DNA of 49,340 nt from Candidatus Kerfeldbacteria bacterium (GTDB taxonomy: Bacteria > Patescibacteriota > Patescibacteriia > SBBC01): the NCBI GenBank assembly GCA_016204585.1, contig JACQKH010000007.1, forward strand, positions 1 to 49,340. Direction: 5' to 3'. This document shows positions 1 through 49,340 of this stretch, one piece after another (position 1 is the stretch's first letter; each line of letters begins with the position of its first letter). The notes below the pieces were generated by a model that was not told the origin of the DNA, made no database searches, and was given only the letters and a program-made list of their open reading frames with translations. Both the position numbers and the translations under genes were made by a program.

Positions 1-198
1 ACGAACGAATGGATTAACGATACCAACGGGAATAATAAAGAATATCTGTTTTTAATTCATAAAAACGGTAAAACGGAATCTATGCCTGAAATTAAAGTTG
101 AAAAAATTGATATTCGACATTTAGCACCAATGAATCAACAAAGATTAGTTTTTTCGTTTAGCAAAAAGTTTTCCACAGCCGCGAAAAAAATTCCCTAA
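1..198 (+). CDS. 3' end of an ORF entering from the left edge (65 codons + TAA); product unknown
   Basis: Frame +1 is open from nt 1 to TAA at 196-198 (...KEYLFLIHKNGKTESMPEIKVEKIDIRHLAPMNQQRLVFSFSKKFSTAAKKIP*). It is missing from the ORF track only because it has no start in the window. Strongly AT-rich (18 G+C in the first 60 nt), unlike the sequence from ~200 on. Confidence 0.4.
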   Translation, partial: TNEWINDTNGNNKEYLFLIHKNGKTESMPEIKVEKIDIRHLAPMNQQRLVFSFSKKFSTAAKKIP

Positions 199-203
199 TC
201 TTT

Positions 204-240
204 GTGAAGCGCTCCACGGCCTTACGGCCGTGGCTTCGGC
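204..240. repeat. GC-rich hairpin repeat, copy 1 of the GCTCCACGGCC...GGCCGTGG family
   Basis: gtgaagcGCTCCACGGCCttacGGCCGTGGcttcggc. 8-bp stem CCACGGCC/GGCCGTGG at 214-233. Related copies at 671-741 and 20959-21025. Confidence 0.6.
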
Positions 241-288
241 TCTTTCGGCTTTCGGTGCTGAATCGGGTTTGTGTTATCCTGGAAGTTA

Positions 289-669
289 ATGGAGCGAGAT
301 GAGTTCGAACAACTAGTGGCTGAAGGTCTGTCGCGGATACCGGATAAATTTCGGAAACTCTTGAAGAACGTGGCCGTCGTGATTGAGGACTTTCCCAGTA
401 CAGCGCAACTGCGGAAAACCGGCGTCCGCCGAGGATCGCTCCTGCTCGGGCTCTACGAAGGCGTTCCGCGGATCGCTCGATACGGTCATGACCCACTACT
501 GCCGGACAAGATTACGATTTTTCAGCGTTCGATCGAAATGGTTGCCCATAGTCCGGAAGCAATCCGCCAAGCGGTGGCGGAAAAGGTCTGGCACGAGGTC
601 GGGCACCATTTTGGTCTGTCTGAACACGCCGTTCGACAAGCGCAATCCCGGAAGTTCAAGCATCGCTGA
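289..669 (+). CDS. small zincin-like metallopeptidase family protein (DUF1025-type)
   Basis: HEVGHHFG zinc-binding motif near the C-terminus, with an overall layout typical of the ~130-aa 'possible zinc metallopeptidase' family. ATG at 289 preceded by GGAAG; the ORF-track start at 271 is GTG, so the start is uncertain. Confidence 0.7.
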   Translation: MERDEFEQLVAEGLSRIPDKFRKLLKNVAVVIEDFPSTAQLRKTGVRRGSLLLGLYEGVPRIARYGHDPLLPDKITIFQRSIEMVAHSPEAIRQAVAEKVWHEVGHHFGLSEHAVRQAQSRKFKHR

Positions 670-670
670 A

Positions 671-741
671 CCCAGCTCCACGGCTTTACCCAGCACCAAA
701 ATCATGGTGCTGGGTTAACCCGTGGCTTCCGTGGGGCTGGG
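671..741. repeat. nested GC-rich hairpin, copy 2 of the CTCCACGG family; possible terminator or processing structure
   Basis: Outer stem cccagctccacgg (671-683) pairs with ccgtggggctggg (729-741). Inner perfect 10-bp stem acccagcacc/ggtgctgggt (688-715). No T-run follows. Confidence 0.5.
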
Positions 742-995
742 TGAAGTTGCGGAATGTGTTGTCCCGCGATACACTTAAAGTCATGGCGGAGGCGGGAAAA
801 ACCTACAACAAAGACGATACGGTCGAGCAAGACGGCAACTACGTTTGCGTGCCCTGCGGGTACAACCGCTATTTTCGGAAGGGCGAGCAGTTCACCGAAT
901 GCATGTCTTGTTTATCCGGCACTAAGGACGGCCACGAGGAATTCGCCGCCGGTCTTGAACTCTGGGAAAAATCGCCTGACCAAAAACCGCAATAA
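741..995 (+). CDS. small zinc-ribbon protein, hypothetical
   Basis: 84-aa ORF with CxxC (CVPCG) and CxxC (CMSCL) pairs. GTG start at 741, alternative ATG at 783. No recognisable family. Confidence 0.45.
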   Translation: MKLRNVLSRDTLKVMAEAGKTYNKDDTVEQDGNYVCVPCGYNRYFRKGEQFTECMSCLSGTKDGHEEFAAGLELWEKSPDQKPQ

Positions 996-1004
996 GGAAT
1001 AACC

Positions 1005-1595
1005 GTGAACAAACGGGCGTTATTCATCATTCCTCTGGCGCTGATTCTGCTCGGTGCAGCCTGTACCAAGAAGGCTCAAACTTTACCAACTACCAACCTT
1101 AATTCAGCCATAAGCAACCCCGCTGGAGCGCTCACCATGCTCAATCAAAACGAACTCGCAAACAAGCAAATTCGCCTGAAAACGACCAAAGGCACGATTA
1201 TCTTCGAGCTTTTCGGCCAAGAAGCGCCAATCGCCGTTAGTAATTTCATCACGCTTGCCGCTAAAGGTTTCTACAACGGCCTGACTTTCCACCGCTACGA
1301 GCCGGGCTTCGTCATCCAGGGCGGCGACCCGCTCGGTAACGGCACCGGCGGGCCGGGCTACACGTTTCGAGACGAGCCCGTCAGCCGCGACTATACCAAG
1401 GGCACGGTGGCCATGGCCAATGCCGGACCGAATACCAACGGCAGCCAGTTTTTCATCATGCTCGATGATGCGCCGACCCTACCCAAGAACTACACCGTCT
1501 TCGGCCGCGTCACCGCCGGCATGGATATAGTGCAACAACTCCGACAGGACGATGTCATGCAAACTGTGGTCGTCGAAACGCTGGGGATGAAGTAA
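1005..1595 (+). CDS. cyclophilin-type peptidyl-prolyl cis-trans isomerase, probable lipoprotein
   Basis: Cyclophilin motifs FHRYEPGFVIQGGDP and MANAGPNTNGSQFFI. N-terminal signal with lipobox-like LLGAAC. GTG start with AAGGA 8 nt upstream. Confidence 0.9.
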   Translation: MNKRALFIIPLALILLGAACTKKAQTLPTTNLNSAISNPAGALTMLNQNELANKQIRLKTTKGTIIFELFGQEAPIAVSNFITLAAKGFYNGLTFHRYEPGFVIQGGDPLGNGTGGPGYTFRDEPVSRDYTKGTVAMANAGPNTNGSQFFIMLDDAPTLPKNYTVFGRVTAGMDIVQQLRQDDVMQTVVVETLGMK

Positions 1596-1599
1596 CACG

Positions 1600-2304
1600 A
1601 TGCCTGGCCACGCCGTACACCTCGAACACCGCCAGCGGGGATTCAAGCTGGCTGAGGTCATCCTCGGCGGGCAGGACGGTCTGGTCAATGTACTTGGCGT
1701 GATTCTGGGAGTAGCCGCCGCCTCGAATAGCCGTAGTCTAGTGATTGCGGCCGGAATGGCAGCGACCTTTGCTGAATCCATCTCCATGGCCGCCGTGGCC
1801 TACACCTCGTCCGTGGCCGAGGCCGACCACTACCGCGCCGAGCGTAACCGTGAGCGCCAGGAAATCGAGCGCCTACCTGAGTTGGAGCGTGAGGAAATTG
1901 CCGCTATCTATCGACGCAAGGGCTTTCGCGGAGCCTTCCTGGAAAAAATCGTTGACACCATCACCGAGAATAAGGCGATTTGGCTAAAAACCATGATGGA
2001 GGAAGAACTCAAGCTCGAGCCGACCAGCCGCCGGGACTCGCTCAAGTCCAGCGTGATCGTCGGAGTGTCCGCGCTGGCCGGCTCCTTCATTCCGCTCATT
2101 CCCTTCTTCCTCTTCGGCGCCTCAACTGGTATCGTGCCATCGCTGGCGCTGTCCGCCCTGACGCTATTCTTGATCGGCGTGTACAAGGCTAAACACACTA
2201 TTGGCCGTCCGATCAGAACGGGAATGGAAATGCTGGTCATCGGCATGCTCTCGGCCCTTGCGGGTTACCTCATCGGTCTGTTGTTCAGCAGTCGCCGGCA
2301 GTGA
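1600..2304 (+). CDS. VIT1/CCC1-family iron/manganese transporter
   Basis: N-terminal GGQDGLVNVLGVILGVAAAS, a central acidic helical metal-binding region (ERNRERQEIERLPELEREE), and C-terminal TM helices. Confidence 0.85.
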   Translation: MPGHAVHLEHRQRGFKLAEVILGGQDGLVNVLGVILGVAAASNSRSLVIAAGMAATFAESISMAAVAYTSSVAEADHYRAERNRERQEIERLPELEREEIAAIYRRKGFRGAFLEKIVDTITENKAIWLKTMMEEELKLEPTSRRDSLKSSVIVGVSALAGSFIPLIPFFLFGASTGIVPSLALSALTLFLIGVYKAKHTIGRPIRTGMEMLVIGMLSALAGYLIGLLFSSRRQ

Positions 2305-2319
2305 TATAATCAAGGTGTT

Positions 2320-2619
2320 ATGGAAAACGTCGAATTTAATCTGCGCGAAGTGTTTCGCGAAATCATCAACCGGATGGAGACCGAAGGCGCCTTCGATCGC
2401 GACGCCTATAATAACTTCATTGACGAAATCTTAGAGGAAAAAATAGCCAGCGGTGAACTCGATCCTGACGCCAACACTAAAAATTACACCGAGTCGCTAC
2501 AGCTGATGTGGCCGCAAGCCGAAGCGCTCATCACGAAGAGCGACGAGGAAACCGGCTCAACCAAAATAACTGATGAACGGGAGCAAGATTCCCCGAAACC
2601 GAGCGCCGATAGATTCTAG
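2320..2619 (+). CDS. hypothetical acidic protein (99 aa)
   Basis: ATG with AAGG upstream. Stop abuts the next start (TAGATG at 2617-2622). No family recognised. Confidence 0.45.
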   Translation: MENVEFNLREVFREIINRMETEGAFDRDAYNNFIDEILEEKIASGELDPDANTKNYTESLQLMWPQAEALITKSDEETGSTKITDEREQDSPKPSADRF

Positions 2620-2934
2620 ATGATAAAACCACGCGGCGACTGGCCACGCGAACTCTCCTCCGTCGAGCATCAGAAAATTCGTCAAGCACTCGAGCACTAT
2701 CGGACGACGCGCAGCCCGCAAGAACACGTTACTCTCGACAGCGAGTTCGAGAACGCGGTGGCAACTCTCGAAGTTGAGGAGGGTTCACTAACCACCGATC
2801 ATCAAGAAGCTGTGCGCCAAGCGGTCCGACACTACCTCGAGAACGACTGGCAGACCGGCAAAAACGGAAACCTGCCCAGGCATCAGACCGGCCATTTTCA
2901 CTTGACGATCATTCCAATATATCACAGGATGTAA
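2620..2934 (+). CDS. hypothetical protein (104 aa)
   Basis: Abuts the upstream ORF. No family recognised. Confidence 0.4.
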   Translation: MIKPRGDWPRELSSVEHQKIRQALEHYRTTRSPQEHVTLDSEFENAVATLEVEEGSLTTDHQEAVRQAVRHYLENDWQTGKNGNLPRHQTGHFHLTIIPIYHRM

Positions 2935-2976
2935 ACGCCCACTGAATCCCCGAACTTCAGATGTGGAGAACCGCTC

Positions 2977-3222
2977 ATGAAACCGATCAAGAGGTTTCTC
3001 GCCTGTACGCTCTTCTTCATTCTGCTCCTCGTCGCGCCGTGGCCGCAGATCACTCCGGCCATTTGCTCTTTCATGGAACGGGCTCTGCCGCTGGTCGGAA
3101 TCATGATGTTCTTGGCGATCCCGCTGATCTACGTTTCCTCGGCCGTCACTGGCTGGCGAGAACAGAACCAACGGTGCCGCGGTCATGCCGCTGCACTAAC
3201 TACCGCCCCCGCGCTCGACTAG
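2977..3222 (+). CDS. hypothetical small membrane protein (81 aa, 2 TM)
   Basis: Two hydrophobic helices (FLACTLFFILLLVAPW, LVGIMMFLAIPLIYVSSAV). A competing overlapping ORF at 2961-3227 is less protein-like. Confidence 0.35.
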   Translation: MKPIKRFLACTLFFILLLVAPWPQITPAICSFMERALPLVGIMMFLAIPLIYVSSAVTGWREQNQRCRGHAAALTTAPALD

Positions 3223-3252
3223 AGTAGCGGGGGCTTCACGTTAACTGATACA

Positions 3253-3281
3253 TTGACACCGGCGACAATCGGGCGTATAGT
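3253..3281 (+). promoter_or_regulatory. sigma70-type promoter of typA
   Basis: TTGACA (3253-3258), 17-nt spacer, TATAGT (3276-3281), 46 nt upstream of ATG 3328. Confidence 0.6.
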
Positions 3282-3327
3282 AGAGGCCAATCCGCGCCAT
3301 CCAAGGCGCATTTTTTCAATCACCAAC

Positions 3328-5145
3328 ATGGAACGTCGCAAGGACATTCGTAACATCGCGATTATTGCCCACGTTGACCACGGCAAGACCACGCTCGTAG
3401 ACGCAATGCTCAAGCAGACCCAGGCCGCGCGCAACCTCGATCAGATGGGCGAGCGTATTCTTGACTCGATGGACTTGGAACGGGAGCGGGGCATTACCAT
3501 CAAGGCCAAGAATGCCAGCATTACGTACCAAGGTGTCAAAATCAACATCGTGGACACTCCGGGGCATGCCGACTTCGGCGGCGAAGTCGAGCGGACGCTG
3601 CGGATGGCTGACGGCGTGCTGCTGCTCGTCGACGCCAAGGAAGGGCCGATGCCGCAGACGAAGTTCGTGCTGCGGAAAGCGCTGGAGCTCGGGTTGAACG
3701 CCATCGTCGTGATCAACAAAATCGACCGCCCGGACGCCGACCCGGACGCGGCCGTCAACAAGACCTTTGACCTGTTCTCCCACCTGAACGCGACTCACGA
3801 ACAGCTCGACTTCCCGATTGTCTTCACCTCGGCCACCGCCGGAACGGCCACGCTCGATACGGCCCAGCCGGGAGTTGACCTGACGCCGCTGTTCAAGGTC
3901 ATTCTGGAAAAAATTCCGGCGCCGGAAGTCAAGACGAATGATTCTTTGCAGCTGCTGGTCCTCGCCCTCGCGAACGATTCCTATAAAGGGAAGATGGGCA
4001 TCGGTAAGATCTCGGCCGGAAAAATTTCAAAAGGCCAAACCGTGGCCGAGGTTAAAGTCGATGGTCGCATTGTCAAGGGAAAAGTCACGGACATCATGAT
4101 CTATCAAGGCCTGAAACAGAGCGCGGTCGAATCAGCCGAAGCCGGAGAGATCGTGTCAGTGGCCGGACTGCCGGAGATTGCCATCGGCGAGACGATTGCC
4201 GACGCCGAGCATCCGGTTGCTCTGCCAGCGGTAGAAGTCGATCAGCCGACGGTGCAGATGACATTCGGCGTCAACACCTCGCCGTTTGCCGGCCAGGAGG
4301 GCACGCTCGTAACCTCGCGACAAATCCGCGAACGGTTGATGAAAGAACTCGAAACCAACGTTGCGCTGCACGTCGAGCCGTCCGGCAACGACAACACCTT
4401 TCTCGTTTCCGGCCGAGGCGAACTGCACCTGGCCATCTTGATCGAGCAGATGCGGCGCGAGAGCTTTGAGCTCCAAGTTTCTCAGCCGCAGGTTATCTTG
4501 CACGAGCAGGACGGCCAGAAGCTTGAGCCGTACGAAGTCGTGACGATTGACGTTCCGGCCGAACACCAAGGCGTCGTGATCGAAGCCTGCGGCCAACGTA
4601 AAGGCACGCTGCTAACCATGGATACAACCGCCCAGGGCGAACAGCACCTTGAGTTTGACATGCCCACGCGCGGCGTCATCGGTTTGAAGTCGGCGCTCAT
4701 GACCAAAACGCGCGGCACCGCGATCATCCATCACCTGTTTAACAAGTACGAACCGTATCAGGCCGAGCTGTTGAACGCTAATGCGCACGGTTCGCTGATC
4801 GCGTTCGAAGCCGGAACCAGCACCGGTTACGCGCTCGACAACGCGCAGCAACGCGGCGCGCTGTTCATCAAGCCCGGCACAAAAGTCTACCCTGGCATGG
4901 TGGTCGGTCAGTGTTCGCGCAATGAGGACATCGAAATCAACGTGAACAAGGAAAAAAAGCTCTCCAACATGCGTTCGAAGGCATCGGACGAAGCCATTAT
5001 CCTCGCGCCGCCGCGCGACATGACGCTTGAGCTGGCGCTCGAGTACATCGGTCCGGACGAGCTCGTCGAGGTGACACCGAAATCGATCCGCATCAGAAAA
5101 CGCATCCTCGACGCACTCGAACGGAAGAGGGCAAATAAAGCATAA
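3328..5145 (+). CDS. typA: translational GTPase TypA/BipA
   Basis: [33 protein letters not shown] and NKIDR G-motifs, full-length EF-G-like domains and a BipA-specific C-terminus. The start is set at ATG 3328 (MERRKDIRN) because the ORF-track start at 3253 lies inside the promoter. Confidence 0.95.
5098..5127 (+). repeat. direct repeat, left copy (last codons of typA)
   Basis: aaacgcatcctcgacgcactcgaacggaag is identical to 5954-5983. Confidence 0.9.
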
Positions 5146-5210
5146 CAAGCAGCCCCTGAAACAAAGTCCAGGGGCCTCGGTCAGGGAACGGCATGCTAAC
5201 CGGCCAAAGG

Positions 5211-5888
5211 TCAAAAGAAGTAGGAGAGCGTGAGCGCACAAAGAATCGGAATCGTCAGGTTGTCATCGATTTTGCCGGAAAACGTTTCGCCTACCGCGGT
5301 GACAGCCGAGACGGCGACGATTCCCACCGCATTGATCGGCACGCCAAGCTGCCGAAAGAAGACGGCGTAAGCTGCCACACTGACCAGCATACAGACGGCC
5401 GCGCCAGCCAACGTCTTTCGTCGACCGCGGAATCGAGGTGAACAAATTAGGCGTCCACCGATTTCAGCAGCTGGGTCACCAAAAGTCCAGCCAACCAGAC
5501 AACCTGACACGACCAAAGGGTCCTTGAACTGGGTGGTAACTACCAACATCGCCAGGCACATCCATAGATTGCCGCTCGGCTGGTGTCGTTCTTGGCGTCG
5601 AGCTAAACCGACTTTGACGAGCTGGGGATGGACACGACGGTCACGAAGCCGCCAACCCTCGAAGATCAAGCAGACCAGCAAGCAAACAACCGCCAATTCA
5701 ATCCGCTGCGGTTGAGTGAGATGAATTGCTAGCCACATGCAGACCAGTCCGTTGCCTACATGGTATGCTTTTCGAATCCACAGAATTCGTCTGAGCGCCC
5801 CACTTTGAATCCGGAGACGCTCGCTTCGTACCGCTTCCTTCAGAAGCGTCATGTTCGCCCCCGGATAGTAGGTTGACGGTGAATTCAA
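5211..5888 (-). CDS. SEC59/DGK1/VTE5-like (dolichol/phytol-kinase, CTP-transferase-1 superfamily) integral membrane protein
   Basis: Multi-TM protein with GWTFGDPAAEIGGR...RKTLAGAAV...TAVGETFSGKIDDNLTIP. Clear paralog of 38284-38919. Confidence 0.6.
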   Translation of the reverse strand: MNSPSTYYPGANMTLLKEAVRSERLRIQSGALRRILWIRKAYHVGNGLVCMWLAIHLTQPQRIELAVVCLLVCLIFEGWRLRDRRVHPQLVKVGLARRQERHQPSGNLWMCLAMLVVTTQFKDPLVVSGCLVGWTFGDPAAEIGGRLICSPRFRGRRKTLAGAAVCMLVSVAAYAVFFRQLGVPINAVGIVAVSAVTAVGETFSGKIDDNLTIPILCALTLSYFF

Positions 5889-5953
5889 CGAGCGGATAAA
5901 CTTCGGTAGTACTCTATCAAGTATCCGATGTGCTGTCTATGTGGTACTTCCAC

Positions 5954-6013
5954 AAACGCATCCTCGACGCACTCGAACGGAAGCGTGAAAAAAAGTCGGC
6001 TGAGACTGCGTAG
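5954..6013 (+). pseudogene. displaced alternative 3' end of typA ([19 protein letters not shown])
   Basis: 30 nt identical to typA 5098-5127. It then continues in frame with a similar basic tail (KR-EKKSAETA versus KR-ANKA) to TAG at 6011-6013. No upstream ORF is attached. Confidence 0.65.
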
Positions 6014-6672
6014 AAAGTAAAGGAGCTCGGCGATGGGTGTCGTCGAGCTCGCAGACGGTGCAATTTAGGGATCCCTTGTTACAGAGGCCGGACTCTGTTG
6101 AGGCGCTCCACGCGCCAGGGGATCCAGAGGATTCCTCGACGCCGTTGACGCGCGTCGCGCCTCGCATGGGCTAGCGAGAATAATGTGCTGGCCAGAGGCC
6201 ACTTCGTGAGACTACTTCCGGCTTCGTCTCACTCGGGAGGATGGTGCCCCACACAGCCCTTCGGATCGCGCCCCAGACAAGCAGCGTCGCACTTCCTTTT
6301 CGCCAGGACCGCATCCCAGCTAGGCCACCATCATGGCCAGGGAGGAGGCTAATTTTTCCCGATAGCCTCAAACGGACAAGTAACCGCGCCGCTGGACAAG
6401 TGCCTTTTGAACCCCAGGAGGCGGCGGTGAAACGGAGTCTCCCTGGTTGTTACGGCAGTCTCGGCCAGAGATGCGGTCTCTCGGCCTTCAAGAAGCTCTT
6501 CGGAGTGGAGTCCCGAAGATACTCCAAGGCTGCCTGGTTCGATTAATAGTGTAACGAAAGCCTTTTCAGGCTGAGGAAGGCTAGCATAGGTAAAATTGTT
6601 TGTCAAGACCATTGTAGCAATAGTCATCATTTTTCTTGAAAAAATAACAGGAATCTGCAATACTGTTATTCC

Positions 6673-6978
6673 ATGGACGACCAGCAAACAAACCCGACGA
6701 CTCCGCCGCTGGAAACGCCGCCCACATCCGAGCAACCAAAAAAAGCCGTTCAAAAAATCGGCAAAATAGTGGTTGACCGCGAGCTGTGCATCGGCGCGGC
6801 GAGTTGCCTGGCCTTAGCAGCCAACACCTTTGAACTAGATGAAGAAAACAAAGCAATCGTGAAAAATCCAAAAGGCGACTCTGACGAAGACATCCATGCG
6901 GCCGCGGTGTCCTGTCCAACCAATGCGATTTTCTTGTACGACGAGAAAGGGAACCAAATTTACCCCGCACCACAATAG
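6673..6978 (+). CDS. small ferredoxin (single Fe-S cluster type) with a Pro/Thr-rich N-terminal extension
   Basis: VDRELCIGAASC...VSCPTNAI cysteine pattern typical of ~7-kDa 3Fe-4S/4Fe-4S ferredoxins. Confidence 0.7.
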   Translation: MDDQQTNPTTPPLETPPTSEQPKKAVQKIGKIVVDRELCIGAASCLALAANTFELDEENKAIVKNPKGDSDEDIHAAAVSCPTNAIFLYDEKGNQIYPAPQ

Positions 6979-7086
6979 AAAATTGGCCTAAATTAATAAA
7001 AGAGTTTAAGTTTTTTTTGGTGATCCGAATTCACCTTCAGAGGTTTTCCTATTGTGGTGCGGGGTTAATCCACCGAAACAATGGCA

Positions 7087-7118
7087 CAGCGCGGGTTATA
7101 ACCCGCGCTGTATTTTTT
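7087..7118 (+). terminator. rho-independent terminator after the ferredoxin gene
   Basis: 9-bp stem cagcgcggg/cccgcgctg with a ttataa loop, followed by TATTTTTT. Confidence 0.7.
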
Positions 7119-7156
7119 AAGGTAAGGTAGGTAGTGATACCAGCCTTAACCGATTC

Positions 7157-9148
7157 TTATCGCAAATCAATCGCCCGAATCAAGTCGTTGCCCTTATCCG
7201 CTACCAGCAGATAATTGGCGTTCAGTTGGACCATCCCGCGCGGGCCGTTGAAGGACGCCTTCAACCGCGGCCCATTGGTGTTGCCGCGCAGTCCGGACCC
7301 GGCAATCAAGGTGGTGGTTTTCTTGGCCAGATCGATTTTTCTAATTCGCTGACTGCCCACCTCGGACAGGAACAGGGTATTGCCCCGGCCGTCGGCTACT
7401 GAATCGGGGTAACTTAGCCGCGCGTCTTTAAACTTTCCTTCGCGATAACCGGCCTTTCCCTTACCGATCAAGGTTCTCACGCGATTGGTTCTTAAATCAA
7501 CCTCGCGCAGGGCATGATTGCCCAATTCAACCACGTACAGCTTCTTGCCGTCGTCACTCAAAGCCAGACTGATTGGCCCTCGCAAGCGGGCTGTTCCCCC
7601 GACCCCGTCCTTTAATCCCGGCACCCCGCTGCCGGCAATCAACTTAGTCGCGCCGGTTGAAATGTCCACGCTCCGTATCCGATTGTTGTCGTAATCGGTA
7701 ACGTACAGGGTGGTTCCATCCTTGGAGATGGCTATTCCCATCGGCCGGTTGAAGTAAGCGCAGCCGGCCACGCCCAGGTCAAACTCGTCTGCACAGGCCG
7801 CGCCCTCGGCGTAACCGTTGTTGGTGTCGCCGAACTGGTTGATGTTGCCGGCGCCGGTCAGCGTTTCCAAGCGCGCTTCGTCAATGACCAGGGCGCGGAT
7901 TCGATTGTTGTTCCGATCGGCGAAATACAGTTTCTTTCCGTCTTTGGAAAGCACCATTTGCGTCGGTCCGCTCATCCGCGCGCTGTTGCCCACGTCGTCG
8001 CGCCAGTTGTCCATCGGGCTGCCAGCGATGAAACTGAGCTGCTTAGTTTTCATGTCGAAAACTTTGATGCGATGATTCTCCAGAATGTAGAGTTTCTTCC
8101 GATCATTCGAGAAGACCAGCGACTTCGGTCGGCCGAGTACGGCTTCGCGGAAACTTCCATCATCGTCGCCGTAGCGGTGCTTGCCGGCGATCTTGACCGG
8201 GTTGGTGGCGTCCGGGTTGAGCCGAAAGATGCTGGAGCCGACGGAGAACAAAAGATACATCATGTCTTTGCAAAACAGGATGTCGGAAGCGTGATTGTAC
8301 CACTCGGTCTCGACCACGCGAATCAGCCTAACCGACTCGCCGGTCGCCGGATCGTACTGCCATACCTCGTTGTACATTCCTTTGTCGCTGGCCACGAAAT
8401 AGACCTTGCCGTTGTAAACGGTAATCCCATCAACGTCGGTCAGGCCGCCCTTGACCGTGGAAATGGCGCCGCTGGAAATGTCGACCCGGGAAACAGTGGT
8501 ATTGCTCGAATTCGCCACGTACAGCATGCCGTTCAGAACCGCCAACTTGCCCGGACTCAAAATATTTGCCACCACCGAGGCGGCGCCGTCCGGGATGGTC
8601 GCTTTCAGAATTCGGTTATTGCCGGTGTCTCCGATGTATAGGGTAGTTCCATCCAGCGCCGTGCCGGTCGCGTTTTTGAGATTCTTGAGCCAGGAAGAAA
8701 CTACGCCATTCTTCACGATTCGAATCCGCTTGTTGCCGTAGTCGAGCGCGTAAAGTTCGCCGTTTGGACCGATTTCCGCGTCATAGGGTGCGCGGAAATC
8801 GGCTACCGTGGTGGCTGCTCCATCGGTCAATTCGTATTCACCAGTGCCGGCGAAGGTGGTAATGAAGTTAGTTGCGCCGTCGATTTTCCGAATCACATTG
8901 TCCTGAGTGTCAGCCACGAAGAGATTGCAGGCCGAATCAGCGGTAAATCCGGCCGGCAGGTCTAAATACGCTGTGTTGGCATCGATATTTTCACCGGGAT
9001 TTAGTCTACCAAGCCAGGTAGTGACTTTTCCTTTCGGCTGTTTTACCGAAGACTTTCTTACTTGTTTTGCCTCGGCCGGAAAACCAAAACTCGTCACGAT
9101 CATTACGATGCTCGTGACGGTCAATAAACGTCGCCACGTTAATTTCAT
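7157..9148 (-). CDS. secreted NHL-repeat beta-propeller protein
   Basis: Repeated NHL-type motifs (DTQDNVIRKID, DYGNKRIRIV, DTGNNRILKA, DRNNNRIRAL, DYDNNRIRSVD, ELGNHALREVD, GSQRIRKID, DKGNDLIRAIDL). Signal peptide MKLTWRRLLTVTSIVMIVTSFGFPAEA. ATG 9148 has GGAGG upstream; the ORF-track start at 9208 lies upstream of the mapped promoter. Confidence 0.75.
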   Translation of the reverse strand: MKLTWRRLLTVTSIVMIVTSFGFPAEAKQVRKSSVKQPKGKVTTWLGRLNPGENIDANTAYLDLPAGFTADSACNLFVADTQDNVIRKIDGATNFITTFAGTGEYELTDGAATTVADFRAPYDAEIGPNGELYALDYGNKRIRIVKNGVVSSWLKNLKNATGTALDGTTLYIGDTGNNRILKATIPDGAASVVANILSPGKLAVLNGMLYVANSSNTTVSRVDISSGAISTVKGGLTDVDGITVYNGKVYFVASDKGMYNEVWQYDPATGESVRLIRVVETEWYNHASDILFCKDMMYLLFSVGSSIFRLNPDATNPVKIAGKHRYGDDDGSFREAVLGRPKSLVFSNDRKKLYILENHRIKVFDMKTKQLSFIAGSPMDNWRDDVGNSARMSGPTQMVLSKDGKKLYFADRNNNRIRALVIDEARLETLTGAGNINQFGDTNNGYAEGAACADEFDLGVAGCAYFNRPMGIAISKDGTTLYVTDYDNNRIRSVDISTGATKLIAGSGVPGLKDGVGGTARLRGPISLALSDDGKKLYVVELGNHALREVDLRTNRVRTLIGKGKAGYREGKFKDARLSYPDSVADGRGNTLFLSEVGSQRIRKIDLAKKTTTLIAGSGLRGNTNGPRLKASFNGPRGMVQLNANYLLVADKGNDLIRAIDLR

Positions 9149-9198
9149 ATTGTTTAGGTCCTCCTTAAAAATATCGTCATTTTTATGTTGTTTAATGC

Positions 9199-9227
9199 AG
9201 TATAGCATGATCAGGCCATTTAGGCAA
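9199..9227 (-). promoter_or_regulatory. promoter of the NHL-repeat gene
   Basis: Minus strand: TTGCCT, 17 nt, TGcTATACT (extended -10). Confidence 0.55.
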
Positions 9228-9253
9228 ATATGCTGATGGAAATGTCGCTGTTT

Positions 9254-10615
9254 TCAGTGTGCCAGTCTGGCCGCGGCATATTGAATCGGCCCGGCGCCGA
9301 CCACCAGCACCACGTCACGCTCGGTCCTGTTCTTGAGCACTAGTTCAACTCCCTGATCTCTGGTTCCGGCGTAGACAATTTTTTCTCCGGCGTTGACGGT
9401 TAAATCTTTACTGTGGATGCTCTTCCCGAGGTCGGACAAGGCCTCGCGTGACGGATGGATATCTGTAATATACGAACGGTCGGCTTCCAACAGAACCTTG
9501 GTGAACTCCTCGCGAAACTGCAGGGTTCGAGAGTAGAGGTGGGGTTCGAACAACACGATCACCCGCCGTCCGGGGAACAGCTGGCGGGCTTGGGCGATTA
9601 GCGGGCTGATCCGGTCCGGCGTGTGGGCGTAGTCGTAAATGGTGACGTAGGGCCCGGTCTGGACGACTTCAAAACGTTGCCGAAGACCGCGAAAGGTTGC
9701 CAGCCCGGCTGGCAGAGCGTTCTCGCTAATGCCGGCTGCCAGTGACAAGGCCATTGCGCCGACGGCGTTCTCGACGTGGATCCAGCCGGGAACGGGCAGG
9801 TGAAATTGTCGCACCGCTAGGTTGAACCGAGGGGCCGTAACTTCAAACAGCGAACCGCTGAGGTCCGATTTCAACAACTTCCCTCGCACATCAGCCTCTT
9901 CAGTCATGCTGAAGGTAATGGCGCCGCCAGTGGGTAATAGTTTGTTCTGCGCCGCGTCAATCGCCGGCGTTCTCTTTACCACCACCACCTTCGGTTCGGC
10001 CATGCCTTGGAAAAACGTTGCAAACCCCGCCAAGTAGTCGTCAAACGTCGGGTAGGTGGACAGGTGTTCATGTTCGAGCGAGGTAAGCAGGGCGTAAGAC
10101 GGATGGAAGTGGTGAAAATGCCGATTGTACTCGTCTGCTTCAAGTACCCAGAAATCACCGAAACCAGCTTGTAGATTCGACTTCCAGGACACGTCTTCAA
10201 CCCCGAGGATGGCCAAGGGGTTGAGGTAAGCGGCTTCCAGTATGTGCGTGAGGATGGCAGCGGTCGAACCCTTACCAAACGTGCCGGCCACCATGAATCC
10301 TTTGCCGGGTCGCCGGGTAAGATACTTCCCCATGAATTCCTGCCAGCTTAAGACCGGGGTGTTCTTCCGCTTAGCCGCCGCCAGCTCCTTGTCCGCCGCA
10401 AAGACCCCCGGGCTGATAAGCACTAGATCCGGTGATTCAATGTTGGTAGCGCTGTGGGAATCAGCGATCTTCAGGCCGAGCTGCTTCAGGGCCACTGTCC
10501 GATCACGCTCAATGTCAGAACCGGAAACCTCAAAACCGATGGAATGCAAATATCGAGCTAGCCCTGACGCGCCGCTGCCGCCAATGCCGATAATATGTAT
10601 CCGTTGACCTGGCAT
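9254..10615 (-). CDS. murC: UDP-N-acetylmuramate--L-alanine ligase (Mur ligase family; MurC, less likely Mpl)
   Basis: N-terminal IHIIGIGGSGASGLARYL, P-loop GTFGKGST and the Mur-ligase central and C-terminal domains. Confidence 0.75.
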   Translation of the reverse strand: MPGQRIHIIGIGGSGASGLARYLHSIGFEVSGSDIERDRTVALKQLGLKIADSHSATNIESPDLVLISPGVFAADKELAAAKRKNTPVLSWQEFMGKYLTRRPGKGFMVAGTFGKGSTAAILTHILEAAYLNPLAILGVEDVSWKSNLQAGFGDFWVLEADEYNRHFHHFHPSYALLTSLEHEHLSTYPTFDDYLAGFATFFQGMAEPKVVVVKRTPAIDAAQNKLLPTGGAITFSMTEEADVRGKLLKSDLSGSLFEVTAPRFNLAVRQFHLPVPGWIHVENAVGAMALSLAAGISENALPAGLATFRGLRQRFEVVQTGPYVTIYDYAHTPDRISPLIAQARQLFPGRRVIVLFEPHLYSRTLQFREEFTKVLLEADRSYITDIHPSREALSDLGKSIHSKDLTVNAGEKIVYAGTRDQGVELVLKNRTERDVVLVVGAGPIQYAAARLAH

Positions 10616-10664
10616 GTGGTAATGATTTCAGTATATCGTAGAACAGCTTCTCGCACAGCCCAAT

Positions 10665-10698
10665 CCCGCACCTTTCCTGGTCAAAGGAAAGGTGCGGG
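10665..10698 (-). terminator. strong hairpin between the 1457-aa gene and murC
   Basis: 13-bp perfect stem cccgcacctttcc/ggaaaggtgcggg with an 8-nt loop. No clear T-run, so terminator function is uncertain. Confidence 0.4.
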
Positions 10699-10714
10699 AA
10701 GAGTGATTACCGAA

Positions 10715-13700
10715 TTACTCCACGGTTACGTACTTCGACTTGAGCGCGCCGTCGCCGTTCGAGTTCGTCACGATCAAGTTGCACTTGCCAGCGGTCAGGC
10801 CGGTGGCGTCGAGTACGAGGTTAAGTTGCGTGGTGCTCTTGAAGGTGACTAATGCTCCGGTGTCGCAAACTTGGACCGACGTATTCGGCTCGAAGTTCTT
10901 TCCTTTCAGGGTCAGCTTAGCGCTGCTGTTGCTGGAAGAGACGCTGGTCGGGGACAAGCTCTTAATTACCGGCGCCGGCACGCTGAAGCTGATGGTGCCG
11001 GATTTGGCTTTCAGGTACGAAGCCAGGGACGACTTCGTGGTCTTGAACCCGCCGCGCTTGTAGCTGTAAACCTGGACATTTCCGATCGGCTTATTAGCAG
11101 CGTCGAAGTAGGCCACCACCAGACTGGATGTACCAGTACCAAGATCCATCGCCGCGGCTACGGTTTTCGTCGTTCCGGACGCCTTTACCGCCGGTGCGTT
11201 CACCTTGAGGGACTTGGCTTTGCCCTTGCTCAGGTCGTAGACGCGAGTTTCTAATCCCTTGGCTGAGCCAATAATCAAGTCTTTCTTCCCGTCCTTGCTC
11301 AAATCCTCAAGGATGAGCGATTGAGCCGGAACGGCCGTAATCTTTTGTGTCAGCTTGCCAGCGGTGCTGTAGATCTTGACCGTATTGTCGGCGTCAGAGC
11401 CAGCCACGATAACTTGGGTTTTACCGACCAGGGCCGTCTTGACGGTCACCGTTCCCTTAGTAAACGGTGTGACCTTTTTACTGCCAACAGTGAAGGAAGT
11501 CTTCTTCGTCTTCTTGTTGGTGGAGACGCTGACGGTCTTGAGCTTGGCGCTGCTGCCGCCGGAGTTCAGGGCGGTGTAGGCGGAGAAGTGATCAGCCGAG
11601 AATGTGATGGCGACGTCGCCGTTGTCCAGCTCGCTGACCGTGGCATCGGACTCATTGGTGTACGAACCGGTCGAATCGTCGTAGCTGGCCGCACCCAAGG
11701 CCGAGGTATCGTCAATGCCTTCCTCGGCCAGGCCTTCATCCTCCAGAACTATCTTGAACGTCACTGGCTGCTGCAGGTCAGTAACCGTTTGGCCGTTTTC
11801 GTCGCGGGCCGTCACCTCGTAGGCCACGCCGACCCGTTCGCCGCCGCTGGTTGAGCCGGTGTCCACGGTCGGGGTAGCGGTGATGCTGCAGGTGCCGCTG
11901 TCAGTTGTGATAGCGGAAGCCGGAACGTTGAGCGTGGTGCCGTTGTCAAGGGCGACTGACGTCTGGGTAGTGCAATCGAAGTTAGCGGTCACTGGTTGTG
12001 GCACCCTGAATTTACCTTCTTCAAGCGCAATGTCCAGCTTGACTTTTTTCTCCGTCGTCACCACCACGGACTGTTCATCCGCGCCGTAGAAGGTTGAGCC
12101 GTCAACGCTGTCCGCGCCAACATGCCAGGTCGTGCCTTTAGTGATGTTGAGCTTGTATTGGCCGCCGGGGTTGCAGGGCGTGCCGCTGAAGCTGCCGTCG
12201 TTCGCCCAGGAGTGGACGAAGCAGCGGTCAGCCGGATTCTTGCCGATGGTGACCTTGCCTTCGATGGTGGCATCTGAAGTCCGGGCTTGCAGGACCACGT
12301 TGCATGTTTTGGAGCTGTTCAGCTCGCAGGTGACTTCTTTGGGCGGCATGCCACCGCTCCTTGGATCCAGTCCACCACCGACCTTATACACGTGTCCGCT
12401 TAATACGTTAAGCTCGAACTTACCGTCCGGACCGGTTGGCCCGCCAGCGCGAATGGCATTGTCAAAGCCAGCTGGACCGCCAGGACCGGGTGACTTAGAA
12501 GATCCCCCGGGACTAGTGGCCAGAGCAGCCACTCGCTTAGTTCCAATTCGCACGTTCAGTGCTCCTTCCGGCGGCTTGAACTTCGAACACTCACTAAAGT
12601 TCTCCGGCTTCGAACAGTAGGTTTTACACTCGGTTTCGGATTTGCAGCCACCCGGACCGACGAAGTTGTCGCCCGGTCGGGGACCCGACGGTTGCTGACC
12701 CTCCTGGGCATCCTTGCAGATGGTGGGGTCGCTCTTACACTGTTGGACGCAGCTGTAGGCATTCTTGCAGCCGTTCGGCCCGTCTGGAACCGGGAAGGCC
12801 TCGCACTGCGTCTTGTTCTTGCTGTCGCTGCAGCACTTTATCACGCCGTCAATGTCAGTAGCGCCGCAGGGCATTTTCTTGTTAAATCCGATATCCGCGC
12901 CCTTTCCCGTACCAGGACCGGGACCCTTGCCCGGCTCACCTTGACGCAGCTCGCGCGACTCGCGGATTTCGTCGCGGTTTTCCGCGAACACGAATCCTTG
13001 AGTCGGCTTTCCGTCCGGTCCGAGGAAGACGCCGGTAATCTTGGCATCGGCTTTGGCAATTGTAATGTTCCTTTCAACGTTTTGTCCGGACAGCACAAGC
13101 ACCTGGTCTTCCGGCGACGGTGGCTTGTTCATCACGCCTGATTTCGGGTCAAAATTCGTGCCGATTTGATAACTGCCGGCCACCAGACTGATCTTGTAGG
13201 TGCAGTCGCTCTTGACTTCACCTTGGTAGTGAGCGCCAACGCCGATCGCATCCGCGAACACCATGCCCCGGAAATCCGAGCAGTTGCTGATCGGGAAGCC
13301 GCTGGAGTCAACGATCTTGCCGCTGATGGACGAGTTATTGGCAACCACTTGCAGATCAACCTGCGCCGTTCCATTAGCAGCCACCGTTACTTTTTGCGGA
13401 GTGGAACATGAACGATCGCTGTTCGGTGGGGTATGACAGCCAACCTCCCATTGGGTGGCCACGGTTGTGGCAACCTTGATGGTGAAGGTGCCGTTGTTAA
13501 TCGGGCTGCAGCTCTCGCTGAATGAGCCGACCGCCCGGGCAAAAGCGCAACCCGGGAAATTCGTTACTGGCTGAAGAGTATCGGCATCCATTACCCGACC
13601 GGTAATAGTAGCGTCAGCCTGCTGAACTGTCATGTTCAAACAGGAGTAATCGGAAGACGTAACCACCGAAGTGTCTGTTGGTACGCTAATGTCGCATGGC

Positions 13701-15088
13701 TTCATTTCGGTCGGCACAAAGTTCGAATCCGGAGACATTCCCAGGTGAACGCCCCAGGTGCCAGCGGTTACGGCCAGTTCGTAATTCCCAGACGAATCGG
13801 TCCGCGCATTGCTCCAGCCGCCCGGTCCGCCACCCGTGCCCGGCTGCATCATCATGTTCGCATTCACTTCCACGTTTCCGGCAGCCGCCCCACCGGAAGT
13901 CGCAACCCGGCCGCGAATCTTCGCTTCTTTGGCAGTGGTTACCAGATTCACGGTTACGGTTTGATTATCCCCCACCGTGACGCTGGTCGGCGGAATGGTC
14001 TTGTCGTTTAGCGGCGTCCACAGGAAGAGATTATAAACCCCTGGCGTGACGTTCACGGAAAAACAACCGTCCGCACCCAGCGGTGTACCGCTGCCCCGGC
14101 CATCTTGCGTACGGACGTCAACGTTGCCGCTGGTGACGGCCGCGCCGTTCTTGTCCTTGATACAGCCGACGACTTTCGATGAGGTGGTTTGAACGGTAAA
14201 GTTTACGGTTTTTGATTCTGCGGTGGCGTCTTCAGCAAAGCTAACGGCGGGCGGCGGATCGGAGTAGATCCAGTCGGCCCCCGGATCTGGCATTGGCTGA
14301 ACATTCCACGTTCCGCCGCTGACCGACAGCGTATAATTACCATTGACATCAGTATGCGCGTTAGCCCAGCCGCCGCCGCTGGGCTTAAAAGCGTTGACGT
14401 TGGCTTGGGCCGCCGCGCCGCTGGAGTTCATGACTTTGCCGGTAATCGTCTTGGCCGCGCCGACAAAAATGAAGTTCTTCTCCACCACCGTGTTGCCGAG
14501 CGTGACATTCTCCGATGCGGGAGGGGTCAGGCCGGAAACGTTGAAATCGGGCATGGCTTCGGCCACGTAGGTGCCGGCCGCCAACCCGCCCAGCTTATAG
14601 TTACCGCTGTCATCGGCGTTGGCATGCGCAAAAACCGAAAAGTCTTGACTATGGACGTTGATATTACACCGGACACCTGTTACGCCGTCCGGTTTCAAAC
14701 AACGACCCTTCAGCTGGGCGTTGGTCACTTTTGGATTGAAGGTTGTCGATTGGTCCGGGTAGACGTCAATGTCAACCTCGGTCGATGGTGAGAAGGTCGA
14801 AGTCGGTAGTGGTCTGGCTTGGCACTTGTAATGACCGGCGTTGAGACTGAGGTTAAACGTGCCATTGGTTGCTGACTTCGTTCCGTTGCCGCCGGTCTGA
14901 CCAAAGCAGTTGATGTCAACTTCTTCGGCTAGGGTCGTACCGTCAGGTTTCTGGACGGTGCCGGATACGCCGCTAACGGCCATGGCCGTTTCCGGTCCAG
15001 GCAAGTAGGAAATCCAAACAAAAACCGCCATGACCAAACCGCCGACCAGCGTGGCGGTGATCTTGAGTGCTTTAGACGTGCTGTTCAT
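10715..15088 (-). CDS. very large cell-surface protein (1457 aa) with carboxypeptidase-regulatory-like beta-sandwich repeats, a 12-Cys module, FG-GAP/VCBS-like region and C-terminal IPT/TIG-like domain
   Basis: N-terminal TM/signal anchor. Many ~90-aa repeats of the pattern G.V....G.....A.V.........T...G.Y.L....G.Y. Cys-rich block at about 12587-12874. C-terminal PVIKSLSP...LTLKGKNF...V..TNSNG (IPT/TIG-like). GGAGG RBS before ATG 15088. Confidence 0.8.
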   Translation of the reverse strand: MNSTSKALKITATLVGGLVMAVFVWISYLPGPETAMAVSGVSGTVQKPDGTTLAEEVDINCFGQTGGNGTKSATNGTFNLSLNAGHYKCQARPLPTSTFSPSTEVDIDVYPDQSTTFNPKVTNAQLKGRCLKPDGVTGVRCNINVHSQDFSVFAHANADDSGNYKLGGLAAGTYVAEAMPDFNVSGLTPPASENVTLGNTVVEKNFIFVGAAKTITGKVMNSSGAAAQANVNAFKPSGGGWANAHTDVNGNYTLSVSGGTWNVQPMPDPGADWIYSDPPPAVSFAEDATAESKTVNFTVQTTSSKVVGCIKDKNGAAVTSGNVDVRTQDGRGSGTPLGADGCFSVNVTPGVYNLFLWTPLNDKTIPPTSVTVGDNQTVTVNLVTTAKEAKIRGRVATSGGAAAGNVEVNANMMMQPGTGGGPGGWSNARTDSSGNYELAVTAGTWGVHLGMSPDSNFVPTEMKPCDISVPTDTSVVTSSDYSCLNMTVQQADATITGRVMDADTLQPVTNFPGCAFARAVGSFSESCSPINNGTFTIKVATTVATQWEVGCHTPPNSDRSCSTPQKVTVAANGTAQVDLQVVANNSSISGKIVDSSGFPISNCSDFRGMVFADAIGVGAHYQGEVKSDCTYKISLVAGSYQIGTNFDPKSGVMNKPPSPEDQVLVLSGQNVERNITIAKADAKITGVFLGPDGKPTQGFVFAENRDEIRESRELRQGEPGKGPGPGTGKGADIGFNKKMPCGATDIDGVIKCCSDSKNKTQCEAFPVPDGPNGCKNAYSCVQQCKSDPTICKDAQEGQQPSGPRPGDNFVGPGGCKSETECKTYCSKPENFSECSKFKPPEGALNVRIGTKRVAALATSPGGSSKSPGPGGPAGFDNAIRAGGPTGPDGKFELNVLSGHVYKVGGGLDPRSGGMPPKEVTCELNSSKTCNVVLQARTSDATIEGKVTIGKNPADRCFVHSWANDGSFSGTPCNPGGQYKLNITKGTTWHVGADSVDGSTFYGADEQSVVVTTEKKVKLDIALEEGKFRVPQPVTANFDCTTQTSVALDNGTTLNVPASAITTDSGTCSITATPTVDTGSTSGGERVGVAYEVTARDENGQTVTDLQQPVTFKIVLEDEGLAEEGIDDTSALGAASYDDSTGSYTNESDATVSELDNGDVAITFSADHFSAYTALNSGGSSAKLKTVSVSTNKKTKKTSFTVGSKKVTPFTKGTVTVKTALVGKTQVIVAGSDADNTVKIYSTAGKLTQKITAVPAQSLILEDLSKDGKKDLIIGSAKGLETRVYDLSKGKAKSLKVNAPAVKASGTTKTVAAAMDLGTGTSSLVVAYFDAANKPIGNVQVYSYKRGGFKTTKSSLASYLKAKSGTISFSVPAPVIKSLSPTSVSSSNSSAKLTLKGKNFEPNTSVQVCDTGALVTFKSTTQLNLVLDATGLTAGKCNLIVTNSNGDGALKSKYVTVE

Positions 15089-15204
15089 TATTTCCTCCGA
15101 CAGTAATAAGACAGCGGTAGAAATTACCCCTGCTTAATTACGGTTGTTGATAAAATATGCTTAAATATAGTGTTTTTTTGCGTGTATAAGCCATACACAG
15201 GTAT

Positions 15205-15233
15205 AGTATAACAGAAATATTAAATCAAAGCAA
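15205..15233 (-). promoter_or_regulatory. promoter of the 1457-aa surface-protein gene
   Basis: Minus strand: TTGCTT, 17 nt, TGtTATACT. About 115-nt leader before the GGAGG RBS. Confidence 0.5.
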
Positions 15234-15365
15234 TAAATCCATAGGATACTCCTTGGATCTGGACCACCAGGGTTACATTACCCTCCACAGATCCGCCAGG
15301 TCGTAGATGTCAATCAAAGAACGGCTGATTGACGGAAGAGCGATCGTTTGCGAAACTACCATTGT

Positions 15366-16412
15366 ATGAAAAAATCCATTGACGACTTCTTTCGGTACGC
15401 GGTTGCCCAGGGTGCCTCTGATCTCCACCTTCTCGCTGACCAGCCGCCGATCGTTCGGATTGACGGAGCGCTAAAGCCGATTCCCGAGGCCAGGCCGCTG
15501 ACCGCAGACGAAACGCGCGAGCTCTGTTACTCGATTATCACGGATGCACAGCGGCAGGTGTTCGAACGAGACAAAGAACTCGACTTCTCCTACGAGATCA
15601 AAGGTCTTTCTCGATTTCGCGTCAACCTCCACTACCAGATGCAATCAATCGGACTGGTCGCACGGGTGATCAGCGGCGACATTCCAACCATGGAAAATAT
15701 TGGCATGCCGGAAATCGTCTACGAGCTGGTGCGGCTACAGCAGGGCTTGATTCTGATTACTGGACCAACCGGCATGGGGAAGTCAACTTCGCTGGCGGCC
15801 ATGATCGAGTTCATCAACAACGAACGCAACGCCCACATCGTCACGCTGGAAGATCCGATTGAATTCGTCTACAAACCGAAGAAGTCGATCATCCGGCAGC
15901 GGCAACTCGGTTCAGACATGAATACATTCGCCGAAGGGCTAAAGCACGTCCTCCGGCAAGACCCGAACGTCATCCTAGTCGGCGAGATGCGCGACCTCGA
16001 GACTATTTCTTCGACCATCACCCTAGCCGAGACCGGCCACCTCGTGCTGGCTACGCTCCACACCTCGAACTCGGCGCAGACCATCGACCGCATCATTGAC
16101 GTCTTCCCGCCGTTCCAACAGCCGCAGATCCGTTTGCAAATCTCCCTCTTCCTGCGCGGCATCATCTCACAGCAACTATTGCCGAAACCCGGCGGCGGTC
16201 GGATTGCCTCGCGCGAGATTCTCATCAATAATCCGGCCGTGGGCAATCTCATCCGCGAGAACAAAATCGCGCAAATCAAAACGGTCATGCAAACCAGCGC
16301 CGAATCCGGCATGGTAACCATGGACCAGGACATCAAACGACTTTTCCTCGAAGGCCGGGTTACCGAGGAAGTGGCGCTGGCTCACGCTACCAATCCGCAG
16401 TTGTTGCGTTAG
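15366..16412 (+). CDS. pilT: type IV pilus retraction ATPase PilT (twitching motility)
   Basis: ASDLHL, Walker A GPTGMGKST, EDPIEF, LVGEMRD and LATLHT motifs. About 348 aa, as in PilT rather than PilB. ATG 15366 is preferred over TTG 15348. Confidence 0.85.
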   Translation: MKKSIDDFFRYAVAQGASDLHLLADQPPIVRIDGALKPIPEARPLTADETRELCYSIITDAQRQVFERDKELDFSYEIKGLSRFRVNLHYQMQSIGLVARVISGDIPTMENIGMPEIVYELVRLQQGLILITGPTGMGKSTSLAAMIEFINNERNAHIVTLEDPIEFVYKPKKSIIRQRQLGSDMNTFAEGLKHVLRQDPNVILVGEMRDLETISSTITLAETGHLVLATLHTSNSAQTIDRIIDVFPPFQQPQIRLQISLFLRGIISQQLLPKPGGGRIASREILINNPAVGNLIRENKIAQIKTVMQTSAESGMVTMDQDIKRLFLEGRVTEEVALAHATNPQLLR

Positions 16413-16429
16413 GGCCTTGAGCGTCAGCC

Positions 16430-17134
16430 ATGGACATTCAAGGCAGCGTTACCGTCGTCACTGGCGCGAGTAGCGGCTTGGGTTTGGCATTATCCGAGAT
16501 TCTAGGCCAGCGCGGCGCGACGATCGTGATGAGCGGACGGTCCGAACCATCACTCCAGAAACACGCCGTCCGCCTCGGCGCGCTGGCGATCGCGGCTGAT
16601 GTTACGGACGAGACGGCCGTAGCCGATCTGGGCTCCGCCACGGTACGCCGGTACGGACGGATTGACGCATGGATCAACAATGCCGGCGTATGGATGCCAT
16701 ACACCCCCTTTCAAGATGTCCCGGACGAACGCGCACGGCACATCATGGAGACGAACTACCTCGGTGTTTGGCACGGATCACAGGTCGCCTATCGGCAGAT
16801 GCTCAAGCAAGGCCATGGCACCATCCTTAATATCCTGTCAATCCGCGTCCGCGAACCGGTCGCGTACACGGTTGCCTACAGTTCTAGTAAACTGGCGGCG
16901 TATGGCTTGACGCAAGTCCTCCGAGCCGAGGCGGCCCCGCACAATATCCGCGTCCTGGCCGCACTCCCCGGCCGAATTCAAACGCATCTCTTCGACGAAC
17001 GGATCCCCCAGGATTATGCCAACTTCATGGATCCGCGCGCCGTGGCCTCGGCCATTGCCTCATGGATGTCACAATCCGCTCCTGATCCCGAGCTAGTTAT
17101 TACACAAGATACGCTCGGCGGCGAATCCGAATGA
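16430..17134 (+). CDS. SDR-family short-chain dehydrogenase/reductase
   Basis: TGASSGLG cofactor motif, NNAG, and the catalytic YSSSK. Confidence 0.8.
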   Translation: MDIQGSVTVVTGASSGLGLALSEILGQRGATIVMSGRSEPSLQKHAVRLGALAIAADVTDETAVADLGSATVRRYGRIDAWINNAGVWMPYTPFQDVPDERARHIMETNYLGVWHGSQVAYRQMLKQGHGTILNILSIRVREPVAYTVAYSSSKLAAYGLTQVLRAEAAPHNIRVLAALPGRIQTHLFDERIPQDYANFMDPRAVASAIASWMSQSAPDPELVITQDTLGGESE

Positions 17135-17229
17135 CCCTTGCCATGAGCGTTCCGGCGTGATAGTGTTTGTTCGCTTTTAAATTTCTCGCGCCCTCGTAGT
17201 GAAATGGATATCACACGACGCAACCCCGT

Positions 17230-17302
17230 GCGCCCTTAGCTCAGTGGATAGAGTGCTTGGCTTCGGACCAAGAGGTCGCAGGTTCGAATCCTGCAGGGCG
17301 CA
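17230..17302 (+). tRNA. tRNA-Arg (anticodon TCG)
   Basis: Cloverleaf folded by hand. Acceptor GCGCCCT/AGGGCGC; D-arm AGCTCAGTGGATAGAGT; anticodon stem CTTGG/CCAAG with loop CTTCGGA; T-arm GCAGGTTCGAATCCTGC; discriminator A. No encoded CCA. Confidence 0.9.
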
Positions 17303-17421
17303 GAGGGTTGCGTCGGTCATTGGGGGTTTCACCCATCGGGTGACTACCCGTAGGGTGGCGAATCCCTGCCCCGCACCCGACGTTAAGGAGTGGTGCGGTG
17401 GCCTCCGAGGGCACCACCAAC

Positions 17422-18354
17422 TTACCTCGTCCGCACCACTAATGCGTTCGGGATGTTCCGTCCCGGCCCGACTTTGTAGCTGCCGCGGTACCATAAGGCC
17501 GACGAACCGCCGCCGTCAAGATTCATGGCAAAGTCCATTTTCAGCGCTTCCATCATGTAACCGAGGTCAATGACCGTGGCTTTACGGGCAACGATTAGGT
17601 AGATAGTTGACCCTTTTATTCCGAGCCCGGAACGGTTCGATTTCACGGTGCGCTGCTTAGTATCTAGTTGAGTCTCGTCCAGGACGAATTTCTTTTTGTT
17701 GATGAGCGTCGGTCCGTTGGAGATGGCGGCGGTCAGATTGTTGCGGTCAACGGTGTTGATGATTCCTTCCTTAGTAAACGGTTTTGTGTCGGGATAAAAC
17801 GCCACGGTGCGATCGCGGAAAGCGATAAACAGGCCGCCATTGTTGAACTGATTCTGCTGTTCATTCACGAAAACCTTGCGTCGCGCGTCGTAGACCATCC
17901 AATAATACGAACCGGCCTGGCCGGCGCACGAAGCGTAATCCTTTGGACAGAAATAAGAACCGTTGATCGCAGCCATGACCTTTTTGTTCGACACGTATGA
18001 GCGAAGCGCTTTGACGGCACACGGCTGCTGGTAGCAATTTGTCTTGGTCGTGGCCGCCAGCGTCTGCACGACAAGCTTTGGGTTTCGCAGATTGATCGCT
18101 ACGACGTCGAGGTCAAAACGTTCCGGTCCGATGACGACAACACGTTGGCGATAGCTGTCGTACCGGTTGGCGGCGTTGGCAGTCGGCAAAAAACTAAAGG
18201 CCAATCCCAGCATGGCCATCAATACAACGAAACGCCGAAAATGACTGGCTTTGATGACCACGAACTTATAGTATATCACGCTTGGTTGACTGCGGCGCAA
18301 TCTCATTGTGGTGAGTTTTATCGAATCGTCACTCATCGCGCTCGGCCGGAACAA
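17422..18354 (-). CDS. phosphodiester glycosidase (DUF2233/NAGPA-like) family secreted protein
   Basis: INGSYF, NGPTLI, R..GLG and NLDGGGSS motifs. N-terminal TM/signal (FVVLMAMLGLAFSFLPTANA). Start uncertain (TTG 18354, ATG 18336 or 18306). Confidence 0.55.
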   Translation of the reverse strand: MFRPSAMSDDSIKLTTMRLRRSQPSVIYYKFVVIKASHFRRFVVLMAMLGLAFSFLPTANAANRYDSYRQRVVVIGPERFDLDVVAINLRNPKLVVQTLAATTKTNCYQQPCAVKALRSYVSNKKVMAAINGSYFCPKDYASCAGQAGSYYWMVYDARRKVFVNEQQNQFNNGGLFIAFRDRTVAFYPDTKPFTKEGIINTVDRNNLTAAISNGPTLINKKKFVLDETQLDTKQRTVKSNRSGLGIKGSTIYLIVARKATVIDLGYMMEALKMDFAMNLDGGGSSALWYRGSYKVGPGRNIPNALVVRTR

Positions 18355-18396
18355 CGAAAAAGGATGCGGGCGGAGCGATGCAAGTCGAGAAGTGCC

Positions 18397-19335
18397 TTAG
18401 TTAATCACATTCTCCGGCTTGCCTGCCAAAAAACGCTCAACATTCCGCACAAACATTTCCTCGCGCGCTTGGTTGGCTTCGTTCGTCACGTTGGTGAAGG
18501 CCGGATAGACAACCATGTTCTGGTATCGCGACAACCGTTTCCACTGCTCACCGGTCAAACTTCGAGAATGCATACGAATTAACGTCACGTCTCCGCGCTT
18601 TAACCGTTCTTCCAGCGCATCTACATCAATCGTCCTCATGGATACCGTGTTCACAATTATGGCGCCGGTTTTCATGCCCATGATTCGCTCGCGATTCAGG
18701 AGATTCTCCGTGTCGCTAGTTCCAGTTACGTGGAGCGACAGAAAATCGGCTTGACGAACGAGCTCATCAAGTTCTTCGTACTTCACGCCTCGCGTTTCCA
18801 TTTCATTTTTTCTTGTTCTCGACCAATACCTGACATCAGCGTTAAAGCCGAGCGCGATTTCGACCACGCGTGTCCCAATTCGGCCAAGTCCAACCACGCC
18901 AAACACTTTGCCCATAATTTCCGAACCGGAAAAACCGGCTGGGCCGTAATTACCTTTCGCCGCTTCCTGTTTTGCCCGCGATAAATTCCGAAGGTGCTCT
19001 AGCAAAACGCCGAACACCCACTCAGCTACAGCTTCAGTACTGTAGCCGGGCAGATTTGTCACGATCACGCCTCGGTCTTTTGCTGCGGCCACGTCAACGC
19101 GGTCGTAGGCAGTGCCCAAAACGCCGATGTATTTTAGGTTCGGCATCTTCTCTATGGTGACCGCATCAACCACCGTCTCAAAACCAACAAGCAAGCAGTC
19201 AGCATCAACGACGAGTTTTTCCCCGACCACGTCCACGCGTTGCAGCACGTCGGCCAACGATTCAATCCTTTGCCAGTACGCCGGTTCCAGCTTTGTTTCG
19301 TCAATACCGACAACGACAACCTTGGTGAATCTCAT
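18397..19335 (-). CDS. D-isomer-specific 2-hydroxyacid dehydrogenase-family protein (possibly non-catalytic)
   Basis: NAD-binding GVVGLGRIGTRV and family-typical layout. By eye, the position of the catalytic TPH motif reads YPA. Confidence 0.65.
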   Translation of the reverse strand: MRFTKVVVVGIDETKLEPAYWQRIESLADVLQRVDVVGEKLVVDADCLLVGFETVVDAVTIEKMPNLKYIGVLGTAYDRVDVAAAKDRGVIVTNLPGYSTEAVAEWVFGVLLEHLRNLSRAKQEAAKGNYGPAGFSGSEIMGKVFGVVGLGRIGTRVVEIALGFNADVRYWSRTRKNEMETRGVKYEELDELVRQADFLSLHVTGTSDTENLLNRERIMGMKTGAIIVNTVSMRTIDVDALEERLKRGDVTLIRMHSRSLTGEQWKRLSRYQNMVVYPAFTNVTNEANQAREEMFVRNVERFLAGKPENVIN

Positions 19336-19356
19336 GCCATAACACTACCACGGCGG

Positions 19357-19385
19357 TTGCCGGACACAAAATTTTTCAGTATGAT
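19357..19385 (+). promoter_or_regulatory. promoter of the DedA gene (near-leaderless transcript)
   Basis: TTGCCG, 17 nt, TATGAT. The -10 ends 8 nt before ATG 19394 and no SD is present. Confidence 0.5.
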
Positions 19386-19393
19386 ACAACCTC

Positions 19394-20029
19394 ATGTTTG
19401 ATCTGGCATCGCTTGTAAAATCAGCTGGATACCTCGGCGTCACCGCCATCGTCTTTGCCGAAAACGGTCTGCTGATCGGCTTCTTCCTGCCCGGCGATTC
19501 ACTCCTGTTCACCGCTGGCTTCCTCGCCTCGCAGGGATTTTTTGACATCACGCTGCTCACCGTCCTGCTGTTTGTGGCCTCGGTCGTCGGGGTCGGCGTT
19601 GGCTACTGGTTCGGCAAGTACACTGGACCGAAACTGTTCCGACGACCTGACTCTCGATTTTTCAAACACGAAAACTTGGAGAAAGCCCAAGCGTTTTACC
19701 ACAAGCACGGCGGCAAGACGATTATCCTAGCCCGCTTCATTCCGATTGTCCGGACCTTTGCACCGATTGTGGCTGGCATTGCCAACATGCACTACGGCAA
19801 ATTTATGGTGTACAACGTTGTCGGCGGCGCGGTCTGGGCGATCGGCCTGACCCTCGGCGGTTACTGGCTCGGCACCAAGGTGGAAAACGTTGACCGTTAC
19901 TTATTGCCGATCATCGCCGTCATCATCTTACTCTCCGTCCTGCCCGGCATCGTCCACATGCTGAAAACGCCCGAACGGCGGCACACCGTGTGGGACAGCG
20001 TTAAAAGGTTTTTTGCCCGCCGGCCTTAG
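19394..20029 (+). CDS. DedA/VTT-domain family membrane protein
   Basis: FAENGLLIGFFLPGDSLLFTAG and ARFIPIVRTFAPIVAG motifs; 4-5 TM segments. Confidence 0.8.
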   Translation: MFDLASLVKSAGYLGVTAIVFAENGLLIGFFLPGDSLLFTAGFLASQGFFDITLLTVLLFVASVVGVGVGYWFGKYTGPKLFRRPDSRFFKHENLEKAQAFYHKHGGKTIILARFIPIVRTFAPIVAGIANMHYGKFMVYNVVGGAVWAIGLTLGGYWLGTKVENVDRYLLPIIAVIILLSVLPGIVHMLKTPERRHTVWDSVKRFFARRP

Positions 20030-20211
20030 AGGATTGCATAATTTCGTGAATTCGAGTACGCTTCTTTTCGCGCAATCGATTGCCGTGGCCCGCTACCCCG
20101 CACCGCTCACTTCATTCGGGATGCGGGGCAGGCAATGGTACCCAGCACCAGTCGTTCCGCTCCGGCGTGCTGGGCAAGGAGCAGTTTACAAAACTCGTTC
20201 GTGATTCGCCT

Positions 20212-20286
20212 GGCCCGCTAGCTCAACGGTAGAGCAACTGCCTCTTAAGCAGTGGGTTGGTGGTTCGAATCCACCGCGGGTCACCA
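20212..20286 (+). tRNA. tRNA-Lys (anticodon CTT) with encoded CCA
   Basis: Acceptor GGCCCGC/GCGGGTC; D-arm GCTCAACGGTAGAGC; anticodon stem ACTGC/GCAGT with loop CTCTTAA; T-arm GGTGGTTCGAATCCACC; discriminator A followed by CCA. Confidence 0.9.
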
Positions 20287-20350
20287 GGCGAATCACGAAC
20301 AGTTGGCTCCCTGCCCCGCAGATGCGGAGCGAAGCGGAGCATTATGCGGG

Positions 20351-20432
20351 TTAAGCAGTGGGTTGGTGGTTCCCCGCCTGCCTACGCCTGAGGCGTAGCC
20401 GATGGCGGGCAGGGAATCCTCCGCAGGTCACC
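20351..20432 (+). pseudogene. decayed duplicate of the tRNA-Lys 3' half, interrupted in the T-loop by a 41-nt hairpin
   Basis: 20351-20372 is identical to tRNA positions 20245-20266 (ttaagcagtgggttggtggttc). 20414-20432 (gaatcctccgcaggtcacc) matches 20267-20285 at 17/19. The insert at 20373-20413 is self-complementary. No matching 5' half is present. Confidence 0.6.
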
Positions 20433-20500
20433 TTGACCGATGCGCATGGCAGGCGTAGAGTAGTAAAAGACATCGGTGGTATTTGAACTTCGAAGAACAT

Positions 20501-20794
20501 ATGGGCCAAGCCGCGACCAAAGAGGACATCCGAGCTCTCGGCAATAATCTCCGCGAGGGAATCAAGGAGAACACCCGAGAGATTATTTCCCATTTCAATG
20601 CCAGCCAAGGCGAACAGAATAAACGCCTTGATCGGATTGAGACAAAAGTCGACACGATGGCAGAAGATGTTGCAAAAGTAAAACTCGCAGTCGTTGATTT
20701 GATCGCCACCGACCGACACCTTCATAATTTAGTTCGTGAACTCAAAGCGCAAGGAGTGAAGCTGGACGAAGCAAAAATCTTCGCTTCGTCATAG
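20501..20794 (+). CDS. hypothetical small coiled-coil protein (97 aa)
   Basis: Heptad-like, charged sequence. ATG 20501 is preferred to TTG 20483. Its upstream region is homologous to that of the next gene. Confidence 0.45.
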   Translation: MGQAATKEDIRALGNNLREGIKENTREIISHFNASQGEQNKRLDRIETKVDTMAEDVAKVKLAVVDLIATDRHLHNLVRELKAQGVKLDEAKIFASS

Positions 20795-21066
20795 AGCCGG
20801 TTTTTAGGAAGCGGCCTGTCCTGAGCCTGTCTATACTCAGCGCAGCCGAAATGCCGAATGGGTCGAACCTTTTTCATAATAGTTCACCAAATATTTTGTC
20901 TGACTCCCGGCGAAGCAAGGCGGGTAGGCTTACGTATCTGTGCTGATCACCTTACGGAGTGAAGCTCCACGGCCTCAGCCCTCTCCGCCGTAGTAGCTTC
21001 GGCTACGATGGCCGGGCGGCCGTGGTGCGTGGGTAAAAGACATCGAGGGTGTGCTATGGTAACGAC

Positions 21067-21600
21067 ATGGCTCGGCCTGATCTGGTGAAAGAAGAGTGGG
21101 CAAAAACGCAGACCGAAATTATCCGTTTCGAGCAGCGGCGCGAATACCATATACCGCACAACCTCACTCTGTACCGCGACTTTTTCCAAGGTGAACAACC
21201 GTCACCCAAAGACGCCAAGGTTGAACTCTATGCAACGGTTGCGGCCACTGTTCGGCGCGGGGTGGCGGTTAAGCGAATTCGCGTTTTCGATGTTCCGCTG
21301 TCAGACAGGCAGCAAGCGGAAATTGAATCTGCTTATCTTACTGGCGAGGAATTCGGACTTCAGGCATTGGTTTTGCCTCGTCCGGTCTTCACCGAACTGG
21401 TCATTAAACGGGGATTCTCGGAAATTGACTTTTGGGCCTTTGACCGCCAGCAATTCTTAACCGTCGAGTATGACCAGCGCGGCGACTACCGCGGCGAGGT
21501 GCCGGTGGCCACGGACTTTGAACGGTTGATGCTCCAGCAGCAGCTTCTTGCCATCTTGCAACGATCAATTCCGCCAAAAGATTTTCTGCTGCAGCTCTAG
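21067..21600 (+). CDS. DUF6879-like protein (177 aa), function unknown
   Basis: By-eye resemblance to the DUF6879 family (G..V.R.RV.D.PLSD....E......GE......R.......DFW.FD......YD..G.Y.G). ATG 21067 is preferred to GTG 21049. Confidence 0.45.
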   Translation: MARPDLVKEEWAKTQTEIIRFEQRREYHIPHNLTLYRDFFQGEQPSPKDAKVELYATVAATVRRGVAVKRIRVFDVPLSDRQQAEIESAYLTGEEFGLQALVLPRPVFTELVIKRGFSEIDFWAFDRQQFLTVEYDQRGDYRGEVPVATDFERLMLQQQLLAILQRSIPPKDFLLQL

Positions 21601-21671
21601 CCCGCCGCGGTAACATTGACAACACAAAGCGCTCTCGGCGTGAATCTACACCGAGTTGCGCGAGCGGCTAT

Positions 21672-21956
21672 CTATGTCCCGGACTTCAACGCGTCCTTCA
21701 GCGTCTTGCCCGCCTTGAACTTCGGCACGGTCACAGCCGGTATTTGAATTTTCTCCGTCGGCTTTTGCGGATTGACGCCCATCCGCGCCTCACGCCGCTT
21801 CGACATGAACGTCCCGAAACCGGTGAGCGTTACCTCGCCGCCAACCTTCAAAGTTGTAATCACAGTGTTCTCGAAAGCGTCGAGTAAATCCTCGACCTGT
21901 TTCTTTCCCAAGCCCACCCTCTGGGCCAAGGAATCAATTAGTTCGGCTTTATTCAC
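21672..21956 (-). CDS. hup: HU-family nucleoid-associated DNA-binding protein
   Basis: MNKAELI...GFGTF..R.R.AR.GVNPQ..E.I.IPA...PKFKAGK. GTG start with AGGAGGTG upstream. Confidence 0.9.
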   Translation of the reverse strand: MNKAELIDSLAQRVGLGKKQVEDLLDAFENTVITTLKVGGEVTLTGFGTFMSKRREARMGVNPQKPTEKIQIPAVTVPKFKAGKTLKDALKSGT

Positions 21957-21999
21957 GGTCGCTCACCTCCTTTGAATAGTAGTTAGTGGCTAATTAGGA

Positions 22000-22027
22000 A
22001 GTGTAAAACAACGATGGTGGATGTCAA
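22000..22027 (-). promoter_or_regulatory. promoter of hup
   Basis: Minus strand: TTGACA, 16 nt, TACACT. Lies between the ymdB-distal hairpin and the hup RBS. Confidence 0.45.
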
Positions 22028-22037
22028 CAGTGTTGGT

Positions 22038-22113
22038 GGTTTGGCGGTTTAGAGGTTTGGAGGTTCGGTTGAATTTCCGCTAAGCCACAAACCTCTAAGC
22101 CTCAAAACCTCTA
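22038..22113. repeat. imperfect long hairpin built from GGTTTGG(A/C)GG words; likely terminator after ymdB
   Basis: 5' arm ggtttggcggtttagaggtttggaggtt (22038-22065) is complementary to gccacaaacctctaagcctcaaaacctcta (22084-22113). The ymdB stop codon (22111-22113) lies in the 3' arm. Confidence 0.6.
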
Positions 22114-22932
22114 TACCACCGCTTCCCTGTCAATCCGCTCAATGTTCGCGGCTCGCTGAGTCGCCGGGTCAATCTCCACCAACACGCTGTTAAAGCGACA
22201 GCGTCCTTCCTCCGGGGGTTCGAAGTCGCCTTTGCCAACCGGCGACAGGAAGCGTTGGAGTGCAGCATCCATGTTGATGCCGAGGCTGGTGTCGCGTCCG
22301 CCACACATGCCGACATCGGTGATGTAGGCGGTGCCTTTTCGCAGCACCAAGGGATCGGCAGTCGGAATATGGGTGTGCGTGCCGAGTACGGCTGAAGCCC
22401 GACCATCAGCGTACCAGCCGAAGCAAACCTTTTCGCTCGTCACTTCGGCGTGAAAGTCTACCACCACCCCACTCAATCCGGCATTTTCGTGCTCAGCCAC
22501 AATTCGATCAAATACTCGAAACGGATCGTCCACCCCTTCCTTCATGAACACTCGGCCGAGCAGATTCACTACCAGCAGTTTTCGCGTGCCGACCTCGATT
22601 ACCCGATATCCGTCGCCCGGCGTGCCCGCCGGATAATTAGCCGGTCGGATGAGCGGCGTAGATTTCTGACCAAGCAATTCTACCGCCTCAACTTTCGAAA
22701 AAATGTGATTACCGCCGGTACAAAAATCAACGCCGGTGTCTAGAACTTCCTTCAACGTCTCGGTGGTGACGCCTTTTCCGTGCGCCAGATTCTCCACGTT
22801 CGCAATCACCACATCGGGTTTGTACTCCTCTTTCAACTCAGGCAGGATCTTGGCCACACACCGACGGCCGATCTTGCCAACCACGTCGCCGAGGAAGAGT
22901 ACGGTTAGCGTATTCTTGGGTTTCTTTGGCAT
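22111..22932 (-). CDS. ymdB: YmdB-type metallophosphoesterase (TIGR00282 family, 2',3'-cyclic-nucleotide phosphodiesterase)
   Basis: LFLGDVVGKIGRR, VIANVENLAHGKG, GNH and GTHTH motifs. Conserved position immediately downstream of rny. Confidence 0.8.
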   Translation of the reverse strand: MPKKPKNTLTVLFLGDVVGKIGRRCVAKILPELKEEYKPDVVIANVENLAHGKGVTTETLKEVLDTGVDFCTGGNHIFSKVEAVELLGQKSTPLIRPANYPAGTPGDGYRVIEVGTRKLLVVNLLGRVFMKEGVDDPFRVFDRIVAEHENAGLSGVVVDFHAEVTSEKVCFGWYADGRASAVLGTHTHIPTADPLVLRKGTAYITDVGMCGGRDTSLGINMDAALQRFLSPVGKGDFEPPEEGRCRFNSVLVEIDPATQRAANIERIDREAVV

Positions 22933-22942
22933 AAAAGATTGT

Positions 22943-23138
22943 CAGCGGTTTGGAGGTTTAGGGGTTTGGCGGTTTGGCTCGTTGGCTGATTGGCTCGTTG
23001 TCTCGTTAGTCATTCAGTGATGAAGCCATGAGAACACAATGACTTTTAAACTAACAAACTAACGAGCTACCCTACTAACGAGCTAAACGGTATTGCCGCT
23101 ATCGAGCTAAAGAGCTAATAAGCCAACGAGCTACCGCG
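22943..23138. repeat. ~195-bp imperfect palindrome in the rny-ymdB spacer
   Basis: The left arm has a second GGTTTGG(A/C)GG array (22947-22977) followed by ggctcgttggctgattggctcgttgtctcgttagtcatt. The right arm has aatgactt...ctaacgagc...agccaacgagc words, the reverse complements. Confidence 0.6.
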
Positions 23139-24665
23139 TTAGCGGGCATACTCAACCACCCGCTTCTCTCTAATCAACGTCACTTTAATTTCCCCAGGAT
23201 ACTGCAGCTGCGCTTCAATTTGGTTAGCCACGTCGCGAGCCAGCTTGATGGCGGTCAAGTCATCAATCTTGTCCGGCGTCACAAACACCCGCACTTCGCG
23301 ACCGGCCTGAATGGCATAGACTTTCTCCACGCCGGGGAAGTTCTTGGCAATGTTCTCGAGTTCCTCCAGCCGCTGGACGTACTGTTCGTAAGTGTCTTTC
23401 CGCGCTCCCGGCCGCGCTCCGCTAATCGCGTCCGCCACCCGGGCGATCACGCCCTCGAAGGTTCGCGGCGCATCCTCGTGATGAGCAATAGCCAGGTAGG
23501 CCACCTCTTCCGGCAGGCCGTACTTGCGCATTATGTCGTAGCCTAGTTGGGTGTGAGTGCCCTGGACTTCGTGGTCAATGGCCTTGCCGATGTCGTGGAG
23601 CAATCCGCCTTTCTTGGCCACGCCGACGTTGGCGCCGAGCTCATCCGCCAGCAAGCCAGCCAGAATCCCGACTTCAATCGAGTGTCGTAAAACGTTCTGG
23701 CCGTAGCTGGTCCGATATTTAAGCCGACCGAGGATTTGAATGAGTCGCGGATCAAGACCGACCACGCCGACCTCGCGGGCCGCCTCCTCGCCGGCCTTCT
23801 TGATGTCCACGGCCAGGTCTTTCTTGGCCGCTTCCACCGCCTCCTCGATCCGTCCGGGATGGATTCGACCGTCAGCCATCAGCTTTTCCAGGGCGCGCTT
23901 GGCAATGTGGCGACGAATTGGATTGAAGCCGGAAATAACGATTGATTCCGGCGTGTCGTCAACGATTATCTCCGCACCGGTCAGCTGCTCAATGGTCTTG
24001 ATGTTGCGGCCTTCCTTACCGATGATCCTGCCTTTCAGGTCGTCCGATGGGAGCGGCACGACGGTGGTGGTGGTTTCGGCCGCATGACTGGAGGCTACCC
24101 GCTGCATGACCGTGGATATAAGTTTTTTTGACTCTTTCTCCAGCTCCTCCTGGCTCTCCTGCTGGAGCTTCTTGATGCGCGAAACAAGCTCGTCCCGCAT
24201 CGAGTGCTCGGTATTCTCCAAGAGTACGCGCTTAGCTTCGTCCCTGGTCAGCTCAGCGATTTTCTCCAGTTTCTTGAACTGCTCTTCGCGGATTCGTTCC
24301 AGTTCCTTTCTGATTTCGTCGGCTTTTAAGGCCCGCTTCTGAGTTTCTTCTTTACTTCGCTCGAGCTCGAGTAGTTTCTCATCGAACTTCGCTTCGCGCT
24401 GCTCCAGCCGGTCGCGCTGCGACTGGAGTTCACGGCGGCGCTGATCTTCTTCTTTCTTGGCATCCTCAAGAACCTTGAGGGCTTTTTCTTGGGCCTCAAG
24501 GAGAATTTCCTTTTGTTTAGCGCGGGCCTCGTTGATTAAGGCCTGCGATTTCGATTCAACCGACTGTGCTTCGCGGGTGGCCCATGACTTGCGGAAGAAG
24601 TAGCCGGCCAAGACCCCGGCTGGAATTCCGACCGCGGTCAAAATAATCCAAATTGACGTGTCCAT
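23139..24665 (-). CDS. rny: ribonuclease Y
   Basis: N-terminal TM, long coiled coil, KH domain (GRIIGKEGRNIKTIE) and HD domain (LLHDIGKA, HH). Confidence 0.92.
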   Translation of the reverse strand: MDTSIWIILTAVGIPAGVLAGYFFRKSWATREAQSVESKSQALINEARAKQKEILLEAQEKALKVLEDAKKEEDQRRRELQSQRDRLEQREAKFDEKLLELERSKEETQKRALKADEIRKELERIREEQFKKLEKIAELTRDEAKRVLLENTEHSMRDELVSRIKKLQQESQEELEKESKKLISTVMQRVASSHAAETTTTVVPLPSDDLKGRIIGKEGRNIKTIEQLTGAEIIVDDTPESIVISGFNPIRRHIAKRALEKLMADGRIHPGRIEEAVEAAKKDLAVDIKKAGEEAAREVGVVGLDPRLIQILGRLKYRTSYGQNVLRHSIEVGILAGLLADELGANVGVAKKGGLLHDIGKAIDHEVQGTHTQLGYDIMRKYGLPEEVAYLAIAHHEDAPRTFEGVIARVADAISGARPGARKDTYEQYVQRLEELENIAKNFPGVEKVYAIQAGREVRVFVTPDKIDDLTAIKLARDVANQIEAQLQYPGEIKVTLIREKRVVEYAR

Positions 24666-24762
24666 ACGTGCTGGGTGCGTTCAACATATTAAGACTAACA
24701 AACATAGTAGAATTTCAGGTTATCATAGGTAATCGTCCAATGCAAGTTTCGAGCGACGACCC

Positions 24763-24791
24763 TTGACATTTGTGCAGATTTAGTCTATGGT
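24763..24791 (+). promoter_or_regulatory. promoter of the orphan two-gene operon
   Basis: TTGACA (24763-24768), 17 nt, TATGGT (24786-24791). About 95-nt leader, then AGGAG 7 nt before ATG 24892. Confidence 0.6.
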
Positions 24792-24891
24792 CTCGGCACC
24801 GGTTGGTTCCTTAACAACAATCCGGTTTTCACTCTGCCGCGGATCGTCCGAGGCGGAACATCCACGCTGTTCTCGTAGAAGGAGTACTGCA

Positions 24892-25644
24892 ATGGAGACG
24901 AAGTCGCCGGAGCCCAAGGCACCGCTCGCTCTGCAGACGTTGCTGTCCGAAGAACTGTTGACACTCGACGGCATGGCTCAGCACCTGGCCCTGCTGGCTG
25001 GAGGAAACGCCGAAATTCGGGCGGTGGCCGTGCGCTGGTTCGGCACCCTACCGAAACACATCCAAGTCGACCTGGTGCGCAGCGTCGGCCGCAACGCCGA
25101 AGCTGCCTGCCAGCTGGTCATGCTTGTCCCCGACGCCAGCATACTCATGCCGCATCTCGGTCTGAGTATAGTCCGTCGGATGTGCGACAGCCACCCGACC
25201 CTGATTTCCGCGGTCAGCCGCAAGCGATTGGCCACCATGATCCGGGTCACCAAGAATCCTCAGGCCAAGCGCGAATGGCTGGTCCTGATCGCCGAATGGA
25301 ACGACGAAGAGCCGGGTCTCTTCGAATCGTTTATCGACGAACTCGACCCGGTCGAAATGGCCGACTGGCTGAATGGACTCTTCCGCCTAACGGATCTTTA
25401 CCTGCTCCAGCGGGCGATCAATGACCCACGGGAACTGGAGGAGCGACTGGATGATCTGTTCCCATTCCTCAGCTTGTTGGCCAGTAGCCGCGAACAGTTC
25501 TACCGGACAGTGATCGGAGAGATTATCCTCCGACTCTGCGATCGGTACGAGCGTCGCAGCCGGCTGAAGACTCTCGATGAGCTGCAGCGAGAGTACTGGC
25601 CTGGACTCGGTCAGGCGATCAAGGAAACGCGGAGGCGGCCATGA
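24892..25644 (+). CDS. hypothetical all-helical protein (250 aa), no recognisable domain
   Basis: ATG 24892 with an AGGAG RBS (the ORF-track start at 24787 overlaps the -10 hexamer). Leu/Arg-rich, HEAT-like helical character by eye. Stop overlaps the next start (ATGA at 25641-25644). Confidence 0.6.
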   Translation: METKSPEPKAPLALQTLLSEELLTLDGMAQHLALLAGGNAEIRAVAVRWFGTLPKHIQVDLVRSVGRNAEAACQLVMLVPDASILMPHLGLSIVRRMCDSHPTLISAVSRKRLATMIRVTKNPQAKREWLVLIAEWNDEEPGLFESFIDELDPVEMADWLNGLFRLTDLYLLQRAINDPRELEERLDDLFPFLSLLASSREQFYRTVIGEIILRLCDRYERRSRLKTLDELQREYWPGLGQAIKETRRRP

Positions 25645-26927
25645 CGAGGCTGCCGGCCGCCGTCTCGAGACCCGAACGGCCCAGCTTCTTGAATGGGGCA
25701 GTTCAACGCGCCCTCGATCTGAAGCTGGTCACGGATGACTGGCTCGAATCTTACCTGAAGGAGGCAGAACGGCGAGCGGAGAATCTGGCCGAACGGAATA
25801 CCAAGCATCGCAGCCCAACCGAAGAGGAATTTCGGGGCGCGCAGATCCGAATCCGACAGTTCCTCACCTTCGGGGTCGAGAGTCGATCGCGGGGTGACCT
25901 CGAGCAAGCCGCACGCTGTCTCGCTACCACACCGATGACCGAGCTCCTTCGTGCAGGCAAGATCGAGTTCGACGCTCTGCGCCGCGCAGTTCGCAGAGTC
26001 GCGGACCAACTTCGCTCTCACGAAGGCTACGGCTCGCAGGACCTCTATCGCGTCGACGCCGAGCTCTTCCTTGCCGAAACACTGGAAGACCTTGGACGAA
26101 AAACGATGGATTCCGAACAGATGGAGAGAATCGCGGACCGACTCTGGTTCGGCAAGCTCGAAATCGACCTCGGGATGCTCCTGGTCGAGCACTTCCGCAG
26201 CTACCACCGCAAGCACCTCGACGCGACGTACCCTCAGCTGCTCCACAACCTGGCAGTGAACGTCGGTTTGCGGAGGCGGCCAATGCTTGACATCAACCTC
26301 CGCGACGTCGGGACGTTCCTACGTCGGCTCTTCCCGGATGGCCAGCTCGACAGCAACTTCGCTGATCAGCTAGGCGTCGGGTTAGTCGAACATCTCAAGC
26401 AGTTCGGTGCGAGCGAGGAACTCTGTCGCTGGTTCCGACTGCGAGGGTGGCCTGGGTACGTTGAGCAAATGCGGGAATTCGCCGAAGTCGGTCAGGTGAA
26501 CAAGCGGAGATGCGTTTCCTGGAGGACGTTTTACCCGACCGGCCGACGCGGAGTGGGAACGATGGTGCTGACGGAATCCCAACAGACGAAGCACATCTTC
26601 TCGCAAATGCGGGTGAACACCGTACCGGAACAACTCCGTCGACTGCGGCAGTTCGATACGATTGACATCGAGTGGTACCTGTCGGGATTCGCTCAGGATG
26701 ACCCTGGGCTCGCCGCTCGGTTGCTCGACGGTATCGCGCCAAAGCAGGCAATGGAGATCCTCAGGTTTCACGAGGTGTATCTCGTGGACTTCGAGATTCC
26801 CGATCCGACAGTTCCCGCTTGGATTCAGCAGTACCTCAACGACCTCCGGAAGAACGCTCGGCGTAAGAATCGCCTCAAGACAGTCTTCCGAAAAACCAAA
26901 AAACCGGATATCGTACCCCGCTCGTAA
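25641..26927 (+). CDS. hypothetical helical protein (428 aa) with a basic C-terminal tail, no recognisable domain
   Basis: Overlaps the upstream ORF by 4 nt (ATGA). No catalytic or nucleotide-binding motif found by eye. Tail RKNARRKNRLKTVFRKTKKP. Confidence 0.6.
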   Translation: MTRLPAAVSRPERPSFLNGAVQRALDLKLVTDDWLESYLKEAERRAENLAERNTKHRSPTEEEFRGAQIRIRQFLTFGVESRSRGDLEQAARCLATTPMTELLRAGKIEFDALRRAVRRVADQLRSHEGYGSQDLYRVDAELFLAETLEDLGRKTMDSEQMERIADRLWFGKLEIDLGMLLVEHFRSYHRKHLDATYPQLLHNLAVNVGLRRRPMLDINLRDVGTFLRRLFPDGQLDSNFADQLGVGLVEHLKQFGASEELCRWFRLRGWPGYVEQMREFAEVGQVNKRRCVSWRTFYPTGRRGVGTMVLTESQQTKHIFSQMRVNTVPEQLRRLRQFDTIDIEWYLSGFAQDDPGLAARLLDGIAPKQAMEILRFHEVYLVDFEIPDPTVPAWIQQYLNDLRKNARRKNRLKTVFRKTKKPDIVPRS

Positions 26928-26954
26928 GCGTAAGGAGGATGAGCGGATTGACAC

Positions 26955-26999
26955 AGCCCCCGGCCTTGATTTCAAGAGGTCGGGGGCTCAAATTTTTTT
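26955..26999 (+). terminator. rho-independent terminator of the two-gene operon
   Basis: Stem agcccccg/cgggggct (26955-26962 / 26981-26988) followed by caaaTTTTTTT. Confidence 0.7.
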
Positions 27000-27014
27000 A
27001 AGAAACTGAAAGTT

Positions 27015-27620
27015 TTAGGCCCTGGTGATGATTTTATCCACAATCCCGTACTTCCGCGCTTCTTCGGCGCTCATGAAGAAGTCGCGATCAGTGTCGTGTT
27101 CAATTGTTTTCAGCGGCTGGCTAGTGTGCTTGGCCAAAATCTGATTCAACCGCGCGTGAATTTTCAAAATATGCTCAGCCCGAATCTTAATGTCCGCCGC
27201 CTGGCCTTCCGCGCCGCCCATGATTTGGTGGAGCATAATCTCGCTGTTCGGTAGGGCGAACCGCTTGCTTTTAGTGCCGGCGGCCAGCAGCACCGCGGCC
27301 ATCGAGGAGGCGGTGCCGACGCAGATCGTTTGGATGTCCGGCTTGACGTACTGCATCGTATCGTAAATGGCCATACCGGCCGTAACCGAACCGCCGGGCG
27401 AGTTGACGTACAGCTTAATATCCTTGGTTTTGTCCTCGCTCTCTAAAAACAGCAGTTGCGCAATGATGATGTTTGCCAGATGGTCATGAATCACATCGCC
27501 CAAGAACACCACGCGGTCTTTCAAGAGCCGCGAGTAAATATCGTAGGCCCGCTCGCCATAGGTCGTCTTTTCCACGACCATCGGGATAAGGGTTTGGTTG
27601 CGGATTTCGTTAGTATTCAT
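27015..27620 (-). CDS. clpP: ATP-dependent Clp protease proteolytic subunit ClpP
   Basis: [30 protein letters not shown] (catalytic Ser), IMLHQ (His), [13 protein letters not shown]. Confidence 0.95.
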
Positions 27621-27628
27621 CCCGTAAG

Positions 27629-27778
27629 TCCCGTTAGACGGTTAAAAAACTGAAGATTTACGCCTGTCCCACTATTGGGCCCAACCATAGCGCCATCTAA
27701 CGGGATTAGAAAGTTAGTATGCAAAGTTGATAATGTTGACTACTAATCCGCGTTAATTGAAGGACTTTCTAACGGGAT
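27629..27778 (-). promoter_or_regulatory. three copies of a 10-11-nt box in the clpP leader (two direct, one inverted next to the start codon)
   Basis: Plus strand: tcccgttaga (27629-27638), tctaacgggat (27696-27706), tctaacgggat (27768-27778). On the clpP mRNA, the start-proximal box is complementary to the two upstream boxes. Confidence 0.5.
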
Positions 27779-27790
27779 CATAGCCACATC

Positions 27791-27819
27791 AGTATACGTA
27801 AACCTTCAACATAAAACAA
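27791..27819 (-). promoter_or_regulatory. candidate clpP promoter
   Basis: Minus strand: TTGTTT, 17 nt, TATACT. About 165-nt leader containing the three boxes. Confidence 0.4.
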
Positions 27820-27833
27820 GTGGCGGACCGGGC

Positions 27834-27862
27834 TTTACGAAGACCTTTTGTTATGGTACAAT
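27834..27862 (+). promoter_or_regulatory. promoter of the 27885 gene
   Basis: TTTACG, 17 nt, TGgTACAAT (extended -10). Confidence 0.5.
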
Positions 27863-27884
27863 GACAATATAAACCAAAACGCAA

Positions 27885-28634
27885 ATGAGGACATTAATTC
27901 AAAGGCTCACCAAGATCGGAGTGAGCGAGTTCGTGTTGATTTTCCTCCTGGTCTTGGCGATGGGCGGAGTATTCGCGCTGATGTCGACTAACGTCAATTT
28001 CCAGGTAACGATCCTCCCGCCACCGCCGCCGACCATCACCACAATACTCGGCGACCCCCAGACGCGGGCGGTGCTGGTCATCGGCACCTCACTGCCTAAC
28101 GCCACGGTTCGCGTGTACGCATTTAGCGATCCGATCTTCGTCGAGACAAAGGCCGACGCCGAAGGCGCCTTCCTGGCCGCATTTACCGAGGATGTCCTGG
28201 CACCAGGCACTCACAATTTTTCAGCGGTGACGGTTCTGCCGCAGCAACAAACCACCGATCCGACTCCGAAAGTCGGCGTCACGGTGGCGGCTGATTACAA
28301 GGTCGAACCGGCGGCCGGAAGCGCCGCGCCGACGGTAAAAATCGGAAACGCCGACGCGGCCACGAGCTCACTCATCCGAACCATCATTCGGAACCAAGAA
28401 AGCGCTAAAGCCGTGGCTCCGGACGACGTTCCACCGCCGGATAGAAAGGCGAATCGCGCGCTCATAATTCAAATCGGCTTGTTCGCCGTGATTGCCCTAG
28501 AAACACTGCTCCTTCTGATGCAGCGCGCTCGCAGAAAAGCGCAGGCTGGTCAAAGTTTTTTTCACCTCGGTCGCGGCCTCTACCGTCTGCCGCATTCCCG
28601 CGACGCCACCGCCGGACATCTTCCGAACGGCTAA
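27885..28634 (+). CDS. bitopic membrane protein with an Ig-like (bacterial Ig) ectodomain, hypothetical
   Basis: N-terminal TM (FVLIFLLVLAMGGVFAL), PPPPP linker, beta-rich segment (GTSLPNATVRVYAF...ADAEGAF....L.PGTHNFSAV), second TM near the C-terminus. Confidence 0.55.
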   Translation: MRTLIQRLTKIGVSEFVLIFLLVLAMGGVFALMSTNVNFQVTILPPPPPTITTILGDPQTRAVLVIGTSLPNATVRVYAFSDPIFVETKADAEGAFLAAFTEDVLAPGTHNFSAVTVLPQQQTTDPTPKVGVTVAADYKVEPAAGSAAPTVKIGNADAATSSLIRTIIRNQESAKAVAPDDVPPPDRKANRALIIQIGLFAVIALETLLLLMQRARRKAQAGQSFFHLGRGLYRLPHSRDATAGHLPNG

Positions 28635-28647
28635 GTGCCGGATGATC

Positions 28648-29031
28648 TCACGACCGTAGCTTTGTCCGAACGAAGGTACCAAACATAACCGCCAAGGTCA
28701 CCGCTACGATAGTGACGATGATGACGCCGACCGTGAACTGGGCGGCCCGCTTGAATTTGGCATAGGAATCGAGGTAGGTGTCGCCGCGCCGGCGAGCATA
28801 GCGAGGAAATGTCGCTTGCGGGGCACCGGTCAGGTACAGCGGCACGCTCACCAGGTTGACTATCAGGCCGAGGATCACCTGAAGCGCCCATAGGAACGGA
28901 ATCATCGCCAAATGCGAGACCGTCGGTTGAGCGGCGGCGTGCCGGCGTTCAACCACCAGGCGGTCATAAACATCGAGTAAGATCCAGCGAATCTGGCGTA
29001 AGCGGGAATGGACTTGGAGTTCGTCAGTCAT
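28648..29031 (-). CDS. small 2-TM membrane module (127 aa), homologous to the N-terminus of the 1266-aa protein
   Basis: PLYLTGAPQATFPRYARRRGDTYLDSYAKFKRAAQFTVGVIIVTIVAV aligns with PLHLIWSPQQSFQKMARRHGNGEYLDSYSALIRQNRLAVISTTLLLLAAG of 44982-48782. Starts 3 nt after the stop of the 1136-aa gene. Confidence 0.65.
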   Translation of the reverse strand: MTDELQVHSRLRQIRWILLDVYDRLVVERRHAAAQPTVSHLAMIPFLWALQVILGLIVNLVSVPLYLTGAPQATFPRYARRRGDTYLDSYAKFKRAAQFTVGVIIVTIVAVTLAVMFGTFVRTKLRS

Positions 29032-29034
29032 GAT

Positions 29035-32000
29035 TTAACTCGCCACCACGCTGACGACCATGTTGATGTCGTAGTCGCTGGCCACCGGCTGCTCTTTCGG
29101 AACGGTTTGCGAGATGCTGACGTTGGTTAAATCCCAGTAGCAGTTGGTGCCCGCGCTCGCGCCGGCCGTGAGCAGCGTTACCGAATTTGTCACGCCTTCG
29201 TTGAAGGCAGTAGATGACCCGAGTGTTAAGCCGGTGGTGTTACAGCCGGACTGGGGCGTAATGGTGGCGCCGGATGGATTGACGGTCATCTGGCCGCCGA
29301 CCGTGTCCGTGTCCCCGCCGTCGCCGGCATTGGCGGTCGGGTCGTTGAAGTCGTAGTCAGTGCCGACGCTGTCCCAGACCGCCGTCGTAGCCGAGGCGGC
29401 GACGCTTAAGGTCCAGGTCGCCGTGGCCGTGGTGTTGGTGACCCGGACTTTTTGCGATGAAACACCAAAGGTGCCGGTCGAGGTTTGGACCGTAAAAGCC
29501 AACGACAAAGTACTCATCACCATCGAGGGGCTGGCGACCGAGGCGCCGCCGCTGTCAACGATGTCGACGGTTAAGCTTCCGCCGCCTCCGACCGCCGATT
29601 CGCTCCACTCGAACAAAAACCGGAATCGAACGAGCGCGTCACCGGCTGTAGCTTCCTGGTAGAGGGCGAGACCTTCGCCGGGTTTGAGAATCAGTTCGTC
29701 GCCGAAAACGATTTCACTGTCATAATCGCCGCTGGCTTGGTTGACAACGCCCGGCACGGTCACGCCGAGCAGGCGGGAGTCGGTCACGCCGGCTAAGGTG
29801 ACCGTCACGTTCGTATGCCTGATTTCGGCGGTGGTATCCGAAGTACCAGAATGTTTCTTCGGGATGTTGGCGGCGGTGACCTGCGTGCCGGCGGAAGCGG
29901 CGGTCGTACGTCTGATGGTGACCGGAATATAGCCGGGCGCGGTCAGCGTCCCGCTGCGGTTAGCTTTGATACCAACTCGTTTGACGACGTAATTCTTGGA
30001 TGAGCCGGATGGATTGAACAGTGAGGTATAGACGTAATTGGCGCTGGTCGAACCGTTGACCGGGCCGGTCGTCATCATGAATTCTCCTTCGGATGCGGGC
30101 GTGCTGCCGGATGCGACTTCCTGCCACTCGATCAGCAGCTTGACCCGGAAGTCAGCGTCTCCAGCCGAAGTATCGTGATAGAGGCCTATACCTTCGCCGG
30201 GCTGCAAGATGATTTGCTCATCGTTCTTGTACAGCTGTTCAACGTAGCCGGTCACGGCCGGAGCAATGGCCGAGCCGACCGCGCCCGGCGTTTGCAGGCC
30301 GAGCAGTTTCGAATCGGCCGTACCGGCATAGGTGGCGGTCACACCGGTTCGCCTGATTTCCATAGCGCTGTTGGCCGTGCCCGTGTGTTTTTTCGGTACG
30401 TTGGCCGCGCTGATGAGCGTGCCCGACGAAGCTGCGCTGATTCGGCGCAGCTGCATCGGGATATAGACTGCGGCCGCGATCGTATCCACCCGGATGCTGA
30501 CGCGTTTGACCACCGCAGTTTTTCCGGAGGCAGCCGGATTGAAGAGGGTGGCGTAGTTGTAGCTGGTGGCCGTGCTGCCGTTGATCGGTCCGATATCAGC
30601 CAGGTACTCGCCGGCCGAAGACGGGGCCGAAGCTTCCTCATCCCATTCAATTAACATTTTTACGTACTGGTCAACGTCGCCGGCCAGGACGTCAAGGTAG
30701 AACCCAATGCCTTCGCCCGGCTGCAAAACCAGTTTTTCATTGTCGCTAAAAGCAATCTCCCGCTGGCCGATGATCTGGCCAACCGCGCCCGGGCCGTTGA
30801 CTTGAAGCAGATCCGAATCGGTGGTGCCGGCATACGTGGCAGAAATTGCCGTGCCGCAGGTCGCCCCGCACCAACGCACTTCGGTCACGGCATTGGCCGT
30901 GCCCGTATGTTTTTTGGGCAGGTCGCTGGCGGTAATGAGCGTTCCGCCGGAAGCCGCAGTGACGCGCCGGAGATTGAAGGCCGAATACGTGGCGGCCCCG
31001 TCGGCATTGTTGCGGATAGCAATTCGCTTAACCACGGCGGTTTTGCCTGAAGCTGACGGATTGAAGAACGTGAAAAAATTCGTGTTGAGCGCGGCCGCGA
31101 CTTCCACCCGTGATGAAGCCCACAGGTATTCACCTTGCGACGCCGGCGTGCTGCCGGACGCGACTTCTTGCCATTCGACGATCATCCGGTTGAGCTGGTT
31201 GGCATCGCCGGTCGCATCGGACATCAGGGCGATTCCTTGACCGGCCTGCAAAATAAGCTGCTCATCGTTGGCTTCGAAATTCAGTGTCATCCAGCCGTGC
31301 GGCTGCCCAGCCACCGCACAGGGGGTGACGATGCCAAGACGGGCGTCCGATCCGCCAACGGCCGTGACGGTCACGCCGGTATGCCGGAACTCCATGACGC
31401 TGTTGGCGCTGCCAGTGTGTTTTTTGGGTACGTTGGAAGCGGTGATGGCCGTGCCGGCCGAGGCGGCGCTGGTTCTCCGCAGCACGATATTATTGGTGTA
31501 GACCGCCGCCGCGTCGCAGGTTTCACTGCCAAACCATATTCTTTTGACGATCGCAGTTTTACCCGAGGCGGCCGGATTGAAAAAGGAATTGTATACGTAA
31601 TTGGCGGCCGCGGCGTTCCCAACGCGAGGAAAGGCAAACAGGAATTCGGTTTGGGCCGACGGCGCGCTCGCGACTTCTTCCCATTCGACGTAGACACGAA
31701 TCCGCTGGTCAGCGTCGCCGGCTGCTTCTTGATAGACGGCGATGCCTTCACCTGGCTGCAGCACAATGTTTTCGTCGCTGCTGCCGAAAGTAATATCCCG
31801 AATGCTGTGGAATTGCCCGGCCGCGCCGGGCATGGCCTGGCCCATGATTCTTGAGTCAGTGACGCCGGCCAACGTGACGGTCGCGCCGGTGTGCCGGACT
31901 TCGGTGACGGCATTGGAAGAGTCATTGTGTTTTTTTGGGATATTGGCGGCGGTAATTTGGGTACCGGCTGACGCCGCCGTGGTACGCCGGACGCTCAAGT

Positions 32001-32385
32001 TCACGTAGGTGGCAGCGGCGACGGCATTAGCCCGTACGGCGATTCGCTTAATGACCGCCGTTCGTCCGGACCCCGACGGATTGAAGAACGAAGCGTACAC
32101 GTAGTTGGCGCTGGTCGAACCGTTAACCGGTCCGATGTCCACGGCATATTCCAACTCGTTCGAGTCTAAGGCCGCCTGGGCTTCTCGGATTCCGAATCGG
32201 AAGTTGTCGACGACCTTCGGGTTCTGCTTGGCCAGGAAGATTTTGTCGACGACTCCGCCTCCGCGCTTGGCTCGGCCGTCCTTGAACGTCAACGCCAGCG
32301 AGACCGGATCCAAGCCGGTGGCCAGAAGCGAAACAGTCAGCAGCCCGACCGCGGCTGTTCTAGCGAGCCTGCGCCACATACTCAT
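29035..32385 (-). CDS. large secreted protein: signal peptide + five ~172-aa repeats of unassigned type + C-terminal WxL-like domain
   Basis: The repeats share NY.Y..(F)FNP(S/A).SG(K/R)TA(V/I)(V/I)KR(I/V)......Y.....RR...AS.GT.(I/V).A.(N/D)(I/V/L)PKKH.......E(V/I/F)R..G.......D(S).L.......(L)QPGEGI......GD......(E)W.E. The last 179 aa are homologous to 35234-35935 and 37339-37980. ATG 32385 (or 32379) gives a signal peptide; the ORF-track start at 32445 is further upstream. Confidence 0.8.
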   Translation of the reverse strand: MSMWRRLARTAAVGLLTVSLLATGLDPVSLALTFKDGRAKRGGGVVDKIFLAKQNPKVVDNFRFGIREAQAALDSNELEYAVDIGPVNGSTSANYVYASFFNPSGSGRTAVIKRIAVRANAVAAATYVNLSVRRTTAASAGTQITAANIPKKHNDSSNAVTEVRHTGATVTLAGVTDSRIMGQAMPGAAGQFHSIRDITFGSSDENIVLQPGEGIAVYQEAAGDADQRIRVYVEWEEVASAPSAQTEFLFAFPRVGNAAAANYVYNSFFNPAASGKTAIVKRIWFGSETCDAAAVYTNNIVLRRTSAASAGTAITASNVPKKHTGSANSVMEFRHTGVTVTAVGGSDARLGIVTPCAVAGQPHGWMTLNFEANDEQLILQAGQGIALMSDATGDANQLNRMIVEWQEVASGSTPASQGEYLWASSRVEVAAALNTNFFTFFNPSASGKTAVVKRIAIRNNADGAATYSAFNLRRVTAASGGTLITASDLPKKHTGTANAVTEVRWCGATCGTAISATYAGTTDSDLLQVNGPGAVGQIIGQREIAFSDNEKLVLQPGEGIGFYLDVLAGDVDQYVKMLIEWDEEASAPSSAGEYLADIGPINGSTATSYNYATLFNPAASGKTAVVKRVSIRVDTIAAAVYIPMQLRRISAASSGTLISAANVPKKHTGTANSAMEIRRTGVTATYAGTADSKLLGLQTPGAVGSAIAPAVTGYVEQLYKNDEQIILQPGEGIGLYHDTSAGDADFRVKLLIEWQEVASGSTPASEGEFMMTTGPVNGSTSANYVYTSLFNPSGSSKNYVVKRVGIKANRSGTLTAPGYIPVTIRRTTAASAGTQVTAANIPKKHSGTSDTTAEIRHTNVTVTLAGVTDSRLLGVTVPGVVNQASGDYDSEIVFGDELILKPGEGLALYQEATAGDALVRFRFLFEWSESAVGGGGSLTVDIVDSGGASVASPSMVMSTLSLAFTVQTSTGTFGVSSQKVRVTNTTATATWTLSVAASATTAVWDSVGTDYDFNDPTANAGDGGDTDTVGGQMTVNPSGATITPQSGCNTTGLTLGSSTAFNEGVTNSVTLLTAGASAGTNCYWDLTNVSISQTVPKEQPVASDYDINMVVSVVAS
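29575..32157 (-). repeat. five tandem coding repeats (167, 173, 173, 176 and 172 codons)
   Basis: Boundaries counted from the translation: aa 97-263, 264-436, 437-609, 610-785, 786-957 (numbered from ORF-track start 32445). Confidence 0.8.
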
Positions 32386-33364
32386 AAATTTCTTTGGCGA
32401 TGTCGGTGAACAAACGGTTGACCGCTGCCTGGCCGTCAGCAGCATCGCCTTTTTGCTGGATCATGACGGTCAGCATGTACGGCCGGCCGGGCAGGTAGAC
32501 GATGCCGGAGTCGGCCCAAACTCGTTCGTCAATTCGGATACCGGTTTTATGGACAAAAACCACGTCGGACGGAAGACCGGCACTGAGATCTTCGCGCGAC
32601 GCGTCTTTCAAAATGTTCAGGAATACATTGGAATATTCGGGGGTCAGGTAGGTGGCATTGTAGAGCGAACGGAAAAAGATTGAATAACGCTTGGCCGTGA
32701 TCCGGTTGTCCGCTTCGGCGCCTTTGGGCGTTTGCTTGAGCGCGTCGATGATGTCGTCCATGCCGAGGTGCGTGTAAACATCCTCCAGTTCGCTGCCGTC
32801 GAGATTGCGCAGTAGCACGAAGTGGGCGGTGTTGTCGGAGTTGACGAGCGATTCGCGTAAAAACTCCTCAATCGTCATGGTCGTGCCGGTGGGTTGTTTG
32901 TAGAGTTCGCCGAACTCGCTGTCTTTGTCATCGTCGAGGATGACCAGCTGGTTGTCCAGTTTCCAGGCGTTGGTATCGACTTTTTTCATGGCCGCCATGG
33001 CCACCGGGATTTTAATCAAGCTGGCCGGCCAGATTTTTTCGTCCTTGTTGATTGAGACGTTGGCGCCGGTCGGCAGGTATTCGAAGTACAGCGAGACCAG
33101 GTAGTCGTCGCGCCGCTCGTACTTTTCGGTCAAGCGGTCCCGCAGCGACTGAAAGTTGACGAGCAGGTCCTTTTTTTCGATCAAGGCGGCGCTCGGATTC
33201 AACAGGGAATACTGGCTTTGAGAACCGACCGGGCCCGACTTTCGGTTCGGTACGTAGACAGTATAGGTGAGTATGAGCGCTGCGACGGCCAACCCCAGCC
33301 AGAGTTGGTACGCTCGCAGCGTTTTCTTGCTCGCCCCGTTAAGTTGGTTGGAATTGTCGTTCAT
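32360..33364 (-). CDS. class-A beta-lactamase-like serine hydrolase with N-terminal membrane anchor
   Basis: S-x-x-K (ASLIK), SDN (NSDNTA) and KTG (HKTGIR) motifs in canonical order. TM LWLGLAVAALILTYTVYV. ATG 33364 preferred, alternative GTG 33400. Confidence 0.7.
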   Translation of the reverse strand: MNDNSNQLNGASKKTLRAYQLWLGLAVAALILTYTVYVPNRKSGPVGSQSQYSLLNPSAALIEKKDLLVNFQSLRDRLTEKYERRDDYLVSLYFEYLPTGANVSINKDEKIWPASLIKIPVAMAAMKKVDTNAWKLDNQLVILDDDKDSEFGELYKQPTGTTMTIEEFLRESLVNSDNTAHFVLLRNLDGSELEDVYTHLGMDDIIDALKQTPKGAEADNRITAKRYSIFFRSLYNATYLTPEYSNVFLNILKDASREDLSAGLPSDVVFVHKTGIRIDERVWADSGIVYLPGRPYMLTVMIQQKGDAADGQAAVNRLFTDIAKEIYEYVAQAR

Positions 33365-33386
33365 GGTCAGACTGAGATCTGTGACG

Positions 33387-33683
33387 TTACTTCTTCCCAC
33401 GAGCCGTCAATTGACTGTTTAATGCTGACATCGCTGATGGTAAACGGTGCCGGGCGCCGGCGGCCACGGTGCTGCCCTCGCTGCCGAAAACACCGCTGGC
33501 CCAATCGCGGGTGCGAGGCGTGGTCACCGTACCTTCGCCGTAGACGATTTTACCGTCGCCTTGGGCCAGCGCCTGGGCGGGCGAGGGCAAGAGCAAGACG
33601 GGGAGGATCAATGACCACTGGCTGATCAGCGCCAATCCCGCGACCACAGATGCCGGGAACCGAATCGCGGAACGGCGCGCCAT
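33387..33683 (-). CDS. small secreted protein (98 aa), hypothetical
   Basis: ATG 33683 preceded by GGAG. Signal peptide MARRSAIRFPASVVAGLALISQWSLILPVLLLPSPAQA. The ORF-track start at 33809 overlaps the upstream gene. Confidence 0.45.
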   Translation of the reverse strand: MARRSAIRFPASVVAGLALISQWSLILPVLLLPSPAQALAQGDGKIVYGEGTVTTPRTRDWASGVFGSEGSTVAAGARHRLPSAMSALNSQLTARGKK

Positions 33684-33694
33684 AAACAGACTCC

Positions 33695-35098
33695 TTAAGC
33701 GGTAATTCGAGGCGGTTGGGGCCGGCTCCCTGGCGGTGACAGAAGCGACACGCCCGCAGTCAGCTGGTACGGCGCAGCTAAACGGTTGACCCTGGCCAGC
33801 AGTTTCCATGAAACACCCCAGCGTTTGGCCAGCTCTTGGATGGTATCGCCAGTTTCCACGCGGTACCGCACCCAGGTCGCGCTAATGAGCTGACGGCGTT
33901 TGCGCGCGAGCATAGTGAGACCGACCAACAGCAGGAGCAGCAACAGCGCCGCGGCCATGATGATGAGCGCCGATCTGGTCGGCCAGAGGAAAAAGCGGAC
34001 CGTCGGTCCGGTTAGGGTGGTTAAGCTGGCGTTCGCTCCCGGGCCACTGCCTGTATCCGGATTGTATGCCACGGTCAGCGCGGTGGTGTACCATCCGCCC
34101 CAGAACGTTTGCGGAAATTCGAAGTTCCAGGCGCTGGTCTGTCCGCGGAGGATGGTGTACTGGCCGCCGTGGCGCATGGCCGTCCGACCGAACAAATTTT
34201 TTGTGACCACGGCAACCTCGGCGTCGACCGACACGTTGCCTTCATTGCGCACGCTCGGACGAAGGACTTTGCCGCCGGGCGTTCTCGGCCGAACCTCGAA
34301 ACCGGCAATGGCGAGCTGGCGAACTATGTCGCCGGGGACGGTCACCGCCACGCGCAGACCGGTTCTGGTAGAAATGAGAACTCCCTCGCCACCGGCGACC
34401 GGCGGCTTCTTTTCCTGGATGAGCAGACAGCCGTCGTGCTCGCCGACTCCGGCAGTCCCGGGGACCGCCAGCCGGAACGGCACCAGGATTTTCGTCTGGG
34501 GAGCCAGCGTCAAGGCAACCGGCTGGAGCGGATCGTAACCGCTAACAATCTCTTGCTGATCAGTGAAACCGTCGCCGTCTGTATCGACCAGCTTTGGATT
34601 CGTCCCGCGCTGCGCTTCATCAGTCGCGGTCAGGCCATCGCCATCTTCGTCCGAGTCGTCTGTCGGGGTTGTCGTTGGTGGCGTGAAAAAACTGTCGGCG
34701 GTAACTTCGGGCGGCAGCGTCGCTCCGGCCTCAAGCGCTGGCTGAGGTTGACCCAAGGTAATCCACGCGCCAGCGTCTTTCTTGGTTGCCGAGGCTCCCT
34801 GATTTGAGGCGGACAATTGCTCGCAAGCAAACCCGCCGTCGCTCGACGGCGTGGCGTCAGCCGAATACACCCAGACTGTTTTTGTTTGGTCGGTCGTGTT
34901 GATGACGAACATTCCATCAGCCACGGTTTGCCCCGGCTCAACAGTGTAAACGAAGATATCGTTGGTTCGGGGATTATCAGGCCGCGGAAAGGCCGGCCGG
35001 CCGCCGAGGCCGCCGTAAGAAATTGCGACGGCCGGCAGGGCGGCGAGGAGCGTCGCCAGTGCAGCCACGACGGAAACCAGAAGCCGAGAAAAGCTCAT
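33695..35098 (-). CDS. CscA-like (DUF916 + DUF3324-like) surface protein with thrombospondin-type-3 Ca-binding repeats, one TM and a C-terminal LysM
   Basis: Signal peptide. YGGLGGRPA...VYSADATPSSDGGFA (DUF916-like). DSDEDGDGLTATDE...DTDGDGFTDQQE (TSP3-like). VPFRL.VP...GVGEH.GCLLI...VPGDIVRQL (DUF3324-like). TM ALIIMAAALLLLLLLVGLTML, then RKRR, then LysM (YRVETGDTIQELAKRWGVSWKLLARVNRL...L.AG). Confidence 0.7.
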   Translation of the reverse strand: MSFSRLLVSVVAALATLLAALPAVAISYGGLGGRPAFPRPDNPRTNDIFVYTVEPGQTVADGMFVINTTDQTKTVWVYSADATPSSDGGFACEQLSASNQGASATKKDAGAWITLGQPQPALEAGATLPPEVTADSFFTPPTTTPTDDSDEDGDGLTATDEAQRGTNPKLVDTDGDGFTDQQEIVSGYDPLQPVALTLAPQTKILVPFRLAVPGTAGVGEHDGCLLIQEKKPPVAGGEGVLISTRTGLRVAVTVPGDIVRQLAIAGFEVRPRTPGGKVLRPSVRNEGNVSVDAEVAVVTKNLFGRTAMRHGGQYTILRGQTSAWNFEFPQTFWGGWYTTALTVAYNPDTGSGPGANASLTTLTGPTVRFFLWPTRSALIIMAAALLLLLLLVGLTMLARKRRQLISATWVRYRVETGDTIQELAKRWGVSWKLLARVNRLAAPYQLTAGVSLLSPPGSRPQPPRITA

Positions 35099-35136
35099 AT
35101 CACTGGTGGTGTTTGTGTATTAAAACTGCTGGTTCA

Positions 35137-35165
35137 AGTATACCAGGAGTTAAACCGGTTACCAA
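35137..35165 (-). promoter_or_regulatory. promoter of 33695-35098
   Basis: Minus strand: TTGGTA, 17 nt, TATACT. Preceded by the hairpin ccccgc-cuau-gcgggg (35186-35201). Confidence 0.55.
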
Positions 35166-35233
35166 GCGACAAAAATCTCCGATCTCCCCGCATAGGCGGG
35201 GACGGGATCAGTGGTAACGAGGAATGTTGTAGC

Positions 35234-35935
35234 TTAGGAGGCGACGACTGACAACACCATGTTGATGTCGTAGTCCGAAGCGGCTGGCTGCTCTTCCGGA
35301 ATCTTCTGGCTGACCGACACGCCGGTTAATTTCCAGTCGCCGATGTCGTTCGAGGCGGCGGCGGCGGTCAGAACCGTGATGCTGTTGGTGGTGCCCTCAA
35401 GGAACGCGGTCGACGAGCCTTTGGTAATGTTGGTGGTGACGCAGGAGTTACACTGACCGGTTGCCAGCGTGCCGACTGACGGATCAACGGTCATCTGCCC
35501 GCCGAGCGTGTCGGTGTCGGCGCCGTCAGTACAACCCGAGCCGCCATTATCGTTGAAGTCGTAGTCCGTGCCGGCGCTGTCCCAAATGGCGGTGGTGGCG
35601 GAAGCGGCCAGCGAGGCGGTCCAGCCGTTGTCCGCCGCATCCGGGTTGGAGACGTAAATGTTCTGCGAGGCCGAGCCGAACGTGCCGGTGATGGTCTGAC
35701 AGGTAAAGCTGAAGGTGGCCGTTGACATCGTTACGGACGGACTGCCGACCGTTACATACGAGCCGTCAACAATATCAATCGCCAAGGAACCGGCATTGAT
35801 GGTCTGCTGGAAGTTCGAAGTGGAGCTGGCGTAGACGTAGGTGCCGGCGCCGCTCACCAATACCAAAATTCCCACGATCGCGATGACCGCGCGGAGGTTC
35901 AGTTTCCAAAGGAGCGCGTGGGTGAACTTACTCAT
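35234..35935 (-). CDS. secreted WxL-like domain protein (233 aa from ATG 35935)
   Basis: Signal peptide MSKFTHALLWKLNLRAVIAIVGILVLVSGAGTYVYA. QQTINAGSLAIDIVD...GWTASLAAS...DYDINMVLSVVAS. Homologous to 37339-37980 and to the C-terminus of 29035-32385. Confidence 0.7.
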   Translation of the reverse strand: MSKFTHALLWKLNLRAVIAIVGILVLVSGAGTYVYASSTSNFQQTINAGSLAIDIVDGSYVTVGSPSVTMSTATFSFTCQTITGTFGSASQNIYVSNPDAADNGWTASLAASATTAIWDSAGTDYDFNDNGGSGCTDGADTDTLGGQMTVDPSVGTLATGQCNSCVTTNITKGSSTAFLEGTTNSITVLTAAAASNDIGDWKLTGVSVSQKIPEEQPAASDYDINMVLSVVAS

Positions 35936-35993
35936 GGTTTTTGTTTGTAATGATACTCTTGGCAAAAGCCGGTTTTCAGCGTTTCTAAAGGCC

Positions 35994-36022
35994 AGTATAG
36001 CACAAAAAATAAGCCTTGTCAA
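35994..36022 (-). promoter_or_regulatory. promoter of 35234-35935
   Basis: Minus strand: TTGACA (36017-36022), 17 nt, TATACT (35994-35999). Confidence 0.65.
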
Positions 36023-36060
36023 CGATTTTTTGGTCGTTTTTTTGCTTGTTCTCGGCACGG

Positions 36061-37317
36061 TTAGGAACCGATCGGCACCTTGATAGTTTGACCGGCTTTG
36101 AGCCGATACGGCGGCTTAAGACCATTGGCCTTAGCCAGTACCCGCCAGTCAATACCGCGGCGTGAGGCAATGTCAACTAAGTCTTCGCCTGGGCGGACAA
36201 CGTAGGGACGCCACTGTTTCAAACGGCCGCGGTCGCGTCCTCGCCGCCACAGCCAGAGCGCAATGATGGCGACGGCGACGAGCATGACTACGGCGATTTG
36301 CAGCCAAGGCACAAACCAGCGGACGATGGTCGGTGTCATCAGCCTTTGGCCGGCGCCGTCGGTATCCGTGTAAGCAACCTGCGCTTGGTAGGAGAAACGG
36401 CCGAAGCGGGGCAGGGGCAGCGAAATATTGGTGATCAATTCTTGGCCACGTAGCGCTTGCGTCGCGCGTTCGACGGTTTGACTGCTTCGCCTAAAAATCG
36501 TATCGCTTACGGACAGCGTGGTCGTGTGATCTATACTGACATTGCCCGCGGCTAGCACGCCGACGGTGGCGACAAGCTCTTTTTGTCGAGCGTTCGGATG
36601 AATGGTAAAACGTGTTAGCTCAAGTTGACGGACGATGTCGCCGGGCACGGTTTCGTAGATGCGGACGCCGACGCGGGTGGTTAGCTGGACGCCGCCCGAC
36701 GGCGCGCTCGGTTCGTCGGCCGGCCGTTTCCGCTCCAGCACTAAACCGCCGGCATGCTCGCCAACGTCGGCGTTGTCGGGAATGCGGATGACGAACGGCA
36801 CGGCAACGGCTTGGTCAGGTTCGAGGCGGATGGCGGCTTCCCGAACGCCGCCGCACCAAGTCTTGAGTTCAGAAACGTCGGCGGTCGGCGCGGCCTGGGC
36901 CGCCTGCACAACGGCAAATTGGCAGAGCTCGGGAATCGAGCGCCGGTCTTCGGCGTAAGCGACCGGACGCGGCGTCGGGTACAACGTCACCCACGAACCA
37001 AGTTCGGTCATAGTTTCGGCCCGTTGCTTAAGAGCAAAGCCGCCGTCCGAACTGGGGGTTTGGTCGGCCGGGTAGACGATGAGTTCAACGGCCGCGCCGC
37101 TGCCGTTCTCGATCCGGAGCGCGTCTTCCTTGGTGGCGCCAGCCGGCAGCTGGTAGAGGAACCAGCTGGCGCTGTTCGGAACGTTCGGATCGGGGTTGGC
37201 CGGTCGGCCGCCGAGACCCTCGTACTCAATGGCCGAACCGGCGGCGGCGTACGCCAAGCCAAGCAGTGCGACGACGACGATGTTGAACGCTCGAAAACAA
37301 CGGTTAGCTTTCACCAA
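36061..37317 (-). CDS. CscA-like (DUF916 + DUF3324-like) surface protein with one TM and a C-terminal LysM
   Basis: Signal peptide. YEGLGGRPA...VYPADQTPSSDGGFA. VPFVIRIP...DVGEHAGGLVL...VPGDIVRQL. TM IAVVMLVAVAIIALWLW, then RRGRDRGR, then LysM (YVVRPGEDLVDIASRRGIDWRVLAKANGL...L.AGQ). TTG/GTG start. Confidence 0.7.
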   Translation of the reverse strand: MVKANRCFRAFNIVVVALLGLAYAAAGSAIEYEGLGGRPANPDPNVPNSASWFLYQLPAGATKEDALRIENGSGAAVELIVYPADQTPSSDGGFALKQRAETMTELGSWVTLYPTPRPVAYAEDRRSIPELCQFAVVQAAQAAPTADVSELKTWCGGVREAAIRLEPDQAVAVPFVIRIPDNADVGEHAGGLVLERKRPADEPSAPSGGVQLTTRVGVRIYETVPGDIVRQLELTRFTIHPNARQKELVATVGVLAAGNVSIDHTTTLSVSDTIFRRSSQTVERATQALRGQELITNISLPLPRFGRFSYQAQVAYTDTDGAGQRLMTPTIVRWFVPWLQIAVVMLVAVAIIALWLWRRGRDRGRLKQWRPYVVRPGEDLVDIASRRGIDWRVLAKANGLKPPYRLKAGQTIKVPIGS

Positions 37318-37338
37318 CCGTTAGCATACCACACCGGC

Positions 37339-37980
37339 TTAGGTGGCGGTGAGCGCCAGACTTAGGGTATAGGCCGCCGGCGTTTGGAAAGCGGGAATCG
37401 TTTGGGTCAGGCCGACGCCGGTGAAATCCCAGCGGCCGGGTTGGTCAGCGCTGGTGCTGGCCGAGAGAAGCGTAATCGAGTCAGTGGTGCCTTGAGCAAA
37501 GGAGGTTGATGAACCTTTGGACAGACCGGTGCTGGTGTAGGAATTGGTCGGCGTGATAGTTCCGACCGAAGCGTCAACAGTCAGCCGGCCTTGCGCGGAA
37601 GAACCGTTAAAATCGAAGGTGTTGGAACCGCCGTCTGACCACAGCGCGGTGGCGCCGGAAGCGGCCGCCACCGTCAAATTCCAAGCCACGGCCGGCGCGC
37701 TGCGACCGTTGCTGAGACGGATTTTCTGTGATGACGCGCCCAGCGTGCCGGTTGAGTTTTGGACCGTATCAAAGTTGAAGGTTACCGCGCTGAACGCGAC
37801 CGACGGGCTGCCGACGGTAACGTTCGAGGCGTCGACGATGTCAACCCCGAGCGTCCCGGCGTTGATTGTTTGCGAGAGCTGCGTCTGACTCGAAGCAAAA
37901 ATTATCTGGGGAGGGAAACTCCAGCTGAACAACAGACTTACAATTAGTATTGCGACTTTTGTATTTCTAAGGCGTTTCAC
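37339..37980 (-). CDS. secreted WxL-like domain protein (213 aa)
   Basis: Signal peptide. SQTINAGTLGVDIVD...AWNLTVAAAS...AAYTLSLALTAT. GTG start. Confidence 0.65.
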   Translation of the reverse strand: MKRLRNTKVAILIVSLLFSWSFPPQIIFASSQTQLSQTINAGTLGVDIVDASNVTVGSPSVAFSAVTFNFDTVQNSTGTLGASSQKIRLSNGRSAPAVAWNLTVAAASGATALWSDGGSNTFDFNGSSAQGRLTVDASVGTITPTNSYTSTGLSKGSSTSFAQGTTDSITLLSASTSADQPGRWDFTGVGLTQTIPAFQTPAAYTLSLALTAT

Positions 37981-38030
37981 GCTTTTATTTTTTGCTTTCT
38001 TACGAACTTGTTTTGTTAATTTCTATGTTC

Positions 38031-38059
38031 ATTATAGCCCATTTTTTGACCTTTGTCAA
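38031..38059 (-). promoter_or_regulatory. consensus promoter at the head of the surface-protein cluster
   Basis: Minus strand: TTGACA (38054-38059), 17 nt, TATAAT (38031-38036). Confidence 0.7.
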
Positions 38060-38283
38060 CATTTCACTTATTTCTAACTTGCTGGACGAATTTCCCCGGA
38101 AGCCCGGTAGGCCTCATGGTCAAACCGAAATTCCATCAACTATCTTCAACAGGCAGTTGGGAAATTTCCGCAAGTCCTATAAGATAAAGGCATGCTGTTC
38201 TCACTGATCTGGACGGAAATCAACCCCGTACAACAACTGAAAAGTAGGTGCTCCTTTTCTAATTTTGTTCGGAGCTGAAGCGG

Positions 38284-38919
38284 ATGTTTCATCAACAATC
38301 CAAGATTGGACAGTTGTTATACGGGGTCAATTGGTCGCGGAAGTTCTGGCACGTGTCCGGCGGCTGTTTCGCAATATTCATCGCCGCTTATTTTAGTTGG
38401 CCGATTCCTTTCTTTGTCGCTCTGGCTACCCTGTTGACCTGGATTACCATCGAGTCCATGCGCCGACGAGAGCCGTGGTTTGGGAAGTTGTTCTTCATAT
38501 TAGCCGCGCCGTTCGTCCGGCACCACGAACGCCGAACCTACGTCGGCAATACCTGGTTTGCGTTCAGCGTTACTATTCTGGCGGCGCTCTTCCGCGACCC
38601 GCTGCTGCTCTCCGCCTCGCTGGTCGGCTGGACTTTCGGCGATCCGGCCGCCGAAATCTTCGGACGGCTTGTTCCCTCAAAAAAATACTTTGATGGAGAA
38701 AAATCCCTATCCGGGATCCTGGCCTGTTTCATCTTCAGTTTCGCCGCCTACGTTCTCTTCTTCCGCCTTGTCGGCACGGGCGGCGACCCGCTCTCTGCCG
38801 CGCTCACTGGTGCAGCGGCCACGACATTGGCGGAGACCTTCTCTTTAAGTTTCTCCGTAAATGACAACTTCACCATCCCGCTCGTGACGGCGCTGGCGCT
38901 GTCCTACGTTTTGATCTAG
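38284..38919 (+). CDS. SEC59/DGK1/VTE5-like (dolichol/phytol-kinase superfamily) membrane protein, paralog of 5211-5888
   Basis: GWTFGDPAAEIFGR...EKSLSGILACF...TLAETFS...NDNFTIP. Shares long identical stretches with the 5211-5888 product. Confidence 0.6.
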   Translation: MFHQQSKIGQLLYGVNWSRKFWHVSGGCFAIFIAAYFSWPIPFFVALATLLTWITIESMRRREPWFGKLFFILAAPFVRHHERRTYVGNTWFAFSVTILAALFRDPLLLSASLVGWTFGDPAAEIFGRLVPSKKYFDGEKSLSGILACFIFSFAAYVLFFRLVGTGGDPLSAALTGAAATTLAETFSLSFSVNDNFTIPLVTALALSYVLI

Positions 38920-38921
38920 CG

Positions 38922-39593
38922 ATGGAGTCCTCATCCGAGGTCGACCGATTAGCCCAGATTATTTGGGATTACCACCACGTTCATCATCAGCTAGAAAAGG
39001 CTGATGCTATTTTCGTTTTAGGCAGTCACGACACTCGGGTGGCCGAATACGCGGCACAGCTATTTTTAGATAAGTGGGCGTCAGTGATGATTTTTTCTGG
39101 CACTGGTTTTGGTCATAGGCAAGCAGCTGATCTCCTGGGCGCCGGTTGGAAAAAATCTGAAGCGGAGGTATTCGCCGATATCGCCGCCTCCATGGGAGTG
39201 CCGAAAGACAGGATAATCATGGAAAACAAATCAACAAGCACCGGTGAAAACATTGTCTTGACGAAAAAGCTGCTGGCTGAACGAGGTCTGAATTTTCAGC
39301 GGTTTATTGTGGTTCAAAAACCATACATGGAACGTCGAACGTTCGCCACATTCAAGCAGGTCTGGCCGGAAGCAGACGTTGTCGTCACTTCACCGCCGAT
39401 ACCGTTCGACCAGTACCCCAACCAGGAAATATCAAAAGACACGGTCATCAACATTATGGTCGGCGACCTGCAGCGAATTCGGGAATACCCCAAGCAGGGA
39501 TTTCAAGTTAAGCAAAAAATACCGTCTGACGTCTGGCAAGCCTACGAGCAACTCGTGGCGCTTGGCTTTACGAAACACCTGATCAAAGCCTGA
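38922..39593 (+). CDS. YdcF/DUF218 (ElyC/SanA-like) family protein
   Basis: AIFVLGSHD...FSG...E......STSTGEN pattern. Starts 2 nt after the upstream stop. Confidence 0.7.
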   Translation: MESSSEVDRLAQIIWDYHHVHHQLEKADAIFVLGSHDTRVAEYAAQLFLDKWASVMIFSGTGFGHRQAADLLGAGWKKSEAEVFADIAASMGVPKDRIIMENKSTSTGENIVLTKKLLAERGLNFQRFIVVQKPYMERRTFATFKQVWPEADVVVTSPPIPFDQYPNQEISKDTVINIMVGDLQRIREYPKQGFQVKQKIPSDVWQAYEQLVALGFTKHLIKA

Positions 39594-39621
39594 TCGACTT
39601 AGCGCTGTCGTACGTGCTCGT

Positions 39622-39708
39622 CTAAGATCAAGATTCAAAATTTAGGATTTAAGGTTGAGGTCGTGCCTGAGTAACATGAAAACCTAAATCCTTAATCCTA
39701 AATCTTAG
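39622..39708. terminator. imperfect ~30-bp AT-rich hairpin between the convergent ydcF-like and nrnA genes
   Basis: ctaagatcaagattcaaaatttaggatttaaggtt pairs with aacctaaatccttaatcctaaatcttag. The nrnA stop (39698-39700) lies in the 3' arm. Confidence 0.5.
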
Positions 39709-40711
39709 TTCGCGCCTTCTCCCGAACGCGCCAGCCGCGCTCGTCCTGAACGATTTCACCGGCCACGGTAAAGCCAGCGGCCTTGGTGTGCCCGCCGCCG
39801 CCGTAGACTCGGGCCAAAGCGGCCACATCAACGCCTGATCGCTTGGTGCGATAACTCCCTTTAACCAAACCGTCCGGTTCTTCGCGGAGAACTAGCACTA
39901 CCCGGCCTTCACCCAAACTGTTCAGGAAATTCGCAATACCCTCTGAGCCTTCGCGGTCAACGCCGCACTCATCGAAGTCTTTCAACATCAGTGCCGTGGA
40001 AATGGTATCGGTGGCCGGATCGCGCTCAAGTCGAGACAGCGCCCGTCCCCATAATTGCAGGGAGGCAACGCTTTTTGAACGCACGGTTGCGCTGACGATC
40101 CGCCGCAAGTTCCCACCACGGCGCAGAAGTTCGGCGGCGATGTCCATTGATTCAAGGGTGGTGCCGGCATTGACGAAGCCGCCGGTGTCGGTGATGATTC
40201 CGGTCAACAGGGCGGTGGCTTGTTCCGGGGAGAAGTCAAGTCCATTGGCCACGAAAAATTCGTAAACGAGCTCGCAGGTTGAGGAACGAGCGGTATCAAC
40301 GATGGCCAGGTCAACTAAATTGCGATCTCGCCATGATAGGGCCGGCCGGTGGTGATCGATGAGGGCGACGAGCGGCCGCTGGGTGCCTAAGAAGTACAAT
40401 TTTTCCGCCAGCTGCGTGCGTCGGACATCGCCGGAATCTAGCAGCAATACCGCGTCAAATGCGCTAACATCAATGCCGCTTACATCGGTTCGCAAACTGT
40501 CAATCCCTGACAAAAAGGAAAAGATTTTCGGCGAACTGTCTGGTGCGAGCGCCAAGACCGATGTACCGCCACGGCGAAAATGTTCCTGGAGCGCGATCAG
40601 TGATCCGAGGGCGTCACCGTCAGCGCGTTCATGCGTGGCCAGCAGCACGCGAGGGGAGTCGCGCAAGTTGTCATGCAGTTGACGGTGGAGGTGTGACCGC
40701 GTGGGAGCCAT
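39698..40711 (-). CDS. nrnA: DHH-family bifunctional oligoribonuclease/pAp phosphatase NrnA
   Basis: HERADGDALGS, LLDSGD, DHH and GGGH motifs. ATG 40711 is preferred; the ORF-track start at 40750 overlaps rbfA. Confidence 0.8.
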   Translation of the reverse strand: MAPTRSHLHRQLHDNLRDSPRVLLATHERADGDALGSLIALQEHFRRGGTSVLALAPDSSPKIFSFLSGIDSLRTDVSGIDVSAFDAVLLLDSGDVRRTQLAEKLYFLGTQRPLVALIDHHRPALSWRDRNLVDLAIVDTARSSTCELVYEFFVANGLDFSPEQATALLTGIITDTGGFVNAGTTLESMDIAAELLRRGGNLRRIVSATVRSKSVASLQLWGRALSRLERDPATDTISTALMLKDFDECGVDREGSEGIANFLNSLGEGRVVLVLREEPDGLVKGSYRTKRSGVDVAALARVYGGGGHTKAAGFTVAGEIVQDERGWRVREKARTKI

Positions 40712-40724
40712 AAAGCATCCCACT

Positions 40725-41072
40725 CTACCCGGGCTGGTCGAGACTGTCAAGCAGTCCTTCGATATGCGATGCCCGGGCGCCGCTGTGGTCGAGCAAGAAC
40801 CTTATTTTTGGCACCGGCTCCATGACCAGCTGGCGGTTTAGAAGGCGCTGCAGTTCACCGATCTTCTTCTGCAGATGAACCAGTACGTCTTGTCCTTGAC
40901 CGCGCGGCAGGACCGATACCCACGCCTTGGCGTGTTCGAGGTCCGGCGACACTTCCACGCGAGTCAAAGTCACCAATGTACCCAAGTCAAATTCCAGCTC
41001 TCTCCGCATCAAGGCACTGAGCTCGTGGCGGATAAGCTCGTTGACCCGGCTGATTCGGCGGCGGCCGAGCAC
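40725..41072 (-). CDS. rbfA: ribosome-binding factor A
   Basis: R..RVNELIRHELS......E......VT.TRVEVS.DL..A...VS. GTG start right after the infB stop, with GGAGGA upstream. Confidence 0.85.
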   Translation of the reverse strand: MLGRRRISRVNELIRHELSALMRRELEFDLGTLVTLTRVEVSPDLEHAKAWVSVLPRGQGQDVLVHLQKKIGELQRLLNRQLVMEPVPKIRFLLDHSGARASHIEGLLDSLDQPG

Positions 41073-41429
41073 CTATCCTCCGATCGTGCGCGATCGCACT
41101 TGGCGTGTCAGGACAACCACCACATCCCCCACCTGGACGACTGGCGGTCCTTCATACTTCATACCGCACTCCTGACCGCTTGGCACTTCCGCCACGTTAC
41201 TTTTCTGTGATTGAAGCTGGGTCAATTTTCCCTCCGCCATAACCTGGTTGTGGCGGAGAACCCGCAGAAGCGAGCTGGCTAGGACTTTTCCGTCCGTCAC
41301 CTTACCGCCGATGATTTGGTATGATGCTTCGGTACGAAAAATGGCTAGGATTTTCACTCGACCAAGCTCGGTCTCAATCACCTCCGGTTTGAGCAGCCCT
41401 TCCAGACCATGCTTGACGTCATTGACCAA
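41073..41429 (-). CDS. infB: IF-2 C-terminal (C2, fMet-tRNA-binding) segment, separated from the rest of infB by an in-frame TAA
   Basis: LVNDVKHGLEGLLKPE...G.V..G.......RV.R......G.L..L...K..V.EV..G.ECG. Same frame as 41433-42851. The only start candidate is TTG 41429, with no SD. Confidence 0.6.
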   Translation of the reverse strand: MVNDVKHGLEGLLKPEVIETELGRVKILAIFRTEASYQIIGGKVTDGKVLASSLLRVLRHNQVMAEGKLTQLQSQKSNVAEVPSGQECGMKYEGPPVVQVGDVVVVLTRQVRSRTIGG

Positions 41430-41432
41430 ATC

Positions 41433-42851
41433 TTAGATGACGTGGTTGGTCTTGATGGTTATCCGCTTGCCGCCGGCCACTGACTCGGCCGCCGGGGTAG
41501 TGACTACGTTAAAACCGAAGAGAAGCGCGCTCGACGTTTCGGCTCGCAGCACGTCGGCTTCGGTGATGTTCCCCAGGCCGCTCTGCACGATCTCCGCCGC
41601 CACTTCTGGATGTTTAAGTTTATTCAACGCTTCGCGAATGGCCTCGAGCGAACCGAGCGTATCGGCGCGAATGACGAGGTTGAGTTTTTGCAGCGGTGGG
41701 GTAGCGATTTCTTCCTTGACCACCACCATTGGCGTCGCGGGTTGTTTGCGAAAAACTTTTTTCGTCTTCAATTCGCGAATAACCTTTTGGTCTGTTTCCA
41801 CGCGAAGAATATCGCCAATCACCGGCGCCTCCCGGAAGCCGAGAATACTGGCTGGCACCGACGGACCGGCCGCTTTGATCGGTTGTCCGTTATAGTCGCG
41901 AAGCGCCCTGACTTTACCCCAAACGTCACCGGTTGAGACCACGTCCCCGACTCTTAGCGTTCCGGTGTGCACCAGGGCGGTGGCAATCGGACCCTGCCCT
42001 GAATCAACGTGCGACTCAATGATGGTTCCTACCGCCGACCGATTTGGGTTGGCTTTAAGGTTGTCCTTCTCGACCTGCGCGACCAGGAGGACTGAGTCGA
42101 GTAGATCGGTTATCCCTCTACCCTCTTTGGCCGATACTGGCACGGACACGACTTGACCGCCCCAGCCCTCCACCAATACGTTTTTCGCGGCCAGCTGCTG
42201 CTTGACTCGATCCGGGCTGGCATCCGACTTGTCAATTTTGTTGATAGCCACGACTATCGGGAGTTTTGCTTCGCGAATGATGCGAATCGCTTCCTCGGTC
42301 TGCGGTTTTACTCCGTCGTCGGCGGCCACCACTAAAATGGCCAGATCCGCCACTCGCGCCCCGCGCGAGCGCATGGCGGTAAATGCCTCGTGTCCGGGCG
42401 TATCAATGTAAGTGATCGGCTGACCTTTCTCTTCCACTTGGTAGGCGCCGATGTGCTGGGTAATACCGCCGGCTTCTCCGGCCACTACATTGGTCTTACG
42501 AATGGCGTCGAGGAGCTTTGTTTTTCCATGGTCGACATGACCCATCACCACCACCACTGGCGCCCGCTCCACCAATAAACTCGCGTCCTCCTCTTTTAAC
42601 AGTTCACTGAGTTGCTGCCGGTCAACCTTTTCATCCGCCCGCCGCTCGATAACCGCTTTAAAACCGAGGTCATCGGCGATGACGGCGGCGGTATCGTAGT
42701 CAATCTCCTCGTTCATCGCGGCCATCACGCCGTTCTTGACGAGTTCGGACATTACGCTCGTCAACGGCAACGAAAGCCGTTCGGCAAAAATTCTCACCGT
42801 CAAACGCGACGGGAGCTGCACCGGTTTTTTGGCGGACGCGGTTTCAGTCAT
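41433..42851 (-). CDS. infB: translation initiation factor IF-2 (short N-terminus; G domain, domain II, C1), ending at an internal TAA
   Basis: [24 protein letters not shown] and NKID G-motifs. ATG 42851 (alternative TTG 42860). Confidence 0.85.
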
Positions 42852-42862
42852 AAAGCCCAAAC

Positions 42863-42894
42863 ACAGTACCGAAAAAACGGCTTGGCGTCAAGCC
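42863..42894 (-). promoter_or_regulatory. overlapping terminator (ggcttg-acgc-caagcc + TTTTTT) and promoter (TTGACG-17-TACTGT) directly upstream of infB
   Basis: Minus strand: the -35 TTGACG (42886-42891) lies inside the terminator hairpin (42872-42894). The -10 TACTGT (42863-42868) ends 11 nt before ATG 42851, implying a near-leaderless infB mRNA. Confidence 0.45.
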
Positions 42895-42966
42895 TTAGAA
42901 TCTTTGCAAATCTCGTGCGACCAGACTCGACGTTCCTCGTGGAACACTCGAATAAATAGGTTGACG

Positions 42967-43620
42967 CTAGGTATGCCGCTCGAGGATTTTAACCGGAACC
43001 TTAGCCAACGAGGCGAACCGATTAGCATCCTCAACGCTGCCGACAATAGAGCCGAAATGCATCGGCACGGCGACCTTCGGCTTGAAAGCATTGACTGCGT
43101 CAGCCGCCTCCTCCGCCGTCATCACATAGGTGCCGGACACCGGCACCAGGGCAATGTCAATGTTATTCATTCCCTTCATCTCCGGAATGAAATCGGTGTC
43201 GCCGGTGTGGTAAATACGTTGACCTTCAAGGTTTACAATAAAACCCACTCGTGAATCGCCGGGTGGATGAAACGATTTATTGAGATTATAGGCCGGCACT
43301 GTTTCGACGGTCACGCCGTTAACCTCATGTTTCTCTCCCGGTTTAACGATGATCAGTCGGCCGGTCAGCAGTTCCGGACCGCACACCGCGGCGGCCATAG
43401 TCATGGTGGTCGGCTTCATCACCACCGCGAAATCCTTAGGCGAGCAGTGGTCGAAGTGCTCGTGGGTAATGAGAATCAGGTCGGCCGGTTCCTGCGGCGG
43501 ATTCAGCTGGAAAGGATCAATATAAATCACTTTACCGCCGCCCACGATCTTAAAACAGTCATGCCCGAACCAGGTGATGTGATCAAGGGATATGGCTTGT
43601 TTCGCCATGGTTTTTGGCAA
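42967..43620 (-). CDS. MBL-fold metal-dependent hydrolase (UPF0173-like)
   Basis: ITWFGHDCFKI and LILITHEHFDH motifs. Confidence 0.75.
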   Translation of the reverse strand: MPKTMAKQAISLDHITWFGHDCFKIVGGGKVIYIDPFQLNPPQEPADLILITHEHFDHCSPKDFAVVMKPTTMTMAAAVCGPELLTGRLIIVKPGEKHEVNGVTVETVPAYNLNKSFHPPGDSRVGFIVNLEGQRIYHTGDTDFIPEMKGMNNIDIALVPVSGTYVMTAEEAADAVNAFKPKVAVPMHFGSIVGSVEDANRFASLAKVPVKILERHT

Positions 43621-43622
43621 CT

Positions 43623-44375
43623 TTAAAACTGTCTACCCTTGCCGACAATGACGCGAAGTTTCTTCGGCGCTACTTCGACCGTCACCGGAGTTTTTACCAC
43701 GGTTTGGCCATCGAGAGTCAAGGGAATCGAAATTCCGCCGGAAGAAATCTTGGCTCTTTTAAGCGGCAGAACGGTCTCCAACGAGGTGCCCTTACGAAAC
43801 CACGACCAACCGCTCGGGCGATCGTCAATGACTGCTTCCAGCACGCCGTCCTGAGGGTTGCAGGCCGCCCGGACTTCCTCGCGCGGCCCGAAATTGCAAA
43901 TACTGAATGGTCGGGGTAAGCCGGTCAGCGAAACTCGATAAAGACCGTCGCACTCAACGGTCACCACCTGGGCCGGCACGTCGAGAGAAAACAAGAAGTA
44001 CTGGTCATTGACCCTTCCCAAGTCGATCGTTCGCACAATGCGTTTGGATAACGCGTCGCAAGCCGCCTCTTCTTCCGGCAGGCCGAGCGCCTGAGCAATC
44101 CGTGAAGGCTGGCCGACCGGGATAATGCCCAGCGTCACGTCGTATTGAGCCACGATCGAAACCGCCTTAGCCACGGCCGCGTCGTTACCGACGATAACGA
44201 TCGTCTCGGCCCCCCGTTTAATCGCCGTCTCAATCAGATCCCGCATATTCTTCAATACGGACAATCGGTCCATCCGCCCGTTCAAGCCGAGCTCGATCAG
44301 ACGGAATTCGATCCGGTTAAGCAGCGGTTCGTATTTTCGATCAGCCAGCTGGCTATCGAAAAGGTAATAGTACAT
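43623..44375 (-). CDS. diacylglycerol/lipid-kinase-catalytic-domain-like protein (divergent)
   Basis: YegS/DAGK-like N-terminal fold pattern (...ETIVIVGNDAAVAKAV...LGIIPVG). The usual GGDGT reads GNDAA. Confidence 0.5.
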   Translation of the reverse strand: MYYYLFDSQLADRKYEPLLNRIEFRLIELGLNGRMDRLSVLKNMRDLIETAIKRGAETIVIVGNDAAVAKAVSIVAQYDVTLGIIPVGQPSRIAQALGLPEEEAACDALSKRIVRTIDLGRVNDQYFLFSLDVPAQVVTVECDGLYRVSLTGLPRPFSICNFGPREEVRAACNPQDGVLEAVIDDRPSGWSWFRKGTSLETVLPLKRAKISSGGISIPLTLDGQTVVKTPVTVEVAPKKLRVIVGKGRQF

Positions 44376-44378
44376 GCG

Positions 44379-44795
44379 TTAAGCTTGGAAGCTTTTTTTC
44401 TTTTCGGGATGCGGAATTGGCGGCGAAGAAGAAACGGTTTCGGGCTTGACCATCACGCACTTGCCGTTTAGAATCGCGCCTTGAGCCACGACGAGCACCG
44501 CCACTTCCACGTTCCCCAGTACCTTGGCTGATGGCCCAAGTTCCAGCTTGCCGGCAGTTCTAACATTGCCGTGAACTTCTCCGGCCACCGTAACATTGGC
44601 GGCCTCGATATCAGCTTTGACCTTGGCCCCTTCGCCAATTCTCAGATCTTTTGAAGTCTTCAGGGACCCGTTTACTGTTCCTTCAACCACCACGTTTCCG
44701 GAACCGATAAAATTGCCCTCGACTTTGACCGACGGTCCGATTATCGTTTCCGGACTCTTTGCGGCCACTTCCGGCTCGCGACTAAACATTGCCAT
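44379..44795 (-). CDS. bactofilin-family cytoskeletal protein
   Basis: Beta-helical repeats (IIGPSVKVEGNFIGSGNVVVEGTVNGSL......IGEGAKVKADIEA..V.VAGEV.GNV). AAGGAG RBS. Confidence 0.8.
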   Translation of the reverse strand: MAMFSREPEVAAKSPETIIGPSVKVEGNFIGSGNVVVEGTVNGSLKTSKDLRIGEGAKVKADIEAANVTVAGEVHGNVRTAGKLELGPSAKVLGNVEVAVLVVAQGAILNGKCVMVKPETVSSSPPIPHPEKKKSFQA

Positions 44796-44837
44796 GTTCT
44801 TCTCCTTATAATAGCTGCTATGTATTCAAGTGCGTTC

Positions 44838-44867
44838 ATTGTAAACATCGCCCGCCGATAATGTCAA
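44838..44867 (-). promoter_or_regulatory. promoter of the bactofilin / lipid-kinase-like / MBL operon
   Basis: Minus strand: TTGACA, 18 nt, TACAAT. Confidence 0.55.
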
Positions 44868-44892
44868 CTCATCTGGCATGGCGCAGCTCGAA

Positions 44893-44942
44893 ATTGAACA
44901 CTTTTTGTGTTCAATAAGACACGAACGGACGGATCCCGTCCG
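44893..44942 (-). terminator. two hairpins downstream of the 1266-aa gene
   Basis: cggacgg-atc-ccgtccg (44926-44942) and attgaacac-ttttt-gtgttcaat (44893-44915). Confidence 0.45.
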
Positions 44943-44981
44943 CGGAACAGGCTGATGACACTGACTAAAGTCCCGGCGGTT

Positions 44982-47900
44982 TTACCGCGTTGGTATGGTC
45001 AACACCCAGCCCGACTGAATCACATTCGGTTGCCGGACCAAACCGGGAAGCGCCTTGGCATTTTCTTTTACCAGCAACGGATAGAGATTGCCCGCGCCGA
45101 GGTAGCGCTCGGCAATCCGCCAGAGCGAATCCCCGGGCTGCACCGCGTATTTCAGGGTTTTGCCAACCTTTATCGTGGTTCGCTTGGCGTCAGTACCGAC
45201 AGTAAAGGTAATCTTCTGCCGCACGATGCTCGTCCGTCCGACCTCGTCGGTCGCCTGCACGTAGAGGATATGTTTCCCTGACTTGAACTCCTTCAGGGAG
45301 ATGGCCGCGGCAAAGCTCTTGGTTGATTTTGAATCGCCATCGACTTTAATGGTCTTGACCACCTTCCCGTCGACGTACAGGCGGAGCGTCTGTCCGCCCT
45401 TGGCCACGCCCGGCACGGTCAGCACCGGCTCCTGTCCGTCGCTGATGATGAGCGTGGTGACGGTCGGGGAAATCGCTCGGTTCTTCGTGGATTCGGGCGT
45501 GTTGGTGGTAAACGTGTCATCGTCAGTCACCGCCGTTGTCATACCGGTGCTGGTGATTTGGAAGTGGTAGGTCGTGCCGGAATCGAGGCCAGGTACTCGA
45601 AGCTGGTGGGCGGTAACGAGCTTGGTGTTAGATTTAACAATCCCGTAGGTGTCGGTCAGACCTAATCTAGCCTTCGAAGTCGCCGGTTCATTGGTCATCC
45701 AAATGAAAGTCGCCTCCGTTTCTCCGGCCACGACGCGAAGATTGCTGATGACGGTTTGGCCCGCTTCTGGTTGCGTCGTAAACGTGGCATCCGCATCCGA
45801 GTCAGTGGTGCTACCGGTTGATATTACTTCGTAGTGATAGGTAGTGTTCGGTTCGAGGCCGGTGATGGTCAGACTGTGCGAAGTCGCCAAGTTCAAGTCA
45901 GACGCCTCGCTTCCATAGTCAGTCGTTGGGCCGTAGCGCACTTTCGATGTGGCCGGTTCGTTGGTGGTCCAGGTGACGATAACCGAAGTTGAGCTCAAGA
46001 CCGCGACCTGGACGTTAGTGATGACCGTCATCGGCGTGGCCAGGGTAGTGAACGATAGATCAGTCGACACGGCCGCATTGCCAGCTTCATCCGTGCTCAA
46101 GGCCCGGGCGTGGAACTCGGTGTTCGTGGCCAAACCGCTCAAACTCACGCGGTGGCTCGTGGTCAGGCTGGGATCAAGCGTGGTCGTATTTCCATAACTT
46201 ACCGTTGTTCCCCATTCAACCTGCGTGCTGGCTGGTCCATTAGTCGTCCAGGTCAAGGTGGCGCTGTTGGTAGTGGTGGTGGCGACGAAGGACGAGATTA
46301 CCGGCGCCTGGGTATCTTTCAAAATGGTGAATACATCATCGACCTCGTTACTCAAGCCATCGAGGGCAAACGCCCGTACCGAAACGTAATTCGTTCCTTC
46401 TTGCAAGCTGGCAAAGTCCACGGTCCAGTTGATGGAATAACTATCGGTATCGGCCGTAAAAATGTTTGTCCAGTCCTTGAGCAGCGTCCCGGTCTTGCCG
46501 GCGCCGCTGTACACGGCGTACTGCCCATAATCGAGCTGCGGGCCGGCTGCGGCTTTGGCAAAATCGACGTCATAGGTCGTTCCGCTTGCCTTGCGAGGCG
46601 CAGTATCGCCAGTCTGGTTGTCGGAAATCGTCGGCAACGACGTGTTGACGGTGACGCCGTTTGAGGAGGTTGACGAACCGCTATTCCCGGCATTGTCCAC
46701 GGCTCGCGTCGAAACGTAGTAGGTCGTGCCGCTGGTTAACGATAACCCGGTCTTAGTGACACTGGTTGATGCGCCGTTGTCCGTGTACCCGAGAACTTGC
46801 GTTCCGCCCGATGTCGTGCCGATGGCGTACTGATATTTTGCAAGACCTGATGTCGTGTCCGTCGAGGCAGTCCAGTTCGCGGACAACTGGGTCAGGCTGG
46901 TCGAGTACGTGGCATCCGCGCCGGTGCCGTCGTTGACCGTAGCCGGGATGGTCGGATTCGTCGCGTCAAAGTAGTACGGACCGAAATCAGTGCCAGTACC
47001 GGTGGCCACGTCTTCCGTGTTGAACGACTGCAGGTGGAGATACCAGTTGTTACCGTCGACTGAAGCGGTCCGGCTCAAGCTCGTGCCGACGCTGGTACAA
47101 CTGCCGCCCGGACAGTTGGCGTTATTATTGCTCCAGGTGCTTTCCGAGCCGCTGAAGCTTTGGGTGACGCTTTGATTCCAGACGTAACGGTAATACTGCT
47201 GTCCACCAAGGAAGAAACCGTTCTGATCGTCAAACGTGAAGGTGCCGGTGTTGTACCAGGTCGAGGTCGCCCGGGTGCTGGTAACGTTCGGATTGGCCGC
47301 CAGGGTATACTTCGTTTGGCTGGCCGTGGTCGCGGTTTCATCGCTGTTGCCGTTCCGCGCTTTAACCGCGTATGGATTGGAAGTGTTTGGCGAAAGACCA
47401 GATTCGGTCCAGGCAGTCGTCTGAATCCAGCCGGAGTCGGTGGTGAGGTTGGTGTTTTGAAAGAACAGACCGGATGACCCGCTGGTCAGGTTCGACAACG
47501 TGCCGGTGGCCGTGACGGTAATGGAACTGGTGGTCACGTTGCTGAAACTGACGCCGGTCGGCGTTTCAATCGAGCTGTAGGCCGAGGCCGACGAGCTGTC
47601 GGTGTTGCCCTGAGCGTCGGTCACGTTGGCGTGGCGGGTGTATTGGGTGTTGGCCGATAGCCCGGTCTCAGTACAGCTGGTGCTATTCGCGGCCAGGTTG
47701 GTACAGCCGGTGACGTTGGCGTGGCTGGCGTTGTGGACGTCATACCGCGTCTCGGTGGCGGCGTTGTCAGTCCAGTTCCAGCTGACGCTGGTGGTGGTGT
47801 TGGCGGTGTGACCGAAGGCGGTGGGAGCCGGCGGCGGCGTGGTGTAGCTGATCACCAGCTGCGGCTTGTTCGACGACGCGTCCACCGAGCTGATGGCGCC

Positions 47901-48782
47901 GACGTTGGTAACTCTAGCCTGATGACGAATTCCGATGGCAATCAGATCGCTGCCGGTCAGACGGGTTTGAACGTTGGAGTCGGCGGTCGTTCCCAGGTCA
48001 ACGGTTTTCGCGCCGGTCGTGTTCCAGTTGGTGGCCGTGGTGTAATTGGTTCCCGAACCGAGCGTTTCGAAGAGACTGCTTCCCTCGGCGGTACAGGAAA
48101 CCGTATCGGGCGTATCGGTCGTGACCGGGAAGTATTCCACCGTGGCCGTGGTCGTGTCAGAAACGTTAACCGTCAATGAGACATCGGTGATTGTAGCGTT
48201 ATTTGGAATGGACGATAGGTCGAATTTCATAGCCAGTCGATATTCCCGGTCTGTTCCCACGCAACTCGTATCCAAGAAATCGACCTTCAAACTGGTAGCG
48301 GTGGCGCTTTCGCAGGCGTATGAGAACGTGTCGCACGTCGTAGCGTCGTACTCCCCGGTCCGGTCCCAGGTCGGATTCAGCGTAACGCTCGAAGACACGG
48401 CCGCGGCCGGTGTCGGCTTTCCTAGCTCGACCAATCCAAAACCCAGAATTGACAGTTGGATGCCGGCCGCCAGCAATAACAGCGTAGTCGAAATTACGGC
48501 CAACCGGTTTTGCCGAATGAGCGCGCTGTAGGAATCAAGATACTCGCCGTTGCCGTGACGGCGCGCCATTTTCTGAAAACTCTGTTGCGGACTCCAGATG
48601 AGGTGTAGAGGTATGGAAACTATGAAAATAGCGCTGTTGACTAGCGTCCGAGCAATGGCCAATGGAATGAACGTCAAGAACTGGACAAAGCGAGGATAAT
48701 GCCGAAAACCATCCTCCGCTGAATTGAAGGAGTCACCAGTACTTACGAGTTTTTGGCGAAGTGCTACAATCAAATGAACCAT
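44982..48782 (-). CDS. very large surface protein (1266 aa): N-terminal 2-TM module, DNRLRE-like domain, FN3 and PAP-N-type FN3 repeats, Ig-like domain, C-terminal LysM
   Basis: N-terminus homologous to 28648-29031. LKVDFLD....REYRLAMKFDLSSIP.NATITDVSLTV (DNRLRE-like). Three ~90-aa repeats at about 45504-46310 (T.VTWTTNEPATS.V.YG.T..YG......L.TSH...I.GL.P.T.YH). LysM YAVQPGDSLWRIAERYLG at the C-terminus. Confidence 0.8.
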   Translation of the reverse strand: MVHLIVALRQKLVSTGDSFNSAEDGFRHYPRFVQFLTFIPLAIARTLVNSAIFIVSIPLHLIWSPQQSFQKMARRHGNGEYLDSYSALIRQNRLAVISTTLLLLAAGIQLSILGFGLVELGKPTPAAAVSSSVTLNPTWDRTGEYDATTCDTFSYACESATATSLKVDFLDTSCVGTDREYRLAMKFDLSSIPNNATITDVSLTVNVSDTTTATVEYFPVTTDTPDTVSCTAEGSSLFETLGSGTNYTTATNWNTTGAKTVDLGTTADSNVQTRLTGSDLIAIGIRHQARVTNVGAISSVDASSNKPQLVISYTTPPPAPTAFGHTANTTTSVSWNWTDNAATETRYDVHNASHANVTGCTNLAANSTSCTETGLSANTQYTRHANVTDAQGNTDSSSASAYSSIETPTGVSFSNVTTSSITVTATGTLSNLTSGSSGLFFQNTNLTTDSGWIQTTAWTESGLSPNTSNPYAVKARNGNSDETATTASQTKYTLAANPNVTSTRATSTWYNTGTFTFDDQNGFFLGGQQYYRYVWNQSVTQSFSGSESTWSNNNANCPGGSCTSVGTSLSRTASVDGNNWYLHLQSFNTEDVATGTGTDFGPYYFDATNPTIPATVNDGTGADATYSTSLTQLSANWTASTDTTSGLAKYQYAIGTTSGGTQVLGYTDNGASTSVTKTGLSLTSGTTYYVSTRAVDNAGNSGSSTSSNGVTVNTSLPTISDNQTGDTAPRKASGTTYDVDFAKAAAGPQLDYGQYAVYSGAGKTGTLLKDWTNIFTADTDSYSINWTVDFASLQEGTNYVSVRAFALDGLSNEVDDVFTILKDTQAPVISSFVATTTTNSATLTWTTNGPASTQVEWGTTVSYGNTTTLDPSLTTSHRVSLSGLATNTEFHARALSTDEAGNAAVSTDLSFTTLATPMTVITNVQVAVLSSTSVIVTWTTNEPATSKVRYGPTTDYGSEASDLNLATSHSLTITGLEPNTTYHYEVISTGSTTDSDADATFTTQPEAGQTVISNLRVVAGETEATFIWMTNEPATSKARLGLTDTYGIVKSNTKLVTAHQLRVPGLDSGTTYHFQITSTGMTTAVTDDDTFTTNTPESTKNRAISPTVTTLIISDGQEPVLTVPGVAKGGQTLRLYVDGKVVKTIKVDGDSKSTKSFAAAISLKEFKSGKHILYVQATDEVGRTSIVRQKITFTVGTDAKRTTIKVGKTLKYAVQPGDSLWRIAERYLGAGNLYPLLVKENAKALPGLVRQPNVIQSGWVLTIPTR

Positions 48783-48851
48783 AGACTGTCGTTCACTTCG
48801 TTAAGGTTTTTGTATTTATCCTCTTTACAGTATAACCACAGTATAACCTAA

Positions 48852-49151
48852 AAAATTGGTTTTTTTGACTATCGTAATTATATAACATATAATTTTATTT
48901 GTCAATGTTTTTTTGACGAAAAACCAATTTTACATGATCTTATTAACGGGGGGTTTTTCGTGATTGAGACCTCAGATTTGGCCTTCACATTCTTTCATGA
49001 AAACTCTGATTTAGAAAAAGACGTGTTGCCTGCTGTTGCAAGACATGGGCATCTTAGAATGTATCCACATGAAGGTTATTGGAATACAATCAATACTCAA
49101 AAGGATTTATTGGAACTTAGACAAGAGTGGGAAAAAGAGGGATTAATTTGA
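48852..49151 (+). pseudogene. 5'-truncated glucose-1-phosphate cytidylyl/nucleotidyl-transferase (RfbF-like) gene fragment
   Basis: The frame is open from 48852. FDEKP....LINGGFFV......L......E.D.L..........Y.H.GYW..I.T.KDL..L..EW matches only the C-terminal ~85 residues of RfbF-type enzymes. The N-terminal nucleotide-binding half is absent. AT-rich. Confidence 0.6.
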
Positions 49152-49340
49152 TAGCATTAGTGACCGGGGCAAGAGGGTTTACTGGACGACACTTATCTGA
49201 ATATCTTCGACAATATGGGCATACAGTTGTTGCGCTAGTTAGAGACTGTGATTATCGAGAGGTTGCATCGCCTACTGAACAATCAAAAACAATCTATGTT
49301 CGAGGTGATCTAACTAATCTAGATTTGTTATATAGAACTC
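49148..49340 (+). CDS. NAD-dependent epimerase/dehydratase (CDP/dTDP-sugar 4,6-dehydratase-like), 5' part running off the window
   Basis: TTG start overlapping the upstream stop (TTGA). IALVTGARGFTGRHL Rossmann motif. Open to nt 49340. Confidence 0.6.
   Translation, partial: MIALVTGARGFTGRHLSEYLRQYGHTVVALVRDCDYREVASPTEQSKTIYVRGDLTNLDLLYRT

Follow-up and report, generated by a model that had tools for sequence, protein, structure and literature searches.

Gene content of the locus

The window, which is the whole 49,340-nucleotide stretch of DNA that was analysed, is a contig from Candidatus Kerfeldbacteria of the Patescibacteria group, in keeping with an earlier note on the sequence that had called the genome CPR-like rather than Firmicute. 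Its minus strand carries eight co-oriented genes between positions 28648 and 37980 (nine in the earlier note, which our recount corrects), and a convergent reading frame lies downstream on the plus strand, Table 1. Within 9 kb there are two genes for WxLIP-like anchors, A1 and A2, and three genes encoding a domain that we call W, so the duplication described earlier (two CscA-like and three WxL-like genes) is found as such. One product, W1, is identical to a hypothetical protein in NCBI from a Kerfeldbacteria MAG.

Table 1. Features of the locus and the evidence by which each was recognised.
Feature	Position	Strand	Description and evidence
P1	38031..38059	-	Promoter-like site, TTGACA-17-TATAAT, upstream of W1; consensus scan 12/12
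W1	37339..37980	-	Small secreted protein, 213 aa; signal peptide and one divergent WxL-like W domain
A1	36061..37317	-	WxLIP-like anchor, 418 aa; profile, hhalign, AF2, Foldseek
A1 TM helix, residues 338-356	36250..36306	-	Hydropathy scan; AF2 helix 338-366
A1 LysM, residues 372-415	36073..36204	-	PF01476, 2.3e-11
P2	35994..36022	-	Promoter-like site upstream of W2; consensus scan 11/12 and extended TG
W2	35234..35935	-	Second small secreted W-domain protein, 233 aa; W alignment and family HMM
P3	35137..35165	-	Promoter-like site upstream of A2; consensus scan 9/12 and TG
A2	33695..35098	-	Second WxLIP-like anchor, 467 aa; paralogue of A1
A2 TSP3 calcium-binding repeats	~34514-34660	-	PF18884, 1.9e-8
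A2 TM helix	33911-33967	-	Hydropathy scan
A2 LysM	33749-33865	-	PF01476, 4.8e-8
97-aa ORF	33387..33680	-	Signal-peptide-like N-terminus; no Pfam match
Hydrolase	32360..33400	-	Membrane-anchored class-A beta-lactamase-fold serine hydrolase; PF13354, 1.6e-38
Large W protein	29035..32385	-	1116 aa; signal peptide, five repeats, GGGG linker, W3
Five ~172-aa repeats	~29593-32175	-	47-54% identical to one another
W3	~29038-29580	-	C-terminal W domain of the large W protein; family HMM
Two-TM protein	28648..29031	-	127 aa; conserved, encoded downstream of large W; hydropathy, two hydrophobic segments
249-aa membrane protein	27885..28634	+	Convergent; N- and C-terminal TM segments, PPPPP stretch

The consensus scan placed promoter-like sites exactly where near-consensus promoters had been noticed, before three of the genes. 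They are sigma-70-like by consensus match only and are treated here as putative promoters; the scan returned 5 sites, against 2.8 +/- 1.8 in shuffled sequences. P2 falls inside the W2 reading frame when this is extended to a GTG codon, which favours the ATG start at 35935.

The giant repeat-bearing protein of the earlier note is the large W protein, whose C-terminal domain matches the family HMM at E 2e-67. Its ~172-aa repeats matched no Pfam model and no PDB sequence. Four smaller genes complete the region. The hydrolase had been described as class-A beta-lactamase-like, and its translation shows the motifs SLIK, SDN and KTG; it scores 96.8 bits against the NCBIfam class-A equivalog NF033103, under the cut-off of 200. 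As read from its sequence this is a beta-lactamase-fold serine hydrolase, a name that refers to the fold and not to a demonstrated beta-lactamase activity. The two-TM gene is likewise as first described. The 97-aa ORF had been taken for a small secreted protein; over 78 aa it shares 60% identity with the large W protein of a related locus (L018, residues 18-93), and it is probably what is left of the N-terminus of a large W gene that has been replaced. The 249-aa protein, with a weak Ig-like match (Big_6 at only E 0.023), has homologues 59-76% identical in the same position in 7 related loci and is a conserved neighbour whose membership in the system is uncertain.

Relation of the anchors and the W domain to WxLIP and WxL

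The WxL/WxLIP system, which Gram-positive gut bacteria use to hold surface proteins, is regarded as essentially a Bacilli feature. Firmicutes contribute 91% of known WxL sequences (PMC9772566), and a cluster typically combines a small WxL protein with a large one whose WxL domain is C-terminal (PMC10599100).

Several lines of comparison support A1 and A2 as WxLIP (DUF916/DUF3324) homologues, as their earlier description as CscA-like had proposed. Aligned over about 440 columns, the two share 31% identity (E 2e-44); both begin with a signal peptide and have a single C-terminal TM helix, after which comes LysM. From its N-terminus, A1 consists of a signal peptide, a DUF916-like Ig domain into which a helical stretch with two Cys is inserted, a second Ig domain (residues 232-335 of the AF2 model), the TM helix and LysM, and the TSP3 repeats of A2 occupy the position of the helical insert; the LysM and TSP3 additions had been noticed at the outset. 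Anchor residues 40-195 match PF06030 positions 6-120, at 20.2 bits for A1 and 14.2 bits for A2 against a cut-off of 27.3, and 33 of 34 anchor-family members match PF06030 at E<=1 (best 4.9e-16). The anchor-family profile matches the solved E. faecium WxLIP (EfmWxLIP1) by sequence at E 1.7e-7, and its comparison with eight Firmicute WxLIPs in hhalign gave Prob 99.0 and E 2.9e-18. When the AF2 model of A1 (pLDDT 92.1) was searched with Foldseek, the E. faecium WxLIP came first in the PDB (9i1y_A, E 2e-12; 9i25_C, E 3e-12, TM 0.67, rmsd 4.7 over 312 columns), with an alignment to 9i1y/9i25 that spans both Ig domains at TM 0.60-0.67. The NQIDKxxxYFDLK region of WxLIP aligns in the anchor, where the sequence is NPDPNVPNSASWFLYQL.

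For the second Ig domain, identity with DUF3324 is supported at the level of the modelled fold only: PF11797 was not among the 25 listed of the 59 families that match the 34 anchor-family members at E<=1, and the domain alone gave Prob 2 against DUF3324 in hhalign. The architecture that the earlier note gave for the two anchors stands for the signal peptide, TM helix and LysM; the VPF..VGEH.G.L motifs, which it had put in the second beta domain, lie in the final part of the DUF916-like first domain according to the PF06030 alignment and the AF2 model.

The W domain is ~180 aa long. In the alignment of W1, W2 and W3, identity is 40-45% and 59 columns are invariant. A search of the window with the family HMM found exactly three copies (E 1e-67 to 1e-92), in the same three genes where a common domain had first been seen. 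None of the three matched a model in Pfam or NCBIfam, and nor did any of 36 W-family members even at E<=10, PF13731 included. Profile-profile comparison in hhalign links the W profile to 13 small Patescibacterial proteins, 10 of which match PF13731 (Prob 97.9, E 5.2e-13, 157 columns), and to four short Firmicute proteins that score 3e-10 to 1e-26 against PF13731 (Prob 91.4, E 9.3e-7, 165 columns). Reversed and shuffled controls gave Prob <=0.5, and there are HMM matches that are reciprocal and full length. Direct comparison with four longer Enterococcus WxL proteins was not significant (Prob 2.7), and searching the PDB by sequence found no WxL-domain chain.

The proximal WxL motif (..RG..GWxLxV..) is present as WNL in W1, WTL in W3 and WTA in W2; across the family its Trp is kept in 34 of 36 members, 32 of which have L, V or M two positions on, and WNLTVA of W1 aligns with WSLTVA of an L. 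plantarum WxL protein (GWSLTVA). At the distal motif (Y-x3-L-T-W-x-L, near the C-terminus) the Tyr is invariant and the Trp position is L, I or V in all 36 members; a different conserved W-D-L lies ~20 residues upstream. The full-length link with negative controls supports W as a remote WxL homologue over its whole length, the similarity on which the earlier note had staked its reading. Under the definition of a WxL cluster as a minimum of one WxLIP together with two WxL proteins within four genes of one another (Hassan, Chaudhuri & Williamson 2023; PMC10599100), the locus qualifies only if W is accepted as a WxL homologue.

The AF2 model of W1 is all-beta (pLDDT 92), and its best PDB folds are all donor-strand subunits: CanA (9h8b/7uii), CfaB (4y2l), CsuA/B (6fq0/7zl4), FimG and Caf1. 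The W profile touches Ena1B (7a02) at E 0.06, and the matches of A1 after WxLIP are the pilus chaperones CfaA, CsuC, FimC and EcpB (E 3e-8 to 4e-6). These matches, with the strand insertion also present in a published AF2 model of WxLIP-WxL (PMC10599100), could be read as a donor-strand-exchange fibre comparable to chaperone-usher pili, Pyrodictium cannulae or Bacillus Ena, in which small W proteins form the shaft, the large W protein is the tip adhesin, and the A proteins are a membrane-tethered chaperone or base. We consider such a fibre unlikely: the folds matched by W1 score poorly (E 0.009-0.4, TM 0.26-0.48 and rmsd 5-14 A; E 0.009 and TM 0.3-0.48 for the best), no strand is reported as obviously missing from the confident W1 monomer, the window holds no usher- or sortase-like assembly gene, and the homologous Firmicute system is described as a wall-bound complex rather than a fibre. 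With homology supported for both anchor and W, as the note's idea of a distant csc/WxL version had it, the locus probably represents a divergent branch, within the Patescibacteria, of the WxL/WxLIP system for display on the cell surface.

Related loci in other Patescibacteria

We surveyed 46 species-level loci found via their WxLIP-like gene. An adjacent W/WxL gene is present in 35 of them, a large protein with a C-terminal W/WxL domain in 27, and small and large W/WxL genes together in 25; the conserved core is anchor, small W and large W. Co-conservation in relatives, whose absence the note had named as grounds for abandoning its reading, is strong across the Patescibacteria. In the subtype to which the window belongs, the W domain is paired with a LysM-tailed anchor (18 of 22 loci). 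The two modules of the window are orthologous to those of L013, L018 and L026, in whose second module W2 has orthologues at 71-91% identity, and the large W protein has orthologues in L013 and L027. Other loci (L005, L006, L039-L052), from Levyibacteria and other Microgenomates MAGs and from some MAGs labelled Saccharibacteria/Saccharimonadales, have WxL/WxLIP clusters that Pfam recognises and that are automatically annotated as such in NCBI records. The earlier statement that no system of this composition had been described agrees with our literature searches, which found none, and is qualified by these annotated clusters.

The W family comprises at least 768 protein clusters. Among the best 150 of the 768 representative clusters, W stands at the extreme C-terminus of proteins of up to 2069 aa, and N-terminal passengers vary among the W proteins listed (DUF7483, DUF2341, beta-helix, Ig). 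Directly upstream of the large W gene, L013, L027, L021 and L012 have an orthologue of the hydrolase; in L033 it adjoins the anchor. Homologues of the two-TM protein stand alone in L018 and L026 and are fused to longer proteins in L001, L011, L013 and L028, the L001 fusion carrying PF04392 ABC_sub_bind.

In A1 the TM helix is followed by the basic stretch WRRGRDRGRLK, and there are relatives built TM1-LysM-TM2-LytR_C. From the positive-inside rule and these relatives, a position inside the cell, in the cytoplasm, is predicted for the wall-binding LysM that comes after the TM helix. This is an unusual topology that, if real, points to signalling or tethering across the membrane; SpoVID, whose cytosolic LysM binds lipid II, offers a precedent (PMC11513918).

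That precedent, the two LysM domains and the PBP/beta-lactamase-fold enzyme in the cluster, the LytR_C domains added in relatives and the recurrence of the bla-like gene in 5 related loci could also suit a locus for cell-wall maintenance, with LysM proteins and hydrolase remodelling or monitoring peptidoglycan and W proteins as structural parts of the wall rather than displayed adhesins. We think this very unlikely: the bla-like gene is missing from 41 of the 46 loci, whose core consists of anchor, small W and large W, and display fits better than wall upkeep because the passengers of the large W proteins are highly variable.

Siezen et al. are said to have proposed a role in polysaccharide utilisation for csc/WxL clusters, as the original hypothesis for the L. 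plantarum csc genes. An extracellular complex of that kind could make use of the beta-helix or Ig_Rha78A_N domain of some large W proteins of the family; it is highly improbable here, as the window cluster holds no glycoside hydrolase, sugar transporter or regulator and its five-repeat passenger matches no carbohydrate-active family.

Proposed function and comparison with known systems

In the display system that we favour, by analogy with the Firmicute one, a membrane-anchored WxLIP most likely holds secreted W-domain proteins, including the 1116-aa five-repeat protein, on the surface. A1 and A2 would be exported and kept in the membrane by their C-terminal TM helix, exposing two Ig-like domains that correspond to PGBD (DUF916) and HBD (DUF3324) in WxLIP. 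W1 and W2, made only of the WxL-type beta-sandwich, would be secreted, and in the large protein the same domain follows five novel repeats and forms the very C-terminus. We infer that the anchor binds the W domain, probably via an inserted strand or hairpin of its first Ig domain. Small and large W proteins would thereby be retained at the wall, and the variable N-terminal passenger of the large protein would face outward, for adhesion or substrate binding. W1-A1 and W2-A2-large W would be two anciently duplicated cognate modules, each preceded by a sigma-70-like site, with the hydrolase and the two-TM protein as recurrent accessories.

Much of bacterial diversity lies in the Patescibacteria (CPR); a life attached to other cells is assumed for many of them, and most of their surface proteins carry the label hypothetical. 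On the present reading, a family of at least 768 protein clusters left unrecognised by domain databases would acquire a testable identity, as would the anchors; the range of WxL/WxLIP would be extended far into another region of the bacterial tree, and the large C-terminal-W proteins would become a catalogue of candidate adhesins. A further step, which we hold to be rather unlikely, is that W/WxLIP-LysM is a lineage-wide attachment apparatus in which swappable passengers contact the host cell of these presumed episymbionts and the cytoplasmic LysM couples display to intracellular peptidoglycan precursors (lipid II or scavenged muropeptides); if true, this would be a transmembrane link without counterpart in the Firmicute system.

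SpoVID and SafA of Bacillus sporulation share with the anchors a LysM on the cytoplasmic side (by predicted topology for the anchors) and are unrelated proteins in an unrelated process. Chaperone-usher pairs (CfaA-CfaB, CsuC-CsuA/B, FimC-FimG) likewise combine a two-Ig protein with an Ig-like subunit and a proposed strand insertion, but the likeness is analogy only, with no sequence relationship, no usher, a membrane-anchored 'chaperone' in the window and low TM-scores. The Pfam-recognisable Patescibacterial clusters have anchors that are clear homologues of those in the window (E 1e-25 to 1e-99), and gene order and small and large partners are the same. They differ in that their partner domains exceed the PF13731 cut-off and in that most of the anchors (14 of 17 loci) have no LysM and either stop at the TM helix or bear LytR_C.

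Compared with the csc clusters of Lactobacillales and Bacillales (E. faecium loci A-C, L. plantarum), W keeps the proximal WxL motif but escapes PF13731 and does not have the distal Trp. The window anchors fall under the PF06030 cut-off without a PF11797 match among the families listed, and add a Cys-containing helical or TSP3 insert in the first domain and a LysM after the TM helix. The window has no LPxTG protein or sortase, and the host is a Patescibacterium, not a Firmicute. What is shared is the three-part logic and gene order: a small secreted WxL-only protein, a two-Ig WxLIP held in the membrane by a C-terminal TM helix, and a large protein whose WxL domain is C-terminal. The earlier note had called the locus a rearranged version of csc/WxL, a term that is not needed, since small W, WxLIP, large W is the canonical gene order.

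The gene cluster and its surroundings

The cluster at 28648-37980 is a system homologous to the WxL/WxLIP systems of Firmicutes, in which proteins with a WxL domain (PF13731) are encoded beside WxLIP, a membrane-anchored protein made of DUF916 (PF06030) and DUF3324. It comprises eight co-oriented genes on the minus strand, where an earlier note had counted nine, and its GC content of about 0.60 compares with about 0.54-0.55 in the flanks on both sides. The contig belongs to a metagenome-assembled genome (MAG) of Candidatus Kerfeldbacteria, in the Patescibacteria/Parcubacteria group, and the genes around the cluster encode housekeeping functions (BipA, Mur ligase, RNase Y, IF-2, ClpP) and further large surface proteins. 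Three promoter-like sites proposed earlier were recovered at exactly the same positions, one of them a perfect 12/12 consensus match.

Features of the cluster and its neighbourhood; the W domain is the domain of about 180 aa shared by W1, W2 and the large W protein
Feature	Position	Strand	Description
W1	37339-37980	-	small W-domain protein
A1	36061-37317	-	WxLIP-like anchor
A1 insert	about 36840-37000		residues ~106-160
A1 LysM	36073-36204
W2	35234-35935	-	second small W-domain protein
A2	33695-35098	-	second WxLIP-like anchor
A2 TSP3 repeats	34514-34660
A2 LysM	33749-33865
97-aa ORF	33387-33680	-
beta-lactamase-fold gene	32360-33400	-
large W protein	29035-32385	-	1116 aa
two-TM protein	28648-29031	-	127 aa
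249-aa protein	27885-28634	+	convergent
1266-aa protein	44982-48782	-
1457-aa protein	10715-15088	-	predicted surface protein
683-aa protein	7157-9208	-	predicted surface protein

The 1266-aa protein is another large surface protein on the same contig; its domains are of the fn3/purple-acid-phosphatase-N-like kind, and it ends in a LysM without a TM helix before it. The 1457-aa and 683-aa proteins, with CarboxypepD_reg domains and NHL repeats respectively, lack a W domain. The 249-aa protein has TM segments at its N- and C-terminus, a run of five prolines (PPPPP) and a weak match to Ig-like domains; its counterparts at this position in 7 related loci are 59-76% identical, and it may be part of the system.

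Anchor and W-domain proteins

A1 and A2 are WxLIP homologues. They are paralogues (31% identity, E 2e-44), and both have the signal peptide, single TM helix and LysM that the earlier note had described; A2 also contains TSP3 repeats. The VGEH motif, which the note had taken as a mark of the second domain, instead closes the first. In Pfam, the two gave sub-threshold matches to PF06030 and nothing stronger for that domain. Farther A1 homologues match PF06030 above threshold, one of them carrying the NCBI name 'WxL protein peptidoglycan domain-containing protein', and 33 of 34 aligned anchor-family members match it at E<=1. Searched against PDB sequences, the anchor-family profile picked out 9i25_C and 9i1y_A, chains of the solved WxLIP of E. 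faecium (E 1.7e-7), and hhalign against eight Firmicute WxLIPs from plasmids gave Prob 99.0 and E 2.9e-18; A1 as a single sequence returned only noise from PDB sequences. The AF2 model of A1 (pLDDT 92.1) shows a pair of Ig-like domains, a helix 29 residues long and the LysM. A fold search of the PDB with this model placed E. faecium WxLIP structures first (E 2e-12 to 4e-12; target TM 0.60-0.67), and the alignment covered both domains. Family profile, profile-profile and fold matches thus all agree with the earlier reading of these proteins as CscA/WxLIP-like. The DUF3324 part of this assignment comes entirely from the fold, because the second anchor domain gave no independent sequence match to DUF3324 in hhalign; independent sequence evidence for DUF3324 was accordingly dropped.

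In A1 a helical insert interrupts the first Ig domain; its two cysteines, C132 and C155, do not vary among close relatives. The calcium-binding TSP3 repeats of A2 occupy the same insertion point.

W is a divergent form of the WxL domain. One domain is indeed common to W1, W2 and the large W protein, where it forms the C-terminus (40-45% identity), and a W-family HMM found exactly three copies in the window. W proteins matched nothing in Pfam or NCBIfam, even at E<=10 across 36 family members; the connection was reached via genome context. In Levyibacteria loci, anchor homologues adjoin proteins scoring above the PF13731 cut-off. One Levyibacteria WxL protein used as a search seed yielded two alignments, termed A4 (a 300-aa family) and A5 (170-207-aa proteins, 10 of 13 matching PF13731, best 2.6e-12). 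In hhalign the W family matched the A5 alignment over nearly its full length (Prob 97.9, E 5.2e-13, 157 columns), the A4 alignment (Prob 96.1, E 2.8e-9, 173 columns) and a set of four short WxL proteins of Firmicutes (Prob 91.4, E 9.3e-7, 165 columns). This last set, taken from L. plantarum, B. thuringiensis, L. garvieae and B. anthracis pXO1, is PF13731-positive throughout, at 3e-10 to 1e-26. Reversed or column-shuffled A5 alignments gave Prob <=0.5 and E 0.1-0.8, which rules out a compositional artefact behind these matches. With four longer Enterococcus WxL proteins the W family gave no significant match (Prob 2.7, E 0.017, 58 columns), and the A5 alignment matched the same four (Prob 95.1, E 3.2e-8, 113 columns); with single Levyibacteria WxL proteins the W profile was marginal (E 0.0017 and 5e-4). 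Significant links were obtained only with profiles of short WxL proteins. Reciprocal HMM-to-sequence matches between W and WxL were full-length and colinear, and the lowest E among the 4447 ORFs searched was 3e-7. The proximal WxL motif of W1, IRLSNGRS..AVAWNLTVAA, aligns to L. plantarum VKVSDLRGTNAGWSLTVAQ; in the distal Y...LTWxL motif the W family has kept the Tyr and lost the Trp. The WxL-like character proposed for these domains is therefore upheld by near-full-length profile-profile matches to PF13731-positive sets with negative controls.

B. anthracis pXO1 (78207-79968) also has a small WxL gene and a WxLIP gene; about 2.4 kb upstream, a few genes away, are ATPase genes of the CpaF/VirB11 type. 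The short WxL protein encoded there belongs to the Firmicute proteins that come nearest to the Patescibacterial W family. The signal peptide of W2 ends in ...VSGAGTYVYASSTS, which resembles the SipW-type (TasA/camelysin class) signal-peptide motif; W1 lacks this feature.

Conservation and accessory genes

The gene order is W-W-A-335-aa-W(C-terminal) on a related 609-kb contig and W-A-1315-aa(C-terminal W) in a complete Dojkabacteria genome. A survey that used a narrow alignment of the anchor, and took a single genome for every GTDB species, gave 46 loci, spanning Kerfeldbacteria, Moraniibacteriota, Komeilibacteria, Parcubacteria, Levybacteria, Gottesmanbacteria, other Microgenomates, Saccharimonadales and a few bins under other labels; WxLIP-type clusters occur in some MAGs labelled Saccharibacteria. 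The genes proved to be co-conserved: in 35/46 loci the anchor has a W or WxL gene no more than 400 bp away, and this synteny rules out chance co-location. Of the 46 loci, 27 encode a large protein with W or WxL at its end, and 25 have both small and large forms. Partner type tracks anchor type: W partners occur with LysM-tailed anchors (18/22 loci) and Pfam-type WxL partners with LysM-less anchors (14/17), three loci being mixed. The module duplication in the window is old: W1-A1 and W2-A2 are separately orthologous to the first and second pairs of three related loci (L013, L018 and L026). In a search of 1.84 billion representatives, 768 clusters matched the W family at E<=1e-3 and 501 at E<=1e-30; in the best 150 of the 768 matches W lies at the extreme C-terminus of proteins of up to 2069 aa, and its passenger domains are varied.

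The MAG labels Gammaproteobacteria, Pseudomonadales, Bdellovibrionales, Pirellulales and Clostridia appear among loci L013, L019, L029, L031, L034, L036, L042 and L049. Mislabelling or contamination of the bins may explain this, as may real transfer; we treated the labels as unverified bin assignments and built no inference on them.

The large W protein, with orthologues in L013 and L027, consists of a signal peptide, five repeats of about 172 aa (47-54% mutual identity), a GGGG linker and the W domain; the repeat had no match in Pfam or PDB sequences. The neighbouring class-A beta-lactamase fold was correctly called (PF13354, 1.6e-38). Its score far below the NCBI class-A equivalog cut-off, together with the surface-protein-cluster setting, rules out a true beta-lactamase resistance gene; in four loci it is the immediate upstream neighbour of the large W gene, and in a fifth it adjoins the anchor. 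The two-TM gene is likewise recurrent, on the downstream side of the large W gene. Its product matches the membrane module with which longer proteins in L001, L011, L013 and L028 begin, the L001 relative (14795-16105) being a 436-aa protein with PF04392 (ABC_sub_bind), and the short form also stands alone in L018 and L026. The ORF described earlier as a small secreted protein is present but looks like a gene remnant: it has 60% identity over 78 aa to residues 18-93, at the N-terminus, of the large W protein encoded by a related locus from Kerfeldbacteria (L018:12933-14981), and is probably the leftover of a replaced large W gene.

Shape, topology and known systems

The W1 AF2 model is confident (pLDDT 92). 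Searched against the PDB with Foldseek it found weak pilin-like matches only, the best being the donor-strand fibre subunits CanA, CfaB, CsuA/B and FimG (E 0.009-0.1, TM 0.3-0.48). PDB sequence searches with W, Patescibacterial WxL and Enterococcus WxL profiles returned only noise, and as no WxL-domain chain is detectable there by sequence, W and WxL structures could not be compared. After WxLIP, the next fold matches of A1 are pilus chaperones, so A1 and W1, each modelled as a monomer, together resemble a chaperone/pilin pair in shape, consistent with the strand-insertion model published for WxLIP-WxL (PMC10599100). This shape keeps alive the idea that W proteins are fibre subunits, which we nevertheless hold to be improbable. 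Surface display is in our judgement a likely explanation of the cluster.

In both anchors the LysM follows the sole TM helix, and because the C-side flank of this helix is strongly basic the LysM is predicted to be cytoplasmic. Longer relatives run signal peptide, Ig domains, TM1, LysM, TM2 and LytR_C, which predicts the same side for their LysM, between TM1 and TM2. This would be an unusual place for a peptidoglycan-binding LysM. SpoVID has a cytosolic LysM that binds lipid II (PMC11513918).

It has been reported that 91% of WxL sequences are in Firmicutes (PMC9772566), and the WxL cluster definition was built from Bacilli (PMC10599100). In our partial coverage of the literature we found nothing tying WxL or DUF916 to Patescibacteria/CPR; Pfam-recognisable Levyibacteria proteins already carry a WxL label from the NCBI pipeline. 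Canonical Firmicute WxLIPs have nothing at the point where A1 and A2 have their inserts. What sets this homologous system apart is the unrecognised partner-domain family, these anchor inserts, and a LysM tail with an unexpected predicted topology.

Follow-up and report, generated by a model that had tools for sequence, protein, structure and literature searches.

A conserved CPR protein with five predicted jelly-roll units is related to an uncharacterised tailed-phage protein family

Introduction

The closest described counterpart of the locus reported here is the WxL/Csc gene cluster (PMC1534035, PMC9772566, PMC10599100). The WxL domain carries two conserved Trp-x-Leu motifs within a C-terminal β-sheet domain (PMC9772566). 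In the published model, the cluster encodes a small WxL protein, a large WxL protein and a WxLIP (PMC9772566, PMC10599100), and it has been defined by the presence, within four genes, of one or more WxLIPs and two or more WxL proteins (PMC10599100). Firmicutes account for more than 91% of the WxL proteins known.

We analysed a stretch of 49,340 nucleotides (hereafter the window) from a Candidatus Kerfeldbacteria bacterium (GCA_016204585.1 JACQKH010000007.1:1-49340). It encodes three proteins that share a C-terminal domain, which is not itself a recognised WxL domain, together with a WxLIP_PGBD-like protein that scores below the Pfam cut-off. A large part of bacterial diversity belongs to the CPR (Patescibacteria), whose members live attached to other cells and whose surface proteins are understood in only a few cases. 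The authors of a survey of CPR type IV secretion systems state explicitly that no adhesins turned up (10.1101/2025.01.22.634366). Here we describe the largest of the three proteins, which carries five tandem repeat units in front of the shared domain, and the genes around it. All features given below lie on the minus strand.

Results

The longest form of the open reading frame (29035..32445) in the ORF list is 1136 aa long, and an alternative ATG is located at 32385. The true start is probably M23 (32379) because this is where the recorded gene call (P0001, 1114 aa) begins and because it produces the same 20-nt overlap with the upstream gene as is found in relatives. The gene for the five-unit protein then spans 29035..32379, according to the ORF list, the gene call and the junction sequence. 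In the sequence, the N-terminus reads as a basic n-region and then a hydrophobic stretch, and for residues 2–21 AF2 predicts a helix that is a candidate signal or anchor (MWRRLARTAAVGLLTVSLLATGL..., limits approximately 32290..32379). Residues 21–69 have a pLDDT below 50. This region contains a short, nearly invariant peptide, IVDKIFLAKQNPKVVDNF (32200..32253), which is disordered in the AF2 model and in which D45, L49, A50, N53, V57 and D58 are nearly invariant in alignment A1. The peptide may serve as a partner-binding motif.

The upstream gene (32360..33400) encodes a membrane-anchored serine hydrolase of the β-lactamase fold (PF13354; Pfam Beta-lactamase2, 132.7 bits), and its last 20 nt (32360–32379) are shared with the beginning of the five-unit gene. 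The two genes are adjacent in 32 of the 43 loci, with the start that gives the 20-nt overlap in 26 of these 32. Eleven of the 43 long-ORF loci lack the hydrolase partner, and these belong mostly to a divergent, long-tailed clade. The SxxK and SDN motifs are each present in 30/30 hydrolases across the loci, and KTG in 28/30. Judged from sequence, translation of the five-unit gene is coupled to that of a hydrolase whose catalytic motifs are intact.

Further upstream, the minus-strand block continues with a 467-aa wall-binding protein, which combines a TSP3 repeat with a C-terminal LysM (33695..35098; Pfam TSP3_bac and LysM), a small secreted protein of 233 aa (35234..35935; gene call P0287), a 418-aa WxLIP_PGBD-like protein with a C-terminal LysM (36061..37317; Pfam LysM 43.9 bits, WxLIP_PGBD 20.2 bits) and another small secreted protein of 213 aa (37339..37980). 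The 467-aa protein is a paralogue of the WxLIP-like protein (31% identity over ~430 aa). The WxLIP_PGBD match in the window is below the cut-off of 27.3 bits; that of the Moranbacteria counterpart (35.5 bits) is above it. Pfam finds PGBD-like matches only, and no DUF3324/HBD, in the WxLIP-like proteins, and those of the window end in LysM. One relative (L005:17051-18031) ends in a hydrophobic helix. A perfect sigma-70 consensus (TTGACA-17-TATAAT, 38031..38059) located ahead of the block's first gene is, by sequence match only, a candidate promoter of the locus. At the opposite end, a 127-aa membrane protein ORF from the ORF list (28648..29031), located 3 nt downstream of the five-unit stop codon, is a putative member of the locus; searches of Pfam and PADLOC with it were blank. 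The housekeeping neighbours of the locus include genes for ClpP, RNase Y and a Mur ligase.

The five-unit protein ends in a 179-aa tail domain (29038..29574) that is shared within the locus: the two small secreted proteins consist of a signal peptide and this domain only and are 60% (233 aa) and 42% (213 aa, a row in alignment A3) identical to the tail. W54 of the invariant WTL motif, W67 and W147 of the invariant WDL motif do not vary in alignment A3, and both W-x-L motifs fall on strands predicted by AF2 (E989–995 and E1080–1085) in a domain at the extreme C-terminus. Four distant loci, which have four different tail types, show the same sharing, and overall small secreted proteins of the same locus carry the tail in 30/39 loci. 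The C-terminal modules of the five-unit protein are swapped between relatives, and variable C-terminal inserts among them include RCC1 propellers and tails of 700–1600 aa.

The first-pass annotation had called the tail a WxL-like anchor. By analogy this stands, given the two invariant W-x-L motifs on strands, the small secreted proteins that share the tail and the WxLIP_PGBD-like neighbours, but sequence homology was not found: Pfam WxL (PF13731) was matched neither by the whole protein at E ≤ 1 nor by ten representative tail types at E ≤ 10. A profile search with the tail retrieved 594 proteins, all from CPR, and a Pfam label is absent from all 120 of those listed. By the same analogy, the tail is a probable wall-attachment or assembly module.

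A rival reading places the protein in the wall metabolism of the cell itself. The five-unit protein could be a non-catalytic targeting subunit: its units would attach to peptidoglycan or a wall polymer of the same cell, so that the hydrolase is placed for maturation of the wall or for division. Such a role would be a housekeeping one and would have nothing to do with contact with a host. The conserved translational coupling to an enzyme with intact SxxK, SDN and KTG motifs is consistent with such a function, as are the LysM and WxLIP_PGBD-like peptidoglycan binders within the locus, the neighbouring ClpP, RNase Y and Mur ligase genes, and conservation at a housekeeping level (see below). However, the divergent clade keeps its five units without the hydrolase, and the RCC1 propellers and very long tails of relatives resemble outward-facing modules. 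No wall enzyme is known to have such a partner, and we consider this explanation unlikely.

The five tandem units of ~172 aa that had been proposed are present and occupy residues 97–957 of the 1136-aa form, which corresponds exactly to 29575..32157. Divided at the earlier boundaries (167, 173, 173, 176 and 172 aa), they can be aligned in register, and 37 columns of the alignment are invariant, among them FNP, KR, RR, PKKH, the two glycines (G.G) of the PGEG turn, GD and EW.E. The Gln and Pro of the QPGEGI turn vary even inside this protein. Pairwise identity between the units is 40–55% in protein and 52–61% in DNA. In a BLASTP search of unit 1 against its own protein, the other four copies are recovered with E-values of 1e-48 to 2e-57 and nothing else is found below E = 6, which places the repeat far beyond chance.

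Unit 1 (167 aa, 31657..32157), defined by the repeat alignment, is a jelly-roll in its single-unit AF2 model. Unit 2 (173 aa, 31138..31656) has a position-specific invariant Cys pair, C288/C354 (P0001 numbering), and unit 3 (173 aa, 30619..31137) has position-specific invariant C504/C508 and a WCGATCG insert. Unit 4 (176 aa, 30091..30618), used by itself as a query, retrieves Streptomyces phage proteins by tblastn, and unit 5 (172 aa, 29575..30090) occupies the most divergent position family-wide. Units 1 and 5, previously singled out as most alike, are indeed so in this protein (54.8% identity), but this is an outlier in the family, where the median for the pair is 43.1%, the next highest value is 51.2% (60 members checked) and the closest pair is 1–4.

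The unit is a jelly-roll in the AF2 models. The model of unit 1 alone (pLDDT 91.8, pTM 0.87) contains ten strands, which match those of the full-length model (pLDDT 86.5, pTM 0.78). Jelly-roll matches in the PDB are the C1q head, 4-1BBL, single-jelly-roll capsids, a CBM and a phage 7-7-1 tail fibre; for one unit, the best matches have TM ≤ 0.47, E ≥ 6.6e-4 and Foldseek probabilities of 0.9–0.99, at identities of 5–14% among the top 50 matches listed. Pfam, NCBIfam, PHROG and PADLOC have no match for the unit and a PDB sequence search was also empty, in line with the initial impression that it could not be assigned to a characterised family. No confident match to such a family emerged, and the relatives of the unit are uncharacterised phage proteins.

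The presence of single-jelly-roll viral capsid proteins among the best PDB neighbours of the unit gives some weight to a purely structural role. The protein would then form a rigid capsomer-like block, possibly a closed pseudo-pentameric ring, and tile the envelope as a tail-anchored exoskeleton of the S-layer type, with conservation reflecting packing contacts rather than a ligand site. The pTM of 0.78 over 1114 residues implies fixed inter-domain packing, the units are non-equivalent and fixed in position, and the wall-anchoring tail is accompanied by several co-encoded tail-only proteins. The N- and C-termini of a jelly-roll are at the same end, so short linkers would favour side-by-side packing. 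A structural survey describing S-layer proteins in Patescibacteria (10.1101/2024.05.28.596244) also counts in favour of a lattice. Against it, Pfam detects no SLH or other known S-layer module in the whole protein, and three consecutive units are a poor fit for a single-chain C1q trimer (TMt 0.26, rmsd 15.7 Å), so that a closed ring is not indicated. Furthermore, S-layer proteins usually diverge fast, unlike the five-unit protein. A lattice or shell is, in our judgement, a rather unlikely role.

There are five units in 120/120 homologues listed and in every untruncated genomic locus. Each unit position forms its own orthologous group (80/80), with 51–67% identity at the same position versus 35–46% across positions; each is a separate orthologous lineage that predates the divergence of the CPR classes. 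Between the window and Moranbacteria, the five-unit protein is 59% identical, compared with 67% for ClpP, 54% for RNase Y, 67% for the hydrolase partner and 34–44% for the other partners in the locus. The five-unit protein is about as conserved as housekeeping genes, which is unusual for a surface protein. Such conservation between classes, close to that of ClpP and RNase Y, argues that it is neither a fast-evolving adhesin nor a spacer. The earlier proposal that the unit is more than a spacer agrees with this, whereas the variation in repeat number and rapid, adhesin-like evolution suggested at the same time are refuted.

A fast-evolving adhesin with a variable number of repeats, in which the units serve mainly as a stalk, would be large and secreted with tandem repeats, as this protein is, and relatives do exchange C-terminal modules. 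However, the fixed copy number refutes this explanation, and the strict positional orthology and an identity across CPR classes equal to that of core genes also speak against it. The low DNA identity between units gives no sign of a recent, recombination-driven expansion. The units are also only 40–55% identical in protein, and we find a variable-number tandem-repeat adhesin very improbable.

The unit and a family of uncharacterised tailed-phage proteins share ancestry. A Foldseek search of BFVD produced 103 viral matches of the unit at E ≤ 1e-3, and the Coruscant protein (HUN41_00113) superimposes on it with a TMq of 0.85 and an rmsd of 1.9 Å (E 1.3e-13). An HMM of the CPR unit matches FlowerPower gp42 (E 1.8e-12) over positions 3–161 of 169, and unit 4 is 30% identical to RosePharie gp42 across 97% of the unit (tblastn, E 2e-9). 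FlowerPower gp42, RosePharie gp42 and BRock gp150 of Streptomyces phages and the Coruscant protein typify the family and are true homologues by sequence and predicted structure. They have in common with the CPR unit the signature FNPxGSGK, R.TAASGGT, EVR..NPTVT, PGEG, GDxD and W.E. Unlike the CPR protein, each carries a single copy and lacks a signal peptide, and their Lys/Arg motifs (KR, RR, PKKH) are weaker than in the CPR units.

Some of the phage relatives are stand-alone proteins of ~170 aa, a part of which are encoded within virion or tail-fibre gene blocks; gp42, for example, has a 'minor tail protein' on one side and genes matching tail-fibre PHROGs on the other. In other relatives, the unit is the extreme C-terminal domain of a longer protein, and one of these, P0197, has a virion-structural N-terminal region (phrog_1645 'virion structural protein') in front of its C-terminal unit. 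Two phage proteins tested against PHROG (v4) matched no family. Some relatives are encoded outside structural modules: ORF57 of LIMEzero comes last in the phage genome, and in Coruscant the gene is located among tRNAs. Altogether, unit-bearing proteins fall into 498 clusters, many of which are single-unit.

This homology could mean that the five-unit gene is itself a phage gene, encoding a tail fibre or virion protein in a prophage or a mis-binned viral contig. Yet the gene has a signal helix and is flanked by housekeeping genes, and its synteny with the hydrolase, the tail-only proteins and the WxLIP-like proteins is kept across many CPR lineages. Neither the five-unit protein nor its tested neighbours match PHROG or PADLOC, and the five-unit form was not seen in phage records. 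A phage origin of the contig or region is scarcely credible.

Discussion

We favour the reading, which we give about an even chance, that the five-unit protein is the large subunit of a wall-held surface complex of a CPR bacterium with a WxL/Csc-like organisation, and that it displays a rigid five-domain binding array. The protein would be exported by its N-terminal signal or anchor helix, and its C-terminal domain would keep it at the wall. This tail domain also makes up the entire mature part of the small secreted proteins of the locus, of which there are one to four. Its architecture and published WxL work suggest peptidoglycan and/or the co-encoded WxLIP-like LysM proteins as its most likely docking partners. 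The five self-contained jelly-rolls between the two ends are not interchangeable and, judging by the AF2 model, sit in a fixed arrangement. Since the units have common ancestry with tailed-phage proteins, we read them as putative ligand-binding modules of the receptor-binding-knob type. If the ten predicted strands are assigned, by their order only, to a canonical jelly-roll, the conserved loops FNPxGSGK, IPKKH and AGDxD would be placed together at one end of the β-sandwich. The CPR copies have a stronger Lys/Arg cluster than their phage relatives, and for this reason an anionic envelope polymer is suggested as the candidate ligand. The five-unit protein and the hydrolase probably act jointly on peptidoglycan or a wall-linked polymer, either of the cell's own wall or of the host's. 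Receptor-binding domains normally diversify fast, so the housekeeping-level conservation of the units is better explained by a structural role or a conserved ligand than by adhesion that sets host range.

A bolder version, which we consider quite improbable, is that the five units form a closed single-chain pseudo-pentamer. It would have been domesticated from a phage virion protein and be the cellular equivalent of a viral penton or capsomer. In the envelope of ultra-small episymbionts (CPR and perhaps DPANN archaea), it would serve as a core element, conserved at a housekeeping level, and work with the PBP-like enzyme at the host-cell contact.

The unit represents a new domain family, common to CPR cells and tailed phages, that has no assignment in Pfam, NCBIfam, PHROG or the PDB, and the locus provides the first cellular context for a widespread but uncharacterised family of phage proteins. 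It also defines a fixed five-domain protein that is conserved at the level of ClpP and RNase Y and coupled to a PBP-like enzyme, and, in CPR, an arrangement of genes that parallels the Firmicute WxL cluster, with co-variation between the C-terminal domain and the small partner proteins. The locus thereby offers concrete candidates for proteins with which CPR bacteria build their surface or hold their hosts.

The individual components can be compared with several known systems. The globular heads of C1q/TNF and the single-jelly-roll capsids of plant and insect viruses have the same general eight-stranded jelly-roll topology, and the likeness of such knobs and capsid proteins to the unit is one of fold class only. 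Tandem jelly-rolls in one chain are also known from PNGase F, PHM and engineered single-chain C1q, with two or three copies per chain versus five here. The hydrolase resembles class A β-lactamases and low-molecular-weight PBP-like hydrolases (PF13354) in its strong Pfam match and conserved SxxK, SDN and KTG motifs, but unlike these, it has an N-terminal membrane anchor and a conserved coupling to a surface protein with five predicted jelly-rolls.

The overall logic of the locus mirrors that of the WxL/Csc clusters of Firmicutes, which comprise a small WxL protein, a large WxL protein and a WxLIP (DUF916/DUF3324). In both, a large secreted protein carries extra domains before its C-terminal domain, one or more small proteins consist of a signal peptide and that kind of domain, the domain has two conserved Trp-x-Leu motifs on β-strands, and an Ig-like peptidoglycan-binding protein, with WxLIP_PGBD similarity in the case of CPR, is co-encoded. 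Unlike WxL domains, the CPR tail has no detectable sequence homology to Pfam WxL. In the CPR locus, small and large proteins carry one and the same domain (42–60% identity, ~93 residues between the motifs), whereas true WxL clusters contain two structurally distinct WxL types with ~106 and ~68 residues between the motifs. The WxLIP-like proteins of the window end in LysM, and those of Firmicutes in HBD and a transmembrane helix. The CPR locus has no LPxTG partner, and its large protein is coupled to a β-lactamase-fold hydrolase. Finally, the N-terminal cargo, which is variable in WxL/Csc proteins, consists in CPR of five copies of a new and highly conserved domain.

The five-unit gene and its repeat

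The open reading frame of the five-unit protein (1136 aa in the ORF list) occupies positions 29035..32445 of the minus strand. Its repeat region, residues 97–957, corresponds exactly to 29575–32157, where the first-pass annotation had placed it, and the five tandem units proposed there, cut at the same boundaries, all align in register. The units share 40–55% protein and 52–61% DNA identity, with 37 invariant columns, and a BLASTP search with unit 1 retrieves the other four copies at E values of 1e-48 to 2e-57 and no further match. The repeat is real and ancient. The true start of the gene is likely M23 at 32379, which agrees with the gene call (P0001, 1114 aa) and yields a 20-nt overlap with the upstream gene, as in the relatives.

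Units 1 and 5 had been described as the most alike. This is correct for the window protein (54.8% identity; 29575–30090 against 31657–32157) but does not extend to the family, in which the window protein is an outlier: across the 60 members checked, these two units have a median identity of 43.1%, and no other member exceeds 51.2%. In the window lineage, units 1 and 5 may have undergone partial gene conversion.

The secreted-type N-terminus is a predicted helix. Between this signal helix and unit 1 lies a near-invariant peptide, IVDKIFLAKQNPKVVDNF (32200–32253), which is predicted to be disordered (pLDDT < 50). That it is conserved although no structure is predicted for it suggests that it serves a partner as docking motif. 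A perfect match (12/12) to the sigma-70 consensus (38031–38059, minus strand) precedes the opening gene of the minus-strand block, and an 11/12 match with an extended -10 (35994–36022, minus strand) lies upstream of the second of two small proteins that carry the C-terminal domain of the five-unit protein. Directly upstream of the gene that precedes the five-unit gene, there is no comparable sigma-70 match.

Fold of the unit

The five-unit protein as a whole matches no family in Pfam, NCBIfam, PHROGs or PADLOC; an NCBIfam aspartate kinase line (E 0.22) is noise. Sequence searches of the PDB with the full-length and unit profiles give chance-level matches only, e.g. an MCM-related protein at E 0.02–0.65. 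The earlier statement that the unit could not be assigned to a family holds for all of these collections.

AlphaFold2 produces a confident all-beta model of the full-length protein from 80 homologues (pLDDT 86.5, pTM 0.78). This pTM is high for 1114 residues and implies that the packing between domains is fixed. Modelled by itself from 49 unit sequences, a single unit (pLDDT 91.8) keeps the same ten strands as in the full-length model, so each unit is self-contained. Compared with PDB structures, the unit is recognisably a jelly roll. Its fold neighbours there, all distant (TM ≤ 0.47, E ≥ 6.6e-4), are single-jelly-roll virus capsids, 4-1BBL, the C1q head, a CBM and a phage tail fibre, and those of the full-length model are tandem jelly rolls, e.g. 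single-chain C1q, PHM and PNGase F. A capsomer-like lattice protein, a reading that touches on the capsid neighbours, is improbable.

Copy number and conservation

Members of the protein's large family are found in candidate-phyla-radiation (CPR) bacteria, namely Kerfeldbacteria, Moranbacteria, Parcubacteria/Paceibacterota and Gracilibacteria. They are 52–84% identical to the window protein and mostly ~1100 aa long. By the unit HMM, the count is exactly five in each of the 120 listed homologues, and likewise in every untruncated ORF of 64 loci from species-representative genomes. In 80 of 80 cases a unit is closest to its positional counterpart in other proteins (51–67% identity, against 35–46% across positions), and some invariant residues are position-specific, e.g. 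the Cys pairs of units 2 and 3. This fixed count, same-position pairing and position-specific residues show that the five-fold architecture is older than the divergence of these CPR lineages and that the units are not interchangeable.

Compared with its counterpart in a Moranbacteria genome, the five-unit protein of the window shows 59% identity over 1081 aa. The corresponding values are 67% for ClpP and 54% for RNase Y, whereas other proteins of the locus have fallen to 34–44%. The first-pass annotation had raised repeat-number variation and adhesin-like rapid evolution. A count fixed at five and 59% identity between CPR lineages speak against both, and a variable adhesin, refuted by the copy-number data, is very improbable. 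The conservation of the protein is unlike that of repeat-variable adhesins or spacers.

Five-unit homologues are also present in bins that carry a DPANN or other archaeal label (Woesearchaeota, Nanoarchaeota, Pacearchaeota, Aenigmatarchaeota and Hadarchaeales; loci L045, L052, L056, L058, L060, L067 and L068). Their identity is mostly 44–48%, higher in L056 and L060, and the complete ones have long C-terminal regions and no beta-lactamase-fold partner gene; the flanking genes do not distinguish inter-domain sharing from mis-binning. Six further carrier contigs (L009, L038, L048, L055, L059 and L069), with labels among Gammaproteobacteria, Pseudomonadales, Polynucleobacter, Planctomycetales and Bacteroidia, are probably mislabelled, their locus being CPR-typical. 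One family member (P0074) is named 'nicotinamide riboside kinase' by one source, probably an annotation error.

Phage relatives of the unit

Among predicted viral structures (BFVD), the unit has 103 matches at E ≤ 1e-3. The best is an uncharacterised protein of Streptomyces phage Coruscant (TMq 0.85, rmsd 1.9 Å, E 1e-13). Those of the top 20 matches that bear a name are viral proteins of ~150–400 aa, all uncharacterised and nearly all from tailed phages. An exhaustive unit profile search returned 498 clusters at 50% identity, which include about two dozen five-unit proteins (863–3782 aa) and many single-unit proteins (160–216 aa); longer proteins carry the unit at their extreme C-terminus. The single-unit proteins inspected have no signal peptides. 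The signature FNPxGSGK, R.TAASGGT, EVR..NPTVT, PGEG, GDxD and W.E is kept in the unit family. In one member (P0197) the N-terminal region corresponds to phrog_1645, 'virion structural protein' (E 2e-32).

The phage link is based on tblastn against phage records and on BFVD; a search of viral contigs for loci related to another relative (P0200) found none. By tblastn, the unit is present in cultured Streptomyces phages. An HMM built from CPR units only matches gp42 of FlowerPower end to end (E 1.8e-12), and window unit 4 by itself finds gp42 of RosePharie (E 2e-9). In these Beephvirinae phages, the unit gene follows the capsid gene and precedes the holin, with a 'minor tail protein' on one side and large genes matching tail-fibre PHROGs on the other. 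In BRock, it is flanked by terminase and portal; in Coruscant and for LIMEzero ORF57 the gene context is uninformative. The latter (Pantoea phage LIMEzero; L075:24458-25033) belongs to the unit family as a remote member, scoring 24.8 bits against the single-unit HMM, and a 191-aa LIMEzero protein, presumably ORF57, has a Foldseek TM of 0.65. ORF57 is the last gene of this phiKMV-like genome, after the lysis genes; the phage unit family is thus not limited to virion gene blocks.

A widespread phage family is homologous to the unit but is itself uncharacterised; a match to a characterised family, which would have refuted the first-pass view, was not found. That the five-unit gene is itself a prophage gene is contradicted by synteny and by its neighbours and is highly unlikely. 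The protein comprises five fixed, non-equivalent jelly rolls of phage-related ancestry.

The coupled hydrolase and other locus partners

Directly upstream of the five-unit gene is a gene for a membrane-anchored protein of beta-lactamase fold (PF13354), here called the hydrolase, which adjoins it in 32 of the 43 loci with a long ORF. In the window, the hydrolase stop region and the five-unit start overlap by 20 nt (32360–32379). A start codon with this overlap exists in 26 of the 32 hydrolase-adjacent loci, with 191–209 nt from the hydrolase stop to unit 1, and the same junction is seen in L001 (Moranbacteria), L003, L005 and L009–L062. The conservation of overlap length and spacing across CPR classes suggests that the two genes are translationally coupled. 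Judged by its motifs, the coupled serine hydrolase appears intact (SxxK and SDN in 30/30 loci, KTG in 28/30). It is absent from a divergent long-tailed clade.

A third conserved partner (L003:8279-9022; L005:6094-9000, C-terminal part; L045:4114-5889; L050:3901-5868; at least 30 more loci) has its gene immediately before that of the hydrolase or, where the latter is absent, before the five-unit gene. Its C-terminal domain of ~160 aa (consensus ...ELWLYD...FWLSEDKK...GERAEVKF...FYFYSEETGEVFSD...) belongs to no Pfam family, and an HMM search over all six frames of the window finds no copy.

In two distant loci, Dockerin type I modules that pass the Pfam cut-off and a weak cohesin-like match are encoded in genes downstream of the five-unit gene (L003:14625-15704, L003:15701-16717 and L005:18040-18966), which hints at a possible second surface-assembly system in the neighbourhood. 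HerA/VirB4-like ATPases close to the five-unit gene in L003 and L045 raised the question of a link with the CPR type IV secretion system. As a general feature this link is rejected, since the ATPases recur in no further locus (L055 and L003 being one contig) and a preprint on the system (10.1101/2025.01.22.634366) makes no mention of the family.

The C-terminal tail

The tail (last 179 aa) is variable, with at least eight types in the family. Some tails are preceded by inserts: in some members (P0030, P0035, P0042, P0047 and others, of ~1650 aa; loci L017, L034, L038 and L045–L062), RCC1 beta-propeller repeats or 700–1600 aa of other sequence separate unit 5 from the terminal shared domain. 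In several insert-bearing members, the final 150 aa are found again in a neighbouring gene. The window encodes three other large putative surface proteins, all on the minus strand: one of 1457 aa with CarboxypepD_reg domains (10715–15088), one of 683 aa with NHL repeats (7157–9208) and one of 1266 aa with fn3 and a C-terminal LysM (44982–48782), whose residues ~603–720 are 39–42% identical to the long-tail inserts of P0031, P0045 and P0116.

Two small proteins of the window consist of a signal peptide and a tail domain (35234–35935 and 37339–37980; 60% and 42% identity to the tail, respectively). The tail is common to small neighbours in four distant loci with four different tail types. Of 39 loci overall, 30 show such sharing of the tail, and of the nine that do not, three contain hardly any downstream sequence. 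The small tail proteins alternate with LysM proteins of WxLIP_PGBD similarity, whose scores pass the cut-off in Moranbacteria but fall short of it in the window. The unit HMM matches no downstream tail-bearing protein; the N-terminal parts of these proteins are thus unrelated to the unit. The C-terminal domain co-varies with its locus partners, and putative wall-binding partners are encoded in the locus.

A profile search with the window tail type finds no annotated family; the matches listed are small secreted CPR proteins that lack annotation. Two Trp-x-Leu motifs of the tail are invariant, and both lie on predicted strands. Of the 'WxL-like anchor' of the first-pass annotation, the analogy is supported by these motifs and by the locus layout; homology is unproven, with no WxL match in Pfam among ten tail types at E ≤ 10.

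Proposed role and comparison with WxL clusters

The five-unit protein would be kept on the wall by its tail, inside a multi-protein complex, with the units as ligand-binding modules. Given the canonical jelly-roll assignment of the ten predicted strands, the conserved unit loops would lie at one end of the sandwich. The CPR-enriched Lys/Arg motifs of the units point to an anionic envelope polymer as a candidate ligand. Together with the hydrolase, the protein may act on peptidoglycan or a wall polymer, the cell's own or that of a host; that it is a subunit of purely self-directed wall metabolism is unlikely. The five-unit protein is a fixed, housekeeping-conserved, predicted surface protein of five domains, and its domain is shared with phages.

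Firmicute WxL clusters are defined by a layout of small, large and WxLIP proteins (PMC9772566, PMC10599100), and the CPR locus has the same layout. For WxLIP and WxL proteins, a beta-hairpin insertion has been predicted (PMC10599100). Unlike in WxL clusters, one domain type is common to the small and large proteins of the CPR locus, LysM takes the place of the HBD and transmembrane helix, an LPxTG protein is lacking, and the carrier organisms belong to another phylum. By analogy, the five-unit locus can be regarded as a CPR counterpart of the WxL cluster, coupled to a PBP-like enzyme: a surface system of a known kind, made from an undescribed domain family.
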